From IMG/VR virus record IMGVR_UViG_3300031993_000017: DNA of 64,000 nucleotides, one strand, 5' to 3'. Origin of the DNA: a virus. Its lineage: Duplodnaviria; Caudoviricetes. Below are positions 1 to 64,000 of this stretch, piece by piece (position 1 is the stretch's first letter; each line of letters begins with the position of its first letter). Below the pieces are notes generated by a model. That model ran no database searches, had not been told where the DNA came from, and saw nothing but the letters and a program-made list of their open reading frames with translations. A program made the translations under genes and the position numbers.

Positions 1-70
1 AAAGTATTTATTACCATAATTATAAGTTGAAATTTGAAATTTGTCAATAGAAAAATAAATATTTCCAAAT

Positions 71-111
71 AAAAAATCACTACCTAGAATGAAAAATCAA
101 ACTAGGTAGTG
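71..111 (-). terminator. Intrinsic terminator after tail sheath gene
   Basis: Minus strand TCACTACCTAG-loop-CTAGGTAGTGA followed by TTTTTT. Confidence 0.75.
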
Positions 112-149
112 ACTTCAATCATTCATCTAATAAGGAATAGACGATCTAA

Positions 150-2513
150 TTAAATACTGATCGAATTGAGATCAACCGATGCAGGTAATGCAATAAGATC
201 AATAAAGATATCGTTCACGATACCGTGTACGGTGATGTAAACCTTACCTATTACAGTGTTGGCGTTCACACTATCAAGTCCGTTGATATCTGCTCTCATT
301 ACAACTCTGTAATCATCGATCGCACCTACATTCCGCATAGTATCAAGCAGAGGTGTTACACCTGCGTAGAACTTGCTGTATGCTTGTTCGTTGTTGTACT
401 GGAATGTGATAGAGATTCCTACTCTGTAGCAAACATCTTTGATTGCGTCTACAAGGAATCTTGTGGAAAGATTCTCAAGTGCATTGTAGGTTGCAGGTGG
501 AATATCCCAACCCGTGTAATTTCCCCAAAGGTTTGTTCCGAGATCCGGAATATTTGTAATAGCGTTTACATTTACACCTTCACCTGACTGCCATTCATCG
601 AGGTACTTCTTAGGAACGATGTAGTCAAGTTTTCCAATGGCAACATTGTGCTTTCTGTTAGTAGGAAGTGCCCAGGAGTACTGAATACTCTGATTTGCCA
701 TCTGTGACCGTTCGATCATCAGCTTGAGGAAAGAAGGCGGTGCGATACTAGAACGACTTGTTCCAGCATATACGAAATGTCCCCAAGGTGCGAAGTAAGC
801 ACTATGAGTAGCGAATAATGGTTCGGTATTCTTATAATCTGTGGAAAGTTTAGTAAAGTATTTTTGTGCGTCACTACGCTTTAATGTTCTAGGAACATCG
901 ATCAGACCTGCTGCACATCTACTATAATAGGAAACAAACATAATTGCTTTGTGCATAGGTGAAAGGCTGATATTCTGCCAAGTTACAGGTGCCCAAGACT
1001 CTGCATCAATTACATCACCGAACCAAGTGAAGTCTTGATCATCCCAAGGGCTGATGATTCTATCAGGATTATAGGTAAGTCTATCAGTCAGAAGATAAAG
1101 AATACCATCTTCCCAATCATTGACATTAGCAGAAGCATTGTCTGTAGGCTTACCGGTTGTATTTGTATAAAGCCATTCACGATAATAGAATCCGTCTGCA
1201 TCAACCTTATCAACACCTGCATCCTTTACAGCTTTAAGACCCTTGATGTAAATTGTTTCCTCACCGAATCTTGCTTGAGCAAGTGCAAGTGCCTTAGTCA
1301 TCGCATCATCTGCAGATTCCGTAAATCCATGATCGTCACCACCGGTAAGAGATACTTCAAATGTATCTTCTGCTTCATCGAAGTTTCCGAACAGTTCGAT
1401 ATCTACAAACTTAGATGTTACTTCATCAATGTAAAGGATTGTATCAGTAGTTGCAAGTTCATCCATGGTGAACACAAGGTTCTCTACAGCTGTCAGAGCT
1501 CCTGTGGAATCTTTGATATAAGTAATCATGTTCCAATACTTGTAATTTCCATAAGTTACTCTTGCGAGTTTGATAACTAAGGAATCACCAAAGGAGCCAG
1601 GATACTTAGCTTTAAACAGAACTCTGTTATCTACTTGCTCAGGATCTGCAACTGAAACTACTTCTGTCCAGTTACTAGGATCAAATGCATTAGTCCATTC
1701 ACCTTGCCATTCACTTGCATCCCAACGTCTACCAAGTTCCCAATCAGATTGATTAAATGCACCAGGAGTTTCAACAGCATTAACACAATTGTAAATGTTT
1801 CCATCATATCTAACAAGATCACCTACAGCATAAGTGGATTGATCACTAAATGCATCCGGTTCTGCCATATTAGAAGAACATACCTTATACTGCCCGTCAT
1901 ATACACAAGCATCGCCTTCAGAATAGATTGTTTGATTACTGAACGGATCTGCTGTAGGATTGTCAACTTTTGCTTTGTAAATCAATCCATTGTAATTTAC
2001 ATAAGCACCAGTTGTATACTGAGCATGTTCAGAAAAATCATTGATAGAAATATTTGCATCAATGTGTTCATTTGCCTGTACTAACTGTCCATTGGTAGCT
2101 GGATAGTAAAAATCATCACCAGCTTCATATGACTTTGTGTTGTCATAATTCTCTGCACAGAAAATATTACCTTCTGACTTAGTTCCGGGGCAAAGTCTGC
2201 ACACAAGAACATCATATCCTGCAGTAAGAAGTGTGATAGCAGTCTGATAGGAGTAATCTCCATACAAGCGATAGTTAGTAGCAGGTCCACGATAGGTAGA
2301 GATAAATGCTTCAAGTCCTGCCTGGTTTGCAGGAAACTTCGCCCATGTTGTTTCGTCCAAGATTTCATCTTTGGATTTCTTACCAACAGCTTCATAATCA
2401 AAATAACCAGGTCCCCAAGCTGCGGTAATCGGAAGTGCCACTGTGGCATATGAGTTAGCGCCAATGTTATAAGTATAATTCGAGCTAACTTCATTGATCA
2501 CGATTTGTGCCAT
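150..2513 (-). CDS. Contractile tail sheath protein with inserted carbohydrate-binding (CBM5/12-like) modules
   Basis: N-terminal WGP motif, AKYPGSFGD, LTGGDD, FAPW, and C-terminal sheath domain (WGNYT..LSTRFL..FQYN..GAIDDYRV); internal Y..GD.V.Y.G..Y repeats. Confidence 0.9.
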   Translation of the reverse strand: MAQIVINEVSSNYTYNIGANSYATVALPITAAWGPGYFDYEAVGKKSKDEILDETTWAKFPANQAGLEAFISTYRGPATNYRLYGDYSYQTAITLLTAGYDVLVCRLCPGTKSEGNIFCAENYDNTKSYEAGDDFYYPATNGQLVQANEHIDANISINDFSEHAQYTTGAYVNYNGLIYKAKVDNPTADPFSNQTIYSEGDACVYDGQYKVCSSNMAEPDAFSDQSTYAVGDLVRYDGNIYNCVNAVETPGAFNQSDWELGRRWDASEWQGEWTNAFDPSNWTEVVSVADPEQVDNRVLFKAKYPGSFGDSLVIKLARVTYGNYKYWNMITYIKDSTGALTAVENLVFTMDELATTDTILYIDEVTSKFVDIELFGNFDEAEDTFEVSLTGGDDHGFTESADDAMTKALALAQARFGEETIYIKGLKAVKDAGVDKVDADGFYYREWLYTNTTGKPTDNASANVNDWEDGILYLLTDRLTYNPDRIISPWDDQDFTWFGDVIDAESWAPVTWQNISLSPMHKAIMFVSYYSRCAAGLIDVPRTLKRSDAQKYFTKLSTDYKNTEPLFATHSAYFAPWGHFVYAGTSRSSIAPPSFLKLMIERSQMANQSIQYSWALPTNRKHNVAIGKLDYIVPKKYLDEWQSGEGVNVNAITNIPDLGTNLWGNYTGWDIPPATYNALENLSTRFLVDAIKDVCYRVGISITFQYNNEQAYSKFYAGVTPLLDTMRNVGAIDDYRVVMRADINGLDSVNANTVIGKVYITVHGIVNDIFIDLIALPASVDLNSISI

Positions 2514-2515
2514 GT

Positions 2516-2782
2516 TTAATCCTCCTTCAATGTTGTTGATTTCTTTGTATATTTTCTTGTAGGTTTTGACTTATCTTCCCGAACAGGTTTTGTAATATCA
2601 GTTTTTCCTTCAGTAGTTACAACAGTTTTGATTTCCTGTTGTTCAGGTACTTCCACAGGATCACTAACACGAGCAAATTTCGTGTTATTGATGTACCCGG
2701 AAACTGATTTTACTTCACCCGGAAGAAAAGTTACGCCATAGAAGGTTTTTACGGCTTTTGATAAGTTTTTGTAAGTAGGCAT
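2516..2782 (-). CDS. Hypothetical protein, probably virion-associated
   Basis: 88-aa ORF with SD (AAAGGGG), directly upstream of the sheath gene. Confidence 0.6.
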   Translation of the reverse strand: MPTYKNLSKAVKTFYGVTFLPGEVKSVSGYINNTKFARVSDPVEVPEQQEIKTVVTTEGKTDITKPVREDKSKPTRKYTKKSTTLKED

Positions 2783-2819
2783 TGTTTTCTTGCCCCTTTC
2801 TTTCTTATTCTACATCTTG

Positions 2820-3112
2820 ACGATCCTATCAACGGAAGTTAATAGGATTTCGTGAGAAGTTTGTCCGAAGACCTTATTCTCACAGGCATCGCCAAGATGC
2901 TCTTACGCAGTTGCCAATTTTGGCGGCTTCTGCTTACATTTTCCTTGTTTAATGGGCAATTGTTCCCCCAAAATCATTACGCCCTGTTCTCGTCCTGTTG
3001 CCTCAATGTTTGAGGTTCGTGTTCCTGCTACAGCCGGCGACCAGCAATCTAGATTGATGGATTTTTGTAATCATCTAAGAAGCAGAAGTTTTCTAGGTTT
3101 CTACTCCCTTTC
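2820..3112 (-). ncRNA. Candidate structured RNA or 5' leader of the sheath operon
   Basis: Series of hairpins including a cUUCGg tetraloop (2863-2872) and a U-G-containing stem (2823-2848), both favouring the minus strand; 9-bp long-range helix 2927-2935/3080-3088; GC-richer than flanks. Confidence 0.6.
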
Positions 3113-3232
3113 CATCATAAAAGGTTTACTTTATTTTAATATCTAAATCATATTAAACTCCATTTAATTAGATTAAAATATTGTCTTAGATTTTAATGCT
3201 ATCACCAAATTATAAAAATGTAAATGAGATAC

Positions 3233-3261
3233 TTGATTTTCATTTACAATTATGCTATAAT
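3233..3261 (+). promoter_or_regulatory. Sigma-A type promoter of tnpB
   Basis: TTGATT-N17-TATAAT with extended TGn; inverted repeat TGTAAATGA (3219-3227)/TCATTTACA (3240-3248) flanks the -35. Confidence 0.7.
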
Positions 3262-3284
3262 ATATTTGAAAGGAGGTGGGTCAT

Positions 3285-4553
3285 ATGAAATTATCAACAT
3301 GGAAATGTAGTTTGAAACATCTTACAGCGAAACAGTATGAATATCTTAGAGAAATGTGTCATCTTAGTAAGAATGTGTATAATGAATCTGTATATAACAT
3401 TCGGCAACAGTATTTCCAAGAAGGTTCATATCTTCGATACGAAGCGAATTTCAGTATAATGAAGTTTTCTGAAAATTACATCAATTTAGGTTCAAATGTT
3501 TCTCAGGCTACAATGAGATGTGCAGATCAATCTTTCAAATCATTCTTCGCTCTTTTGAAGAAAGTAAAAGACGGTGTCTATGAAAATTGGAAAGTAAAAC
3601 TTCCACATTACTTAGATAAGGATGGAGTCTATCCAGTTACGTTCATACATGCTGGTGAATCTAATTATTCTAGTGGAAAATTCAAAATCCCAATGTCTAA
3701 GTATCTTAGAGACAAGTACAATGGAATGAAATTTTATATCGATGTTCCAGAATATGTTCGTGACAAGAAAATACATACAATATCAATCGTACCAAAGTAC
3801 CATGGAAAATATTTTGAAGCAAGATTTGTATTTGAAGAAAATGATGTTACCGAATCACATATTGATTATAATTCTGCATTGAGTATTGATCTTGGAGTAA
3901 ATAATTTTTGTACCTGTGCAACTTCCACCGGAGAATCTTTTATCATTGACGGAAAAAGAATAAAGTCTATCAATCAATGGTACAACAAAGAAAATGCCAG
4001 ACTGTCAAGCATAAAAGATTTGCAAGGAATCAAAGGTTGCACAAAAAGACAATATTTATTAGCCAGAAAACGAGAACGTAGAATTGATGATTTGATTTAT
4101 AAGTCTGCAAAGTACATAGTTAATTATTGTATTGAACATCAGATTGGTAATATTGTTGTAGGTTACAATGATGGTTTCCAAGATCGAGTTAATCTCGGTA
4201 AAGTAAATAATCAAAAGTTTGCAATGCTACCATATGGAAAGTTGAAGTCAAGGATTCAATATCTTTGCACAAAATATGGAATAAACTATGTGGAACAGGA
4301 AGAATCTTATACATCTAAGGCGAGTTTCTTAGATCGTGATGAAATTCCGAAATGGAATCCATTGAACCCAAAGCAAGGGGAGTTCACAGGTAAAAGGATA
4401 TATCGTGGACTGTATCAAACAAAAGATGGCATTCTGATAAATGCAGATGTGAATGGAGCGTTAAACATACTAAGAAAAAGTAGCGTTGTGAGTTTAGAGA
4501 CTCTATACAGTAGCGGCGTTGTCCTTACGCCTACAAGAGTTAGAATCCTGTAA
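3285..4553 (+). mobile_element. tnpB: TnpB RNA-guided endonuclease (IS200/IS605 family, IS1341-like, no tnpA)
   Basis: SIDLGVNN (RuvC-I), IVVG at RuvC-II with alternative Glu in EESYTS, INADVNGALNI (RuvC-III); ATG 3285 after SD AAGGAGGTG. Confidence 0.9.
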
Positions 4554-4592
4554 CAAGGAGTTTAGCGACTTAAAATCCAACTCTTCATAAAA

Positions 4593-4650
4593 AGATTCAT
4601 ATAAATTTAAGAGTTTACTTTATTATTCTTAAATTAAATTATATGAATCT
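4593..4650. terminator. Long inverted repeat between convergent genes (bidirectional terminator or omegaRNA 3' region)
   Basis: AGATTCATATAA...TTATATGAATCT. Confidence 0.5.
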
Positions 4651-5249
4651 TATAGGATATCCGGATCAACAGCAATCCGTTTTAATTTTTTCTCTACGTA
4701 AGAAATTAAAACGGTACCGTCACAGACCAACGGAATGGAAGCCTGGTATAATTTACCGCCTTTATTATAGGCGTTTGTAGTAGAACTATAATCAATATCA
4801 GTTCCTGGTTTGATTTGTACTCCAAATCTTGTTTTCCTTGGTACTTCATAAGGAAGTGTAACATCAATGAAATACATAGAGCTATATTTGAAAAGTAGTT
4901 CTCTAACAATTTCATCTAGATCTGCCATTCTTGTAGCTAAAGCTGTAATAGTGTAATTCAAATCAATGGGAATTACTCTTTCATTATAGAAATTATTAGT
5001 TTCATTATCAAACCCAGCTGAAACTCCAGAATGTAATCTGGTGAAGTTCATGCGATCTTGTGCAATATGCAAATTAGTGTCTCTGAAAAGTGCTACAATT
5101 GGAAAACTAACTTCATCATTCTGAATTTGTGCAGCCAAATCAATTACACTTTCAGGATCAATTACCCGGACTACAGGGTTAGGGACTCTTTCCGGATTAA
5201 AGGAATCTAATAAATCTTCTGTTAGTGCGTTATCATAGATGTAAATCAT
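4650..5249 (-). CDS. Putative tail completion/neck protein
   Basis: Position between head-closure-like gene and sheath; FPIVAL...IPIDLNYTI pattern resembling tail terminator proteins. Confidence 0.45.
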   Translation of the reverse strand: MIYIYDNALTEDLLDSFNPERVPNPVVRVIDPESVIDLAAQIQNDEVSFPIVALFRDTNLHIAQDRMNFTRLHSGVSAGFDNETNNFYNERVIPIDLNYTITALATRMADLDEIVRELLFKYSSMYFIDVTLPYEVPRKTRFGVQIKPGTDIDYSSTTNAYNKGGKLYQASIPLVCDGTVLISYVEKKLKRIAVDPDIL

Positions 5250-5794
5250 TGATTCCCTGCACCCCCATTCTCTACTGTTTTAATAGGCTGACCACGATAA
5301 TCTGTATTTGGTTTAATAAAATAATTGGATTTGTTGTATTTCCTTGCAATTTCTTGATCAGTTTGTCCGACTGTTTGTTTCTCATAAACAGGTACAACTT
5401 GGCAGACAAGATGATCAGGCGCCTGTAAATCATAAGTAATTTCAGTTACTTTAAACACACGGTCAGGAAGTTCACTGTACTGACCGCTTATTGTAAACAC
5501 GCTATCTCTTTGCAAGTTTGGAAGATTAAAACTGCAATGGATCAAGAAAGGAAGGTTTTCATCATTTTCAACCACCCATCCATATCTCTTGAATGTCTTA
5601 ACCTTTGGAGATCCATCAAAGAATACAAATGTATCGATGTATTCGGAATAACTATCTACTACAGTTTCTCCTTGATGATTTGAAGTAGCAAGGTTTGGAA
5701 ATTGATACTTAACTGGAATACCTTGCTGTTTCAACGCCTCATCATACATAGACCTAAGTATTTTAATATCTTGACCTATGATATTTACAGTCAT
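5246..5794 (-). CDS. Putative head-closure/neck protein
   Basis: Structural module context; beta-rich; VFKVTEI motif. Confidence 0.45.
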   Translation of the reverse strand: MTVNIIGQDIKILRSMYDEALKQQGIPVKYQFPNLATSNHQGETVVDSYSEYIDTFVFFDGSPKVKTFKRYGWVVENDENLPFLIHCSFNLPNLQRDSVFTISGQYSELPDRVFKVTEITYDLQAPDHLVCQVVPVYEKQTVGQTDQEIARKYNKSNYFIKPNTDYRGQPIKTVENGGAGNQ

Positions 5795-6441
5795 TCTCCA
5801 TCACCTTCATCTTCAGCTTCTTTTGCATAAACATAATCATTGATAATATCTTTGATTGTTCCTACAAAAGTGAGCCAATCCCATACGAACTTCTTTGTTT
5901 CGCTAATTCCTTCAAGATTCAATGCCGATCCCTTTCCAAGAGCATTCAGGAATTCAGATCTACGTACGGCAATATTTTCATTTAACCACTTAGGAAGTTT
6001 ATCAGATTGAAATACTACTACATACATCTTAACATCTCTGTTACCAACAGAGTTATGTTCAATAACAGGCAACACTCGAATCTTATCAAATTTCAATCCA
6101 TCTAATGTGATAAGATATTCGATTTGTTCTTCAGTCATCCTATCATTGTAAGCATAAGTAATCAAGAATCCGAATTTAGAAAGCTGTATGAGTATATCGT
6201 CTGTTGTAAGTTCTTCATCTCCAAGAGGTGTAATAATTTCACCTTCCGCTTGGATAACTGTTGAAAATAAGATGCCATACATATCGTGTTCAACAGCAAT
6301 CCGAATACCAGAAAAATTCTGATCATTGTTGATATGACTTATCCGAATGTGTAATTTTGTACTGTTGTTAGAAATACACTGCGTAGCTTGATCCCAGTTT
6401 GATATTTCATAACGCAACGGCATTTGGCTCATTATGTTCAC
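5791..6441 (-). CDS. Hypothetical protein
   Basis: 216-aa ORF translationally coupled in the head module. Confidence 0.6.
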   Translation of the reverse strand: MNIMSQMPLRYEISNWDQATQCISNNSTKLHIRISHINNDQNFSGIRIAVEHDMYGILFSTVIQAEGEIITPLGDEELTTDDILIQLSKFGFLITYAYNDRMTEEQIEYLITLDGLKFDKIRVLPVIEHNSVGNRDVKMYVVVFQSDKLPKWLNENIAVRRSEFLNALGKGSALNLEGISETKKFVWDWLTFVGTIKDIINDYVYAKEAEDEGDGE

Positions 6442-6796
6442 TTCCCATCATTTCAAGTTGTTTTTGATCCTTGACATACTGTTGCAACTCTAACTGAAAT
6501 GCTTTCAGCAGTTCAGTATTAGTATCAGGATATTCACTGAAGTATTTAGCAACCATATCTAGCTTCAATTTGAAATACAATATTCGCTTATCTTCATCAG
6601 AGATTTCAGGATGTCTCTCAGAAAAGATGAAGTATCTAGTTACTGCACTAGAAAACGCTTTATGTACAACAGGATCATCCTCTGATAGAGATGCTCGTTC
6701 AATCGTTCTGAAATTACTTGAGTTATAGGATTTCAAATCTTTGAAAAAAGTCTTAGTTAATTCTAAACTTGTAAGCAATTTCGCGTTCCTCCTCAA
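6407..6796 (-). CDS. Hypothetical protein
   Basis: 129-aa ORF downstream of portal. Confidence 0.55.
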   Translation of the reverse strand: MRRNAKLLTSLELTKTFFKDLKSYNSSNFRTIERASLSEDDPVVHKAFSSAVTRYFIFSERHPEISDEDKRILYFKLKLDMVAKYFSEYPDTNTELLKAFQLELQQYVKDQKQLEMMGSEHNEPNAVAL

Positions 6797-6809
6797 ACTT
6801 GTTTATACC

Positions 6810-8306
6810 TTAGTATTCTTCTGTGTTATCTTGTGATACATTGATGTCCCAACTAGCAACTTCTGCACCAGTTCGTGGAAGTACTTCTGATAATATTTCA
6901 ATCAATGCTTCCTTGAAATCAGACCTATCATCTACACCCAAATTCTTGAGAAGGTCTACAACAGAACTAGCTTGATTGAGTGCTTGATCTCTCTTGTCAA
7001 ATTGAACGGTGCTCTGAATAGTGATAATCGGATTCATGTGAAGCTGGAACTTATCTACAAAGCCTTTCATTCCACGGCGTACAAAATACTTATTGAGAGC
7101 TTCCCTCCATCCTTCCATGTAAGCAGTTTCAAGACGCTGCAAACTGTTAGCATACAGAGCAGATCTCTGAGACATAACAGCTCCGGCTCCACCTAATCCT
7201 TCATTAGACGAATAGTTCATAGCCTCCTTAGGAACACCTAATACAGACAACTTTTTGTTCTGATAATAATCTAGAAGCTTGTTATCTGCTTCGGTAGCTT
7301 CTGCCATGTTTAAGTCAGTTACACTGATTGCATCGTTACCGTTTATCTTAGGAACATATATCAGGTTGTTAGGACTCTGAGGGTTCACGAAGCTTTGAAT
7401 GTCTCCTGTAGCAGTGTTTAACGAAAGCTGTTGTTCAATAGTATCCTTGACCTGTTGAAGTGTATTTCGTATCTCTTCTTCAACAGTACCACACTCTACA
7501 TTTATGAACTTGATTGTTCGATTCAATGAAGATAAAACTACTGCGTCTTCCAACAGATTCAAAGTCTGTGTAGGTGTAACTGCACTCTCCATCAGAGGAT
7601 CCGCAAACTTGATATCGTATTCGTATGTGTTGCCATCACCATCTGTAGTAGATACTTTGTAATCTCCGAGCATACCGCCTAACGCAAAATGTATAACCGA
7701 ACTTTCAGGAAACAGCGTAGTTCTATCGAATGTATCATTTTCGTCAGGATCAATCAAAAATCCTTCAGGCTCTCCCTGATACCAAAGATGCAAGATATCT
7801 TCTGGAGGTATCTTAGTAGAGGGAATGATGTCATATGTGTCATCTAAAACCGTATTACCGTCTAAAGCTACTCCGTGACGAATTACATCTCCAGACTCAC
7901 GTTTGTATATGTCCGTTGTTGGAATATACAAGTTTCCAATAGTAGCAAGCTCTAATATGTGGTCTCTAGCGTAGTTATTGATTTTCCATCTTCTGAACAA
8001 GTCATTTACTACCTGTGCGACTTCTCCGTCTTGCTCAGCATCTATAGGCGTAGCCCATATGATGTCTCCACCAGTGTTAACAGTAGTAGCGTCTGTAGCG
8101 TAATAAGAAAGTGCTGTTGCAATCTGTGAATCAGTTGCTAGAGATCTCATCGTGTTTATGCGTGTTCGAATAGTAGCGAAGCAAGAAAGCCCTCTTGCAT
8201 CAGAAATTCGATACATTGAACCACTGACAATATTTCGTATCCAAGAGATAGAAGGTCTGTTACTATTCAAAAGAAGTTTAGACACCCAATTTCTAACTGA
8301 AGCCAT
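6810..8306 (-). CDS. Portal protein (T4 gp20-like)
   Basis: Downstream of terminase; TLNLLEDAVVLSSLNR and YYQNKKLSVLGVPK motifs typical of gp20-type portals; 498 aa. Confidence 0.8.
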   Translation of the reverse strand: MASVRNWVSKLLLNSNRPSISWIRNIVSGSMYRISDARGLSCFATIRTRINTMRSLATDSQIATALSYYATDATTVNTGGDIIWATPIDAEQDGEVAQVVNDLFRRWKINNYARDHILELATIGNLYIPTTDIYKRESGDVIRHGVALDGNTVLDDTYDIIPSTKIPPEDILHLWYQGEPEGFLIDPDENDTFDRTTLFPESSVIHFALGGMLGDYKVSTTDGDGNTYEYDIKFADPLMESAVTPTQTLNLLEDAVVLSSLNRTIKFINVECGTVEEEIRNTLQQVKDTIEQQLSLNTATGDIQSFVNPQSPNNLIYVPKINGNDAISVTDLNMAEATEADNKLLDYYQNKKLSVLGVPKEAMNYSSNEGLGGAGAVMSQRSALYANSLQRLETAYMEGWREALNKYFVRRGMKGFVDKFQLHMNPIITIQSTVQFDKRDQALNQASSVVDLLKNLGVDDRSDFKEALIEILSEVLPRTGAEVASWDINVSQDNTEEY

Positions 8307-8342
8307 CTTTTCTCACTCCTTTATCCTTACTTTATGTTGTAA

Positions 8343-9908
8343 TCATTTAAGGTAAGATTCCAAATCTTCATCAATTGAATATCTAGAGAAAAATGTGTTT
8401 TCATCTAAAATAGTTAAACCTTTGTCTCTAGCGTACTTAATAGCTCTACCGTCTATATTCATCTGCGTGCCACCTACAACTACTACGTTGCAATCTTCGA
8501 CTTTATTCACATAAGATCCGGAGTAGCTAGCAATAATGCTGTAGATATCCTGAGCAGTTCCGTGCAAGAAATCCCCAGTTATAAATGCTTTCACGTTTCT
8601 AAGAACAGGAGCTCCATTAAATTGCTTGTTGGTGTTACAAATGATGATGTTCTTATTGTTGAGTAGCTTCTCAATATCTTTTAAGTTACGCTCGTCCTTT
8701 GCCCACACTACAAGATTAGATACTTCTGGAATGTCACTATTTTTAGCAAGCACCCCAGGATTAGAAATCTGATACATCAGGTTATCTGGATTGTTGTAGC
8801 ATCTATTGCATAACAATTTGATAGAGTTATAATCTGCTACAACATCTCTAGGAATAATTCCATACAGAAGTGTAGGTAAATCAATACTGGTTGTGTAATT
8901 ATATTCCGGAAGATTCAGTACATCTGGAATTGAAAAGTCACGGCCGTAATCTTTGCAAACACTCTGATATTTCTCATAACTGATTTTAGGAAGTTTGTAT
9001 GCGCAAAGCATGTTGTTAACAGGAATGAACAGACGAGAGTTGCAATGAGGGTCTGTACATATTGTATCTGTTCCAAAACGAGGAACAAACATGTTCCCAC
9101 AAACAGGGCATTTAATAGACTCTTGCTTGTTCTGTACACTAGACATTCCGTTCTTGTAAGAATGGATAACTTCACCGTAGTAATCTATCAAAAGCGCCGT
9201 ACCTTTCTCTACACAATACCGGTTTACACACTGGTTGTAATCGATGGTCATGTTGTCATTTATCTTCATCAAGATATGACCATGATAATCAGTACACTGA
9301 GAAAATGACTTAACTACTTCTATTCTCATATCTGCAGGATGGTAGGTAGGCTTTCCATTAGAATAAACACAGTAACCTGCTATGAGCGGGAAGTCAAAAT
9401 ACTTATCTTCACCAAGGAACTTCTCTAAGCGTGAGCGGAAGTTTTCTTCTTGCAACACTTCACTAGACAACGGAGTCCCTGGAAGAAGATTGAATCCAGA
9501 TGCAGCTAACCACTGTCTAGCTGCTAAAGATCCTTGGAAAACAGCTGCTAAACTCTTAACTGAGTATGCAGCAAAGACGAACTTATCAGGGGACTTAAGA
9601 AACGCTTTCTTAAGATCTGGATATATACATTCGGGGAGTATTCCGTCTTTATCCAGGAAAGAATGAACTCTTGTATAGAATACACCACTTACCCAAGTTC
9701 TTCCACCCGTTACGAGAAGGGTTCTAGGAACAAGTCCTTTCTCTAAAACTATCTTCATGTACTCTTGGCTGACATCTTCATCACCTTCAGTAGATCCATG
9801 AAGTATTTTTTCTATTCTACCTTTTGTATCATACTGCAATGTGATGAGAATACCTACAGGTACAACTGAGACATACTCACAATTTGAAAGAAAGTTTCTC
9901 ACAAACAT
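8343..9908 (-). CDS. NAD-dependent DNA ligase-like protein, apparently lacking the adenylated Lys
   Basis: Ligase-like N-terminus, CPVC...C...C zinc finger, C-terminal BRCT (AFITG..); KxDG position reads VVPVG. Confidence 0.7.
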   Translation of the reverse strand: MFVRNFLSNCEYVSVVPVGILITLQYDTKGRIEKILHGSTEGDEDVSQEYMKIVLEKGLVPRTLLVTGGRTWVSGVFYTRVHSFLDKDGILPECIYPDLKKAFLKSPDKFVFAAYSVKSLAAVFQGSLAARQWLAASGFNLLPGTPLSSEVLQEENFRSRLEKFLGEDKYFDFPLIAGYCVYSNGKPTYHPADMRIEVVKSFSQCTDYHGHILMKINDNMTIDYNQCVNRYCVEKGTALLIDYYGEVIHSYKNGMSSVQNKQESIKCPVCGNMFVPRFGTDTICTDPHCNSRLFIPVNNMLCAYKLPKISYEKYQSVCKDYGRDFSIPDVLNLPEYNYTTSIDLPTLLYGIIPRDVVADYNSIKLLCNRCYNNPDNLMYQISNPGVLAKNSDIPEVSNLVVWAKDERNLKDIEKLLNNKNIIICNTNKQFNGAPVLRNVKAFITGDFLHGTAQDIYSIIASYSGSYVNKVEDCNVVVVGGTQMNIDGRAIKYARDKGLTILDENTFFSRYSIDEDLESYLK

Positions 9909-9925
9909 ACTATAAACCTCCGAAT

Positions 9926-12238
9926 TTAATATTTTTTAATACCAGGGAACATCATACCGCCGAGTGTGACGGAGTTTCTAGAAGGCCTTGGTTGATTAAC
10001 ACTTGCAATAGCTCCTGCAACCGATTTTGCTTTGACAGGAACATCAGGATTCTTCATTATTGCGTTCCATACACTTCCTGCGAATGAGTCGGATACGTCC
10101 TTTGACCGTCCGATTGTGTGGTCAATTTTTCCGCTAGCTGCATCTCTTTGAAGATGAATCAATTCATCTTGTAAGAATTGACAATCTAGCATATCAATAC
10201 GCTTTTCTATCAGCACAGTACGAAGTGCCATGTATCCGTCAGGAGTTCTATCTAGAGATATTTTTGGAGAATCAAATCCCTGTGCTTCAAGTAACTCACC
10301 TAAATATTCACTCTGGAACTGGTCTCGGCTTATACTCTGTATATTGAACCCTTGTTTTCGCAACCATTTGATAAATACTAATATTTTATTGTAAGGAATT
10401 TTATCGCCTCTCGGTGCTTCAAGTGATACTGAAAACAGATGTGTAAATGAAATCTGCGAGATTGTATTACCATCTAAATCTTGCATATCTTTTGCACCGG
10501 TTACAGCAACAGCCGAAATACCAGTTTTGTCTGTGTTTAATGATAAGTCTAAGTGAATATATACAGGACAGCTGTAGTCTCGCTTATCTGTATACTCTAG
10601 GTGGAAAAATTCTTCAATTGAGAGCGTATCTTTTGTTCCAATCTGAAGAATATCATTGATAAATGGATTCTTCCTAGTCCCAATACAATTATCTAATATA
10701 TCTTGTGTAATGAATGATAATGATCCAGGAACTGTGATGCCTGCAATATCACGAAGTGCTATATCAAAATCTGCAATGAAATCAGATCGCATATCAATAG
10801 GCGGGTGCATGAGCGTGTAGCCTTGTGCTTCAAGCTCATGCAAACTCTCTTCATTATCTTGATTTTCAGGTACTACAAATCCTTTCTTATATCTATCACC
10901 AACAGCAATAGTGAACGTTTCTTCATGGAACATACTTTTCGGAAGCACTTCCCATTGTGGTGCATCGGAAATATACATATGATCGCCTGCACCAGCTTCC
11001 AGCTGTTGTTTCATATACAATTCCATGAAGTCTGAATCGCTTCGTTTAGAACTCACTGCAAAAATCTTACCATGAACTTCTCCCTCAACACGGAATGTAC
11101 CCTTTACACGAGTAGCAACGGTGTTGTACAGTTCTGCCATGTGCTGCTTTGCTTTCATGACATCTTTTACACCAGCTTTGCTGAAGTTCATTTCATCGCA
11201 ATTATGAGATATTACATTACAAGTATTTCCAGCAATTACAAAATTATGTGTTTCTTCAACACCTACAATATCATATACAGGTATCGGATCGTCGTAATAA
11301 ATAACTTCAGATTTACGCAATCTAACACCAGAATCTGTAAAATAATCATCATCTGTTAAATCACGTAACATCTTATAACTACCATCTGAAAGCATAATAC
11401 GATGTTCAGGTGTACCTTCAATAACAGTTCCATCATCAAGTGTGATTCTAACTGTATCCGTGACGTACTTTGTTAATTTAACATCGTCAAACTTCCGATA
11501 TCCGCCTGAAGATGCTACAAGAACATTTGAATTGTCAGACGAATACAACTCTTCTAATGTATGAACACCATCTGATGTAACTACATTTGTACTACCTACA
11601 AGACAAAATCCGACAAACACCTGTTTTCCTAACGCATTTTGTCCAGATGATCCGTAATCAACAACAATCTTATCTCCTTCAGGAATGTAAAAGAAATCAT
11701 TTTCACTTCTACTAAACTTGCCATGTTGGTTGAACCAGTCTGTAGCTTTCAATGTATCATTGAACTCACGAAAACCTACGTCTTTTGCTTGATCCTTTGT
11801 AATATTGAAGAAAAGAACGCTAAACTTCGACACATCCTTCTTTCCGTAATACTGCTGCGGATTTCTCAAACACATAAGTTTGTAGAGCATGTATGCTGTT
11901 CCAGTGATGGCTGTAGAAGATTTTCCAATTCGAGTTGCTCCTGTAAAGAAACATTCTTCGTATTTGTTACCTGCGTGGAAAATGTTGCGAAGTTCTGTCC
12001 TCCAAAATGGATACACAGCTGCTCCGTTTCTATTAGTTTTACCTAAGTACAAATCAGATTCAATAAAAGTGTCAATATCTACTGGAATTTCTTTGTAATC
12101 AGATAACCAGATTTGCTCATAGGTCTTTGAGTATCCCTCATCGACAAGTTCCTGCAAGATACATCTCAGATAATATTTTTCTTTTTCATTACAAGAATCA
12201 TAAATACCTGCGATTCTTGCAGGCAAGGATAAATCCAT
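9926..12238 (-). CDS. terL: Terminase large subunit containing a mini-intein
   Basis: Walker A GATRIGKS; Walker B interrupted by intein (VGF|intein|CDE); nuclease HLDLS and KDVSDS. Confidence 0.9.
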   Translation of the reverse strand: MDLSLPARIAGIYDSCNEKEKYYLRCILQELVDEGYSKTYEQIWLSDYKEIPVDIDTFIESDLYLGKTNRNGAAVYPFWRTELRNIFHAGNKYEECFFTGATRIGKSSTAITGTAYMLYKLMCLRNPQQYYGKKDVSKFSVLFFNITKDQAKDVGFREFNDTLKATDWFNQHGKFSRSENDFFYIPEGDKIVVDYGSSGQNALGKQVFVGFCLVGSTNVVTSDGVHTLEELYSSDNSNVLVASSGGYRKFDDVKLTKYVTDTVRITLDDGTVIEGTPEHRIMLSDGSYKMLRDLTDDDYFTDSGVRLRKSEVIYYDDPIPVYDIVGVEETHNFVIAGNTCNVISHNCDEMNFSKAGVKDVMKAKQHMAELYNTVATRVKGTFRVEGEVHGKIFAVSSKRSDSDFMELYMKQQLEAGAGDHMYISDAPQWEVLPKSMFHEETFTIAVGDRYKKGFVVPENQDNEESLHELEAQGYTLMHPPIDMRSDFIADFDIALRDIAGITVPGSLSFITQDILDNCIGTRKNPFINDILQIGTKDTLSIEEFFHLEYTDKRDYSCPVYIHLDLSLNTDKTGISAVAVTGAKDMQDLDGNTISQISFTHLFSVSLEAPRGDKIPYNKILVFIKWLRKQGFNIQSISRDQFQSEYLGELLEAQGFDSPKISLDRTPDGYMALRTVLIEKRIDMLDCQFLQDELIHLQRDAASGKIDHTIGRSKDVSDSFAGSVWNAIMKNPDVPVKAKSVAGAIASVNQPRPSRNSVTLGGMMFPGIKKY
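11201..11605 (-). mobile_element. Class 1 mini-intein (135 aa) in TerL Walker B
   Basis: Starts CLVGST, block B GTPEH, block F VYDI, ends ISHN followed by Cys; no endonuclease domain. Confidence 0.9.
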
Positions 12239-12763
12239 TTATCCCTCACTCGCTTTCTGTTCTTTTTGAATATCACTTAATACTGACTGTGCTGCAACTC
12301 GAATCTTATCACGACTGCTCTTAGGAAGAACATGAAGTTCAGTCATATTCGAACCTTCTTCTTCAACGATATCAAATTCTGGGAGCATCGAACTGATGTC
12401 CAGATAAGGCTGAAGTATCTTATGACTTTCAATCATTGTAGTTTGTAATGCGCTTTGCATACGCATCAATGACATCCAAGCGTCTTCATCTGTTACATCC
12501 ATTGTATCAAGTCGATAATCGAGGGCTTCATACAACTTTGCCTCTATTTTATCCATCATTTCTGTATATCTTATGATTTTGGAAAGCTGATGGTATATTC
12601 TTAAAGCTGTTATCTGGTCAATGGCATGTTTAGCAGTACCTGAATTATTTACATCAGAACACGCAATAAGGGAAGTTCGCATCTTAGACACGACTTCCCG
12701 TTGTTTAGCAATTAGCGGATCTGACACACTTGGTATGCCATCAACGGTTTTGATGTCATTCAT
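12239..12763 (-). CDS. Putative terminase small subunit
   Basis: Helical 174-aa ORF abutting terL; position only. Confidence 0.45.
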   Translation of the reverse strand: MNDIKTVDGIPSVSDPLIAKQREVVSKMRTSLIACSDVNNSGTAKHAIDQITALRIYHQLSKIIRYTEMMDKIEAKLYEALDYRLDTMDVTDEDAWMSLMRMQSALQTTMIESHKILQPYLDISSMLPEFDIVEEEGSNMTELHVLPKSSRDKIRVAAQSVLSDIQKEQKASEG

Positions 12764-12802
12764 ACTGATCTCTCCTGAATATTGAATTGTTTAGTTTTGT
12801 GT

Positions 12803-13069
12803 TTAGTTCTTTAAATCAAGTAAGATAACACTCAGATTTGCAATAGCATCTTTAGCTGAAGCATCGCCGTCAATAGCTGCAGGGCCTAATGCATCAATAG
12901 CTGATTTGATGTACTTGCAAGCATCAGATGTTTTAGAGGATGATTTAACTACCGATCTTAATGGAACACCGGCAGGATTCATTGCAGAAGCCTTAGTTTC
13001 TTGCGGCCTCGTTGAACTGGACTTGATTGCTACCTTCTTTGTAGATTTATCATTCTTCGTTATCTTCAT
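12803..13069 (-). CDS. Hypothetical protein
   Basis: 88 aa; contains IKSS/VKSS motifs similar to the leader motif. Confidence 0.55.
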   Translation of the reverse strand: MKITKNDKSTKKVAIKSSSTRPQETKASAMNPAGVPLRSVVKSSSKTSDACKYIKSAIDALGPAAIDGDASAKDAIANLSVILLDLKN

Positions 13070-13364
13070 TCTGTATCACCTCATTTACTTTATCAATCTT
13101 TACATAGTAAGTATTACTACTGTTAAGCAATTCATCAAATTCATCGAATGCTCCTAGCAAATCTTCATCCTCATGAATTGTATTTGTGCAAGATAATCTT
13201 AGACGAGACAGTTGAAATTTGACTTCACTCAAGTTAGGACAAGTCTGGAAACAAGCTATCTCCAAATCAGCTATTTTCACAACAGTATTATAATCCCATA
13301 TGTAGTTTCTTAGTATCTTATATAATTCTACATATGCATTTTGTAAATCAATGTTGCTTATCAA
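13050..13364 (-). CDS. Hypothetical protein
   Basis: 104-aa ORF in operon. Confidence 0.55.
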   Translation of the reverse strand: MISNIDLQNAYVELYKILRNYIWDYNTVVKIADLEIACFQTCPNLSEVKFQLSRLRLSCTNTIHEDEDLLGAFDEFDELLNSSNTYYVKIDKVNEVIQNEDNEE

Positions 13365-13614
13365 TGGATTCTAGCTCCTCTCTAGTGCTTCTTATTGCAT
13401 TACCAATACTAGTTAATGACATCAAATTGTTGTCTACAAAAAACCTCATCTCATTATCAATATTAGAATCTTGCACCGCTAGAACGTAACTTGTAAAAAA
13501 TTCTTCAAAAGATATATAAGGTAGATTCTTTATGTCATTCTTTATGGTTTGAAGCATCTTCTTTGTATACTCTCTCAACAATTTGAAAATATGGCAATAT
13601 GTCCTTAGGCACAT
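13348..13614 (-). CDS. Hypothetical protein (true start probably the internal MLQTIKN)
   Basis: Fills gap between coupled genes. Confidence 0.45.
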   Translation of the reverse strand: MCLRTYCHIFKLLREYTKKMLQTIKNDIKNLPYISFEEFFTSYVLAVQDSNIDNEMRFFVDNNLMSLTSIGNAIRSTREELESIDKQH

Positions 13615-13882
13615 CTTTTACGGATTTCTTCTTAGATATTCGAACATCATAATACCACTGAAGAGATTCAATGCTTATTCGGAGTTCGTCTAAAGTAGGA
13701 ATCTTTATTATTTCCCCGCCTGCATATCTGGAAAGCAGCAGCAGTTTTTCATGACCTAATATAGAAAATAGTTCGGGAAGGTCTGTGTAAAGCGGTTCAT
13801 TATGCAAAGGAGGCATCAATTCTAACAAGTAGTGAAAATCTAACTCCTCTGTGATAGGCAAGCTAGCGGTTTTTTCTTTCAT
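13535..13882 (-). CDS. Mor-like transcription regulator, N-terminal dimerisation-type domain
   Basis: ILG....L...AGGEIIKIP resembles the Mor family GG..IYIP motif. Confidence 0.4.
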   Translation of the reverse strand: MKEKTASLPITEELDFHYLLELMPPLHNEPLYTDLPELFSILGHEKLLLLSRYAGGEIIKIPTLDELRISIESLQWYYDVRISKKKSVKDVPKDILPYFQIVERVYKEDASNHKE

Positions 13883-13893
13883 ACATCATACCA

Positions 13894-14583
13894 TCATAGA
13901 TCGGAAGAGAACACAATTGCATTATAAGTTCTAGCGAACCTACTAAATTTCCAGTTTGAACATATTTCAGTTACTTTAGAAATAGTTGCATCCATCACGC
14001 TATTCAAGTTTATATCGTCTTTGTAGTATATCCATAACTCTGATCCTGAAAGAGTTACGCGTCTAACTCCAGCAGATTGTTCGTTTTCATTCAAGCAACG
14101 CTCTATCTCATCAGTGTCTATTCGGCAAGTAACATCAGATAAGATATCTACAGATTCGGAAATTTCGTCAGATGCATCTTCAGATGTTTGAGTCTCTGAG
14201 GTATCTGACAGTTCTTCAGATTTTTCCTCATCAAATGTTGCACCTTCATTTGCATCAGGAACACCCATATCAGAAAGTCTAGAAAAATCAGATGAAGATG
14301 AATGACGAGGACTAGGATTAGACGAATCGTGAGTACGTTCAGGGGCAGGCGTTCTGTTGTCTCGGTCAGATCTACTACTTGATTCACGGCTAAATGGCTC
14401 TTTAGGTTCAGACGGTTGAACTGCCTCTCGATGCTCTTTAGCTTCCTTCAAGAAGTCATCGTCTAAGTAAGATCTGAGCTGTTGAACTAACTCACCGTTC
14501 AATGGATCTACAAGCGCTTTAGTTATCTTATCTTGATTTTTACTAGCCGCAAACATCTTACTAGCATATATTCTTTCTAGCAC
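13894..14583 (-). CDS. Hypothetical protein with disordered acidic/Ser-rich centre
   Basis: 229 aa; starts MLERIYAS. Confidence 0.6.
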   Translation of the reverse strand: MLERIYASKMFAASKNQDKITKALVDPLNGELVQQLRSYLDDDFLKEAKEHREAVQPSEPKEPFSRESSSRSDRDNRTPAPERTHDSSNPSPRHSSSSDFSRLSDMGVPDANEGATFDEEKSEELSDTSETQTSEDASDEISESVDILSDVTCRIDTDEIERCLNENEQSAGVRRVTLSGSELWIYYKDDINLNSVMDATISKVTEICSNWKFSRFARTYNAIVFSSDL

Positions 14584-14599
14584 GTATATCTACCTCCAA

Positions 14600-15730
14600 T
14601 CAAAAACCGCCACGATAAAAATCTTCTTCGTACTTCTTTATCACATAATCTAGTTCATATTTATTAGATCCATAAAGTAACACAGGGTCAGGATCTGGAT
14701 CTCCAGGAAGCGGATCTACTGATATTCGTATGTTATCACTATAGTCCCGTCCAGCTAGATAATCCTGTATATCGACATATCTTGCATTATCTTGTACCCA
14801 CTTAGGTAAAGTTTTAAGAAATTTATATTCGTCAAAATCAATCTTTTTAGCATCCGTAGATCTAGCAACTCGCTCCTCCTCTAGCTCAATATTCTTACAC
14901 GGACCTATGATAGCATTGTATATCATATCATGTATCCTTTGTCTACTAGATTTAAAATTTTCTTCCAAGCTCTTTCGGATGTTTAATTTTATAGTAAAAT
15001 ACTTTCGTAAAGATCTTCCGTAAGGGCTCCAACTTCCCCAACATCCTAGTCTATTGTTTCTAGCGAGTCGTTGAACTACACCATCGGGATCAGCATCCTG
15101 GTCACAGAATTTAATCACTATAGTAAACTCATAAGTAGATCCGTTAGAATCTCTGTTGTATTTATCTTCTTCTAGAGGACCTACAGAAAAACTAACAAGG
15201 TCAGTTATCTGTTGAGCTCTTGCTATGAGCTTGTTAGCATACTTTTCAATATCAGGATAAAATACTTCAGATACTTCACTCAGCGAAAATTCAAGAACTG
15301 GACTAGATACATGTGGGACACTCCAACCACGTCTAATTACATACTTAGAGCAATCCCAAGAATCATATATATCACCATTCATAACTGCAACTAAGTGATT
15401 GTTTCTATTGTGGCCGTCATGTACTTCTAGCACATAAGTTCCTGAAGGATTTTGTTCACAAAACTCTTCAACACTGAAAGGTTTAGGCCAAGACGATTGA
15501 TCCATCAAAGGACAACCTTGGTCCTTTAGAAACTTTGCAAACACATTTAAAGTATTATAATTTTCAGTAGTACCGGTCCTCATTTTAGATATGTTATTCA
15601 GCGATCGTGACACATCGTTGTAATCCCAACCTAACGCAAAACTTATTGCTCGCTTAACGCAATCGGGAGCATTAGTATCTCTTACATTAGCATTGTAACG
15701 TCTAAATGCGCTAAATATATTATGTTTCAT
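14600..15730 (-). CDS. Hypothetical protein with N-terminal papain-like (Cys-His-Asp) domain
   Basis: DCVKRAIS...HLVAV.NG..YDSWD pattern. Confidence 0.45.
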   Translation of the reverse strand: MKHNIFSAFRRYNANVRDTNAPDCVKRAISFALGWDYNDVSRSLNNISKMRTGTTENYNTLNVFAKFLKDQGCPLMDQSSWPKPFSVEEFCEQNPSGTYVLEVHDGHNRNNHLVAVMNGDIYDSWDCSKYVIRRGWSVPHVSSPVLEFSLSEVSEVFYPDIEKYANKLIARAQQITDLVSFSVGPLEEDKYNRDSNGSTYEFTIVIKFCDQDADPDGVVQRLARNNRLGCWGSWSPYGRSLRKYFTIKLNIRKSLEENFKSSRQRIHDMIYNAIIGPCKNIELEEERVARSTDAKKIDFDEYKFLKTLPKWVQDNARYVDIQDYLAGRDYSDNIRISVDPLPGDPDPDPVLLYGSNKYELDYVIKKYEEDFYRGGF

Positions 15731-16139
15731 CGTCAGAGGTCTCCTTATTTCTGTTCATGTATATATAAGGTGTAGCTGGATTATCGTCTTGTATATTATA
15801 TGCGAAATAAAGTGTATTTTCAACCCCAAGTAGACTGTCTACAAATTGAATTCGATATAAGTGATATCCTGCGACTAGATTAAGTTTTTCTGTAGGAATA
15901 TCAACCCAATGTCGGCCTTTAACACATACACAGTCTTCAGCGATGTTAGTTTCAGATACTCCACTACCTACCTCTGAAACATATTCAACTGCGGTATCAA
16001 TATAATGTTTTGGCAAGAATACAATGAGCCAGTCTCGTATAGACGATTTATTGAACATAGTAGCATTGTAGCATACTTCATTCTTAGGACTTGCTACTAG
16101 AACAAAGCTTGCTAAATCATTTATGTTAGGAATTGTCAT
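15720..16139 (-). CDS. Hypothetical protein
   Basis: ATG 16139 after SD (GAAGGTG); putative late-type promoter upstream. Confidence 0.55.
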   Translation of the reverse strand: MTIPNINDLASFVLVASPKNEVCYNATMFNKSSIRDWLIVFLPKHYIDTAVEYVSEVGSGVSETNIAEDCVCVKGRHWVDIPTEKLNLVAGYHLYRIQFVDSLLGVENTLYFAYNIQDDNPATPYIYMNRNKETSDDET

Positions 16140-16224
16140 ACAACACCTTCTTTCCAAAGTACGAACCGGTACCTTCCTAACATATAAAAGGTAAGTATTC
16201 TTGTATTGAATACCTACCCTTTGA

Positions 16225-16797
16225 TTATTTGAAAAGAGATTTGTGTTTTCTTTCAACTAGCTCAAATCTATAACCATTAACTTGATTTTGCGTAGATATA
16301 GAATATTGTATGTCCTCTTGAGATAATCCATATCTTGATACAATGTCGTCTATGTCGTGAAAAACCTCTAAAGTATCTATATCTCTAATAGATTGATGTC
16401 CATGCGATCGTCTAACAAGCTCTCCACGGACTACAGCGTTTATGTTTCGTTCTTTAGCAGTTACCCATCGTAGATTTTCAAAATGGTTGTTGGAGCGATT
16501 CCCATCAATGTGATCTACAACCGGTTTGTTTTCAGGATTAGGTACAAACATCAACGCTACAAGTTTATGGACAGCTTTGTATCTAGAGCGTCCGCTCTTA
16601 TTTAAAGTGACGCATAAGTATCCATTAGATGCAGTTTGCTTCAGAATCTTTCCATTCAAATGATATACAACTTCACAACTTTTGGTCGGACAGTGCCGAA
16701 CATACATCAAGTTACGGCTCAAGCTTCTAATGCGTCCAAATGACGATACTTGGTATATGCCTTCGTAATTCGGAATATCTTTCCAGATCTCTTCCAT
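16225..16797 (-). CDS. NUMOD4-HNH homing endonuclease
   Basis: EIWKDIPNYEGIYQVSSFGRIRS (NUMOD4); VHKLVA..F...VDHIDG..SNN..ENLRW. Confidence 0.9.
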   Translation of the reverse strand: MEEIWKDIPNYEGIYQVSSFGRIRSLSRNLMYVRHCPTKSCEVVYHLNGKILKQTASNGYLCVTLNKSGRSRYKAVHKLVALMFVPNPENKPVVDHIDGNRSNNHFENLRWVTAKERNINAVVRGELVRRSHGHQSIRDIDTLEVFHDIDDIVSRYGLSQEDIQYSISTQNQVNGYRFELVERKHKSLFK

Positions 16798-16803
16798 ACT
16801 GTA

Positions 16804-17766
16804 TCACCCCAAATCAAACAACCGCTTAGCTCTCCTTACATTAGTAGGTGTATAAGCGTACTTAGTTTTGATAAGTTTCTGTATGTTGTGCATTGTCATA
16901 ACCACTCTTGCTGCAGAATCCTCTTGAATCTGCTCAAGTGTAAATCCTAAATCTTCAATTTCTTTCTTCAGAACATTAAGATTGTAATCATCTGCAAGAT
17001 CTACAAAACTCATATTTGATTTTGTCTTAGATGTTCGTGTTTTCTTAGAAACTGAAATTACTCCAAAATTAACAGATAAACATTTTGCATATCCGGCGAT
17101 AAGTCTATGAGAAATCGAGTCAGCAGAATAACAAGGATATTTTGAAAGAGCGTCTAAACTTGTCATTCCGTACAGATGTGTCTTTACATTAGGATTACTG
17201 CTCTTTGCTATGATATCTGATACATTCATCAAGTAAGTATTTTTATCTTCCTGAGAAGCATCGTTTGCAGGACTGATTCCGATGTAATCCAAATGCTCAC
17301 CGTTTTCATCTTTCCACTCTAGCATAAATCTAAGGACATCCATGCTTTCTCCGTAGTGGAATACTGGCATCAACTTCTTAGGGGATTTAACTCTAGATCG
17401 CATATACAGATAATTTTCCCAAGACTTCTTAGCAGATTCTTCATAATCCTCTTGGGACTTAGGTTTTCCAAAGTGACCAGGAATGGTATCCAACTGTGCA
17501 AACACATCAATATCATCGTCAATTCCATTGACATAATCTATGTACTCATCTACAGTTGTATGTGCTTTTCCTGTATGGATACTGAAGGCTCCGCTGTCGA
17601 TGAAAAGTGATTTGCAAAATCCTTCCCGTTTCCATTCAATTGTTTTCTTGATAGCACTTCGGTCTAACTGAGATATAAGAATGTCTAGCGGCTCAAAATC
17701 CGGCATATTTAAAAGCATATCATGCATGGATTGAGTTAAAGATCCTGAGAAATAATAAGTATGCAT
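16804..17766 (-). CDS. dpdA: DpdA-like (TGT-fold) DNA 7-deazaguanine transglycosylase
   Basis: LFIDSGAFS, AQLD.IPG, PVFHYG, HLYGMT, SADS motifs; que genes in the same genome. Confidence 0.75.
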   Translation of the reverse strand: MHTYYFSGSLTQSMHDMLLNMPDFEPLDILISQLDRSAIKKTIEWKREGFCKSLFIDSGAFSIHTGKAHTTVDEYIDYVNGIDDDIDVFAQLDTIPGHFGKPKSQEDYEESAKKSWENYLYMRSRVKSPKKLMPVFHYGESMDVLRFMLEWKDENGEHLDYIGISPANDASQEDKNTYLMNVSDIIAKSSNPNVKTHLYGMTSLDALSKYPCYSADSISHRLIAGYAKCLSVNFGVISVSKKTRTSKTKSNMSFVDLADDYNLNVLKKEIEDLGFTLEQIQEDSAARVVMTMHNIQKLIKTKYAYTPTNVRRAKRLFDLG

Positions 17767-17769
17767 TGT

Positions 17770-18549
17770 TTATCCTCCATATTTCAATTCAAACAGTAAC
17801 TTAGCAAGTAATGCGTTTTCAGATACAAAATGTGCATCTAGTTTATTCAAAAATGTAATTGATGAAGATACATCATATGGATCACTCATCTCTGTCATCA
17901 GAGACTGAATAACTAAAGCTAGATTGGTTTTACTTTCATCAGGAAAATGCGAAAGCTCCCATAACGATGTAGCTACAGGTGTATTGACTACTTTAGTTAA
18001 ATTCAATGAATCCATGTAGTGAAGTTTATCTACTCCTAATCTAGATAGATAATCCACATCTTTGTATGATCTAACAGATTTGAATGTTCTACTCTGCGAA
18101 AGCATATCTACTAGGTTAGGATATTTAAGAGAAGCATATGACAATACGTCAGCGACTGTGGGATGATTTACGTCTACGGTTTTGCTTCTGCTTACAATTG
18201 TGTCAGGAACTTTACCAATGTTAGAACAAGTTACAACTATGTAAACATTTTCAGGAGGCTCTTCTAGAAACTTAAGAAGGGCTCCTGGTGATTGATAAGA
18301 TCCAGAGTCGATGTTTTCTACAACTACTAGTACATCATTTGTTACTGATTGACAAGACTCTACACATTCGCGTAATTCGTCTACTTTCATAGAAACTACA
18401 ATCTTGTTGATACAGCCTACAAAATCGCCGTATTCTAGAGCTAGATAAGTTTTCCCACAACCAGGACATCCACATAGCAAAATACTCCTAGAATTAGAAG
18501 ATGCTAACAATTTAAGTTGTTCAGTTGCGTTTTTCTGATTATTCAGCAT
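17770..18549 (-). CDS. holB: Clamp-loader delta-prime-like subunit
   Basis: GCPGCGKT, ALLKFLEEPP, TIVSR. Confidence 0.75.
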   Translation of the reverse strand: MLNNQKNATEQLKLLASSNSRSILLCGCPGCGKTYLALEYGDFVGCINKIVVSMKVDELRECVESCQSVTNDVLVVVENIDSGSYQSPGALLKFLEEPPENVYIVVTCSNIGKVPDTIVSRSKTVDVNHPTVADVLSYASLKYPNLVDMLSQSRTFKSVRSYKDVDYLSRLGVDKLHYMDSLNLTKVVNTPVATSLWELSHFPDESKTNLALVIQSLMTEMSDPYDVSSSITFLNKLDAHFVSENALLAKLLFELKYGG

Positions 18550-19463
18550 GACAACTCCTTAAGTTCTAAAGTAGGATTGAAAGCCAAGCAGCTCACACAG
18601 TATAATAACGATTGATATACATCAGAGCTTATACTTCGAGTGTCCTCCAAACATTTATATATGATAGAAAACATGTTGTAAGTATCTCTATGATTCCATA
18701 TCTTAGCAAATGCTTTGAATCTAGAAGAACTGTAACTGGCATCTACTAGCTTGTCTAACTCTATCAATACATTTAAAAAAAGATAAAATATCTCATTGTA
18801 ATCAACACTAGTTGTATCTAACTCAAGCAAAAGCTCTGGTACATTCTTGCTAGCAAACAACACTTTTAATCTCTCAGATGAGCTGTTATCTTCTATTGGA
18901 CAAACAATCTTTCGGATAACCTCCTCTGTGTAGCTACTGTATTCTAGATTTCGAATACAGTTATAGATACTTGTAGCATTGTAGTAATCTTGACAGAGAG
19001 AAGACGCAATACTAGCAACTTTATCTGACACACCTGGATTATCGGTCTTTATATATTTTTCAATGAATTTTTTATCTATCGGATCCATAGACACACAGAA
19101 ATCATCTAAGTACTTATGAATTTTATTTATACCTTTACAAGTATCTTCGTATAAACACACAACTGTTCCCGGTATGTTTGTTTTAGATATGTAAGAAGAA
19201 CTAGACTCGTCTAAATCAGAAGAGAACTGCTCATCATATCTAACTACATACAGCTTATCAGATAGCGGTATCAATCGTTTCTTATGAAAGACAGATAGTA
19301 GTTCGGATACGCTACTATATTCCTCTTTACATCCATACAGAGTTTCTAAGTGTTTAATATACTTGTTCTTGATACCATACTCAGGTCCTAAAAACACATA
19401 GAATTTCTTCGGCCTATTATTCAATATCTCCAATCCTACTTCTTGAATAGTTAACATACGCAT
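18543..19463 (-). CDS. holA: Clamp-loader delta-like subunit
   Basis: FYVFLGPEYGI N-terminus as in delta; neighbours holB and dnaX. Confidence 0.55.
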   Translation of the reverse strand: MRMLTIQEVGLEILNNRPKKFYVFLGPEYGIKNKYIKHLETLYGCKEEYSSVSELLSVFHKKRLIPLSDKLYVVRYDEQFSSDLDESSSSYISKTNIPGTVVCLYEDTCKGINKIHKYLDDFCVSMDPIDKKFIEKYIKTDNPGVSDKVASIASSLCQDYYNATSIYNCIRNLEYSSYTEEVIRKIVCPIEDNSSSERLKVLFASKNVPELLLELDTTSVDYNEIFYLFLNVLIELDKLVDASYSSSRFKAFAKIWNHRDTYNMFSIIYKCLEDTRSISSDVYQSLLYCVSCLAFNPTLELKELSC

Positions 19464-19504
19464 TTACCAAAATGGTCTGGCGACCACTACAAGTCTTATG
19501 AAAT

Positions 19505-20698
19505 TCAATCACTTATGGTTTGACTTACTTCTTCAGAACCTTCTAACGCTACACTATTAGGATTTCCTTCAATGTCATTTATAATAAAAGTCTTCAGTTT
19601 GTTAAAGTACTCAGGATTGTTTTGAACATACTCCAACACCTTTGCAAATCCATTGATCTTCAAAGGCTTGTTTGTATTCGGATCCTCAATTATTTCTCCA
19701 GTCATCGGGTCGCATATAGTGAACCATGCACCACCTTTCTTGATGATTCCATATTTGTTTACAGCTAACTGACAGAAATCAATATCAACTCGGATACCAG
19801 ATTTCGCCATAAGATAGTAAGAACCATTTCTGCGATCCCAGGGTGCGGACTTCTGTTTTGTTATCTTAGCATTGATAATGTAACCAGAAGGATTCTCAGA
19901 TTTCTGAGGAAGTTCATTCCCTACAAAATCAACAGGGCTCCCGATTTGGAATAAGATTCTGAGAGAAGCATAGAACTTCAATGCGTTTCCGCCCGGAGTG
20001 TTTGGCACATATGGATTATCCATATTGTCACGAACTTGATTGATACACAAGAGAGTTGTTTCATATCTTGTAAGCAACGGAATTACTTCTCTCAAAAATG
20101 TAGTAAGCAATCCTGCGATTGGTGCAACGGTACGCTCACCAATCTTCTTATCTAACTCCGCTCTAGAAACAAGCGAAGGAACGCTGTCTACAACAATAAG
20201 ACCTAGCTCACCAGTCTGTATAACAACTCTGATAAACTGTAGAATATCTTCTGCAACAACATCCGGCGGTTGCATAATCTCAATGTTAGAACTATCAATT
20301 CCAAGCGTTTTAGACCAAGCAGCGTCAAAAGAGTGCTCTAGATCAATGTACAGGATCTTTTTAGGTCCTCGTTCTTCAAGTTCTTCAATATCAACTAATG
20401 CAGATTTGTTTCCATTATTCGCAAGTTCTCTTAACTCTGCAATTTGATCGTCATACTCTTTCCTGAATATTTCATGAGCATTTTTGCAGATATCAACAGA
20501 AGAGCTCGATTTTCCACCACCAGGATATCCATAAAATTCTGTGATTGCATTTCTAGGAATACCACCATAAGTAGAGTAATTTAACAGTGGGCTAGAAAAA
20601 GGAAGTTTCCTGCCTGAATTTTTGCTTGCGCCATCCATAAGTGATGGGCAGTTCCAATCCTTTTTCAGTTTCTCAATCATTTCAGAATAGCTAGCCAT
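19505..20698 (-). CDS. recA: RecA-like recombinase
   Basis: GGIPR..ITEFYG..GGGKS, IDLEH, VVDSV, INQVR, PGGNALKFYAS. Confidence 0.95.
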   Translation of the reverse strand: MASYSEMIEKLKKDWNCPSLMDGASKNSGRKLPFSSPLLNYSTYGGIPRNAITEFYGYPGGGKSSSSVDICKNAHEIFRKEYDDQIAELRELANNGNKSALVDIEELEERGPKKILYIDLEHSFDAAWSKTLGIDSSNIEIMQPPDVVAEDILQFIRVVIQTGELGLIVVDSVPSLVSRAELDKKIGERTVAPIAGLLTTFLREVIPLLTRYETTLLCINQVRDNMDNPYVPNTPGGNALKFYASLRILFQIGSPVDFVGNELPQKSENPSGYIINAKITKQKSAPWDRRNGSYYLMAKSGIRVDIDFCQLAVNKYGIIKKGGAWFTICDPMTGEIIEDPNTNKPLKINGFAKVLEYVQNNPEYFNKLKTFIINDIEGNPNSVALEGSEEVSQTISD

Positions 20699-20713
20699 TT
20701 AACAACCTCTTTC

Positions 20714-21244
20714 TTATTTGATATACACATCTTTTTGATAATCAGGTAATTTGTCTATGTCAGGTTCACTTATTGGATTTGATTTTTCTGTTGACCTTCT
20801 ACCGTCCCAAATCTTCTTGCAACCCATTATGAGTTCCTTACAGTAAGACATTTCAGATTCTGCTCTGGAAATAACCGATGTATAAACAGCTACTAGCACT
20901 TCATAATCTGCCATTTCGCTTGCTACAAAATCTGTCTTAGGGATTGATGATTTCTCTGGAATATTTTTCAGTACTTCAACTTTTTGTTTTTTGATCTGAA
21001 GTTTTAATACTTCTTGCTCTAACTTTAATTTATTCAATGCTTCCGATGCAGTAAAAAGGTTCAATGGTAATACTGTCAGAACGTCTTCCAATTCCTTATC
21101 GGTAATCGGCTGAACCTTTGACTGCATCCGCTTATGCAAATCACGAACATCTGATAAATATTCTTCAAAATGTATCCTATAGAGATTATCGGCAGTTGCG
21201 TTAACATCATCTAAGATAGGTTTATACTTATTTGAATCAATCAT
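20714..21244 (-). CDS. Hypothetical helical protein (possible recombination mediator)
   Basis: Coiled-coil ORF between dnaX and recA. Confidence 0.55.
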   Translation of the reverse strand: MIDSNKYKPILDDVNATADNLYRIHFEEYLSDVRDLHKRMQSKVQPITDKELEDVLTVLPLNLFTASEALNKLKLEQEVLKLQIKKQKVEVLKNIPEKSSIPKTDFVASEMADYEVLVAVYTSVISRAESEMSYCKELIMGCKKIWDGRRSTEKSNPISEPDIDKLPDYQKDVYIK

Positions 21245-21249
21245 TTTTA

Positions 21250-22728
21250 TCAACCTGCTTTCTGAGGAATACTGCAAAGATAAGTCAATGCAGTTTCCTG
21301 TAAATACTGAGTTGATTTTAAAGCACTATTCAACTCAACTAGCTTACCTGCTAACCTCAAACAGATAATGACATGATTTGTTCCATACTTTGAAATTTTA
21401 TCTTGGTAGTAAGAAGGAATCATGGTCTTTTGAATATCTTGTAAGAAAATATACTTCACTACATTCATTACAAATCCATGAAATCCTTCAAACCACTTAG
21501 CAAAATTCACACCGGAATTATATACTCGATCAATGATTTCAGTAATCTTTGCATTATCCTTCTTTGCATAGGCACCAAGTAATGCAAAATAATCATCGTA
21601 GTTAGGAAGATTCAAAGCCTTAACAACATTTTCAGTTGTAATATCATGACTGAATGCAAGTGCTTTATCAAGACTCGTGAGACTGTCTCTCATACCACCG
21701 TTGGATAACTTTGCGATGTAGAGAATAGCATCGTCAGTATAAGTGTAATCCATACCTTCTGCAATCTCAGAATCCATTACATATTTCAATCTGTTATAGA
21801 TACCTTCCAGGCTTATCTTAGATAATTGAAATGTTTGAACTCTGGATATGATAGTAGCAGGAATCTTTTCTGGATTAGTAGTACAGAAGATAAATACGCT
21901 TCTTGCAGGTTGCTCTTCTAGTACCTTCAGGAGAACTTGCCAAGCCTGAGGAGTTAAAACATGACACTCATCGATGATGAAGCACTTATACTTAGATCCA
22001 ATCGGATATGTAGAAGCTTGTTGAACTAACTCACGCATACTGTCAACACCGTTGTGAGATGCTGCGTCAATTTCTATAGACTCTCCGATGTTATCATTTA
22101 AAACATTTGCTATGATTCTTGCAGAAGTTGTATTATGAGTCAGAATATAATCATCAGATACATAAGTATGATCTTCATGATCTATCATAATACACTGGCA
22201 GTCTTCTTCACCAATGTACTTTATATCTTCAATTCTACGATATTCATCAATATCTGGAATATCATCAGTAGCACATGAATAATTTGATAAATCTGAACGT
22301 GGTATAGATAGATTAAGCCCATCTCCAAAAAGACGAACTAAATAGTCTGTAGTGACTACCTTAATTGAACCTTCAACATAAACTACATTTAAGTGTAGAT
22401 CTGCAACTCGAATTGAACCACCATCTGCTAGAACTAATTCATAAATAGGCCTAACACCTTGCGGATATACTCCAGAAACTTTCCCAGTATGCCCCTGCCC
22501 AGTGATTACCTCAGTTCCAATCTTAACATCACGCATTTCAATGAACCCATTAGGTGTTAACACATGACTATCAAGTGGCTGTGCTTTCCCAGTGCCTGCA
22601 GGACCTGTAAGCAGAAAGTTCCGGTTAGATAATGTAGATTCGCACAGAGACTTCAACATCTTCACTACAAGTGTTTGTTCAGTCATATCTTCCCAGGTTT
22701 TTGGTCTATACTTTGTAGCTAAACTCAT
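21250..22728 (-). CDS. dnaX: Clamp-loader ATPase (DnaX gamma/tau-like) with intein
   Basis: LATKYRP, GPAGTGK|TT, EIDAAS, IIDECH, LLKVLEE, TIISR, GGMRD. Confidence 0.92.
   Translation of the reverse strand: MSLATKYRPKTWEDMTEQTLVVKMLKSLCESTLSNRNFLLTGPAGTGKAQPLDSHVLTPNGFIEMRDVKIGTEVITGQGHTGKVSGVYPQGVRPIYELVLADGGSIRVADLHLNVVYVEGSIKVVTTDYLVRLFGDGLNLSIPRSDLSNYSCATDDIPDIDEYRRIEDIKYIGEEDCQCIMIDHEDHTYVSDDYILTHNTTSARIIANVLNDNIGESIEIDAASHNGVDSMRELVQQASTYPIGSKYKCFIIDECHVLTPQAWQVLLKVLEEQPARSVFIFCTTNPEKIPATIISRVQTFQLSKISLEGIYNRLKYVMDSEIAEGMDYTYTDDAILYIAKLSNGGMRDSLTSLDKALAFSHDITTENVVKALNLPNYDDYFALLGAYAKKDNAKITEIIDRVYNSGVNFAKWFEGFHGFVMNVVKYIFLQDIQKTMIPSYYQDKISKYGTNHVIICLRLAGKLVELNSALKSTQYLQETALTYLCSIPQKAG
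22132..22584 (-). mobile_element. Ala-initiated (class 3-type) mini-intein, 151 aa, in the DnaX P-loop
   Basis: Starts AQPLD, block F CQCI, ends LTHN followed by Thr; splicing restores GTGKTT. Confidence 0.88.
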
Positions 22729-23522
22729 CAGCGAAATCCCTTTCCATATTCTTGACATTTTTTATAGTACGGACACATAGACGGTGTACACCATTTATCA
22801 CCCACTGGAAGACCTTCTGGAGCAAGATTAGACTTCACTGCATCTAAAACTGCATTGAATCTTTCAAAAGTTTTGTTCCACGATTGCTCACTTACTTTTA
22901 ACTCAAAGCATTTTAGCCCTCCATACTGACGATCTTGGTACACTACTAACACATTTGGAAGTTTTAGAAGTGCCGAATACGTCTGTATCTGGTCTACATG
23001 TTCTGGTTTAACTGTAGTTAGTGCTTGCCAAGACGATGCTTCGGAAGTCTTTATCTCCAGTAAGTAAGGCTTTCCATATACTTTAACGATTCCATCACAT
23101 GCAAATCTAACGGGCGGGTCATAGAAAGTTACTAAAGTTTCAGGGCTATCTTCAGACTTCTCTACATCAAACGGACGTCCTATGTTTGAATTGGACAAAT
23201 GCTCTGCTACATCAATCCAATCATCACCTAAAAGCTCTATCAGGTTAGATTGTAAATTCCTATGGCACGCTGTTCCAATGTCTGCAATGAATGAAAGAGT
23301 TGTGTCTGGATTACTTACTACATCTGGAACGACACCTCTTAATTTGAACCACTGAAGCCTATCACATCTCAGGCTAGAGGGTGAAAAAGTCTTCCCTCTA
23401 ACCTGAGATTTTTCTTCAGATATTTTTGCTGTCAGATGCTTCTCGTAGTTATCTAAAAATTCACAACTGATTGCTGAATTGAATCGGCTACCAGAAATAG
23501 AAGAGATTTTCTTAAATGCCAT
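22728..23522 (-). CDS. Cas4-like PD-(D/E)xK exonuclease
   Basis: SPSSLRC, GTACH, CDG...LEIKT, QIQTY, C-terminal C..C.Y...C Fe-S ligands. Confidence 0.8.
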   Translation of the reverse strand: MAFKKISSISGSRFNSAISCEFLDNYEKHLTAKISEEKSQVRGKTFSPSSLRCDRLQWFKLRGVVPDVVSNPDTTLSFIADIGTACHRNLQSNLIELLGDDWIDVAEHLSNSNIGRPFDVEKSEDSPETLVTFYDPPVRFACDGIVKVYGKPYLLEIKTSEASSWQALTTVKPEHVDQIQTYSALLKLPNVLVVYQDRQYGGLKCFELKVSEQSWNKTFERFNAVLDAVKSNLAPEGLPVGDKWCTPSMCPYYKKCQEYGKGFR

Positions 23523-23534
23523 GATTGTTCCTCA

Positions 23535-24668
23535 TTATTCTAATCCGGCCATCATAGTAACAAGCTTATCATTCCAGAAAAGTAATCCTGATACTGCTTC
23601 AGGATCATCCGGAGAAGCAAGAGGATACATGTTAACAGATTCTGACTCGTCATAAGTGCTGATAACCTTACGAAGACGATCTACTTCAAATATAACCTCA
23701 AAGGATTTATAGTTAGTTGTCTTGATAGGGATTACGCAATCAATGTTCTTGTTCACTATACGAACTACATCATCAGCCTTAGTAAAACGAACAACACTAT
23801 CACCGTCTGCAAAGATAAGTGCCTGGCCAAGATACTTGAGAATTTCAGAAGTAGATGCACTGAAAGATTCGGATAACTTCTGGTCGTCAATATTCATCAT
23901 TCCTAAGAAGATATCTGAGTTATAGGTTCCCATATCAGGATCATCTTCGTAGCTAGGAGTGAATTCAGACACATACTTGAAACTATCAGTAGCAAATGAA
24001 ATTACATAAGATCTACCAAATCGTACAACCGAACATTTCTCAGGTAACGAAATAAGCAGGTTGATAATAGTGTCTTTAAGTAAACACGACTCACCTAACT
24101 TAGATACATTCGACTTAGTAAAGAGACCGTTATCATAATCACCTACGATAACATCGCCACTGTTGCCTACCCAAACTTGTGTGTATACTTTGTGCACAAA
24201 TGACATCGAGATAGCGTACATCTGATGGTCTTTTACATACTTCCATTCTGCCTCGGAAATCTTTACATCTTCTCCAGAGTTTTCAGAAGTAGGCTTATTG
24301 AATTCCAGACCTTCAATATCAAGAGATCTAGGAACTGTAAACTTAGACTTTCCAGACCTTACAATCAATCCGTCATTTCCGTTAGGATCATATTCGAACG
24401 AAATTGTGGAAGTATCAATACTAGATACAAGCTGCTTGAACAAAGAACTTGATACAAACAATGTGCTTCTTCCTTCCGGACCTTCATATGAACCTAACAA
24501 ATCTACCTGAGTTTTGATTCCAGATGCTTCTACATTAACAGACATTCCGGAACTAGAGAACGAAAGTTCTACTACCGTACTACGCTTGTCGTAATTTGAA
24601 ATGTTTCCATTGATGATACTTAAAGAAAGAGCATCATCAAGTGGTTTAGTATTTGTTGTAAAAATCAT
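23535..24668 (-). CDS. dnaN: Sliding clamp (DnaN/beta-like)
   Basis: 377 aa, three-domain size, SGKSKFTV motif, adjacent to clamp loader and polymerase. Confidence 0.65.
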   Translation of the reverse strand: MIFTTNTKPLDDALSLSIINGNISNYDKRSTVVELSFSSSGMSVNVEASGIKTQVDLLGSYEGPEGRSTLFVSSSLFKQLVSSIDTSTISFEYDPNGNDGLIVRSGKSKFTVPRSLDIEGLEFNKPTSENSGEDVKISEAEWKYVKDHQMYAISMSFVHKVYTQVWVGNSGDVIVGDYDNGLFTKSNVSKLGESCLLKDTIINLLISLPEKCSVVRFGRSYVISFATDSFKYVSEFTPSYEDDPDMGTYNSDIFLGMMNIDDQKLSESFSASTSEILKYLGQALIFADGDSVVRFTKADDVVRIVNKNIDCVIPIKTTNYKSFEVIFEVDRLRKVISTYDESESVNMYPLASPDDPEAVSGLLFWNDKLVTMMAGLE

Positions 24669-24671
24669 GTC

Positions 24672-26939
24672 TTACATTTCCTTTCTAGAATTTTTAATTG
24701 AATAAGCCATCATCCTCCCGTAGAGAGTTTCGTTCTCTATCATATCTAGAAACTCTTCCCGAAGTATACGTCTTTTAACGATGTAGTCTTCGATGTTTTG
24801 TGTATACATCTCTGACACAACACCGTTTATTCCATGTGCAGGATCTCCCTTAGGTTTGCTACCATCAGGTTCATTGTAAACAGGTAACAAGTACTCCATT
24901 TCTCTAAGATGGTACTGAATCCATTTTATTTCTTCTGGATCAGTTGTATCAACCGACTTAGGTTTTGGATACTTACAAGGAAACTCTTCTCCATACCAAC
25001 GAAGTGTAGTAGTTACATCACACTTAGATGGGAACGGCAAGAAGTTAGCAGCTTCGCACATTATACTAGAAAGAAGTCTTCCACCTTCTTCCCAAGCCTC
25101 CATTGGAACTTCGGCTAATAACTCATCGTGGACGGGAATGAGTAATCTTCCGCATATCTTCTTCCAATCGGGGCTATTTTCTAGCATTATCATAGCAAGT
25201 TTTGTTTGGTCGGCCGCACTCTATATTACTATATCTTTCAAAATAGTACAGACTATATCTTCTGAATATGTTAAAACATTCAGTTCACCATTTCAACTGG
25301 TAACTCATCTTCCAGCTTACTCCTCAACAACGAGGATAGTCGTTACACTTTAATTTCTACTTTAGTCCAAGCATGTAATGTAGAAATTCTTAGCACGGTA
25401 TCACCTGCTATCCATTTCTGGACCGTAGGCTCTCTTAGTCAGCTGCTTCGTCATTTGAAATATGTATATCGCTTTAGCTTAGATACATTGTCTTATTCTG
25501 CTGATACCGTTAGCACTGCAATTATGCAGCACACCTATGAGTAATGTAGTTAGATGAATAAGGGCAGTGCAGCGGTCTACCCTGTATCATAGAATTCAGT
25601 GTCTGACGAGATCCGTCTTGAATCTTACTACGATTGTTAGTAACTCGTATGTGCTCATTCTCGTACAATTCTTTTATTCTAGGAGCCATCTGCCCCATGT
25701 ACTTGTACTGTTTGAATTCTTTGCACAATTCATCTTTTATTCTCTGCGGAATATCCGAAGATTCTTTTAAAGTAGAAGGATCTAAAGGATCTACATCCGG
25801 ATTAACGTATCCTTTCATTGCAGAAAATTCAAACTCGGGTAACTGCATCTCAGGAATATGTCTACGCCTCCCAAGTATTGTTTCAACATATCCATACTTT
25901 CGTGCAAACGCCTGTGCAGATTTCATAAGTGCTAAGATTCCAGGAAATGCTTTCAGAACAGAATCATATACTTTCTGAGCAGATTTCAATTTCTCCTCTT
26001 TTGTCATATCGTCGCGTTTGCCATACAACTGATCTGCAATAGACGGAATAGCACGACCATAGGTTATCAAATATGGTAAAATTTAGACTATATCATTACC
26101 GTGTTGTTCAACGGTACTTTGCGCTTCCGATGGTAACTCATCTTCCACCGTACAATTAGTCGTTAGACCTTATCAAGAATATTCTCGATCTTGGCACAGG
26201 ATTTGCATCAGCATTCCCTGTTAGCAGATTGATAAAGTGATCATTTCCTATCACACCAATTAAGTTCAATCCACACCCATGAGTAATATGGTTCACAAAG
26301 TTTTCATTCTACACTACAAGAGAACAACTTGTGTAGACGGGGCATAACCTTTTTAGTTTACCCAATAGTATTGTTTTTGCTTCTCCTCGACGCTTCTTAC
26401 CGTCAGGTTGGTACTCACCTGTTTCTGGATGAAACTCCAAACATTTTTCATATGGAACATTGAATGATAAACTTGCAATTCCTGCGTAAATGTCCCTTCC
26501 GTCTTGGAAGGTCTTTATCATTCCTTTATCACCGCTTATAAAAGCAGTTAATCTTGGTTCTTGTGCCTTGAACCTGTATTATGAATGTTCGCTACACATT
26601 CTCTCCGATCACTCGGAGTATCGGACTATATCTTAACACTGAAATTCTGTTACCAAATTTGCAGTGTTCCCTACGTTTCCACTTCGCTTGAAGCGTACTC
26701 TACTCGCTTGGTTATCTCAATTGACCTAGCACTACAGCTATTTATACATTTCTGTAAATGTCAATTTCTAGCATTCGATAGTCTCTACGGTTGTAAATTA
26801 TACAACCTCGGTATCGCCTTATTGTCGGTAAGGTTTCACCGATTTATAGGGTTTTACTACAGCACACAATTCTACTGTAGTCAGAAGACAACATTACATA
26901 GGCCGGGGTCTGTATCTGTATCTTCCAATCGCTTGACAA
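24672..26939 (-). CDS. polA: Family A DNA polymerase, C-terminal (palm/fingers) subunit; exons 26939-26874, 26566-26360, 26067-25579, 25220-24672 (~436 aa)
   Basis: Splicing restores motif A SSDYS|AQEPR, motif B RRGEAKTILLG|ITYG and IQG|SAAD; motif C VHDE; TTG start 7 nt after SD GGAGGTG. Confidence 0.85.
25221..25578 (-). ncRNA. Group I intron 4 in polA (358 nt, no ORF)
   Basis: Exon ends CAGGGU pairing with IGS GCCCU; P10 GCUGCACU/AGUGCGGC; GUAACGACUA and AAGAUAUAGUCU core; terminal G. Confidence 0.9.
26068..26359 (-). ncRNA. Group I intron 3 in polA (292 nt, no ORF)
   Basis: Exon GGGU/IGS GCCC; P10 GGUUAU/AUAACC; AACGACUA and GAUAUAGUCU core; terminal G. Confidence 0.9.
26567..26873 (-). 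ncRNA. Group I intron 2 in polA (307 nt, no ORF)
   Basis: Exon ACUACAGU/IGS GCUGUAGU; P10 UUGUGU/GCACAA; AGAGACUA and AAGAUAUAGUCC core; terminal G. Confidence 0.9.
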
Positions 26940-29330
26940 CCTTAACCACCTCCACTTCATTATTTTTCAATATAACTTCATCTCCGACGGATAAAGTGTT
27001 TACCGTTTTCATGCCATTTGGTGTATAAACTTTGTCATATCTTCCAAGTGCTACTGTAATTTCAGATTCATCTTCAACACACGCTAGTACTTTATCCATA
27101 GGAGGTGTTGCTCTGAACATATGTCGAATATCTGTTGCATGTGATGGAATATTTTGCATATTCAAAAATATTTGTGGACTATATCTTCGATACCCTCAAT
27201 CATAATTGACGAGTATTGTTCGGCATTTCGAAAAGTAAATAGTTACTTTCCTACTCCTTTATTGGATAGTCTCTGCACCTTACACAATTTTCGATACAAT
27301 GCATGAATTTTACCATGTCCACTGATTGTTGCTAAAGCAAGATTATGTATATCATTGTTCATTTTATCTCCATCAATGTGATGAACAATGAAACCTTTTG
27401 GAATCTCTGTAATACCAAGTGCTTGACACATTACAACACTGTGATAAAACACGTACCCAGATCCTGCCCTTCCTGTATACCAATCAGGCTTCAGAACCAT
27501 AAGATATCCATGTCCGTCTTCAACAAATTCCCTGTAGTTTGGATGTTGTTCTCTAGTCTTACCCGTCATTGGATTCTTATCACCAAGTTTTGATAGCGTA
27601 TACAGTCTCGCTTTTCGTTTATCTTGATACTCTTTTGTAAAATTATCATCGAGTATCATTTTGTAGACATAGTATTCAATTTTCGCTTCTTTAACAATAT
27701 CTTCCTGTCTCATGTTGGTGTTTGCATACAATCCACACACCAATTGAATAAGTTCCTCATCAACAACCTTTTTAGTAGTTGATTTGTTTTTATGGTAAGC
27801 ATGTATACCGTTTTCAAACATTACACGTCTTAGTGTATCCTCTTTAAGAGTAAACTTATTGCAGGTTTCTTCAACCGTGTGACCATTTTCAATGAATGAT
27901 CTGATTGCGGATATTGTTTCTTCATTAAATTGTATCTTACGCATATCATGTACCTCCAAAGGTAGATATATGTGTGTCTTGGCTCATGGTTATGCAACTG
28001 CCCTTCCATGAGTTAACCGAATTTTATGACCCCAATATGCTTTCTTAGGGTCAGCAGATGAAAGCCTGCCCGTATTGGCCCCAATTTGTTTGAACTGTGC
28101 ATGAATTCTACTATCGGATGTAGTAGCATTTGGCATCTTGTCAACAAATGTGCTGAGAAGTACTCCAATACTACGAACTTTCAGTATTTGATTTACTACA
28201 GGAATGTTCAACTCTGCAAGTACGTCCTTGTCTGTACTCATCTTGCCGTCTCTATCTGGCGGAGTGTTCAACACAGTATAAATCAAATACTTGGTATGAA
28301 CAGGGGATTTAGGATTAAAATCTTTTCCGCTAAAAAATGGTTGCTTCACTTTAGAGGATTGAATATTTACGACATGTTCTTTTAAAACACCATCAACCAT
28401 TTCTGCCAGTCGAGCTTTTTCTGTGAGCTCTAATTCATGATATCTTGCCTGAACTACACTAGCAACATCCTTGTCAATGAATGCACCGATTCTGTGCATA
28501 TTTTGACAAATTGGAATGAGTGGAATTTCTACATTCCACACAAGATCTGCAATTCTCTCCAGATGTGCTTTCTGGCACTTAGGAGACATCTTATCAAGAT
28601 ACTTGATTTCAAAGAGATACAATTCATAGGTAATCTTAGCATCGTTTGCTGCATACAGACCTGCAACTTCAGGTTTGCAGTAAGGGAACAGTTCTGGCGA
28701 GAAGAAATCACTAAACTTCTTAGGATCACCTTTTCCCTTCAGTACATATTTGTTATAAAGTTCCTTCAATCCATTCTTCAGTTCATTTTCTTTCAAGCAT
28801 CTCCAGGCAAGAATTACATCAAAATAACACACCTTGTTCAAATCTACATGAAGGTCTTTGTAGATCATAGCTAAGTCGAAATCCGCATTAGCAAAAACTA
28901 ACTTAACATTGTTGTCTGCTAGTCGTTGAAATTCAGAAGAAACATCTTGATAACTTAACTGGTTCTTGTAAGGAACATCAAATATAGGAACAAGATGCTT
29001 CATAGGAATGTATATCTCAGATTCACCTGGATAATACAATGAAGCTCCTACGATTGTATCTTTGATCCTATCCAGTCCTGTTGTCTCGGTATCTATTCCA
29101 GCAATACCAAAATCAATCAATCGAGAAACATATTCATGAAGTTCTTCTTTAGTAGTGACTAGCCTAGCAGTAGAATCTTTGAAATATTCAACAACTTCTT
29201 TTGATATTTCGTTCAATTTATCTATTACACTGCTAGATTTCATAGATGATTTAGGCGGTTGCAGAGCAGAATTACTCTGCTCTGCAGCCTTGTTTATCTT
29301 ATCCATTTGGTCTATGCTGAATAAACCCAT
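26881..29330 (-). CDS. polA: Family A DNA polymerase, N-terminal subunit (3'-5' exonuclease plus thumb); exons 29330-28047 and 27162-26881 (~521 aa)
   Basis: ExoI DTETTG, ExoII NADFD, ExoIII YAAND; TGRLSSADP|NMQNIP joined by splicing; ends in a Hint-like tail and TGA. Confidence 0.85.
27163..28046 (-). ncRNA. Group I intron 1 in polA (884 nt) carrying an HNH endonuclease gene
   Basis: Exon UGACCCU/IGS GGGGUCA; P10 GCAUAUU/AAUAUGC; CAGAGACUA and AAGAUAUAGUCC core; terminal G. Confidence 0.92.
27243..27959 (-). CDS. Intron-encoded HNH homing endonuclease
   Basis: VHHIDGDKMNNDIHNL...H...H; lies inside intron 1. Confidence 0.88.
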   Translation of the reverse strand: MEVHDMRKIQFNEETISAIRSFIENGHTVEETCNKFTLKEDTLRRVMFENGIHAYHKNKSTTKKVVDEELIQLVCGLYANTNMRQEDIVKEAKIEYYVYKMILDDNFTKEYQDKRKARLYTLSKLGDKNPMTGKTREQHPNYREFVEDGHGYLMVLKPDWYTGRAGSGYVFYHSVVMCQALGITEIPKGFIVHHIDGDKMNNDIHNLALATISGHGKIHALYRKLCKVQRLSNKGVGK

Positions 29331-29358
29331 CTAGATCACCTCCTCAAATTTGAAAGAC

Positions 29359-30084
29359 TCAGAAACTAACATCGGAATCATCGAGCTCTTCGTAATCTCC
29401 AGGCTGATCCGCGTCATTACTGATTTCTACTGGAGTGGTTACGGGAGTAGAGGTAATCTGAGACGTAGGTGCAGGTGCAGAAGCTACTCCACGAGGTGTG
29501 ATGTGGTACTGCGGCATCTCATAAGTTTCTGCTACAGCTTCTGAAGACGAAGCAGAAAGCAGGCGAGCTAAATCGGCAGATGTCATATCTTTGCAAACAT
29601 TGCTGTAATAGTCAGGCATCTTTGCATTGAACTTTGCAAGAATCTGATCATAACTACCTACAGTGTTTCTAGCAACTGCGGTAATTTCGTAAGTGGTGTT
29701 TACATCACCAGACACACCATGGCGAGTAATCCGGAATACATACTCAGAAGGATTCGGATAGCGGTCGAAAACCATCTGACGAAGGACATTGTTGAAACGA
29801 ACTGTTCTATCCCAGAACTGAATCTCGTCCGATCCGATAACATACATCGGAACAAATAACTTCTCCTGAATACGGAGTCCCTTCGCACAAGCAGGGCATC
29901 CAGGCTTCGTACAATGTACATATCCGGAATACTCATCAGATTTGATGTAGTGAGTGTCAGCAACTAGAACATCTTCCTCACTTTGATACAGAAAGATAAC
30001 ATCTGCACTGTCTCCGTCATCGCTGAGGATGAACTTTCCACCATAACGCTCTTCGTTGTAGGTTTTGATTGATTTAAAAGCCAT
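29359..30084 (-). CDS. Single-stranded DNA-binding protein (gp32-like)
   Basis: H...C....CPAC zinc site, ITRHG..GD..TTY, acidic tail ending DDSDVSF. Confidence 0.7.
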   Translation of the reverse strand: MAFKSIKTYNEERYGGKFILSDDGDSADVIFLYQSEEDVLVADTHYIKSDEYSGYVHCTKPGCPACAKGLRIQEKLFVPMYVIGSDEIQFWDRTVRFNNVLRQMVFDRYPNPSEYVFRITRHGVSGDVNTTYEITAVARNTVGSYDQILAKFNAKMPDYYSNVCKDMTSADLARLLSASSSEAVAETYEMPQYHITPRGVASAPAPTSQITSTPVTTPVEISNDADQPGDYEELDDSDVSF

Positions 30085-30148
30085 AATCTTTGTTTCCTTT
30101 CTTGATAATGATATATGTGAATTGGCATTCCACACTATATTTAACGAT

Positions 30149-30559
30149 TCATCGTTTCCAAACAGCATATGATCCTGCACGTTCTTTTAAACGTAATTCA
30201 ACTAATACCAGATCAGGTCTGCATGTTTTCAATGTTTCTTGAATCTTGTTTGCACAATACTCACAGAGAGTTTCTGCACAAACATCTTTATCCAGATAAA
30301 CTACACAAACTGAATTTTCTGAAAGTACTCTAGCCATGTTCAGATGTAGATAATCTGAGTTCTGAAGGACAAATGCTTCATTCGGAACAGAACACTCTAG
30401 TATCTTTGTAAGATAGGAAAAATCTATCATCATGGGGTTAGTATTATCAGAAGAAATCGATGATATAGTAGCTTCTAGCATGTAGCGATAAACTTGAAAC
30501 TTATTGGATGTATAGTAGCAACAACCAAAGTCATATCTTTGAACAATTGAGTCAATCAA
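30149..30559 (-). CDS. Degenerate QueD/6-PTPS-fold protein lacking His ligands
   Basis: Aligns by eye to QueD (MMIDF..L..I, AETL..Y, V.LRLKE) without the AAH/HGH motifs. Confidence 0.55.
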   Translation of the reverse strand: MIDSIVQRYDFGCCYYTSNKFQVYRYMLEATISSISSDNTNPMMIDFSYLTKILECSVPNEAFVLQNSDYLHLNMARVLSENSVCVVYLDKDVCAETLCEYCANKIQETLKTCRPDLVLVELRLKERAGSYAVWKR

Positions 30560-30575
30560 CAGTAACCACCTCCTA

Positions 30576-31208
30576 TCAATCTAAATCATCTAAGAATACA
30601 GAGAATGTATCAACAAGTAACTTCATCTTTTTCTTGCTTAAAGACTTCGGAAGTTTCTTGCCTTCTAATACAGAGTAGACAATTGACTTTACGTCGTCAT
30701 CTAATCCTTCAATAGCTTCCCAAAACTCGTTGTCCATGAATGCCTGTTCCGGATCAGATATGCCATTGTCAGTAGATACAATAGTATCGAATAAATCGAG
30801 TTCATCAGAATCTACTTTAACAATATTAGGAACGGTATTATTATAGTAAGCATTGACTCCAGTCTTTGCTTTTGCAATATCTACAGATTTGCAATAGATG
30901 CAGTTGTAACAAACACGATACACATATCCAGGAGTGTATCTTCTGCTATCGGATTTGATCTTATCTACATTTTTCTGCAGATATAAAAGAACCTCCGATA
31001 CGCAATCTTCTTCAACAGCGCACGGAGTCTTAAGTCGATACCAAGCCAGCTGAACCTGATCAAAGAATACCACATATAAAGCAGCAGCTTTAAGATCATC
31101 GTCAATGCCGACCCAATCGATGTATTCAATTTTCTGAAAATCGTAGATACTAGTTAACTGAGAATGGAACATGTCGTAAGTAAGCTGAAATTGATTTCTT
31201 TGATACAT
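30576..31208 (-). CDS. Phage sigma-factor-like protein
   Basis: EDCVSEVLLYL...YVYRVCYN (region 2-like) and AIEGLDDDVKSIV (region 4-like). Confidence 0.55.
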   Translation of the reverse strand: MYQRNQFQLTYDMFHSQLTSIYDFQKIEYIDWVGIDDDLKAAALYVVFFDQVQLAWYRLKTPCAVEEDCVSEVLLYLQKNVDKIKSDSRRYTPGYVYRVCYNCIYCKSVDIAKAKTGVNAYYNNTVPNIVKVDSDELDLFDTIVSTDNGISDPEQAFMDNEFWEAIEGLDDDVKSIVYSVLEGKKLPKSLSKKKMKLLVDTFSVFLDDLD

Positions 31209-31297
31209 ATTGATACCTCCGTTGATGTGCTTTGTTGAGTTAAGTGTATTCGAGTTACGTCGATGTCATATTGTATGTTGTACGAATTTACATTTTA

Positions 31298-31326
31298 ATT
31301 ATATTATAAAAATACTAAAAAGTCAA
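31298..31326 (-). promoter_or_regulatory. Sigma-A consensus promoter upstream of sigma-like gene
   Basis: TTGACT-N17-TATAAT. Confidence 0.8.
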
Positions 31327-31351
31327 TACCAATTTTCCTAATTTCAAAAAT

Positions 31352-32347
31352 TTATGACCGATTTTTGTATAATTCGTCAAATTCTTCCTTAGTTAAATCG
31401 TTTAGGTCTTTTCCATCAGGCATTTCGACAGTCCACACAATCGAACAGCTGCTCAATGCTTTCTGGAGTTTACGTGCAGCTCTTCTTCCTGCATCATCAC
31501 CGTCTGTACAGATAACAAATTCTTCTACGCCTAATTCTTTCAACTGTTGGATCTGATAAGAATTTCCCGTTCCAAGTAATGCAACGGCCTGGTATCCATA
31601 TACTCGTGCAGTTAGTGCATTGATACAACTTTCGCATATCACAACAGGTTTTCCAGGCTGAACTCTGTCTATACCATAAACGGGTTTTGTTACACCTTCT
31701 GGATAGTTGTATAATTTCCCTTCGACAGACCTTCTACAGAAAAAGAGAGTTCTACCATATTTATCTCTTACAGGAAATGTGATACAAGGAACAGGTTTCT
31801 TTCGTCCAGGTGGAATCCAGTTGACATCAAATCCGATGTCATATTCTTCAATTATTTCATCAGTTAACTTTCTTTCATACATGTAAGGGACTGTGAATCT
31901 GTATGAAGCAAGTTCTTCTTCAGATACATACTTTACAGGATTCTCCATCTGTTGAAGTCTAGAAACTGCAAAATTACCAATGGCTTGATCTAGCAGGTCT
32001 TTGGGGAGCAAATACTCGAATTCTATGTCCTCCACACTAAATCCAGGGACATTTTCTACTAACCAATCTCGCCCAGATCTGTCAATGTGATGGCGTTTTA
32101 AAAGTTCGGTTACAAACTCTTCCATAGTGTAAGCCGCACCGCATGTGAAACAATGACAGAATCCTTGTGGATAGTGTTGACCATTTCGGTATTCGTCATG
32201 AAGCGATATTCCACACGACGCTCTTCGTTCATTACCATCATTGTGAAAGGGACAATAAATAGAATACCAACCATTGATTGGTCTATTTAATCGCACAAAT
32301 TGATATTCACTTAGCTTTTCGAGGATAGCAGGAACATCCATTAGCAA
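31352..32347 (-). CDS. dnaG: DNA primase (CHC2 zinc finger plus TOPRIM)
   Basis: CPFH...CFTC; VICES..NA; DGDDAG; KDLND. Confidence 0.9.
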   Translation of the reverse strand: MLMDVPAILEKLSEYQFVRLNRPINGWYSIYCPFHNDGNERRASCGISLHDEYRNGQHYPQGFCHCFTCGAAYTMEEFVTELLKRHHIDRSGRDWLVENVPGFSVEDIEFEYLLPKDLLDQAIGNFAVSRLQQMENPVKYVSEEELASYRFTVPYMYERKLTDEIIEEYDIGFDVNWIPPGRKKPVPCITFPVRDKYGRTLFFCRRSVEGKLYNYPEGVTKPVYGIDRVQPGKPVVICESCINALTARVYGYQAVALLGTGNSYQIQQLKELGVEEFVICTDGDDAGRRAARKLQKALSSCSIVWTVEMPDGKDLNDLTKEEFDELYKNRS

Positions 32348-32357
32348 CTCACACCTT

Positions 32358-32684
32358 TCAATCTAATTTTCCTTGTTGTTGAAGAATAAGCATAACTGCA
32401 CCTGACAAACCATTCACAGTGTCTATGGCCTGTTTATCATTAGTGTAATCTTCAGAATGATCAATGATGCTTTGTTGTTTCTCTTGAATTTTACTGATTA
32501 GATCATCACCGTCAATGTATCTGGATTCTAACTCCATTAGTTTTTCAATCATGTAAACAACATATTCGGGAGGATTGTGAGCACCTTGTTCCCAGTTACT
32601 AATGTTATCAACTGGAATATGAAATTTCTGTCCGAACTTGGCCTGAGAAAGACCTGTTCTGCCTCTAAGTTCCTTAATTGTCAT
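32358..32684 (-). CDS. XRE/Cro-type HTH regulator
   Basis: IKELR...GLSQAKF....IP...I.NWEQG..PP. Confidence 0.8.
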   Translation of the reverse strand: MTIKELRGRTGLSQAKFGQKFHIPVDNISNWEQGAHNPPEYVVYMIEKLMELESRYIDGDDLISKIQEKQQSIIDHSEDYTNDKQAIDTVNGLSGAVMLILQQQGKLD

Positions 32685-33336
32685 TTTGATCTCCTCCATA
32701 TTCAAACAAAAGCCCTTTAGCATGTTGCATGTTTTCAGATTGTGTGACCCACTCCAAATTTTCTACTAAGTTGTTAAGTTTGTTACCATCAATGTGATTC
32801 ACTTGTGGTTTATCAGATGGATTTGGAATGAATGCCAAAGCCACAAGTCGATGTACTAGATAAGTTTTAACTTGATTTTCTTTTGACAAGTTTACATGAT
32901 AGTATCCATCTCTTTGCAGTTCAGGTTCTAGTACACAAGACTTTCGAAATTTTTTGATACCACATTCATGAGAAATTCTATCTACACTTCGTATCTGACC
33001 TTGCACTGATGCTTGATATATTCCTTCATATCCAGGAATATATTTCCATTCGTCAGTATTCTCAACCGTATGAAATTCCGAAACAATTCCGATGTTGTTT
33101 AACTGACCATTTTCCTTGTTACCATCAATCGGATAGATGTTTGACAAATCAAATCCGAAAGCTTTTGCTACAATATCAAACACGTAAACGGTTTCAGTAG
33201 TTCCGTCTTTTCTGAGATACACCTGCCCTTGATAAGGCTTTAGAAATTTACCGGTTTTCTTGCTATGAACTAAACCTTGGTCGTTTACTTCATAAAATTT
33301 TTCATATCCTATAACCGATCTCCATTCTTCTATCAT
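32674..33336 (-). CDS. NUMOD4-HNH endonuclease with duplicated, degenerate N-terminal NUMOD4-HNH unit
   Basis: Two EW..I.GYE motifs; intact VHRLVA...VNHIDGNKLNN..ENLEW only in the second unit. Confidence 0.85.
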   Translation of the reverse strand: MIEEWRSVIGYEKFYEVNDQGLVHSKKTGKFLKPYQGQVYLRKDGTTETVYVFDIVAKAFGFDLSNIYPIDGNKENGQLNNIGIVSEFHTVENTDEWKYIPGYEGIYQASVQGQIRSVDRISHECGIKKFRKSCVLEPELQRDGYYHVNLSKENQVKTYLVHRLVALAFIPNPSDKPQVNHIDGNKLNNLVENLEWVTQSENMQHAKGLLFEYGGDQNDN

Positions 33337-33348
33337 CTCAGCACCTCA

Positions 33349-34695
33349 TTAGAACTCGACATCATCATCTAAATCAAATTCATCTGTGCTTGCATGAGCA
33401 GGTGATGGATTGTTAGCTACGGTAGAAATAGACACATTAGGAGCGATGCTAGTAGGAGTTACATCATCACTGCCACCTGGAAGATACTGCATGTTTCCAG
33501 TATTTACATCCCAGGAGTAACTAAGGACGGGTTTTTGGTTGTTAGCACTTCTTGATTTCTCCAACCGAATGTCCAGGACATGTTTGTCAAAAATCTGACG
33601 AATTGCGAAAACCTGCGTTGCAATTCTTGCAGGGTGGTCGCTTCCTTCGACTTGATAAATGCCAGGAAACGGCTCACCTTTGTCATCTTTGCATTCGCGA
33701 GTTTCTCTGTTTGCTTGCATCGCAACAACTACTGCACACCCCATCTGCTTACTCAATCTAAACAGGTCAGTACACATGTTTTTGTACCGCTCATAGTCGG
33801 TGGTTGACTTCTTAGTATCAACCATGTAAGAAAGTCCATCAATGACAAGAAGTTTGATTCCGTGTCGCTTTACTAACTGACGCAAGTTGTTTACCGAAAC
33901 AGATCCTTCCGATACATCTTTGTCCTCTAATACGAATGCACTTGTTGTTTCTTTGCTAAGTGCTTTGACATACTTCATGTAGTCATCTGTGTAGTTACCT
34001 AAATGAAGCTGACTGTTCTGGAAATGGGATCTCCAAGTATCGAATCTTGTTCCTAAGAAACAAGCTTGCATTTCAGGTGAGTAATACAATACTGGAAATC
34101 CATGTGACTGAGCAGACTCCATCATCTTTGTACACACCCAGGACTTACCTGTGTTAGTTCTTGCAACGATTATAAGGAGTTCTTCAACTGTTGACAATCC
34201 GCCGTACATGAGTTTATCAATTTCAGCGAACCCTGTAGGAATTCTTGATTGCATGTTGAATTGCTTGACCTGTTCGGCACGTTTATCAGCATCTGCTATC
34301 AAATCAAGCGGTTGGCTTGTATCTAATGACGAAGCTCTTTCACATTGATTCTCTAAATACGCCCAACAGGCATCAATATCATCAGAGCCTAAATTTTTAA
34401 TGCGATTGAAAGTTTCCAAAAGAAGTATCTGACGCTTGTGTTTGCACATCTCCCTATGTATGTACTCCATAGGTTCAGATACTTTAACCAATATTGTATC
34501 AGGAAATCTTGCTTGGAATGTGAATACATCAGGTACCTTGTTGTAGGTGGCCTTATGATTAAGTATATATTCTATCTGCTCAGTGAATACATTGTAGTAA
34601 CTTACATCATATTCGCACAGCTTCTCAACTTCATCTTCTGAGGCAGATGTTAATATCTTAGAAATAACCTGTAATTCGATAGAGGTAACGCTCAT
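33349..34695 (-). CDS. dnaB: DnaB-like replicative helicase
   Basis: IPTGF..ID, ARTNTGKS, SPEM, LVIDGL, QANR, KSR. Confidence 0.9.
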   Translation of the reverse strand: MSVTSIELQVISKILTSASEDEVEKLCEYDVSYYNVFTEQIEYILNHKATYNKVPDVFTFQARFPDTILVKVSEPMEYIHREMCKHKRQILLLETFNRIKNLGSDDIDACWAYLENQCERASSLDTSQPLDLIADADKRAEQVKQFNMQSRIPTGFAEIDKLMYGGLSTVEELLIIVARTNTGKSWVCTKMMESAQSHGFPVLYYSPEMQACFLGTRFDTWRSHFQNSQLHLGNYTDDYMKYVKALSKETTSAFVLEDKDVSEGSVSVNNLRQLVKRHGIKLLVIDGLSYMVDTKKSTTDYERYKNMCTDLFRLSKQMGCAVVVAMQANRETRECKDDKGEPFPGIYQVEGSDHPARIATQVFAIRQIFDKHVLDIRLEKSRSANNQKPVLSYSWDVNTGNMQYLPGGSDDVTPTSIAPNVSISTVANNPSPAHASTDEFDLDDDVEF

Positions 34696-35300
34696 TTGAT
34701 GCCACCTCCTCTATACATACATTCCGAAAGCTTCTGTTTAAGAATTATAGGAAATGAATTACTAGCAGAAGATTTCGTCACGATTCCTGAAGTTGGAATA
34801 ACTACAATAGTTGTTAGGTGTGCTTGTGCCCTCAACTGCATCATGTTCAGAAGAAGTTGACTTTCAAAGTCACCAAAGTTCACATAATCTAAGTTTGAAA
34901 CAATGAGTACTTTTGCAGATTCTGACCATATCTTAGTGTACTCTAAATTATCAGAACTGCCGCTACTCCAACTGTTTCTCAGGTCATCTATGTACTTAGA
35001 ATACTTCAGATTATAAACTGTACAATGCAGTCTGCTACCTTTCCAGTTTTGACAAATGGCTACATACGTCAAAAGTTGTGCATACTTAACTGTATCAGAT
35101 GCAGAAAATACCCCTATCCGATCCTGAAAAGTCTGAAGGACATTTTGAGCAGTTTCAAACTCTTTCTTGCTAGAACTGAATAAGGTGGTCTCGGTATTCA
35201 ACCCATTTCTTTCTAGCAAGTAAGAAGTTTCTGCATATATGGGGCAAGATTTGTCACAAAGATGCTCGGTGCAGTAAGCACTAAATATGCATCCATTCAT
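34692..35300 (-). CDS. DnaC/DnaI-like helicase-loader homologue with degenerate Walker A
   Basis: Cys-rich N-terminus; VLIVSNLD...LL..R....TTIV pattern; adjacent to helicase. Confidence 0.5.
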   Translation of the reverse strand: MNGCIFSAYCTEHLCDKSCPIYAETSYLLERNGLNTETTLFSSSKKEFETAQNVLQTFQDRIGVFSASDTVKYAQLLTYVAICQNWKGSRLHCTVYNLKYSKYIDDLRNSWSSGSSDNLEYTKIWSESAKVLIVSNLDYVNFGDFESQLLLNMMQLRAQAHLTTIVVIPTSGIVTKSSASNSFPIILKQKLSECMYRGGGIK

Positions 35301-36466
35301 TGATTCATTTGCCTCCTTAGTATAGGATTTCGGCTTCTTAAGTAAGATACACGAGATCTAACACATTTCTTTGCAAGGCCTACTGGGTCATCATAACCAA
35401 ATTCTTCATAATCTCTAAATGGCATGAAGAGTGTTAAGAACGGATCCAGCGTACCAAACAGAGGATACTTATGTTTAATCTTTTCAACATCTCTCTCAAG
35501 TAAATAACGACGAATTACATACTCTTTTACGAATTCTTTCTCATAAGGAATTTCTTTAGACTCAGGAAGGTCTTTCCATATGTCGTAAATGTTGAACAAT
35601 GTTCCATCAATTTCTAGATTGATGTAGAAACTTACAAACTCACCATCGACTAGTCGATAAGGTTTGTAGATATGTGGATACTCAATTATGTTTTGCAGAA
35701 TTTGTTCTTCTGTGAATCCCTTTATAGGAAACACAACACCTGCTTTGGAATTGAATGACAATCCACTTGCGTGCATGTACATCTTTTCAGACCGTGTTCG
35801 TATGAGAGTATCAGGAAAAAGCCGAAGAAGGTCAATATCAGACATAGCTGAAACATCGGTAGTACATGATATCTCATTTTGAGTTTCAGGAACTACTGGA
35901 AGTGTTTTATAGATTGTGTTGACCATTCCATACTCATTCACACGGTCGTTGGCAGGATCTACTATGAATCTAGGAATCATAGGAGGTTGAATAGACAAAT
36001 CTGCTTTACTAGATTTAGATGTTGTAGGTGAAGTATAAGACGGGCTAGGAATATTAACAATAGACTTCACTGACCGAGTAGTTGCTACCGTTTCTATAGG
36101 TGCTTCCTTAGGAGTTGTATCTGCTGAAACATTTGCTACAATCGTGATGCTATCAAGACTCCAATCAATATCACGATAAACAATATACAGTTCACCTAAT
36201 TTTGCTTGCATTGTATCATCAGAAACATCTAACATGCTGAAATTAAACATGTTATTTCGATCCCATGAGAAAGAGTCCCCTGAGACAACACGATAGGACA
36301 ATGTATTCATCAACTTGATGATACTACAGCTCTCACTCCTGGTTAGTTGTTGCTTCTCTACAACACTTGTTATGATATCGGAATGTATAGTTTGCAAATA
36401 TCCTTTAACAGAAGGAGGATATTTAAGCAATTCAGTAATCTGCGAAAATTTAGATATCTTTCTCAA
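35297..36466 (-). CDS. Hypothetical protein (possible replication initiation factor)
   Basis: 389 aa; first genes of the replication operon. Confidence 0.55.
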   Translation of the reverse strand: MRKISKFSQITELLKYPPSVKGYLQTIHSDIITSVVEKQQLTRSESCSIIKLMNTLSYRVVSGDSFSWDRNNMFNFSMLDVSDDTMQAKLGELYIVYRDIDWSLDSITIVANVSADTTPKEAPIETVATTRSVKSIVNIPSPSYTSPTTSKSSKADLSIQPPMIPRFIVDPANDRVNEYGMVNTIYKTLPVVPETQNEISCTTDVSAMSDIDLLRLFPDTLIRTRSEKMYMHASGLSFNSKAGVVFPIKGFTEEQILQNIIEYPHIYKPYRLVDGEFVSFYINLEIDGTLFNIYDIWKDLPESKEIPYEKEFVKEYVIRRYLLERDVEKIKHKYPLFGTLDPFLTLFMPFRDYEEFGYDDPVGLAKKCVRSRVSYLRSRNPILRRQMNQ

Positions 36467-36470
36467 ATCA

Positions 36471-37298
36471 TCACCTCAGTACATCTTTCTCTATGTCATA
36501 CCTATCTACAAACCCTGAATCAATAGACATGAAAAAATTATACACACTTTCTGAATTCACAGAACATTCTCCTATGCTGCTAAGATAACTTAAAACAGGA
36601 TCATACATCTTATCCCATATCTGAATAGCTTCCACACTGATATCTTCGACAAGTGGATCTTCACCAATACGATAAATTTCATAAGGTACAGCATATCCGG
36701 ATTGAGATCCGTCCTTGCAGATAAGCTGATCAAGCCAAATATTGAAATCTGAAACAAACTGATCAATTGTTCCATCTCGAAGATGGATTCCATATGCTAT
36801 CACGATACTCCTAACATACTTAGGAATATTTTGAATCCTATAGTGAAATCCTGAATCATGTGAACGAATGAAGCGAAGATTGAACCATCTCCAGATTAAC
36901 TTCCCACAATTATCTACATGAATGTATCCACTAGATAAGGTGTTTAACTTAAGGAATGTAGTACGATATGCTTTGAATACAAGTTTAGTGCTACCTACAC
37001 CTGAATTACAATCTACTAAATTGCTCAAGTTTTCAATCTTACTCGATGTTTCCATACCTTTTTCAATAGTATCATTCACGACATCTCTAAGTGCTTCTGA
37101 ACTTGACGGGTCATCCTCCGCACTTATCGAATAAATCTCAAGTATATCAGAAAGTAAGTCAATCGCATGATACAATTCGTTGCTCATTTTGAACAGACGA
37201 ATCTGGGTTTTCTTATACATCTCAGGATTACTAGACCTAACAGATTCTAAGTAGCTTATAAGTTTAGCAAGATGAATCTCTGCTCCAGTTACATCCAA
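36471..37298 (-). CDS. Hypothetical protein
   Basis: 275 aa; SD GAGGGGTG before TTG. Confidence 0.55.
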   Translation of the reverse strand: MDVTGAEIHLAKLISYLESVRSSNPEMYKKTQIRLFKMSNELYHAIDLLSDILEIYSISAEDDPSSSEALRDVVNDTIEKGMETSSKIENLSNLVDCNSGVGSTKLVFKAYRTTFLKLNTLSSGYIHVDNCGKLIWRWFNLRFIRSHDSGFHYRIQNIPKYVRSIVIAYGIHLRDGTIDQFVSDFNIWLDQLICKDGSQSGYAVPYEIYRIGEDPLVEDISVEAIQIWDKMYDPVLSYLSSIGECSVNSESVYNFFMSIDSGFVDRYDIEKDVLR

Positions 37299-37434
37299 GG
37301 AATGTCACCCCCTCTTCTCTACACTAGCGATTCTAGGCAGTACAATCTACAATGACGATTCAAAAACTTCAAAAACTAGATGTTAACAAAAAATTTTTCA
37401 AAAAACCTGACGATCAATGAGGTGTGTACATGTT

Positions 37435-37463
37435 ATGATAATATTAAATGCAAAAGAAGTCAA
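37435..37463 (-). promoter_or_regulatory. Sigma-A type promoter for the replication operon
   Basis: TTGACT-N17-TATCAT. Confidence 0.7.
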
Positions 37464-38070
37464 GTAGATTTTACTAAAGATATGTATATGATTTATCTAT
37501 TTGTACCTGGGTGGTATTTGTTTTAGTTATACCTACCTGCCACCTCATTCTTCACCTGTTTTCAAACCTCAAAAATTTTTCAAACTGCAGGTTGTTTTTT
37601 GCAGTTTTCGCAAATGTGGTCAACGTGTATCTGGTAAAAAATGTCAATGCGTGTCCTGAGGGGTGAGGGGCGAAATCGCAGATTGCAAAAATTGCAAATG
37701 TCAGTTGACCTTGAGCGACCCAATTAACAAATATCAAACTTTTTATTTTTTATGTAAAAATTGTTTAAAGGTTATATGTTCACTGTTCATTATTATTTAT
37801 GTGGCGGTTCTGTTTAAATTTGGACACTTTGTATCACGAAACTGTTCAAATTTAAACATATTTGTCAGTTATTACTACTGTCCAAATTGTAACTGTTTTA
37901 CTGATACTGAGTCATAAGAAATCTACATTTTTGGACATTAGTACTATTATAAAATTCATAGTTTATTTAACTTGAAAAATTTAAAAAATTCAGTCATCGC
38001 ATTAAAACTTGAATCGTTTTTAACTGTACGAGACACACCAAAATTTTTGTCAAGAACTTTAAGAAACTTA

Positions 38071-38099
38071 TTGACTTTTTTCTATTTTCATATTACAAT
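38071..38099 (+). promoter_or_regulatory. Sigma-A type promoter, divergent
   Basis: TTGACT-N17-TACAAT. Confidence 0.7.
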
Positions 38100-38209
38100 A
38101 CAAGTATACGTCTACGGACGGGTAGATGTGTGATGATTAAGGTGTGTGATAGATCTGTAGTAGGGCTTTTTAGCTTTACTGCAGGTCTGGAAAGCAAAGA
38201 GGAGACATT

Positions 38210-38746
38210 ATGGATACTAACACTGAAGAGCTGTGGAAATTTATTGATAAGTTTGATGGATTTGAAGTATCTAACAAGGGAAGAATTCGTAGATCTAGAT
38301 ACACAATTACTTATCCGAATGGTAAAATTGTAGAAGTTCCTGAGCAAGAGATACATACTACTGAATGTTATGACGGTCTATATGCGAATTTCAATCGGAA
38401 TCATATACATATGAAGAAACTCGTAGCAGACGCGTTTTTACCGAGGCCAGATGATTGGTCTACTAAGAACTACATCCTTGAGTTTATAGATGGTAACATG
38501 TACAATTGTAGTGTTGATAACTTGCGTTATGTTACATTGTCTGATCACATTAAGCAGCAGATAGATGAAGGACGGCGTAATTCTCCTAACAATTACAGAG
38601 GGGTTCAGATTGTTTGTCAGGAAACTGGGAGGGAATATGCTTCCATCAAAGAGCTGTGTGATGCTATCGGAGTATCTAGATATTTTGTTACTAGAAATTT
38701 GTATTCGGGAACACCTATTTTAGGAAATCACTATAGTGTTTTGTAA
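38210..38746 (+). CDS. NUMOD4-HNH-like protein, HNH motif degenerate
   Basis: ELWKFI...EVSNKGRIR; LVADAFL; EFIDGN..N..VDNL (first His replaced); C-terminal NUMOD1-like Y.SIKE. Confidence 0.75.
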   Translation: MDTNTEELWKFIDKFDGFEVSNKGRIRRSRYTITYPNGKIVEVPEQEIHTTECYDGLYANFNRNHIHMKKLVADAFLPRPDDWSTKNYILEFIDGNMYNCSVDNLRYVTLSDHIKQQIDEGRRNSPNNYRGVQIVCQETGREYASIKELCDAIGVSRYFVTRNLYSGTPILGNHYSVL

Positions 38747-38770
38747 ACTTCATCTGGGGGTCAATTTGTT

Positions 38771-39538
38771 GTGGGTGACAAATATGATGAAATAAAGAGA
38801 AGGACTATCGAAATATATGATTCACTACCACAAGAGAAGTCTGAAAGAATTCGATGTTTAGCTGAGCGAGATCAAATACTGGAATTGAATATAAATTTTT
38901 TCAGCTACATAGCTGCTAACAAATTTCTCAACAATTCATTCATATCATATGAAGATAAGTTTCAGTCTGCATGTTGTCATTTTTTAGACTGTTGGTGGTG
39001 GTACAAATGGAAAGGTGATGCAACGCATAAGGCTTACAGAGATGATTTGTCATTTACTGTTTTCTTTAAGCCTAGAATCACTGAAATGATGGAAAGAGAA
39101 TTCAACGAAGTTAAGTATTCTATCCGACGTTCTTTGTGTATGATTGTAGGGGAACAGATTGGAAAACACTGGGCACAAGTCAGATATGAAGATCTTTCCG
39201 ACCCTAGGGTTCATCTTCCTGCTGATAAAATGATTTCGTTGAAAGCGTGTTTTGGAAGTTTATATCAGATGAGCATATCTGATGTTGAACCTTTTTTATC
39301 CGGTGAGTCTTACGAAATAGATGGTGATGATGAATTTGAAATGTCCTGCATGTACAACACTGTTGAAGAACTGTTAGCACATGAGATGATGGAAGCTGAA
39401 TCAAAATTAACAGATAAACAACTGATTAAGATGGCAGATATGTATCAATTAGATATAAATGTTCTTAGAGATGCTCTACCTAGAGCAGAACTTCTTTTAT
39501 ATAATCGGTTGAAAAAGAGTTTAGAAAGCAAGTTGTAA
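38771..39538 (+). CDS. Phage sigma-70-like factor
   Basis: ERDQILELN..F..YIA...SYEDKFQSA (region 2.1-2.2-like), FTVFFKPRI. Confidence 0.55.
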   Translation: MGDKYDEIKRRTIEIYDSLPQEKSERIRCLAERDQILELNINFFSYIAANKFLNNSFISYEDKFQSACCHFLDCWWWYKWKGDATHKAYRDDLSFTVFFKPRITEMMEREFNEVKYSIRRSLCMIVGEQIGKHWAQVRYEDLSDPRVHLPADKMISLKACFGSLYQMSISDVEPFLSGESYEIDGDDEFEMSCMYNTVEELLAHEMMEAESKLTDKQLIKMADMYQLDINVLRDALPRAELLLYNRLKKSLESKL

Positions 39539-39548
39539 TCAAAAAATT

Positions 39549-39577
39549 AGGCGAAGCTTATGACAGCTCCGCCTTTT
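39549..39577. terminator. Bidirectional terminator between convergent genes
   Basis: AGGCGAAGC-loop-GCTCCGCCT with T-run on + and A-run upstream. Confidence 0.65.
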
Positions 39578-39607
39578 ACTATGTTCTTAAATCCTCATTT
39601 GCAAGAA

Positions 39608-41062
39608 TTACAGATCTAATTCTGAGTACCACTTGATCCAAGGATTCATCTGTTCGAGCATATAAGATACTTTGAATACATCTTCGTCAAAGTATCTTTT
39701 TCCGATTACTTGTACGCCTATCGGTAGATTAGTTTCTTCATCCCTCATTACAGGAACCGAAGCTGCAGGTGTACCAATCATATTCTCTAAGAAGGTGTAA
39801 CCAAAACCTATCAGTGGATTGATAGGCTGACCAGATATTTCAGAGGGTCCTTCGGTGAGATTTTCTGAATAATCATTTAAGCAGTTCAAACAACCTGTTA
39901 CAGGAGCAAGGATGATATCATAATCTTTGAATATCTCATTATGTGCATCAAGAATCTCAGTTCTAAGTTCATGGAACTTTCGATAGTCTAACATGTTTGA
40001 AGAAAAAGCTTTCTTGTTCCATTCTACTAACTGTTCTGGAACATCTTTATGATCGAATGTACACAGACCTAACTCTTCGTCTATTGCTCCATCGACGCTG
40101 ATACTTCTGAGCCAAGCATCTTCGTACTCTTGTCTGCTAGAAGGAAAATTCATTTTTACAACACTTACTTCTACTCCAGCATCTTTCAGAATCGACATTG
40201 CGAGTTCAATGCTTTTTACAACTGCCGGTTCTGGATCCGGAAAAAGATCAAAATTGAATGTAACTGCGATTTTCATACCACGAATCGGTTGATCTAATGT
40301 TTTTAAGAAATGTTTCTTAGGAAGCGGTACACTGATTGGATCTGCAGGATCATATCGCATCATTTCATCCATCATAACTGCAGCGTCATATACACTCCTT
40401 GTGATAGGCCCTCCACAGCAATATGGATGCGTAGCTGTCCAAGCATCAGGTCTGCAAACACTAGGAACAAGTCCTGCAGAAGGTTTGAATCCAAAACATC
40501 CACACCAGGCAGCAGGAATTCGGATTGATCCACCTGCATCCCCGCCTTCTGCCATTGCTAACATACCTGCAGATACTGCTGATGCGCTTCCTCCAGACGA
40601 GCCACCTGAATTGTATTTAGGATTAAACGGAGAAGATGTTGGACCATACATAGAATTATCACAAGTTCCTCTAAAACCGAAAGACGGAGAATTGGTTTTG
40701 CCGATGACAATTGCTCCTAAATTTTCAGCAGCTTTGCAAAATTCAGAATCATATTCATCTACTGTAACAAGTGATCTTACTCCACCATGAGAGGCAGTCC
40801 AACCTCGTTTAGAAGGAAGAAAGTCTTTCAGTCCTACAGGAACACCAGCAAACGGTCCACAATATTCACCTTTAGAGAGAGAAGCTTCAATGCTTTTTGC
40901 ACGCTTCCTTGCTTCATCAAATTTGGTGTAGACAACAGCATTTACCTTCGAGTTCACTGCATTGATTCGTTTTTCATACTGATCTAGGATTTCACTAGGC
41001 GATATTTTTCGCTCATTAACTAGATTCCCGAGTTCAAATGCTCGACAATAAAATATGTTCAT
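39608..41062 (-). CDS. Amidase-signature (GatA-like) amidase
   Basis: GVPVGLKD, GKTN.P, GGSSGGSA, DAGGSIRIPA: intact Lys-cisSer-Ser triad. Confidence 0.92.
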   Translation of the reverse strand: MNIFYCRAFELGNLVNERKISPSEILDQYEKRINAVNSKVNAVVYTKFDEARKRAKSIEASLSKGEYCGPFAGVPVGLKDFLPSKRGWTASHGGVRSLVTVDEYDSEFCKAAENLGAIVIGKTNSPSFGFRGTCDNSMYGPTSSPFNPKYNSGGSSGGSASAVSAGMLAMAEGGDAGGSIRIPAAWCGCFGFKPSAGLVPSVCRPDAWTATHPYCCGGPITRSVYDAAVMMDEMMRYDPADPISVPLPKKHFLKTLDQPIRGMKIAVTFNFDLFPDPEPAVVKSIELAMSILKDAGVEVSVVKMNFPSSRQEYEDAWLRSISVDGAIDEELGLCTFDHKDVPEQLVEWNKKAFSSNMLDYRKFHELRTEILDAHNEIFKDYDIILAPVTGCLNCLNDYSENLTEGPSEISGQPINPLIGFGYTFLENMIGTPAASVPVMRDEETNLPIGVQVIGKRYFDEDVFKVSYMLEQMNPWIKWYSELDL

Positions 41063-41256
41063 ACTTGTCTCCTTTTCTAAAGGTCATGTATTTAACTACA
41101 TAAACGATTCAAGTCATGAAATTCTTTTAAGTTGTTTGATTCTTTATATCATTTCATTTACTTTCATAAACCAAGTTAATTTCAGGATATGTAGAATTCT
41201 ACCAGGAAAGCTGTAAAACCTCCGTCTCACCTAAAATTGAAAGAGTTCTACTACTA

Positions 41257-41853
41257 TCAGACTCTTATCAACGAATAGAATTCAGATCTCAAATCAGAAT
41301 CAGTTTCAAATCTTCCTCTTAAAGTAGCAGTTTTTGTAATAGCTTCTCTCGATTTGATTCCACGAGCTGTCATACATCCATGCTTTCCTTGAATGACTAC
41401 AATGATATCAGTTGTACCTAAAACCATTTCAAGCACATCTGCAATATCTGATCCGATACGTTCCTGCAGTTGCAATCGTTTACCAACCATATCTGCGATC
41501 CTAGCGAGCTTGCTTAAACCTATAACTTTACCTCTAGGAATGTATCCGATTGCGACTGACATATCATACATCAACATGATATGGTGTTCACAAAATGAAT
41601 GAATAGGAATGTTGCTTTCAACTACTAAATCTCCAGTCTCTACATCTTCAAAACATGTATTGAACATTTCTGCGATATCTTCATTAGAATAGTTCATACC
41701 TTCAAAGATTTCTTCACACATCCTAGCCACTCGATCAGGAGTCTTTTTCAATCCCTCTCTATCAGGATCATCTCCTAATGCTATTAAGAATTCTCGTGTA
41801 AGCTCTTCTATCTTAGCCGTATCAATTGTTTTATTCAAGTTCTTGTATCCCAT
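41257..41853 (-). CDS. folE: GTP cyclohydrolase I
   Basis: REGL..TP.RV, CEHH, GLSKLAR, QER, HGCM..RG. Confidence 0.95.
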
Positions 41854-41854
41854 A

Positions 41855-42616
41855 TTATACTCCTTGTTTGTTGCCCCAAACTAATGTATGAATCTGCGGC
41901 AAAATGTAAATATTTTGAAATTGTTCTGGATTTTTGTTGATAACATCTAGCAAATGTTCATAATCTGTTAGTACTCTATCTCGAATACTGTCGCTAGTAT
42001 CAACATCGGAATTTCCAACACTTAGATACATTCTTAAGTTGATGTTGTTATCATGTCTGATGTTGTTATCATTTTTTCTGATGAATTCATTCACGAACTT
42101 TGCGTAGTTTCTAGCAAATTCTATATCTTCATCATTGAATACCGGGATTTTAATTGATACATCTGCGCTTTGAATGTGATTGTTTTCCAATATGTAAGTG
42201 GTTATTTCTTTGTATGTATCTGGCATTCCACTTGAAGGTGGTTTAGGGCTGAAAACTATCTGATCTACATGTGATAACCAATCTGGAATTTTACTACCTT
42301 GAGTTTCAATATCTACTTTGATATTGTTACATCTTAACTCTGAAATGATACGCTCAAAATCATACAGGCAAGGATTTCCGCCGGTTAGCACAATTCTGTT
42401 ACAACTGTTTTCCTTACACATAGTTATCAAGTGTTTAGTCAGCTCATCATCAGTGTATTGTGTGAAGTTCGGCTCGTTGTTCCATGTGAATTTTGAATCG
42501 CAGAAACTGCAAGCAAAGTCACAACCTTTAACTCTGACAAAGATACACCGTGCTCCTACATTAGGTCCTTCACCTTGGATAGAACTGAATATTTCTACTA
42601 CATTTATTTTACTCAT
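41855..42616 (-). CDS. queE: 7-carboxy-7-deazaguanine synthase (radical SAM)
   Basis: [11 protein letters not shown]...C..CD, LTGGNP, SPK, PQIH. Confidence 0.95.
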
Positions 42617-42617
42617 G

Positions 42618-43055
42618 TTATTCCCTCCGGCATATTGCGATGTTGTTATCAGTCTCTCGAACATCTACCTCAGTCACATACAGTTCTTGATCAATTTTCT
42701 TGATAGCTTCGTCAATCATCTTGAAAAATATTTCTGCCATCCACTCGGCTGTAGGATTGTCCTCAACAATGTGAACTTTCTTGCAGTTCTGCTTGATGAC
42801 TTCAGCGAGAGGATCACAGGAACGAAGAATACATGAATGATCATAAGGAATCTCAATTGTTTCCTGAACTATATTCTTCAACTGTTTAAAATCTATGACC
42901 ATTCCTGCATCGTTGTACTTATCTCTAGACACTACAACTGTTACACCATATGAATGTCCGTGAATGTTAGACCTACACTCTTCTGAATACGTTGCAACAT
43001 CATATAGTCTATGTGCTGCTTCAAATGTAAGATATGTTTTTACTTCTTGGATCAT
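42618..43055 (-). CDS. queD: 6-carboxytetrahydropterin synthase
   Basis: FEAAH, C..IHGHSY, GMVIDF, DH, PTAE, ET. Confidence 0.95.
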   Translation of the reverse strand: MIQEVKTYLTFEAAHRLYDVATYSEECRSNIHGHSYGVTVVVSRDKYNDAGMVIDFKQLKNIVQETIEIPYDHSCILRSCDPLAEVIKQNCKKVHIVEDNPTAEWMAEIFFKMIDEAIKKIDQELYVTEVDVRETDNNIAICRRE

Positions 43056-43810
43056 TTTTGTTCTCTCCCTTCACAGTTGTAAATCGACACACATCCGCTC
43101 CAGTCGATTTCACACTCATAAGGTACTGGATCAATTACTCTGTTAGATCTAAATGCTTCTATTCTATCAATACAAGTACCACATTTTCCACACGCACATT
43201 TTCTACCATTGTAGCAAGAAGTAGTTAGTTCAAATGGAACTTTTAGACGAAGTCCTTCGGCAACTACTTGACTTTTATTCATATGAATGAGCGGACGCTC
43301 TACATGAATTTTATCATAAGTTCCAATCTGGATAGCCTTGTCCATAGCGTCTGCAAATTCAGGAGAGCAGTCAGCATACGCATTTCCGGCAGCGTCGTCT
43401 GCATGAGCTCCATAGAAAATTGCTACTTCTTCTCCAGGGAATAAACTATCCGCATAAGCCGCTGCAAGTGAGAGGAACAATCCGTTTCGAAATGGTACAT
43501 ATGACGATACTCGTCCCTCACCGTTTTCCTTGATTTGCTCTGCATAACTTTTATCAGGAATTTCTTTTTCAGATCCTTGTAAGAGTGAACACACATTTTT
43601 AGCATATTTCATTACGCCTGAAATATCGTCCTCGATGTGCTTTACACCATAATGCTCTGCGACTTTTCTTGCACACTCCAATTCCATGGAGTGCTTCTGG
43701 TTGTAAAACAGGCTAGCAGTGATTACATTTTCTTTTCCATATCTGTCTACAGCAATACCAACGCATACTGTGGAGTCACATCCGCCTGATGACAACACTA
43801 ATGCTTTCAT
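43052..43810 (-). CDS. queC: 7-cyano-7-deazaguanine synthase
   Basis: SSGGCDS, YVPFRN, YADC, SCY...CG.C.TC..R. Confidence 0.95.
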   Translation of the reverse strand: MKALVLSSGGCDSTVCVGIAVDRYGKENVITASLFYNQKHSMELECARKVAEHYGVKHIEDDISGVMKYAKNVCSLLQGSEKEIPDKSYAEQIKENGEGRVSSYVPFRNGLFLSLAAAYADSLFPGEEVAIFYGAHADDAAGNAYADCSPEFADAMDKAIQIGTYDKIHVERPLIHMNKSQVVAEGLRLKVPFELTTSCYNGRKCACGKCGTCIDRIEAFRSNRVIDPVPYECEIDWSGCVSIYNCEGREQK

Positions 43811-43821
43811 AATTATCCTCC

Positions 43822-43867
43822 AAAAATATAGGACCAATTCAGTCGGTAAACAACTAAACTGATCCTA
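43822..43867 (-). terminator. Intrinsic terminator/attenuator immediately upstream of the queC SD
   Basis: TAGGATCAGTTTAGTTG-loop-CGACTGAATTGGTCCTA followed by TATTTTT then GGAGG. Confidence 0.75.
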
Positions 43868-43886
43868 ACTCTATCATTTATTGTTC

Positions 43887-43947
43887 CAACTGTTATTTTT
43901 GATTATTTTAATTTGCAGGGTTTCAAGTTGTGTACAAAACTGCAAAT
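43887..43947 (-). promoter_or_regulatory. Candidate preQ1-I-like riboswitch variant, copy B (queC leader)
   Basis: Stem AUUUGCAG/CUGCAAAU, loop UUUUGUACACAACUUGAAACC, tail UAAAAUAAUCAAAAAUAACAGUUG. Confidence 0.7.
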
Positions 43948-43956
43948 ATTAGAACA

Positions 43957-44463
43957 TCAAGATGTTCTAGGTCTATGACTCATGTTGTGCTGCATAACAT
44001 CAAGCATTCTAGCTTTTTTAATATCAACATGATCTTCATCTGCATAACAACTCCACGGAATTATGCTACAGCCGCCACGTGAGTTGAAGTCTCCATACAC
44101 CTCTAGATACTTCGGATCAAGAAGGTCTACCAGATCTTGCATGATAGCATGAACACATGACTCATGAAAATCACCGTGTTGCTGAAATGAAAATAAATAA
44201 AGTTTAAGTGACTTTGATTCAACCATATACTTATTAGGAATATAAGAGATATGGATTGTTGCAAAATCTGGTTGACCAGTACGGGGGCATTTCGAGCAAA
44301 ACTCGAAACAATCTAAGCTGACGATCTGCTCATCTTCTGTAGATTCTTCAAATTTTCGCTCGAACTTCTCGAGAATACTTGGATCATAATCAAATACATA
44401 CTTTGTATTTTGATTTCCAAGTAGTGTTACACCTGACAGGTCTTGTGTGTTACTGTTTGACAT
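43957..44463 (-). CDS. queF: NADPH-dependent preQ0 reductase (type I)
   Basis: CPRTGQPDFA, VESKSLKLYL QueF motif, FHE, RGG. Confidence 0.95.
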   Translation of the reverse strand: MSNSNTQDLSGVTLLGNQNTKYVFDYDPSILEKFERKFEESTEDEQIVSLDCFEFCSKCPRTGQPDFATIHISYIPNKYMVESKSLKLYLFSFQQHGDFHESCVHAIMQDLVDLLDPKYLEVYGDFNSRGGCSIIPWSCYADEDHVDIKKARMLDVMQHNMSHRPRTS

Positions 44464-44472
44464 TTTGAATGT

Positions 44473-44531
44473 CCTCCTTTTATTTTTGTTTTTAACGGTG
44501 AGGGTGTCAAGGAAATCTACAAAACTCACCG
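44473..44531 (-). promoter_or_regulatory. Candidate preQ1-I-like riboswitch variant, copy A (queF leader)
   Basis: Stem CGGUGAG/CUCACCG, loop UUUUGUAGAUUUCCUUGACACC, tail UUAAAAACAAAAAUAAAAGGAGG. Confidence 0.72.
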
Positions 44532-44546
44532 GTACTTACATAAATT

Positions 44547-45638
44547 TTATCTTGCTGCTTCTCTTAATTCGTTTACTTTCTTCTGGATTGTTCGTGCAAA
44601 TGACTTTTCAGAAGGTAGTGTCCGCAAATTCAATTGATAAGTATTTTCGTAGTTACCTAATCCTATAACTAGCTCTATTGACGTGTAACGCCTATCGTAA
44701 CGACTATTCCTTTGTGCCAATGGTGTGTAGCAATAGAGACTCAACATATCTTCAAGCGAAGTTTTCCCTTCTTCTTTTGGTTGTCCGTTGTCATCTAAGT
44801 ACGGGGAGTACCGAGGCGCATAATGTACATCAAATGAAATGTCGGGGTACTCAAAACGGGCAGTATCAACCATCGCCTCAAACCGATCTCGATAGCTTAT
44901 TACTTCTGATAAATCGTCGCAGCGCAGTTCAAAATTGTCATGTATTTTCTGAAAATATTCGAGCTTACTCTCTAGATAAGATTTAAAATCATTACAACAG
45001 GTTTCGGTAGCTTTATCTACAAATCCTATCTTCAGAATGTTGTCCTTACCGAACGTACTATAGAAATCAGATTGTTCTGAAATAATCGGATCTTCAGTTA
45101 ACGACATATCAACAGTTGTGTACACGGCAATACCTGAATAGGTAGTAGGGTTGATATCGACATCAATATTAGATACATCTAATCCAGGATAAGGAAGTAA
45201 AGATTCTAATGAATCTTTGATATGATCGGCAAAATCTGAGCTCACAAGATACGATATAGTTTCTTCTTGATCTAATGTGTAAGGAATCATACCTGAGTTA
45301 TCGGTAGGATGAAAACCTCTAACCTGCACCCCATCAAATGATATGTCGCAAAATCCGCTAAAGTTTACAGAATCATATCCGGTTTCAAATGATTTAAGAT
45401 AAAATACTGGCACATCATGAATAACGCATGTTACAGTAACACTATACTCACCATGATAATGGTAGGGCTCACCGATATGGAGTATTTCTGCACTAGATCT
45501 TGTACCATAAAATTTGTTCAGGTATTCTTCTAGATAATCGTTCACTCTTTGAACAACAAGCTCCTCCCAATTCTCAGGAAGTGTTGCAACATCCTTCTTC
45601 TTAGGTCTTAAGGTAGATGAATAAATTCTCTTTCTCAT
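44547..45638 (-). CDS. Hypothetical protein with MRKRIYSS leader
   Basis: ATG 45638 after SD GGAGGA. Confidence 0.65.
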   Translation of the reverse strand: MRKRIYSSTLRPKKKDVATLPENWEELVVQRVNDYLEEYLNKFYGTRSSAEILHIGEPYHYHGEYSVTVTCVIHDVPVFYLKSFETGYDSVNFSGFCDISFDGVQVRGFHPTDNSGMIPYTLDQEETISYLVSSDFADHIKDSLESLLPYPGLDVSNIDVDINPTTYSGIAVYTTVDMSLTEDPIISEQSDFYSTFGKDNILKIGFVDKATETCCNDFKSYLESKLEYFQKIHDNFELRCDDLSEVISYRDRFEAMVDTARFEYPDISFDVHYAPRYSPYLDDNGQPKEEGKTSLEDMLSLYCYTPLAQRNSRYDRRYTSIELVIGLGNYENTYQLNLRTLPSEKSFARTIQKKVNELREAAR

Positions 45639-45673
45639 GTATTGTGTCCTCCAACTTATCTTTTGTTCTGTAA

Positions 45674-46036
45674 TCAAGAGTTCTCCGAAATTTCGTTTAA
45701 GATGTAACTTCGGTATAATCGTTTGAAGTCACTCGGAGAATTTGACTTATGACAAATTTCTAATATATCATAATTGTATTGATAAACAGAAATTCCAAAT
45801 TCCTCAAACCGATCGTCTCCGGTATCATCACTGAATATGAAGACTGCTTCTGACCCGTAACCTTCAGCTTCCATAAATACATGTAAATCATCTAGCACTT
45901 CCCACTCGTATTTAACAACATGTGCTGCGAGATCTTGCATGGCCTCATCGTACTCATATTGAGTCATTTCGGTATCAAATATACCTAAATCAAAATCATT
46001 TAACCAATCGGTTGATGAATAAATTTTCTTTCTCAT
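45674..46036 (-). CDS. Acidic hypothetical protein with MRKKIYSS leader; paralogue of 46979-47317
   Basis: Shared WEVLDDL..FME..GYG...F.FSDD.G.DRFEEF. Confidence 0.7.
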   Translation of the reverse strand: MRKKIYSSTDWLNDFDLGIFDTEMTQYEYDEAMQDLAAHVVKYEWEVLDDLHVFMEAEGYGSEAVFIFSDDTGDDRFEEFGISVYQYNYDILEICHKSNSPSDFKRLYRSYILNEISENS

Positions 46037-46053
46037 GTGCTATCCCTCTCAAG

Positions 46054-46485
46054 TTAAATTCGCCCGTAGTTGTCATTCTTAGCTTCTTCTCTTGATGAAT
46101 ACACCCAAGAATCAATTTCACCAAACGGAATACCTCCTTCAGGATCTCTTGGCAGTGAAGATAAGAATATTTGATTGTATATGATATCGTTAAATGCTTC
46201 TTCTACGTCAAAGCCGTCTTCATAATAGTCCATCAAATAGTCGTCTATAGCAGAGTTTATTCCACCAGGGCAAACTACCCTCCAGTATTCATTGTAACCG
46301 TCCCACGTAGTTTTAACTACGCTACCAATTTTAGGAACAGTTCCTTGTGCCACAGCGTCTCTATACATTTTCCTAAGAATAGCTTTAGAGCTAGGTTCAG
46401 AGCTGGAAGCCTCAATTTTTAATTTACCTGATAATGTTCCGAGTGTTTTGGATCTTAAAGTTGATGAATAAATCTTTCTTCTCAT
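46054..46485 (-). CDS. Acidic hypothetical protein with MRRKIYSS leader; paralogue of 46506-46946
   Basis: Shared LSGKLKIEASS, WDG..EYW, SLP.DP.GG.P. Confidence 0.7.
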   Translation of the reverse strand: MRRKIYSSTLRSKTLGTLSGKLKIEASSSEPSSKAILRKMYRDAVAQGTVPKIGSVVKTTWDGYNEYWRVVCPGGINSAIDDYLMDYYEDGFDVEEAFNDIIYNQIFLSSLPRDPEGGIPFGEIDSWVYSSREEAKNDNYGRI

Positions 46486-46505
46486 GATGTTACTCTCCTT
46501 CATAT

Positions 46506-46946
46506 TCAACGCTGAATTCCGAAGCTATCTTCATTAGCTTCTTCAAAGGATGAGGGTTCCCAAGAATCAAAATCACACAACGGAGTACCCCCATAAGGAT
46601 CTGCAGGCAAACTTTTTACCCACAGTTTATTGTAAATGAATTCAGCGAATTCGTCTTCTAGACTACTGCTGAGTATGTCTACATCCTCATCGTACAGAAA
46701 TTCATCTATAGCGCCGTCTAAGCCATCTATGCAAAATACTTCCCAGTATTCGTAAATACCGTCCCATTCAGTTTTGATTATACTTCCAACTTCCGGAATG
46801 TTTCCTTTATCTACTTCAGATTGATACACACGCATCAATTTAGCTCTAACATCAGAATCTATGCTGGAAGCTTCAATTTTTAATTTACCGGACAATGTTC
46901 TAGGTGTCATTGATCTTGAAGTTGATGAATAAATCTTTCTTCGCAT
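46506..46946 (-). CDS. Acidic hypothetical protein with MRRKIYSS leader
   Basis: Tandem paralogue of the preceding gene. Confidence 0.7.
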   Translation of the reverse strand: MRRKIYSSTSRSMTPRTLSGKLKIEASSIDSDVRAKLMRVYQSEVDKGNIPEVGSIIKTEWDGIYEYWEVFCIDGLDGAIDEFLYDEDVDILSSSLEDEFAEFIYNKLWVKSLPADPYGGTPLCDFDSWEPSSFEEANEDSFGIQR

Positions 46947-46978
46947 ATCCCGATCCCCTTCAATTTTTAATAATCATT

Positions 46979-47317
46979 TTACAGTAATCCTGCTTTTTTA
47001 GAAATGTAACTTTTGTAAAGACGCTTGTAAGCATTTTCAGAATTAGATCTACGAGCCATATCTAGTGTATCCTGTTCGTATTCTCTAGAAGGAATGTAAA
47101 ATTCTTCAAATCTATCCTCTCCGCTATCATCTGAGAAAAAGAACTCAGCTGCTGCCCCATAACCAGCAGTCTCCATGAATATCTGTAAATCATCTAATAC
47201 TTCCCATTCGGGACCGGATAAGCATTCTCCAAGCTCCAAAATAGCATCATCATATTCAGCTTCAGTCATCTCATCTGCATCATCAAATACAGATAAATCA
47301 AAATCTAACCAACTCAT
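46979..47317 (-). CDS. Acidic hypothetical protein, paralogue of 45674-46036 without leader
   Basis: Sequence similarity by eye. Confidence 0.65.
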   Translation of the reverse strand: MSWLDFDLSVFDDADEMTEAEYDDAILELGECLSGPEWEVLDDLQIFMETAGYGAAAEFFFSDDSGEDRFEEFYIPSREYEQDTLDMARRSNSENAYKRLYKSYISKKAGLL

Positions 47318-47335
47318 TTTTAGATCTCCTTTTGA

Positions 47336-47716
47336 TCAATCTTCGTACTCATCATCGTATTCGTCGTCATCGTACTCATCATCGTCGTCATCATACTCGT
47401 CCAATCCAAGAAGTTCTTCAATTGAGATATCCAGATCATACAAGGTCCGCTTTCCTTGACGAATGTAAATTGGAAATGGCGACCCGTCACCGATATCTTG
47501 TTCTTCGAAAAATTCTACGAAATCTTGTGCAGCGTCAAACTCATCAGAATCATCCTTGTAAGGGAATAACTCTTCATATATCGCTTGAAGTGCTTCATAA
47601 TCATTGTCACATTCGATTTCGTCGTCGTAGTAATCTTCCAGATCGTCTTCGGTGCTAGGCCGTCGCTCAGCACATGCTGTATTGTTGAAAATACGATAAG
47701 TGTATAATTTACTCAT
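47336..47716 (-). CDS. Highly acidic hypothetical protein
   Basis: D/E-rich with EYDDD repeats; SD AGGAGG. Confidence 0.65.
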   Translation of the reverse strand: MSKLYTYRIFNNTACAERRPSTEDDLEDYYDDEIECDNDYEALQAIYEELFPYKDDSDEFDAAQDFVEFFEEQDIGDGSPFPIYIRQGKRTLYDLDISIEELLGLDEYDDDDDEYDDDEYDDEYED

Positions 47717-47737
47717 CAGTCTATCCTCCTGATTTCT

Positions 47738-48109
47738 TTAACGATTCACAGCATTAGGTAATCTACCTCTTCTGTCGCCTGTTAACTTAGAATATTTATA
47801 ATTGTTACGGATATACAGCCAGAAGAAGTGACCTTTACTGGTAGCGGACAACCACTTTCGATACATTACAACCGGAAAGTCGTAATAACAATAAATATCT
47901 CCCGGCCCACCTCGTTTGTTCTTAAACTGAACATATAATGTGCCTGTTTTATCTTTCCTGCTTGCTATATCTATCATGAAAGCCCAGATGTTAGAAGACG
48001 CAGTTCGTATCAGACCTTTTGCAACATCTCTTGCAGAAGCTGCCATGATAGGTCGCTTAGTTATACGCAATGTAGGTTGATATGAAGATGTTATCTTATA
48101 TACTTTCAT
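47738..48109 (-). CDS. KTSC-domain protein
   Basis: SSNI......TLYVQFK....Y.Y..FP...Y......SKG.FF...IR..Y. Confidence 0.7.
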   Translation of the reverse strand: MKVYKITSSYQPTLRITKRPIMAASARDVAKGLIRTASSNIWAFMIDIASRKDKTGTLYVQFKNKRGGPGDIYCYYDFPVVMYRKWLSATSKGHFFWLYIRNNYKYSKLTGDRRGRLPNAVNR

Positions 48110-48137
48110 ACTAGCTGCTCCTACCATGTTAGGTTAT

Positions 48138-49109
48138 TCACCAACCTTCGTACTCATCTTCTTCTTCGTCATCATCCCACTCAGCTTCTTCATTCTCATC
48201 TTTTTCACCGAAGTTGGGATATTCTCTCTCTAGATCGTCTAACCATCTCTCAAGGTCGTTGAAATATTCACTGTCCCAAGACTGATACTCTTCCTTATCA
48301 AGATCGTCAATCTCAAACCAATCTCTAGCACGCTGATGCACAGTTCCGCCGTACTGGCGTGCAAGATCCTCTAAGAAATAATATACGTCGTCCCAACTTA
48401 CACAGCCGTTCTCTATGTATCTCTCTAAGTCTCCTGAAGTATCAACATCATAAGAATATTCAGGAGCCATTTCAGCTACAGAATATTCACCAGAATAATC
48501 TCTACTTCCGTCGGATTCTGTCACCGGTTCTCCAAATACTTCCATGTGGTCTTGTAAGAAATCTAACAGATATTTTGCAATATCATACAATGCTGCGTCA
48601 TATTCTTCATCCTCGAGTTCCTTCTGAGCAATAACTGTAAATTTATCGAGGATCTTATCAGAACCGGAATATTCTATAACTTTGTCGATTATGTATTCGG
48701 CACTAGATGCACAAGTTTCTTTGCCATATCCGGAATAGAATACATCTCCGTCATTCCAAGATCGATACAAGAGACGGTTGATTGCTCTTACAAGCTCTCC
48801 GCCGACGTTCTCACATTTACCAGATGATGGTACTAGTGCGTTAAACAGATACTCAAGGCAAGCTTGTACATCTCCAGATTCTGGATAATCTCTGTACACC
48901 TCGTCATAAGTTGCTTTTGCGGCCTGACGCTTCTCTTCGAGTATTCTTGCTTCTTCTTCCTGACGCTTCTCCTCGGCATATTGAGCATTCGCCTTTCGGC
49001 TAACTTCCTGTGCGCTTTCGTAGCCGTAATCTCTCATATCGGTAGGAAATCGCATGTTTCCAATCTTGACATAATCTGCATCTGAAGAAAATATGTATTT
49101 TTTGGACAT
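48138..49109 (-). CDS. Acidic hypothetical protein with MSKKYIFSS leader
   Basis: LVP.SG......GELVRA..R..YR.WNDGD domain. Confidence 0.65.
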   Translation of the reverse strand: MSKKYIFSSDADYVKIGNMRFPTDMRDYGYESAQEVSRKANAQYAEEKRQEEEARILEEKRQAAKATYDEVYRDYPESGDVQACLEYLFNALVPSSGKCENVGGELVRAINRLLYRSWNDGDVFYSGYGKETCASSAEYIIDKVIEYSGSDKILDKFTVIAQKELEDEEYDAALYDIAKYLLDFLQDHMEVFGEPVTESDGSRDYSGEYSVAEMAPEYSYDVDTSGDLERYIENGCVSWDDVYYFLEDLARQYGGTVHQRARDWFEIDDLDKEEYQSWDSEYFNDLERWLDDLEREYPNFGEKDENEEAEWDDDEEEDEYEGW

Positions 49110-49163
49110 ATTGTACCTCCATATTTTTTAGTTTGATATATTAAGATAAGGTTTTGAACATAT

Positions 49164-49703
49164 TTACTCTAACCCGTATTTACTAAGTTGTGCTTTCCAG
49201 CGGCCAATACCATTTCCGCCGGAAGTTTCTTGTAAAGTATTCAACCAAGTTCTTGACCACTCCCAAGAATCTGGTACGTCAAATCCTTCGTAGTCGTTCT
49301 TGACCCAGAGCCATTTGTGATGGAATATGTATTCAGAGTGTCCTTTCTTTATAGTACCGTCTGAAAATACTGTGATATAATCTCCGACTTTCGGCTCTCT
49401 TGCAGAATCAAAGTCTGGAACTTCTTGAAAAGAAACTGACTGAGTTTTAGGAGAATATCGAATACAATTATATTCATAATCTGGATATTCGGATTCAAGA
49501 GTATCAACTGTAAACTCCCACAAGTCTGCAGGTACAATCTCAGCGGCGTAGTTCTTGTGAACATAAATATCACCGCCGATTTCCTTTCCTACACCATATT
49601 TAGATCGCTTGATAGGACTTCCTTTGTAGGTCTTAAGTGTCTGTCCGACTTCTGTCCTACTGTTGTTGTATTCTTCAAAACTTGCGAAAACATATCGTTT
49701 CAT
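49164..49703 (-). CDS. Hypothetical protein with MKRYVFAS leader
   Basis: GKEIGG.IYVHK, PDFD...EP, HHKW.WV..DY.GFDV. Confidence 0.65.
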   Translation of the reverse strand: MKRYVFASFEEYNNSRTEVGQTLKTYKGSPIKRSKYGVGKEIGGDIYVHKNYAAEIVPADLWEFTVDTLESEYPDYEYNCIRYSPKTQSVSFQEVPDFDSAREPKVGDYITVFSDGTIKKGHSEYIFHHKWLWVKNDYEGFDVPDSWEWSRTWLNTLQETSGGNGIGRWKAQLSKYGLE

Positions 49704-49707
49704 TTTA

Positions 49708-50031
49708 TCACCTAAAAATTTCAGCGTCATTTATGCTGGAGATATCACCGTAATCTTCATAAGACTGACTCATCTGATCAGGAGAAAAATACCGCTTCTT
49801 GCCTGATACTAAATCTTCCCATATAACATAAGCACCGATGCTAACTTGATCAAAAGCGTAGTCTAAAGATTCTTCGTAGTCTGCAAAGTCTTTTGAATCA
49901 GAAAGCCCTCTAAAGTTGCTGCCTGTGTAGCCACTTACTCTGTAAACTTTTTCATCAGAGATGCTATCACCAAATACAGGTTTTCCAGAAATGTTACAAG
50001 TGTTGGTTGCGGTTTTGATATATCTTTTCAT
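49708..50031 (-). CDS. Hypothetical protein with MKRYIKTA leader
   Basis: 107-aa ORF with SD. Confidence 0.6.
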   Translation of the reverse strand: MKRYIKTATNTCNISGKPVFGDSISDEKVYRVSGYTGSNFRGLSDSKDFADYEESLDYAFDQVSIGAYVIWEDLVSGKKRYFSPDQMSQSYEDYGDISSINDAEIFR

Positions 50032-50034
50032 AAT

Positions 50035-50184
50035 CTACTTCTTTCCTTTCTTTTGTTGTTCTTGTTGTGAAATCTTTATAGCGATACCTTGCTTAGTTGC
50101 TTTTTCTTTCGCTCCAGGTCCTTTATATACCTTACCTGTTTTACCCCATTGGTATCCACCGTCTTTGGTTTTGTGTACAGGCAT
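50035..50184 (-). CDS. Small basic protein (49 aa), absent from the ORF track
   Basis: MPVHKTKDGGYQWGKTGKVYKGPGAKEKA..QG.AI; SD AAGGAG. Confidence 0.7.
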   Translation of the reverse strand: MPVHKTKDGGYQWGKTGKVYKGPGAKEKATKQGIAIKISQQEQQKKGKK

Positions 50185-50188
50185 AAGA

Positions 50189-50812
50189 TCACTCCTTACC
50201 GATACCGATAACAGCTAACTTGTTATTTGAATCGTTTACAATTCTATACCCGAATCGCTCAATGTTACGTTTGTTTTTATTCAAGTAGTCTATAAGAAGT
50301 GTGATCGGAACGGTGTTGTTTATATCAGAATCCCTATCATAAGTCAACGTATAGTATTCGCCACGACCATTATATTGAACACCATCATTATAATCTATAT
50401 CATAGCCATCCTTGGTAAGAAGATCATAAGTATGCTCAATAGAATCAGTAATATCATAAATAGTACGAAGTGGTTCCGTCGGAGTATTATAGCTCTCTAC
50501 TACATCCATAACATCTTGATACGACAATTTCTTGGTAGTGCCAAAGAATTTACTAATGTATTTATTAAAATCAGCTATAGCCCATTCAATATCTTTGGAA
50601 GAATAGAAATCATCAAAGTAAGTATCTGGATCGTTATAATCTGTAACATGAACACTATACTGATTTTTATTCTGCTTTACAAAGCTAGCCCTACCATGAT
50701 CACAGAAGTATTGCGCAATCGTAGCAGATTCATCTACATCTGGATAAGCATCATGATTGTAATGGTAAACAATATCGTCGGTTGTAAAACTTGCCTTAAT
50801 GTATCTTTTCAT
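50189..50812 (-). CDS. Hypothetical protein with MKRYIKAS leader
   Basis: ORF with SD AAGGAG. Confidence 0.6.
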   Translation of the reverse strand: MKRYIKASFTTDDIVYHYNHDAYPDVDESATIAQYFCDHGRASFVKQNKNQYSVHVTDYNDPDTYFDDFYSSKDIEWAIADFNKYISKFFGTTKKLSYQDVMDVVESYNTPTEPLRTIYDITDSIEHTYDLLTKDGYDIDYNDGVQYNGRGEYYTLTYDRDSDINNTVPITLLIDYLNKNKRNIERFGYRIVNDSNNKLAVIGIGKE

Positions 50813-50828
50813 ATGCATCACTCCTTAT

Positions 50829-51170
50829 TTATTCAACAAAATAATGATAAAAATCATAAGTTCTACTAGATGAATTTTCAGTACATTTATAATCTATTTC
50901 AAATAAATCATGCAGTGATTCAAGTTCATCTTCCAAAGAATCAATAATTTGAATGTCATTGATTATTGCAATAACAAACATATCTATATATTTATCTCCA
51001 TAAGAATCAATTTCAGTCTGTATGTAAGCATCCTGAATTTCTATATCAAAATAATTGAATATGTTTAAAATATAGTCTTCTTCATCAGGTGATATTGGAT
51101 ATGTCTCTTTATGGTTGAACATAATTGAACTGAATATACCTTTGTTTTTCTTGCTTTCAACATAGTACAT
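50829..51170 (-). CDS. Acidic hypothetical protein
   Basis: 113-aa ORF. Confidence 0.5.
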   Translation of the reverse strand: MYYVESKKNKGIFSSIMFNHKETYPISPDEEDYILNIFNYFDIEIQDAYIQTEIDSYGDKYIDMFVIAIINDIQIIDSLEDELESLHDLFEIDYKCTENSSSRTYDFYHYFVE

Positions 51171-51334
51171 AAGTTGCTTGAATTGATTTATATCTAATGG
51201 ATCTTCACAATCTTATATTGTATACCTTCTGTACCATCAATTTGCTGTCTTCGTCTCGGCGAGATTTTAGCTCAGCCCACGCTTTGTCAAAATCTGTCGT
51301 GGAAGAAATTGTAAATTTACTGTAATCAATAGAA

Positions 51335-51532
51335 TCATTCAAAATCAACCATCTCCTGTAACCTTTTCATAAACTCATCTCCACGCATTGTATGTGGTTT
51401 AGGTTTTCCAAATTTAGCATTCCATCTGTCAAAAAACTCAGAATCACTTTTATTGTGCATTGATTCAGAGTCAACATCATTGTACCTTGTTGTCATTTCT
51501 GGAACATTTTCAGATTTAATATATCTTTTCAT
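51335..51532 (-). CDS. Small protein with MKRYIKS leader
   Basis: 65 aa, coupled to upstream ORF. Confidence 0.55.
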   Translation of the reverse strand: MKRYIKSENVPEMTTRYNDVDSESMHNKSDSEFFDRWNAKFGKPKPHTMRGDEFMKRLQEMVDFE

Positions 51533-51744
51533 ACCAGTATCCTTTCTGCATCACACTGAGCAGTTTCTATATCCTTATACAAAATATCATGTCCTAAACT
51601 ATCCTGAACATAGGTCCAATCTGCTTCAAGATCGGAAATGCTTTTGTATTTCAATTTGTATGACGATTTGTCATTCCCGCAGATGATAATCTCTACGATG
51701 TAGTTATCATCTACAAAGATGTTGTAATTCAATATTCCGGTCAT
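51529..51744 (-). CDS. Hypothetical protein
   Basis: 71 aa; SD GAGGAG. Confidence 0.5.
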   Translation of the reverse strand: MTGILNYNIFVDDNYIVEIIICGNDKSSYKLKYKSISDLEADWTYVQDSLGHDILYKDIETAQCDAERILV

Positions 51745-51755
51745 AATAACTCCTC

Positions 51756-53219
51756 TCAGAAATCATGAACAATTTCTTTGACACCGCATTTTTCAATGAT
51801 ATCGTCAAACTCATCTGTATGTATAAAGACTGTGAGATTTTCGCAACCCCAGAAAGCCTCAGCACTTATTGTTAATACAGAGTCTGGAATGACAAGTTTT
51901 GTTAAGTTTTCACATCCTCGGAAACAAGAAAATCCTATCAATTCCAGGCTAGAAGGTAGATTTATATTCTTCAAAGACTCACACCAGAGAAATGCCGAAC
52001 CTCTTAATCTAGTCACACCCTCAGGTAGACGAACAGTCTCTAGTTGTCCGCATTCTTTGAAACATCGTGCAGGAATTTCATCTACTCCATTTGGTATCAC
52101 AACTTCAGTCAATTTTGCTCTCCAGAATGCTCCGGTACCTAAACGTACATTATTGGGTAGATCTACGTCGCGTAATCCAGACTCTGCAAATGCACCTTGT
52201 CCAATTGAGCGAACAGACTTAGGAATCTTTACTGATACTAGGTTAGGACATTCGTCAAATGCCCAATCAGGAATCTCTTCAAGACCTTCTGGCAAAACTA
52301 CATGTTGGATGCTTTCATTTTCTGAAAATGCGCCGCTATCTAATGTAGTACCTTTTAGTAATGTAAAATCAGACGAATCTTCATATGATTTTACAAATTG
52401 TGGTTTATCGTGACTTAGTTCAACATCACCAAGTTTTGTTGCTTCTCCATACTTGTACAATTCAGAATCACGTACAACATACTTCGGCGACTTGTCTATA
52501 TGATAATCAAGTGCTTTTGCAAATGGTGGATGGTCTTCTAAGAATTCTATCAATCGTTCCAGACCTAACTCATCGTCGTTGAAATTGAAGAACCAAGATT
52601 TCGTAGAAGGGCTGCTTTGGTACTTGCGTTTTGGATTCCGAGTATTGATAAAAATATAGAGCGGACCATAATAAGAATACCGTTTCCAATATGCATCATC
52701 ACCGGAATAGGCTGTACACCATTTTGCTTTCTCACCGCCCCACTGGGCGAGTGAAATTGAGCCTTCGTAGGTCAATGGTTGCCAAAGCTCCCACTCTTTA
52801 TCTTTTGCAAGCAATTTCTTATCCTTATCGCCTGCGTTATGCACATTTCGTTGAAGCTCTTTTTGACGTTCGGTGTCTGAAAGTGGAAGTTCACCAACTC
52901 TTGCAGAATCCTCCAAGAACTCATCTACAGTCTTGTATCTTCCTAAGTCAGAGTATGTGAAGGACTTGGATCTCTTGACAAACATATCTAACGCATCTTT
53001 AATATTGTTGTAATCATAATTGCTGAAATTTTGTTTAGAATATTGATTCAGAAGCCAGACTGCATATTTTCCACCTGAAGTTGAACCTTCCTTGAATGTT
53101 GGATCTAGCCTTATGATTTCATCAAAATCATCTTTGCTGATGGAAGGAAACTGGGTGATAAGTCGGTCAATGCTGACTGCAGAGCTAACATAAGTAAATG
53201 ATTTTATATAACGTTTCAT
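51756..53219 (-). CDS. BspA-type leucine-rich repeat protein with MKRYIKS leader
   Basis: About 8 repeats of L..V.IP..V..IG..AF..C; N-terminal domain with KWCTA motif. Confidence 0.85.
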   Translation of the reverse strand: MKRYIKSFTYVSSAVSIDRLITQFPSISKDDFDEIIRLDPTFKEGSTSGGKYAVWLLNQYSKQNFSNYDYNNIKDALDMFVKRSKSFTYSDLGRYKTVDEFLEDSARVGELPLSDTERQKELQRNVHNAGDKDKKLLAKDKEWELWQPLTYEGSISLAQWGGEKAKWCTAYSGDDAYWKRYSYYGPLYIFINTRNPKRKYQSSPSTKSWFFNFNDDELGLERLIEFLEDHPPFAKALDYHIDKSPKYVVRDSELYKYGEATKLGDVELSHDKPQFVKSYEDSSDFTLLKGTTLDSGAFSENESIQHVVLPEGLEEIPDWAFDECPNLVSVKIPKSVRSIGQGAFAESGLRDVDLPNNVRLGTGAFWRAKLTEVVIPNGVDEIPARCFKECGQLETVRLPEGVTRLRGSAFLWCESLKNINLPSSLELIGFSCFRGCENLTKLVIPDSVLTISAEAFWGCENLTVFIHTDEFDDIIEKCGVKEIVHDF

Positions 53220-53233
53220 AGACGTACCTCAAA

Positions 53234-53671
53234 TCAATAGAGTGTTTCATAATCTTCGAAGTATTTATCAATTCGTTTCCGTACTTTTTGTTCAATCTTC
53301 TTACAACCTTCTTGTAAATCTTCAAATTGATTAGGCCTGAAAAGATCGAATCCAACAGTTACTTCATCAGGATTCTTCAAAATAGTATTCACACGGATTT
53401 TATTCTGATATGTTGTAATATCTAAGATTACATCAATCTCCTGCATACCTTCTTCAGAATATTTTCGTACTTGATTCTTGCCGACATACACAGGAAGTTC
53501 ATATAGAACAGTCAGATAAACATAGAAATGGTTCGGACCTTTTGAAAATTTATATGCTCCGTCAATATGTTCATATAAGTGTTTACCTACTCGGTTTACT
53601 AATTCACTTGCTTGTGGTTCTTTCCATTTTGTAGGTTGTCTATCAGCTACAATTCTAATCAATCTCTTCAT
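53234..53671 (-). CDS. Hypothetical protein
   Basis: 145 aa, starts MKRLIRI. Confidence 0.6.
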   Translation of the reverse strand: MKRLIRIVADRQPTKWKEPQASELVNRVGKHLYEHIDGAYKFSKGPNHFYVYLTVLYELPVYVGKNQVRKYSEEGMQEIDVILDITTYQNKIRVNTILKNPDEVTVGFDLFRPNQFEDLQEGCKKIEQKVRKRIDKYFEDYETLY

Positions 53672-54171
53672 TCTGGAACCTCTTCAAAACATTTACTAAG
53701 TGCTTGATACAAGCCGGGATCGCGTCTTTCAAAGTTTTTCTGTTTGGTGAAAATAGATCCAGTCGGTAATTTGTATTCATAGTAATATTCAGCAAAAGAA
53801 TACTTACCATACGGATTTGAATATGCTTCATCAATCTTATCATTTGTAAGAAACACATAATTCATTGTACGATAGGCGTCTACATAATCAACATCTTCAT
53901 GGAATTTTTTCATATCCTGTGAAAGATATGGAAACCAACCTTCCAAAACTGCAATCGCTAAAAGATCGTCATGTAGGAACTCAATTGCATCACCGATCAG
54001 ATAAATGTCACCATCATTTTTAGTAGAACCGTAGATATCTGAAGGTACATAAACAATTCTGTAACATTTAGGTTTATTCAACAATAAATTTACAATATCA
54101 CCAGCATAATCAGTTAAGATAATATCGTCTGATTCTAATTTATGTAATGATGCCCTTATGTATCTTTTCAT
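53668..54171 (-). CDS. Hypothetical protein with MKRYIRAS leader
   Basis: ATG 54171 after SD GAGGAG. Confidence 0.6.
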   Translation of the reverse strand: MKRYIRASLHKLESDDIILTDYAGDIVNLLLNKPKCYRIVYVPSDIYGSTKNDGDIYLIGDAIEFLHDDLLAIAVLEGWFPYLSQDMKKFHEDVDYVDAYRTMNYVFLTNDKIDEAYSNPYGKYSFAEYYYEYKLPTGSIFTKQKNFERRDPGLYQALSKCFEEVPE

Positions 54172-54195
54172 ATCAATATACTCCTCACATACCTC

Positions 54196-54230
54196 CAACT
54201 ACATCAAATCAATATGAAATGATGTAGTTG
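54196..54230 (-). terminator. Hairpin after the tail fibre-like gene
   Basis: CAACTACATCA...TGATGTAGTTG inverted repeat. Confidence 0.5.
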
Positions 54231-54241
54231 GGTTAAAAAAA

Positions 54242-57232
54242 TTAAATAGACACTTTGTTCATTCGTAAATTGATCTGAACTGACATATGTGCATTATCAG
54301 AAGCAATCAAATATGGTGCGGTAGGATGTCCATCATAAGTTATTGGGTCTCTCAACTGATTGTTTAATCCATCTGAAATCGTTTCTGCAACTAAATCAAA
54401 TACCATAGCAAAATTTCTATACGGATCATTCGTGGTAGAAATTACTCCACCCTGTGTATCGCGGGTAAGATCATACGCCACGGCAGAACCAAAATGCTCT
54501 CTAAGCCACCCATCATTTATCTCACTTATATTATCAAAAGTTGCCATTTTAATGTTTCCATTGTCTACAATGAATGGATATCTACAGATTAATCTGTATC
54601 CTGTAGCATAACTTAACCTAATTTTATCTGAGTTTGATGCACTTGAGGATGGAGTACCGACGTATGCCCTCCAGTTAATAATATTGTCATTAGTTCCGGA
54701 TGTAGGTGCATCAATTAAAACACGTGATACATTTCGAAATGCATAATCTTCATCTCCGAAAAACATCTTTTTACACATGGCAGGAGTAATACCAAATCTA
54801 GCGATTATTCCATGATCCCACTTGTAGTATTTATACGTTACACCATCAATGGTATCAGTACCTTTTTCATTATACGATCTTCCGTGTGTATAGAATAGTG
54901 AGCTTCCAGTTGGAATTTCACTACTTCCTAACCCAGACGATATAGCATCTGCAATACATAAACCATATTTGATTGCTGGAAGAACAGTAGCATTGTCCAA
55001 CTCCCAATCAGAACCTTGCCATGCACCTGTAACTGGTGTATTTGAAATGCATACATACTGTCCGCTATTTACGATAACATAGTCACCTCTGTAGTATGTT
55101 TTTGATGAATCATAGGCCGTAACTACCGCAGTAACTTCTCTCCAATATCCAGCATTTACATTACCATTGGTCAACAATGGTGCCTGATCTAAAGTATCAT
55201 CTCGTATACATCTGAATTTTCTCACATTTGATTTAGCATCTGTATAAGAACAATAATCCAGTGTATTGTATGTGAGTGTGCTTGAATATGTACTAGGAAC
55301 AACTGTCATATCACCGGCATCTACAGATACAGATTCAGAAACTTGTAATACCCCGGAGATTGGAATGTCATTTGACATACTGACAGTATAAGCCATACCA
55401 AGTTTTTCTCTATGTGCAGTATCACCATATGAGGTAGGTGGATTATTACTGTCTGGACCAGATAAAATATAATCTTTCCAACTGTATCCAGAATAATCTA
55501 TACGACGGACTACACCAGTATAGTACCCATTGATGGGCTGATATGTATTATTCGGATCTAATAATTGTTTTGCTCTAAGTGGATACCAAACACGATAGCC
55601 AGTGTATGGGGTGTTCGTATAATCAGAACTGCTCAAAACAGGTCTGGAGTTTGTAATGGTATATTCATCCCCATTTTTAGCAATATCAATTCCTACACCG
55701 GGCTTTAATTTCATGGTATTCTCAAGATTTACAACACCATTACTGGAAGTTACATCGATTCCGGTGGTTTGAGGTTTCTTCTGAATTGTCTGACTAACTG
55801 TAAATGTCTTTACACCACCACTCGTGGAAGGTGTAATCTTTATAGAAGATGTATTTGCATCGGTTACAACATTGATCTGCCCTGTCATATCTGCGGAAAT
55901 TTCCCAAGCACCTGTTGTAGCGTTCCGTGTTACCGTAACTGCTGCATTACCGGCTACGATGCTATTCAATGCATATAATCCTTCAGATCCTTGCATTGAC
56001 AAGATACCGTTTGTAAGATTTAATGCAGTAGTACCGACAAATGTTGACTCATAATCAGATAATGTGGAGTTATCATTGTTTCTGAAAATCTTTACAGTTC
56101 CGGGAGCTACAACATCAACAGGATATTGATGCCTTACCGCTACTGTTCCATCTGCAACTGGTTCTTGAAAGTTTGCATACAATGCAGGTGGATAATTACC
56201 ATATTGAGAATATACATTCAAAACATTTGTATAAAGTGTAGGCGATGATAAATATTTATAACGCATATCAACGCCCGCGATATCACTCGGAGTTGATTCG
56301 CAATAAAGCGTATAGATAGTATTTTCTTCATCTCCATAAATCTCATCAAGGTCTGTATTTATATCAAAGATTGTATATTCTGATGAAATATCCGAAGTCT
56401 GATCCGTTGTTTGAATGCCATGCATGTACTTTTCATATCCTGCAGGTGTTGTAAACACAATAGGTGTACACCACGGGAATATTTCAGGTCCTAGAAACCC
56501 ACCATTTACATGATCATTGTCAATCGGATCGGCAGAACCGCCGGAAAGCACAGAAGTGCCTCTCAAAATATTTCTATCTGTAAATCCTATCAAAAGAATC
56601 ATAGGATTATGCGTGATATATTCACCACCACGATTTGCAAATAATCTAAGCACAGGAACAGGTGAGGGTTCTCCGGCTTTCTTATCTACTTGAACCTTTG
56701 TAAGATCATAGTGTGGTTCAACCTCTTGAAGTCCATAATCAGCAGATTCTGTCCAAGTGCCACCTTGAAGAATCACACCTTTATCGATCTTCAAATAGTC
56801 CTGAAATTTTTTCAGATAAGTACGAGTATACTCACCAGATTGACCTACCATATGTGGGATATCCGTAGCTTCAGTTGGACCACTCGGATATGTCGTCGCT
56901 CCATTTGCTACCAAAGGATGATATCGCATTACCTTAGTTGCCCAATGGTCTGACAAAAATACAGCTTCACCATCAAAGAATGATGCGATGATAGTATTAG
57001 CTGCACATAATCTTGTCTGGCTTGGAAATGGGATATCAATGAATTTTCCATTGAATGAAGGAACTTCTACAATCATAGCTGCACCCATAGCAAGCATTGA
57101 TCCTAACCATTCACGTTCTGTAGCGATATCCCCGGATTCAGGATCTAGCCCGGAAGCAATCGCATTTTTCACATAAAGTTCATAGGCACTGAATCCTACC
57201 ACACGACCTTCATTATAAATTTCTTTTGACAC
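54242..57232 (-). CDS. Tail fibre / receptor-binding-like structural protein with CBM-like repeats
   Basis: G.SAYE...EWL.SM N-terminus typical of fibre/baseplate proteins; Y...DY repeats ending GAW..SDW; GTG start after GAAAGGA. Confidence 0.6.
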   Translation of the reverse strand: MSKEIYNEGRVVGFSAYELYVKNAIASGLDPESGDIATEREWLGSMLAMGAAMIVEVPSFNGKFIDIPFPSQTRLCAANTIIASFFDGEAVFLSDHWATKVMRYHPLVANGATTYPSGPTEATDIPHMVGQSGEYTRTYLKKFQDYLKIDKGVILQGGTWTESADYGLQEVEPHYDLTKVQVDKKAGEPSPVPVLRLFANRGGEYITHNPMILLIGFTDRNILRGTSVLSGGSADPIDNDHVNGGFLGPEIFPWCTPIVFTTPAGYEKYMHGIQTTDQTSDISSEYTIFDINTDLDEIYGDEENTIYTLYCESTPSDIAGVDMRYKYLSSPTLYTNVLNVYSQYGNYPPALYANFQEPVADGTVAVRHQYPVDVVAPGTVKIFRNNDNSTLSDYESTFVGTTALNLTNGILSMQGSEGLYALNSIVAGNAAVTVTRNATTGAWEISADMTGQINVVTDANTSSIKITPSTSGGVKTFTVSQTIQKKPQTTGIDVTSSNGVVNLENTMKLKPGVGIDIAKNGDEYTITNSRPVLSSSDYTNTPYTGYRVWYPLRAKQLLDPNNTYQPINGYYTGVVRRIDYSGYSWKDYILSGPDSNNPPTSYGDTAHREKLGMAYTVSMSNDIPISGVLQVSESVSVDAGDMTVVPSTYSSTLTYNTLDYCSYTDAKSNVRKFRCIRDDTLDQAPLLTNGNVNAGYWREVTAVVTAYDSSKTYYRGDYVIVNSGQYVCISNTPVTGAWQGSDWELDNATVLPAIKYGLCIADAISSGLGSSEIPTGSSLFYTHGRSYNEKGTDTIDGVTYKYYKWDHGIIARFGITPAMCKKMFFGDEDYAFRNVSRVLIDAPTSGTNDNIINWRAYVGTPSSSASNSDKIRLSYATGYRLICRYPFIVDNGNIKMATFDNISEINDGWLREHFGSAVAYDLTRDTQGGVISTTNDPYRNFAMVFDLVAETISDGLNNQLRDPITYDGHPTAPYLIASDNAHMSVQINLRMNKVSI

Positions 57233-57292
57233 GTTATTATTTCCTTTCAAATTATTTAACGTTAAAATTTTGAAATATTTATTGTTCAACGC

Positions 57293-58546
57293 CTAAATAT
57301 TACATGCGTTTACCACAATTGGATGTAACGCTACACCCTCTACTCCGTTTGCATAGGCATTCGGAAATACTTTTTTAAGAATCTGTAAACTCCCATTCAC
57401 ATCGGCGTTGATAAGTTTCTCCGTATTACTCTGAAATAATCCTCTGTGGACTCGTCTCTCTTTTCTGTAGTTCTCTTTAATCGGTGATTCATTATCTAAG
57501 AAACTTGTTCCACTTGTATAACTTTCTTCTGTGAGCACTACAGATATACCATATTCTTCAGCTTTATATTGGATCATCTCTATCAATCTGTTATATGGTA
57601 TCTGTATAAAAGATTGGTTAATTCTTTTGCTCATTTCTGATTTCTGTTTCCAACCTTTATTTTTGCCTATAACTATTACAGAAACATCGTCTTTACGAGC
57701 TTTGTCAACTATGTATCTACTTGCCTGATGTAAATAGTTGTCAACAATCTGATTTCTTTTTTCTGTTATACTCCGTATCCTCTTTGTCGAATGTCTATTA
57801 TTCATTCTCATAGCAATTGACTTATAATGAGCTAACAATTTATTGTAGTATTTGTTCTCAGACTTCAGACCCTTACCGTTTATTATAAATGGTTGTTCAC
57901 CAAAATTATTTGTTACGGTTGCTAAGTTATCTAAGCCTATGTCAATACTATAATATCTGTTATTATCACCTATTGTTTCCGAAATTTCTACATTATAAAC
58001 CACCTCCAATTCAATATGATTTGCTTTAGGTATGAACCTTACTTGCTGAAATGACACATAGTTTTCTTTGCTTATAAATAATGGCTCAACTGTAAAACCA
58101 TTAAATACTTTTGGAAACTGTAAGATACCATTTTTCAATTTTACTTCTTGATTTGTAAGGATCAAAATTGATCTTCCGTTTTTATCTTTGTACTTTGGCA
58201 GTTTCGGTTTTCCTAAGTATTTATCTTTATGGTTCTTCCAATCTTTAATTGATGCAAAGAATGATTTCCAATTCTTATCAAGTAATCTAAGTACCTGCTG
58301 TGCAGACTGTGCGGTTGGCATATTTTTATAGTCAGGATACCTTGCATCAGCTTTCAATGTTTTATCCAAGTCTTCATATCTTAACCAGTTGTCATTGTTT
58401 ACAAATTCTTGTCTAATTAAATAGTTGGCGTGGTTATACAAATTTTTTGCGTTAAAGCAAAAACCATCTATAAGATAATAATAAGTATTTGTTTGTCTGA
58501 TTTTGTGTTTTTCTACTCTTTGAATTACCATATTTATTATTACCAT
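57293..58546 (-). mobile_element. tnpB: Second TnpB (IS200/IS605 family, no tnpA)
   Basis: SIDIGLDNL, IVIGKNKGWKQ, EESYTS, INADVNGSLQI. Confidence 0.9.
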
Positions 58547-58589
58547 TTGATGATAGTGAATATTATTTAATGTTATCCGTTACAATATG

Positions 58590-59147
58590 TTATTCACCGT
58601 CACTTTCCGTTGATTCTGATAATGTAACTGTCCATTTAGGTAAATCTGATTTGAATGCAAATTCAACTTCATGCCATATCTCATTAGTTGAATCCCACAT
58701 GAAATATTTATCCAGTTCATTCACCCTTACAATTTTACCATTAGGTACTGGATTCTCTAATAGTTCATCCCTGTCCGCTAGCGTTTCCAATGAAATGAAG
58801 GCGGCATCATACCGTTCCTTATCTTTCACTGTGATGTATGCGGGCTGTGGATAATACTCGCCATCTTCTGGAATATCTCCGGAAATCCGCTTCGGTGGAA
58901 TATCCTGTCTGTGAATAAGATCATCACTATTCACAATAACAACATCGATCAGATCACTTATGATAACTGGCAATATGGTCTGATCAGTAATTGACAAAAA
59001 ATTCCAACCTACATTCAATCGATTGTCCCACTTGTACCAACCGTATCTTAAGATCCATGTGATATCTGGAAATCTCTTCAATCTTACAAGTGAACCTTGG
59101 TATATAACATTATCTGAATTAGGTATTTTTATAAATTGTCTATCCAT
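58590..59147 (-). CDS. Hypothetical protein; N-terminal domain paralogous to 59151-59396
   Basis: G.LVRL.RF...W....GWY......GW shared. Confidence 0.6.
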   Translation of the reverse strand: MDRQFIKIPNSDNVIYQGSLVRLKRFPDITWILRYGWYKWDNRLNVGWNFLSITDQTILPVIISDLIDVVIVNSDDLIHRQDIPPKRISGDIPEDGEYYPQPAYITVKDKERYDAAFISLETLADRDELLENPVPNGKIVRVNELDKYFMWDSTNEIWHEVEFAFKSDLPKWTVTLSESTESDGE

Positions 59148-59150
59148 ATA

Positions 59151-59396
59151 TTATAACTCCACCATATATATGTCGTCAAGGTCAGGAAGTTGCAATGGTT
59201 TGACGGTCTTAGGATTAGATTTCAACGTCAAATACCATCCACAAACGGGACGATTTCCTCCAAATGAGTACCACCCAAATCCTACAATCCATACATTGTG
59301 GTCAAATCTTCCAAGCCGTATTAAGTTTCCTGGACGAATAATCATATTTAATTTTGGAACTTCTAGAAACATGTTGTTATCAGACATTGGCTTCAC
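59151..59396 (-). CDS. Hypothetical protein (probable start MSDNN)
   Basis: Paralogous Trp/Gly-rich domain. Confidence 0.6.
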   Translation of the reverse strand: MKPMSDNNMFLEVPKLNMIIRPGNLIRLGRFDHNVWIVGFGWYSFGGNRPVCGWYLTLKSNPKTVKPLQLPDLDDIYMVEL

Positions 59397-59424
59397 CTCT
59401 GAAAGTATACAAGGTTAAAGAACA

Positions 59425-59457
59425 AGGCCAGAAATCTAAGATTTAGACATCTGGCCT
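59425..59457 (-). terminator. Hairpin terminator
   Basis: AGGCCAGA...TCTGGCCT followed by a T-rich tract on the minus strand. Confidence 0.55.
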
Positions 59458-59488
59458 GTTACATCATCTATATATTTTAGGGTATAAA

Positions 59489-60583
59489 TTAGATTTCTTC
59501 TAAGTCCATCATTTCAAACTCTACTGGTTTTGGACTTGTACAAGAGTACTTCTGGACAGTGGATCTGAGATCTAATGCATACTTATCTAGTACCGAATAC
59601 AGATGGTTCTTTGTGACAAACTTTTCTGAATCTGTCATCTCCCACGGCATCTTAGTAGGGTACAAGATTAGGTTCCCATAGCAATAAACTTGAATATCGG
59701 TTTCCAGGCTGATTATACGCGAAATCCAATATCCATATCTAGCAATACTACAATTTGTTAATTCATTCTGGATCTTTGACAGAACTGGGGAACTGTATGA
59801 AGCCTTCAGAGTATTGAAGTGATTCAAGCAAAACGACCGCATAACCAATTTATCAGGTAACTTGAATCCGTATCCTTCGATAGTTCGTGTTTTAGGAGCA
59901 GATCCAAATATGCTAGAAAGAAGTTGCTCTTCAGCTGAAATCGGTTGCATGATAGCAGGTTCACTGTGCTTTAGATAACTTGTAACTACTACTAAATACG
60001 GTTCAAAACCCTCAACAGCTTTAGCATCTACCCCATACTTGAATAATTCGTCACTGTCAAAAATGAACTGTGCAATAGATTTATCAGCTTCATAAAGTAT
60101 TCCGAAATAAAAAGATACTGTAAGTTTTGAGTCAACAATCCATGACAGATTAACAATAGTACTATTGTCAAACACGTGAGATAACTGAATGCCGAAATCT
60201 GGAGTTCTATTTGACGGATAATAATGTTTAGTTGCTTCTAGGAAATCTCGTAAGAATTTGTACTCTGCTACAGAACTATGCAGCCTCATGTTGATTTCTA
60301 AGTTTTCTAGCTCAAATTTGACTGCTTCAATCCACATCTTCAATTCTAACAAATTGAATGAACTTTCGTCATCAGAAAAATCAAAGTAGGTAGCTAAATC
60401 TTTGTAAGTTACTCCCCTATCTGCGTTTCCGGCAATCTTCAATAGGTCAGATCGTGTAAGCTCACACTCTTTGTCTACTAAACAATCGCTTATCTTTTTA
60501 GGATCTACATCACAAATTCTGGAGAATTCTGCTACTGAGCGATCTCCCAATGCTAGTTTCATTTTCTCTGACAGTTTCATCAA
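59489..60583 (-). CDS. Hypothetical protein with N-terminal HTH
   Basis: GDRSVAEFSRICDVD..KIS. Confidence 0.55.
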   Translation of the reverse strand: MMKLSEKMKLALGDRSVAEFSRICDVDPKKISDCLVDKECELTRSDLLKIAGNADRGVTYKDLATYFDFSDDESSFNLLELKMWIEAVKFELENLEINMRLHSSVAEYKFLRDFLEATKHYYPSNRTPDFGIQLSHVFDNSTIVNLSWIVDSKLTVSFYFGILYEADKSIAQFIFDSDELFKYGVDAKAVEGFEPYLVVVTSYLKHSEPAIMQPISAEEQLLSSIFGSAPKTRTIEGYGFKLPDKLVMRSFCLNHFNTLKASYSSPVLSKIQNELTNCSIARYGYWISRIISLETDIQVYCYGNLILYPTKMPWEMTDSEKFVTKNHLYSVLDKYALDLRSTVQKYSCTSPKPVEFEMMDLEEI

Positions 60584-61287
60584 TTATCACCTTCTACTTC
60601 AAATTCATCTTCGTCGTCAAATTTATCTACAATCTCTGAATCTACTACCCACTTATAGATGAGCGAATATCCGACATCATTTAAAGAACGAATCTTTGTT
60701 CCATCTTTTCGAAACAGGACCTTGTTGTTTTCTAGATCCGATACCATTTCTTGAAGAATACGCTCTTCATTGATTAAAATGATATCAGGAGCTTCGCCTT
60801 CCTGTAGAATGGCGAGCCGATTGTTTCTTCTGATAACTCTAACTACAAGTTCTGAAATATCTACCCACTGTCTAGGATTACATACAGCGTATACATCAAT
60901 AGGAATCTTTACAGATGTAAGCACATCTAGATTTGATCTTACTAGAATGGCTAAACACTTCAATGCGTTCGATCCTTGCAAGAAAAGTCCCGCAGTGTTA
61001 CCACCCTGCTTCTGAGCGTAAGCTTCTCTCGTTGTAAGAATTTCATAATCATTGAACGATTCCGATACTTTTTTACCGCATACATTGAACTGAATAAGCT
61101 TCTTTTTAGACTTTTCAGATACAAAAAATCTGATTATCCTAGATCCGTGAAGGACAGCCTCTAGATCTTTCTTATCGCATTTACATTTTTCTGCTAGAGA
61201 TTCAAGCTGTTCATCAACCTTGTTACAAGTTACTACAATAGGCGTAGTTAACTTAAAATCGAAAATGTATTGTTCTTTCATCATCAT
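60580..61287 (-). CDS. Hypothetical protein
   Basis: 235-aa coupled ORF. Confidence 0.55.
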   Translation of the reverse strand: MMMKEQYIFDFKLTTPIVVTCNKVDEQLESLAEKCKCDKKDLEAVLHGSRIIRFFVSEKSKKKLIQFNVCGKKVSESFNDYEILTTREAYAQKQGGNTAGLFLQGSNALKCLAILVRSNLDVLTSVKIPIDVYAVCNPRQWVDISELVVRVIRRNNRLAILQEGEAPDIILINEERILQEMVSDLENNKVLFRKDGTKIRSLNDVGYSLIYKWVVDSEIVDKFDDEDEFEVEGDN

Positions 61288-61640
61288 TCACCATCCTTAA
61301 CTTCATTTCTATAAAATTCTGCGATCTCATCAAAAGACTTCTTAACATCTTTCCAGATTGATTCGTATTTACAACTTGAAGTTGCGTCGTATGGATCTGG
61401 ATCCGTAAATTCAAGAGGTTTGCTGATCTTATCTACAGTGATCGGAATACGTATGTCAGGCTTCCGGTTCTCAGGTTTACCTTCATAGTCATACATAAGA
61501 GCACATTCTTCTATATCCTCATGAACGATCCAAAGAACCTCTTCCATTGAGTAAGTCTTCCTACCAGCTTTCGCACGAAACATGAAATCAGATTTTATTG
61601 ATTGCATGAGGTATTTTGAAAAATTGTCTACATCGTTCAT
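61284..61640 (-). CDS. Hypothetical protein
   Basis: 118-aa coupled ORF. Confidence 0.55.
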   Translation of the reverse strand: MNDVDNFSKYLMQSIKSDFMFRAKAGRKTYSMEEVLWIVHEDIEECALMYDYEGKPENRKPDIRIPITVDKISKPLEFTDPDPYDATSSCKYESIWKDVKKSFDEIAEFYRNEVKDGE

Positions 61641-61645
61641 GATAG

Positions 61646-62062
61646 TTATAGCTCCTCTAAAATAGTAAGATCATTGCGACTGCAATAATCATTCATAGCA
61701 AGTCTTACACAATCTTCCTGAGTCGGTTCAGTTCCTGTGTATTTTGTAATTGGATTGCTACGATCACCAAAGATGTGTCTTGACATGATGTATTTTCTAC
61801 CATGTTCTTCTCTTTCCAACACATATGCATCAAGAATAGTTGAATTCCATCTGTTGATCATTCTGTGTGCAAGATCTTTGTCTGTAATAGGTTTTGCGCC
61901 TTCAATTGGAAGCGTACCTTGACCGCTAGGTACATTAGGAAGATGACGATCAAATACATAGACCCAATATACTCCAGTATTCTTGTCTTGACTTACTCGT
62001 GACGATAAAATAGCTTCATTTCCTGTGTTTGCGTTTTCTACCTTCACTCTAACAGGTTTCAT
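61646..62062 (-). CDS. Hypothetical protein
   Basis: 138 aa; SD AAGGGAG. Confidence 0.55.
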   Translation of the reverse strand: MKPVRVKVENANTGNEAILSSRVSQDKNTGVYWVYVFDRHLPNVPSGQGTLPIEGAKPITDKDLAHRMINRWNSTILDAYVLEREEHGRKYIMSRHIFGDRSNPITKYTGTEPTQEDCVRLAMNDYCSRNDLTILEEL

Positions 62063-62077
62063 ATTAGTTCTCCCTTC

Positions 62078-63907
62078 TTATTTGATTTCGGTAATAAAAT
62101 CATCAAACTGACTAGAAACTTCTTTTACTCCTGCACAGATCACCTGAATATCTTTCTGTGTTGTTAAAACTTCAAATAGATTATTGATTCTATCAGAATC
62201 AAGATGATCAAGTAAATCATCTACTACAAGCAGCTTTAACGGTGCGTCAGATACAGAAACAATACACATCAACATAGAAAGTGTAAATAAGCATTTCTCG
62301 CCGGATGATAAATCATCATACTTAATATAACGATTGTCTCTGACGATTCCGAAACTAAAACTATTTGCTTTTCCATCAGAATAGAAACTTGCCTTTGTAT
62401 TACTGTCCATAAATAGGTTAGGAATATACTTATCCATAATGGTTGCAAATTTCTCAAATGGATTTCCAAGTCTAGGATCACACTGTAAACCATTGACACC
62501 TGTGTGTTTGTCCCAAGTCTTGTACATTTCAAGTTTTAGCTCAGCATCATATTTCTGCTCTGTAAATTGATCAATCAGTTTCTTCGCCTTCAGATTTGCA
62601 GTAAGTGCTGTGTATTCATCAAATGCCTTGTTATATTCGTCCTGGGCAAGTGCTAAGTAATCATCAGAAACAGGTGGAACATTTTTAATCTGTGTTAGAA
62701 TCATGTTTTTACGCTCACACTGACGTTTCATGCTGTCCATATACAGTTGTAATCCACCAATTTCCTTTTCACGCTCTGTTTTGATTGCTTCCTGTTGTGC
62801 TAAAGATTCTTTTGCAACTACGATGGCTTTCTCAGTTTCTTTTTGCCTACTTTCAATTTCTACAATCTTTGCTTTAATGGAAGGACAATCTGCATTGGTA
62901 AATGGACAAACGCCACAACTGTTAATAATAGTCTGATAAGAATTATATGAAGCCTGCAAAGTTTGAATTGTACTGCGGAATGATTCAATGGTAATTTTAT
63001 CCGATGCAATTCGATCTTCAAGTTCTTTCACTTTAATCTTAGTCTGTGCAAATTCCGGATAGGTTGCTAAATCAGTAGGTGCATCGGAAAGTTTCTCCAA
63101 CTCTTCACGAAGTTTTTCCTGCGATTCATAAGTAGCCTTATCCGACCTCAACTGAATGATACTTTCGCCCATCTTATCTAACTTGGACTTCAATTCAACT
63201 GGATCAACTGACATATCAACATCTTCTGAAATAACAAGTTGCTGAATTGCACCATTCAACCGTTCAACTTCTTTCTTTTCAAAAGATACACAAGTTTTGA
63301 TATACTCATTTGCAGCTCGAACTGCATCCAACCCGGAGAGCCCTATAATCTTTGCATTGATTTCTTCAACAGTTTCAGAAATAAACTTATTGTATTTAGT
63401 TTCTGCAAGCATTTTCAGCTGATATGATAAACTATTCGCAAGTTCTTTATTCCAATCGATCTCAGCATTTGACTTAGGTAAGAAATCTAAGAACCAATCC
63501 TTCAGTTTGTTAGCTGTCATACCTGCAAACTCAGTGAAATTAAACACCGGTAATTCTAGATTCCCAATAATGTCATCTAAACTGTAGTTTGTCGGAGTAA
63601 GTCTGAATGTAGGTTTGATCGTTGTCTTTGCTAAATCCCATGAACGATAGACAACAATTCGTTCACCATTGTCATTTAGAACAAGATTCACACCGATATG
63701 TTTTCCATCCTTACTATGGTTGAAAATAACATCTTTCGCCGTCTTATTGAGGCCTGGAATGTAGCCAAGTAATGCAAGCTGTATTGCTTGTAATACTGTC
63801 GTCTTTCCGGCACCGTTAGGTCCCTTCAAGTATCCGAAGTTATCAAATTCATAAATCTGCTTGGATACTTTGTTAAATTCTTCAATTGTAATGGATTCTA
63901 CTTTCAT
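62078..63907 (-). CDS. SbcC/Rad50-like SMC-family ATPase
   Basis: GPNGAGKT, coiled coils with central CPF....C hook, LSSGE signature, LLVVDD. Confidence 0.85.
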   Translation of the reverse strand: MKVESITIEEFNKVSKQIYEFDNFGYLKGPNGAGKTTVLQAIQLALLGYIPGLNKTAKDVIFNHSKDGKHIGVNLVLNDNGERIVVYRSWDLAKTTIKPTFRLTPTNYSLDDIIGNLELPVFNFTEFAGMTANKLKDWFLDFLPKSNAEIDWNKELANSLSYQLKMLAETKYNKFISETVEEINAKIIGLSGLDAVRAANEYIKTCVSFEKKEVERLNGAIQQLVISEDVDMSVDPVELKSKLDKMGESIIQLRSDKATYESQEKLREELEKLSDAPTDLATYPEFAQTKIKVKELEDRIASDKITIESFRSTIQTLQASYNSYQTIINSCGVCPFTNADCPSIKAKIVEIESRQKETEKAIVVAKESLAQQEAIKTEREKEIGGLQLYMDSMKRQCERKNMILTQIKNVPPVSDDYLALAQDEYNKAFDEYTALTANLKAKKLIDQFTEQKYDAELKLEMYKTWDKHTGVNGLQCDPRLGNPFEKFATIMDKYIPNLFMDSNTKASFYSDGKANSFSFGIVRDNRYIKYDDLSSGEKCLFTLSMLMCIVSVSDAPLKLLVVDDLLDHLDSDRINNLFEVLTTQKDIQVICAGVKEVSSQFDDFITEIK

Positions 63908-64000
63908 TAAATTTCCCCTTTCAGTAGGTGTTCTATCTTTTATAACGATTCAAGTTAGCTGAAATACGTCATTCTGAATCCTCCTCGTTGATGTAGATTA

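Follow-up and report, generated by a model that had tools for sequence, protein, structure and literature searches.

An array of genes in an uncultured large virus of the Caudoviricetes carries a common N-terminal tag of eight residues that is, on balance, probably a capsid-targeting and clip-off signal resembling that of phage T4, with a different cut motif. The array lies at 44547-54198 of the window (the whole stretch of DNA analysed, 64,000 nucleotides), where 11-13 of the 19 minus-strand genes open with M-[KR]-x-[YK]-[IV]-x-[AST]-[AS] (MKRYIKAS or MRKKIYSS type). By analogy with T4, the tag would confer packaging and the cargo would be injected. The tag would bind to the protease-scaffold core while the prohead assembles, and the protein would thereby be enclosed. 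The T4-type (S77-like) head protease of the clade would then cut after the small residue 7, in [IV]-x-[A/S]|[A/S/T]. The trimmed cargo would stay in the head and enter the next cell with the DNA.

A regular expression for the tag matched 11 of the 19 genes within the array region and 0 of 65 elsewhere in the window (Fisher p = 4e-9, for an expression picked post hoc with the data already seen). The consensus is M-K-R-Y-I-K-[A/S]-[A/S], with the variants MR[KR][KR]IYSS and MKIY[AC]S. All leader starts quoted in the original prediction are present on the minus strand (Table 1), and MKRLIRIVA at 53671 is an additional tag-like start. Array genes are named below by their start position, which is the higher coordinate.

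Table 1. Genes of the tagged array, its two edges and the portal gene of the window
Coordinates	Strand	Product	Length (aa)	N-terminus	Remarks
6810..8306	-	T4-type portal (Gp20 family)			Only T4-type head gene in window; Portal_T4, E = 7e-14
43957..44529	-	Untagged QueF-like gene			Downstream edge of array
44547..45638	-	Tagged acidic orphan	363	MRKRIYSS	No Pfam, PHROG or Atlas match
45674..46036	-	Tagged	120	MRKKIYSS	Paralogue of untagged 46979-47317 (55% identity)
46054..46485	-	Tagged	143	MRRKIYSS	Second copy KLKIEASS at residues 21-28; paralogue of 46506-46946 (47%)
46506..46946	-	Tagged	146	MRRKIYSS	Second motif copy KLKIEASS; paralogue of 46054-46485
46979..47317	-	Untagged paralogue of tagged 46036 gene	112	MSWLDFDL	Pairwise alignment
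47336..47716	-	Untagged, very acidic, within array	126		37% Asp+Glu
47738..48109	-	Tagged, basic (pI 10.4), KTSC domain	123	MKVYKITSS	RPIMAAS and IRTASS ahead of KTSC domain; L024 orthologue has another N-terminus, PITAAS retained
48138..49109	-	Tagged acidic orphan	323	MSKKYIFSS
49164..49703	-	Tagged	179	MKRYVFAS	Body occurs as a domain within phage polyvalent proteins and in fusions with CCA-adding enzymes
49708..50031	-	Tagged	107	MKRYIKTA	Equals C-terminal domain of L024 302-aa tagged protein
50035..50184	-	Untagged, basic, within array	49		phrog_31267
50189..50812	-	Tagged		MKRYIKAS
50829..51170	-	ORF, start uncertain			KGIFSS copy at residues 10-15; no ribosome-binding site at 51170
51335..51532	-	Tagged	65	MKRYIKSE
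51529..51744	-	Untagged	71		Conserved in L024
51756..53219	-	Tagged, C-terminal BspA-type leucine-rich repeats	487	MKRYIKSF	LRR_5, E = 1e-47; tagged LRR relatives occur in G005
53234..53671	-	Conserved across clade	145	MKRLIRIVA	Orthologues have differing tag-like starts
53668..54171	-	Tagged	167	MKRYIRAS	L024 orthologue begins MKRYIKAS
54242..57289	-	Untagged fibre-like protein	1015		Upstream edge of array; N-terminus conserved in G001, G002

Residue order is strict. Among 82 tags, K2 occurs in 74, R3 in 53, Y4 in 65, I or V at residue 5 in 82, K or R at residue 6 in 66, and A, S or T at residue 7 in 77. A check on motif frequency, suggested with the original prediction, was carried out on seven related genomes: [IV]-x-[AST]-[ASTGN] begins at residue 5 in 89 of 1151 proteins (7.7%) versus 0.97% at any position, an 8-fold peak. 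The core motif is short, with a chance frequency of about 0.5-1% per position, and the cargo bodies show no depletion of it; both points count against the capsid-targeting reading. So do the extra N-terminal copies: the predicted internal copies (LKIEASS, RPIMAAS, AIKSSS) are present, but over residues 9-30 a second copy is not significantly more frequent than chance (16 observed versus ~9 expected). The similar start MLERIYAS, also named in the prediction, is present at 13894-14583, but has a GTG start and an N-terminus conserved in orthologues, and may therefore be part of the fold.

The portal is encoded in the window, and relatives have a T4-type head (Gp23 and Peptidase_S77/phrog_207 in G002). 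Protease and major capsid genes are absent from the window, and the link to a head protease is drawn from these relatives. All 11 capsid proteins of the clade have [IV]-T-[AS]|x and [IV]-x-[AG]|A-T-N-T just ahead of the conserved body, the latter aligning column for column with the putative Glu cut sites M-F-E|T-T of phage SP-15 and L-L-E|S-T of phage GXN1. In the protease-scaffold fusions of four relatives the protease/scaffold junction reads [IV]-A-A-S, and the scaffold C-terminus is V-T-A-S in three of the four and V-S-P-Q in G001. V-K-A-S also occurs at each end of a small acidic head protein. A proposed search of scaffold and capsid propeptides for the motif thus found [IV]-x-[A/S/G] kept at the domain junctions of capsid proteins, scaffold and protease. 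From their conservation these junctions are putative cut sites, and the tag ends in the motif that the relatives' head-maturation protease appears to cut.

The maturation and release sites of herpesvirus assemblin, (V/L/I)-x-A|S, have the same form. They too lie between protease and scaffold and close to the C-terminal end of the scaffold, and assemblin and T4 gp21 have a common fold. By sequence, however, the clade protease belongs to the phage S77 lineage; a herpes-like cut specificity may be convergent. We know of no use of such a site in herpesviruses as a tag on many cargo proteins.

The T4 capsid-targeting sequence (CTS) begins M-K-x-Y, as does the tag. Residues 4 and 7 of its 10 direct targeting, residues 8 and 10 direct processing, and it is the sole feature common to diverse internal proteins (PMC9026906, PMC3012670). 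The tag is likewise a short N-terminal peptide and the only common feature of unrelated proteins, of 7-8 residues rather than 10. The CTS ends in the cut motif of the T4 head protease, and the clade tag probably ends in that of the clade's own head protease. Portal, capsid protein and S77-like protease are of T4 type, the last two as found in relatives, and in both systems cargo genes occupy fast-changing loci (PMC3012670, PMC9026906). The predicted cut follows Ala, Ser or Gly in [IV]-x-[A/S], whereas T4 cuts after Glu in [L/I]-x-E. Unlike in T4, the clade protease is fused to the scaffold. Tagged genes number 11-13 in the window and up to about 45 per relative genome, against 3-4 in T4. Most cargo is acidic, in contrast to the basic T4 proteins IPII and IPIII, which counts against the capsid-targeting reading.

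The bodies behind the tag are unrelated, as had been predicted: BLAST without the first 12 residues joined only two paralogue pairs. The predicted LRR, KTSC and acidic bodies were all recovered (Pfam LRR_5 and KTSC; most bodies with pI 4-5). The tag behaves as a separable unit. In the 46036/47317 pair, in which one copy has the tag, the alignment begins at residue 11 of the tagged and residue 3 of the untagged protein. In an AlphaFold model with pLDDT 93, residues 1-6 fall below 50, and folded structure sets in around residue 9. Of 120 homologues of gene 49703, about 85% are tagged, with a linker of variable length behind the tag, and distant homologues have no tag. In a fused protein of L024, the internal DYVNSA|TNT aligns with MKRYIKTA|TNT of gene 50031; a second internal junction reads SIQAA|T, and P0127 and P0121 have internal MKRVITAA|N and KPIKAA|V ahead of domain 2. 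This suggests that the motif functions also away from Met1, at the internal junctions of fused homologues. The flanks of the L024 array are 88% identical, and the middle 3.5-4 kb is swapped for other genes, mostly tagged again. As judged from this alignment, array contents turn over and the tag persists. A tag so short and self-contained would let a gene of any kind join the cargo once acquired, which would explain arrays of fast turnover.

The DNA pattern for MKRYIKA alone retrieved related phages of 90-250 kb from IMG/VR, the contigs encoding TerL and capsid proteins at 45-67% identity. Up to ~18% of the genes in a genome are tagged. This share counts against the capsid-targeting reading, and to our knowledge such a cargo load is far above that of any known phage. 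SP-15 and GXN1, cultured low-GC relatives with the same protease family, have no tag and no shared starts, the motif remaining at the ~1% background. Judged by these genomes, the tag is confined to a single clade.

The body of the gene 49703 product matches, at 55-61% identity, a domain of polyvalent proteins of 3257 aa and 4267 aa that contain LPD38, DarA_C and ART-PolyVal domains. A tagged protein of G001 has a methyltransferase domain in common with them. Phage polyvalent proteins are a class for which packaging and injection have been predicted (Iyer, Burroughs, Anand, de Souza, Aravind 2017, PMC5512222). For both them and the tagged cargo, delivery together with the DNA is proposed, here from separate small genes that are each tagged, there as a giant polypeptide with its own processing peptidase domain. 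For the remaining cargo no link to polyvalent proteins was detected. The predicted basic-[IV]-x-[AS]-S capsid-sorting tag is partly supported and agrees with the T4 analogy on the computed points (T4-type head, junction motif, disorder, modularity, persistence at internal junctions, polyvalent cargo), but the role as effectors or anti-defence proteins given to the cargo found no support: out of 88 tagged proteins, Pfam gave a clear domain for just five and a weak one for another.

Reports on giant phages (PMC5694885, PMC7411985, PMC10052503) describe a prohead protease related to that of T4 that trims many head-internal proteins, which are ejected, as is proposed here. The propeptides of these ejection and inner-body proteins (phiKZ gp175, SPN3US gp245) are long, have no shared 8-residue tag and are cut after Glu in S/A/G-x-E. 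Packaging was demonstrated there by mass spectrometry, whereas here it is predicted from sequence.

The tag could instead be a protease site or degradation signal that a cytoplasmic system, such as a host Prp-type protease or a Clp-type system, removes or recognises, activating early proteins or limiting their lifetime. Host-type promoters (TTGACT-17-TATAAT) head both tagged arrays of G002, at 8054, 72131, 76527 and 92911, with none in the structural modules of that genome. On this evidence the arrays seem to be early and not late units, which favours a cytoplasmic role and counts against capsid targeting. A search for a late-promoter motif found none, another point against capsid targeting. 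T4, however, packages CTS fusions made from plasmids, and early synthesis is therefore compatible with loading. Prp-type host proteases trim ribosomal protein L27 and some Firmicutes phage capsids, cutting just before Ala-Ser. The tag, disordered and exposed, also ends in Ala-Ser, and a Prp-type LNLQQFA is found on a capsid-like protein adjoining a polyvalent protein in L126. The tag nevertheless has no LNLQ[FH]F core as in Prp substrates, and its [IV]-x-[AS] frame is that of the conserved junctions in capsid, scaffold and protease proteins of this very clade; outside proheads, T4-type head proteases are not known to be active. It is also absent from SP-15 and GXN1, though their hosts have L27 processing. 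Cytoplasmic processing is thus unlikely.

Quite improbable is an expression cassette, in which K, Y and I at codons 3-5 and A/T-rich codons would speed early elongation and give a high yield of accessory genes. The tag is rich in these residues, and K|N-Y|I at codons 3-5 gave the top reporter yields in E. coli, partly via the amino acids themselves (PMC6920384). Strong expression of the arrays is suggested by consensus promoters in G002 and by good ribosome-binding sites, which at most tagged starts are of GGAGG type and lie 6-12 nt upstream (weaker at 50031, 49703 and 51532). This leaves unexplained residues 7-8 (A/S, A/S), the strict residue order and the motif at internal junctions distant from start codons. 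Arg3 is often CGA or CGT (AGA 29, CGA 12, CGT 8), highly expressed structural genes (sheath, portal) and all enzymes have no tag, and two AT-rich Firmicutes phages show no such bias.

A docking peptide that plugs LRR, HEAT and KTSC modules onto the fibre, baseplate or capsid surface by strand addition is very unlikely. The array adjoins the fibre-like gene 54242-57289, and three tagged proteins have BspA-type LRRs and one HEAT/LRV repeats, but the cargo consists mostly of small, acidic, non-repeat orphans and the relatives' arrays do not adjoin tail genes. Docking also gives no reason for the match to capsid-propeptide and scaffold junctions or for persistence between fused domains.

A similarity with no function, left by common descent or by recombination reusing the same 5' end, is highly improbable: the four MR[KR][KR]IYSS starts are near-identical over 24-27 nt and may be recent local copies rather than independent instances, and G001 and G005 have large paralogue families with conserved starts, but MKRYIK starts vary at synonymous sites, the upstream DNA is unrelated apart from the ribosome-binding site, the 82 tagged proteins form 67 BLAST families with 55 singletons, and genomes with as little as 45-63% identity in TerL still have the tag. 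Synonymous codons differ among the tags also at Ile5 (ATT 24, ATA 20, ATC 19), and the peptide is therefore considered to be under selection.

The leader that the original prediction had reported on about a dozen small proteins of the array is confirmed: all quoted starts are present in the window, and MKRLIRIVA at 53671 was added. Nearly all genes of the window are on the minus strand. The features listed below are accompanied by replication genes, and the window is a fragment of a divergent large myovirus. No megablast matches to GenBank phages were obtained for positions 44000-55000, and no relatives of the fibre-like protein were found in IMG/VR. One of the two TnpB/IS605-type ORFs lies directly between the fibre-like gene and the genes upstream of it; the array of the related IMG/VR locus L024 contains a different 418-aa ORF.

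Positions of structural, metabolic and transposase-like features in the window
Feature	Position	Strand	Remark
Tail sheath	150-2513		
TnpB/IS605-type transposase-like ORF	3276-4553	+	
T4-type portal	6810-8306		Portal_T4, E = 7e-14
Large terminase	9926-12238		
Queuosine-precursor operon	39.6-44.5 kb		
queF	43957-44529		Borders the array on one side
Fibre-like gene, 1015 aa	54242-57289		Borders the array on the other side
TnpB/IS605-type transposase-like ORF	57293-58546	-	phrog_506, E = 2.5e-49

Nineteen ORFs lie between queF and the fibre-like gene. The expression describing the tag, which was picked after the data had been seen, matched 11 of these 19 genes and none of the 65 outside the array (p = 4e-9). 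Most tagged starts are preceded by a GGAGG-type ribosome-binding site, and no other conservation was seen in the upstream DNA. With the first 12 residues removed, BLAST linked only genes 46036 and 47317 (about 54%) and genes 46485 and 46946 (47%), all named by their start coordinate. Gene 47317 has no tag and aligns from its residue 3 with residue 11 of 46036, so that the tag is a separable add-on of about nine residues. The bodies had been described as LRR, KTSC and acidic proteins, and this holds: Pfam names only KTSC and BspA-type LRR, and most bodies have a pI of 4-5. At the DNA level the four MR[KR][KR]IYSS starts hardly differ, and recent copying may account for them. Synonymous differences separate the MKRYIK starts. 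A scan of the array for sigma-70 promoters and terminators gave no more sites than shuffled sequence, and a full-text literature search for 'MKRYIK' found no paper. The untagged product of 47336-47716 (126 aa, 37% Asp+Glu) has a C-terminal stretch of Asp, Glu and Tyr (DDDDDEYDDDEYDDEYED) and a composition like that of DNA-mimic proteins.

A degenerate DNA pattern for MKRYIKA was searched over IMG/VR and matched 75 stretches. Contigs with several matches encode a TerL 45-63% identical to that of the window. Seven of 10 further large contigs matched by the pattern encode capsid proteins 59-67% identical to that of the related large phage genome G002, the three others being fragments that are 45-78% complete. 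As judged from sequence, the tag defines one clade. Six relatives (G001-G006) were retrieved and their genes called, and tag statistics were compiled over the seven genomes. The motif [IV]-x-[AST]-[ASTGN] begins at residue 5 in 89 of 1151 proteins (7.7%), compared with 0.97% for any position; a short MKIY[AC]S form in G005 causes a lesser peak at residue 3. In 82 tags the initial Met is followed by Lys (74), Arg (53), Tyr (65), Ile or Val (82), Lys or Arg (66), Ala, Ser or Thr (77) and Ala or Ser (61). Codon usage points to selection on the tag peptide, with AGA, CGA and CGT all in use for Arg and the full set of three codons for Ile. In G002 about 45 tagged genes form two arrays. Identity of L024 to the window is 88% over positions 54181-51513 and 73% in the KTSC gene; the intervening 3.5-4 kb are swapped for other genes, most of which again have MK[KR]YIKS starts.

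The 82 tagged proteins fall into 67 BLAST families, of which 55 are singletons, and plain common descent, as an explanation of the shared start, is set beside these numbers the least likely reading of all. A clear Pfam domain was found in only five of 88 tagged proteins (LRR, HEAT/LRV, KTSC), and a sixth has a weak BrxC-helical match. Equal abundance of the motif in early enzymes, named beforehand as counter-evidence, was not seen: no replication, metabolic or structural protein is among the tagged proteins. For second copies of the motif within residues 9-30 of the tagged proteins, the excess (16 against about 9 expected) is not convincing, and the cargo bodies show no depletion of the motif.

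Judged by the protease, Streptococcus phage GXN1, Bacillus phage SP-15 and phage HSE3 are the nearest phages in culture; all are outside the tag-bearing clade. SP-15 and GXN1, both low-GC phages of Firmicutes, have the residue-5 motif in three of 316 and two of 238 ORFs, respectively, and no shared N-terminal pentamers. Since these two phages are without the tag, it is not a general start-codon bias of such phages. No equivalent shared tag ending in Glu was seen in either of them.

Several candidates were rejected. QueC (MKALVLSSGG) and DpdA (M-x-x-Y-[VIY]-F-S-G) matched loose expressions, and each start is conserved within its own enzyme family. All DpdA/TGT-like proteins (phrog_887; window 16804-17766 and orthologues in G001-G006) have this tag-resembling start, which was judged a feature of the enzyme family and is striking given the 7-deazaguanine DNA modification of the phage. 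A radical-SAM-linked tag was dismissed, the only radical-SAM enzyme of the window being QueE of the que operon, to which the tag is unrelated. The Prp/L27-type core of Firmicutes is (K)LNLQ[FH]FA↓S at the N-terminus (arrows mark the predicted cut position), and it occurs in none of the tags. Sec, Tat and lipoprotein signal peptides were assessed by a basic N-terminus and a hydrophobic core of at least 10 residues, followed by a lipobox or A-x-A site; they were rejected, since the residues after position 8 are polar or acidic with no hydrophobic stretch, and the fold of 49703 begins at residue 9.

The phage has a T4-type head gene set, with Portal_T4 in the window and Gp23 (E = 1e-14) and a protease-scaffold fusion in relatives. 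Its own protease and capsid genes are outside the window, and the head-protein motifs were read in the relatives. The G002 fusion (485 aa) belongs to phrog_207, matches Peptidase_S77 at E = 4.6e-5, which is below the Pfam cut-off, and has tblastn matches to T4-like prohead core proteases. It adjoins a Gp23-family capsid gene whose Pfam match begins at residue 89. The motif sought in the scaffold and capsid propeptides is present in the relatives at the protease/scaffold, scaffold C-terminal and capsid junctions. The protease/scaffold junction is [IV]-A-A-S in four clade members; the scaffold C-terminus is V-T-A-S in three of four and V-S-P-Q in G001. A small acidic head protein has V-K-A-S-like motifs near both ends. 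Two motifs are present in all 11 capsid proteins: [IV]-T-[AS]↓x, and [IV]-x-[AG]↓A-T-N-T immediately ahead of the conserved body. In a MAFFT alignment, I-T-A↓A-T of G002 shares columns with M-F-E↓T-T of SP-15 and L-L-E↓S-T of GXN1, 31 residues before a common SV(Q/A)xM(S/R) block. The clade seems, on this alignment, to cut after Ala, Ser or Gly where its relatives and T4 cut after Glu, and its predicted sites resemble those of herpesvirus assemblin. The tag ends Y-I-K-A↓S, in the same [IV]-x-[AS]↓[AS] frame as the head-protein junctions.

The T4 capsid targeting sequence (CTS) is MKTYQEFIAE, and the T4 protease cuts after Glu in [L/I]-x-E. As in T4, a short N-terminal peptide is the sole similarity among otherwise unrelated proteins. 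The tag differs in having no terminal Glu, only M-K-x-Y being common to both, and at the capsid junction of the clade Ala or Gly takes the place of the Glu found in SP-15 and GXN1. The best-supported reading, towards which we lean on circumstantial evidence, is a putative 'load and clip' tag like that of T4, whose sequence and predicted cut specificity are both new. A cytoplasmic processing or degradation signal, set beside the frame shared with the head-protein junctions, is unlikely.

Both at Met1 and elsewhere in the chain, the tag has the properties of an exposed signal. An AlphaFold2 model of gene 49703 (49164-49703) with 45 homologues had a pLDDT of 93, with residues 1-6 below 50 and the first helix at residues 9-14. 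About 85% of 120 homologues are tagged, and in these a linker whose length varies separates the tag from the conserved body, while distant homologues begin directly at the body; the genomic context of the untagged homologues was read from IMG/VR. A 302-aa tagged protein of L024 includes all of gene 50031 as a second domain, and its internal L-N-D-Y-V-N-S-A-T-N-T aligns with M-K-R-Y-I-K-T-A-T-N-T of gene 50031. A second internal junction reads S-I-Q-A-A↓T. Ahead of domain 2, the two-domain homologue P0127 reads M-K-R-V-I-T-A-A↓N, and P0121, also of two domains, reads K-P-I-K-A-A↓V. Such internal retention fits a cut site. It is hard to square with a translation-start effect and makes an expression cassette quite improbable, even though yield in E. 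coli rises with Lys, Tyr and Ile at codons 3-5 (PMC6920384); the tag may both target the protein and favour its expression. A docking peptide is given slightly less credence still.

Consensus host-type promoters head both tagged arrays of G002, with none in the structural modules, so the arrays look early. T4 packages CTS fusions expressed from plasmids, and the early appearance is therefore not decisive against loading. A k-mer search of upstream regions found no late-gene motif, only the ribosome-binding site and a AATCGTTA motif, mainly in G001, which precedes replication and other genes and is specific neither to the arrays nor to late genes. TCAAATATATCT was discarded as a late motif, with only three occurrences. 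In G001, many genes have the element AAATCGTTA(T/A)nATA 30-60 nt upstream of them. It was counted at 66 sites, most of them intergenic, where about 36 would be expected, and it is frequently combined with a TATAAT-like box. This candidate phage-specific promoter element is much rarer in G002 and in the window (63949, 62334 and 18612).

The body of gene 49703, from residue 9-11 to 179, is 55-61% identical to a domain of much longer proteins (4267 and 3257 aa) encoded at the IMG/VR loci L123 and L126, which also carry LPD38, DarA_C, SNF2, methyltransferase and ART-PolyVal. None of the remaining cargo genes in the window matched a polyvalent-protein module. For phage-type polyvalent proteins, packaging and injection are predicted (PMC5512222). 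The body domain is also fused to CCA-adding enzymes and, in other phages, to methyltransferase-like or other N-terminal domains (homologues P0143, P0145, P0130 and P0131 were examined). Residues H128, R102, E103 and K40 are invariant and H129 nearly so. Comparison of the model with the PDB gave nothing above noise (best Foldseek E = 0.05, best VIA-align Z = 3.7). The domain may be a previously undescribed enzyme with RNA ends or tRNA as its target. ESM Atlas searches with the 363-aa and 323-aa orphans produced no useful lead. Next to the polyvalent protein of L126, a 310-aa protein (16291-17223) starts with MNKNRKLYMLNLQQFADV, an L27/Prp-type cleavage motif as used by some Firmicutes phage capsid proteins.

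The 'load and clip' reading can tentatively be extended, with somewhat less confidence than that reading itself. An uncultured rumen-/gut-type T4-like clade would have switched its head protease from Glu to herpesvirus-like Ala/Ser and, in step, evolved an 8-residue capsid-targeting tag on up to one-sixth of its genes. Its capsid would thereby serve as an open-ended vehicle: dozens of interchangeable effectors, among them pieces of polyvalent proteins that now have genes of their own, would be injected along with the DNA. If the tag loads heads, injected proteins could be listed from sequence for a whole group of uncultured phages. Each genome would yield dozens of unknown proteins whose action would fall in the first seconds of infection, with anti-defence and host-takeover factors expected among them. 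The T4 mechanism would be general and scalable. Address tag and protease specificity would change together, here towards herpesvirus Ala-Ser sites, a point of relevance to the common ancestry of capsid maturation in phages and herpesviruses. The tag would also offer a portable 8-residue handle to package foreign proteins in heads of Gram-positive phages, as the T4 CTS already permits in E. coli.

Further tag-like starts were observed. A conserved 229-aa protein near the terminase genes (13894-14583) has an N-terminal I-[YLF]-[AST]-S-K-[ML]-[YF] motif that five of six orthologues retain. A long Ser/Pro/Asp-rich region of low complexity comes next, and the protein may be head-associated. Two families are large lineage-specific expansions: about 20 paralogues of 105-150 aa starting MSIYVKTSxGA in G001 (L002-L010; e.g., 75123-78847, 84183-87959 and 107547-109714), and about 35 paralogues in G005 with the MKIY[AC]S start and a conserved GKD[IL]WV motif. 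A recurrent ORF of 31-32 aa starting MKRYIKASVTVA, with no ribosome-binding site, occurs on many unrelated small IMG/VR contigs (L017, L022, L025, L026, L030 and about 13 more loci matched by the MKRYIKA pattern) and is probably a different, unrelated conserved element. The terminase match of G005 (C1:84074-86253) is in two pieces, with one in-frame TGA in the first, and could reflect an intron, an intein or a frameshift.
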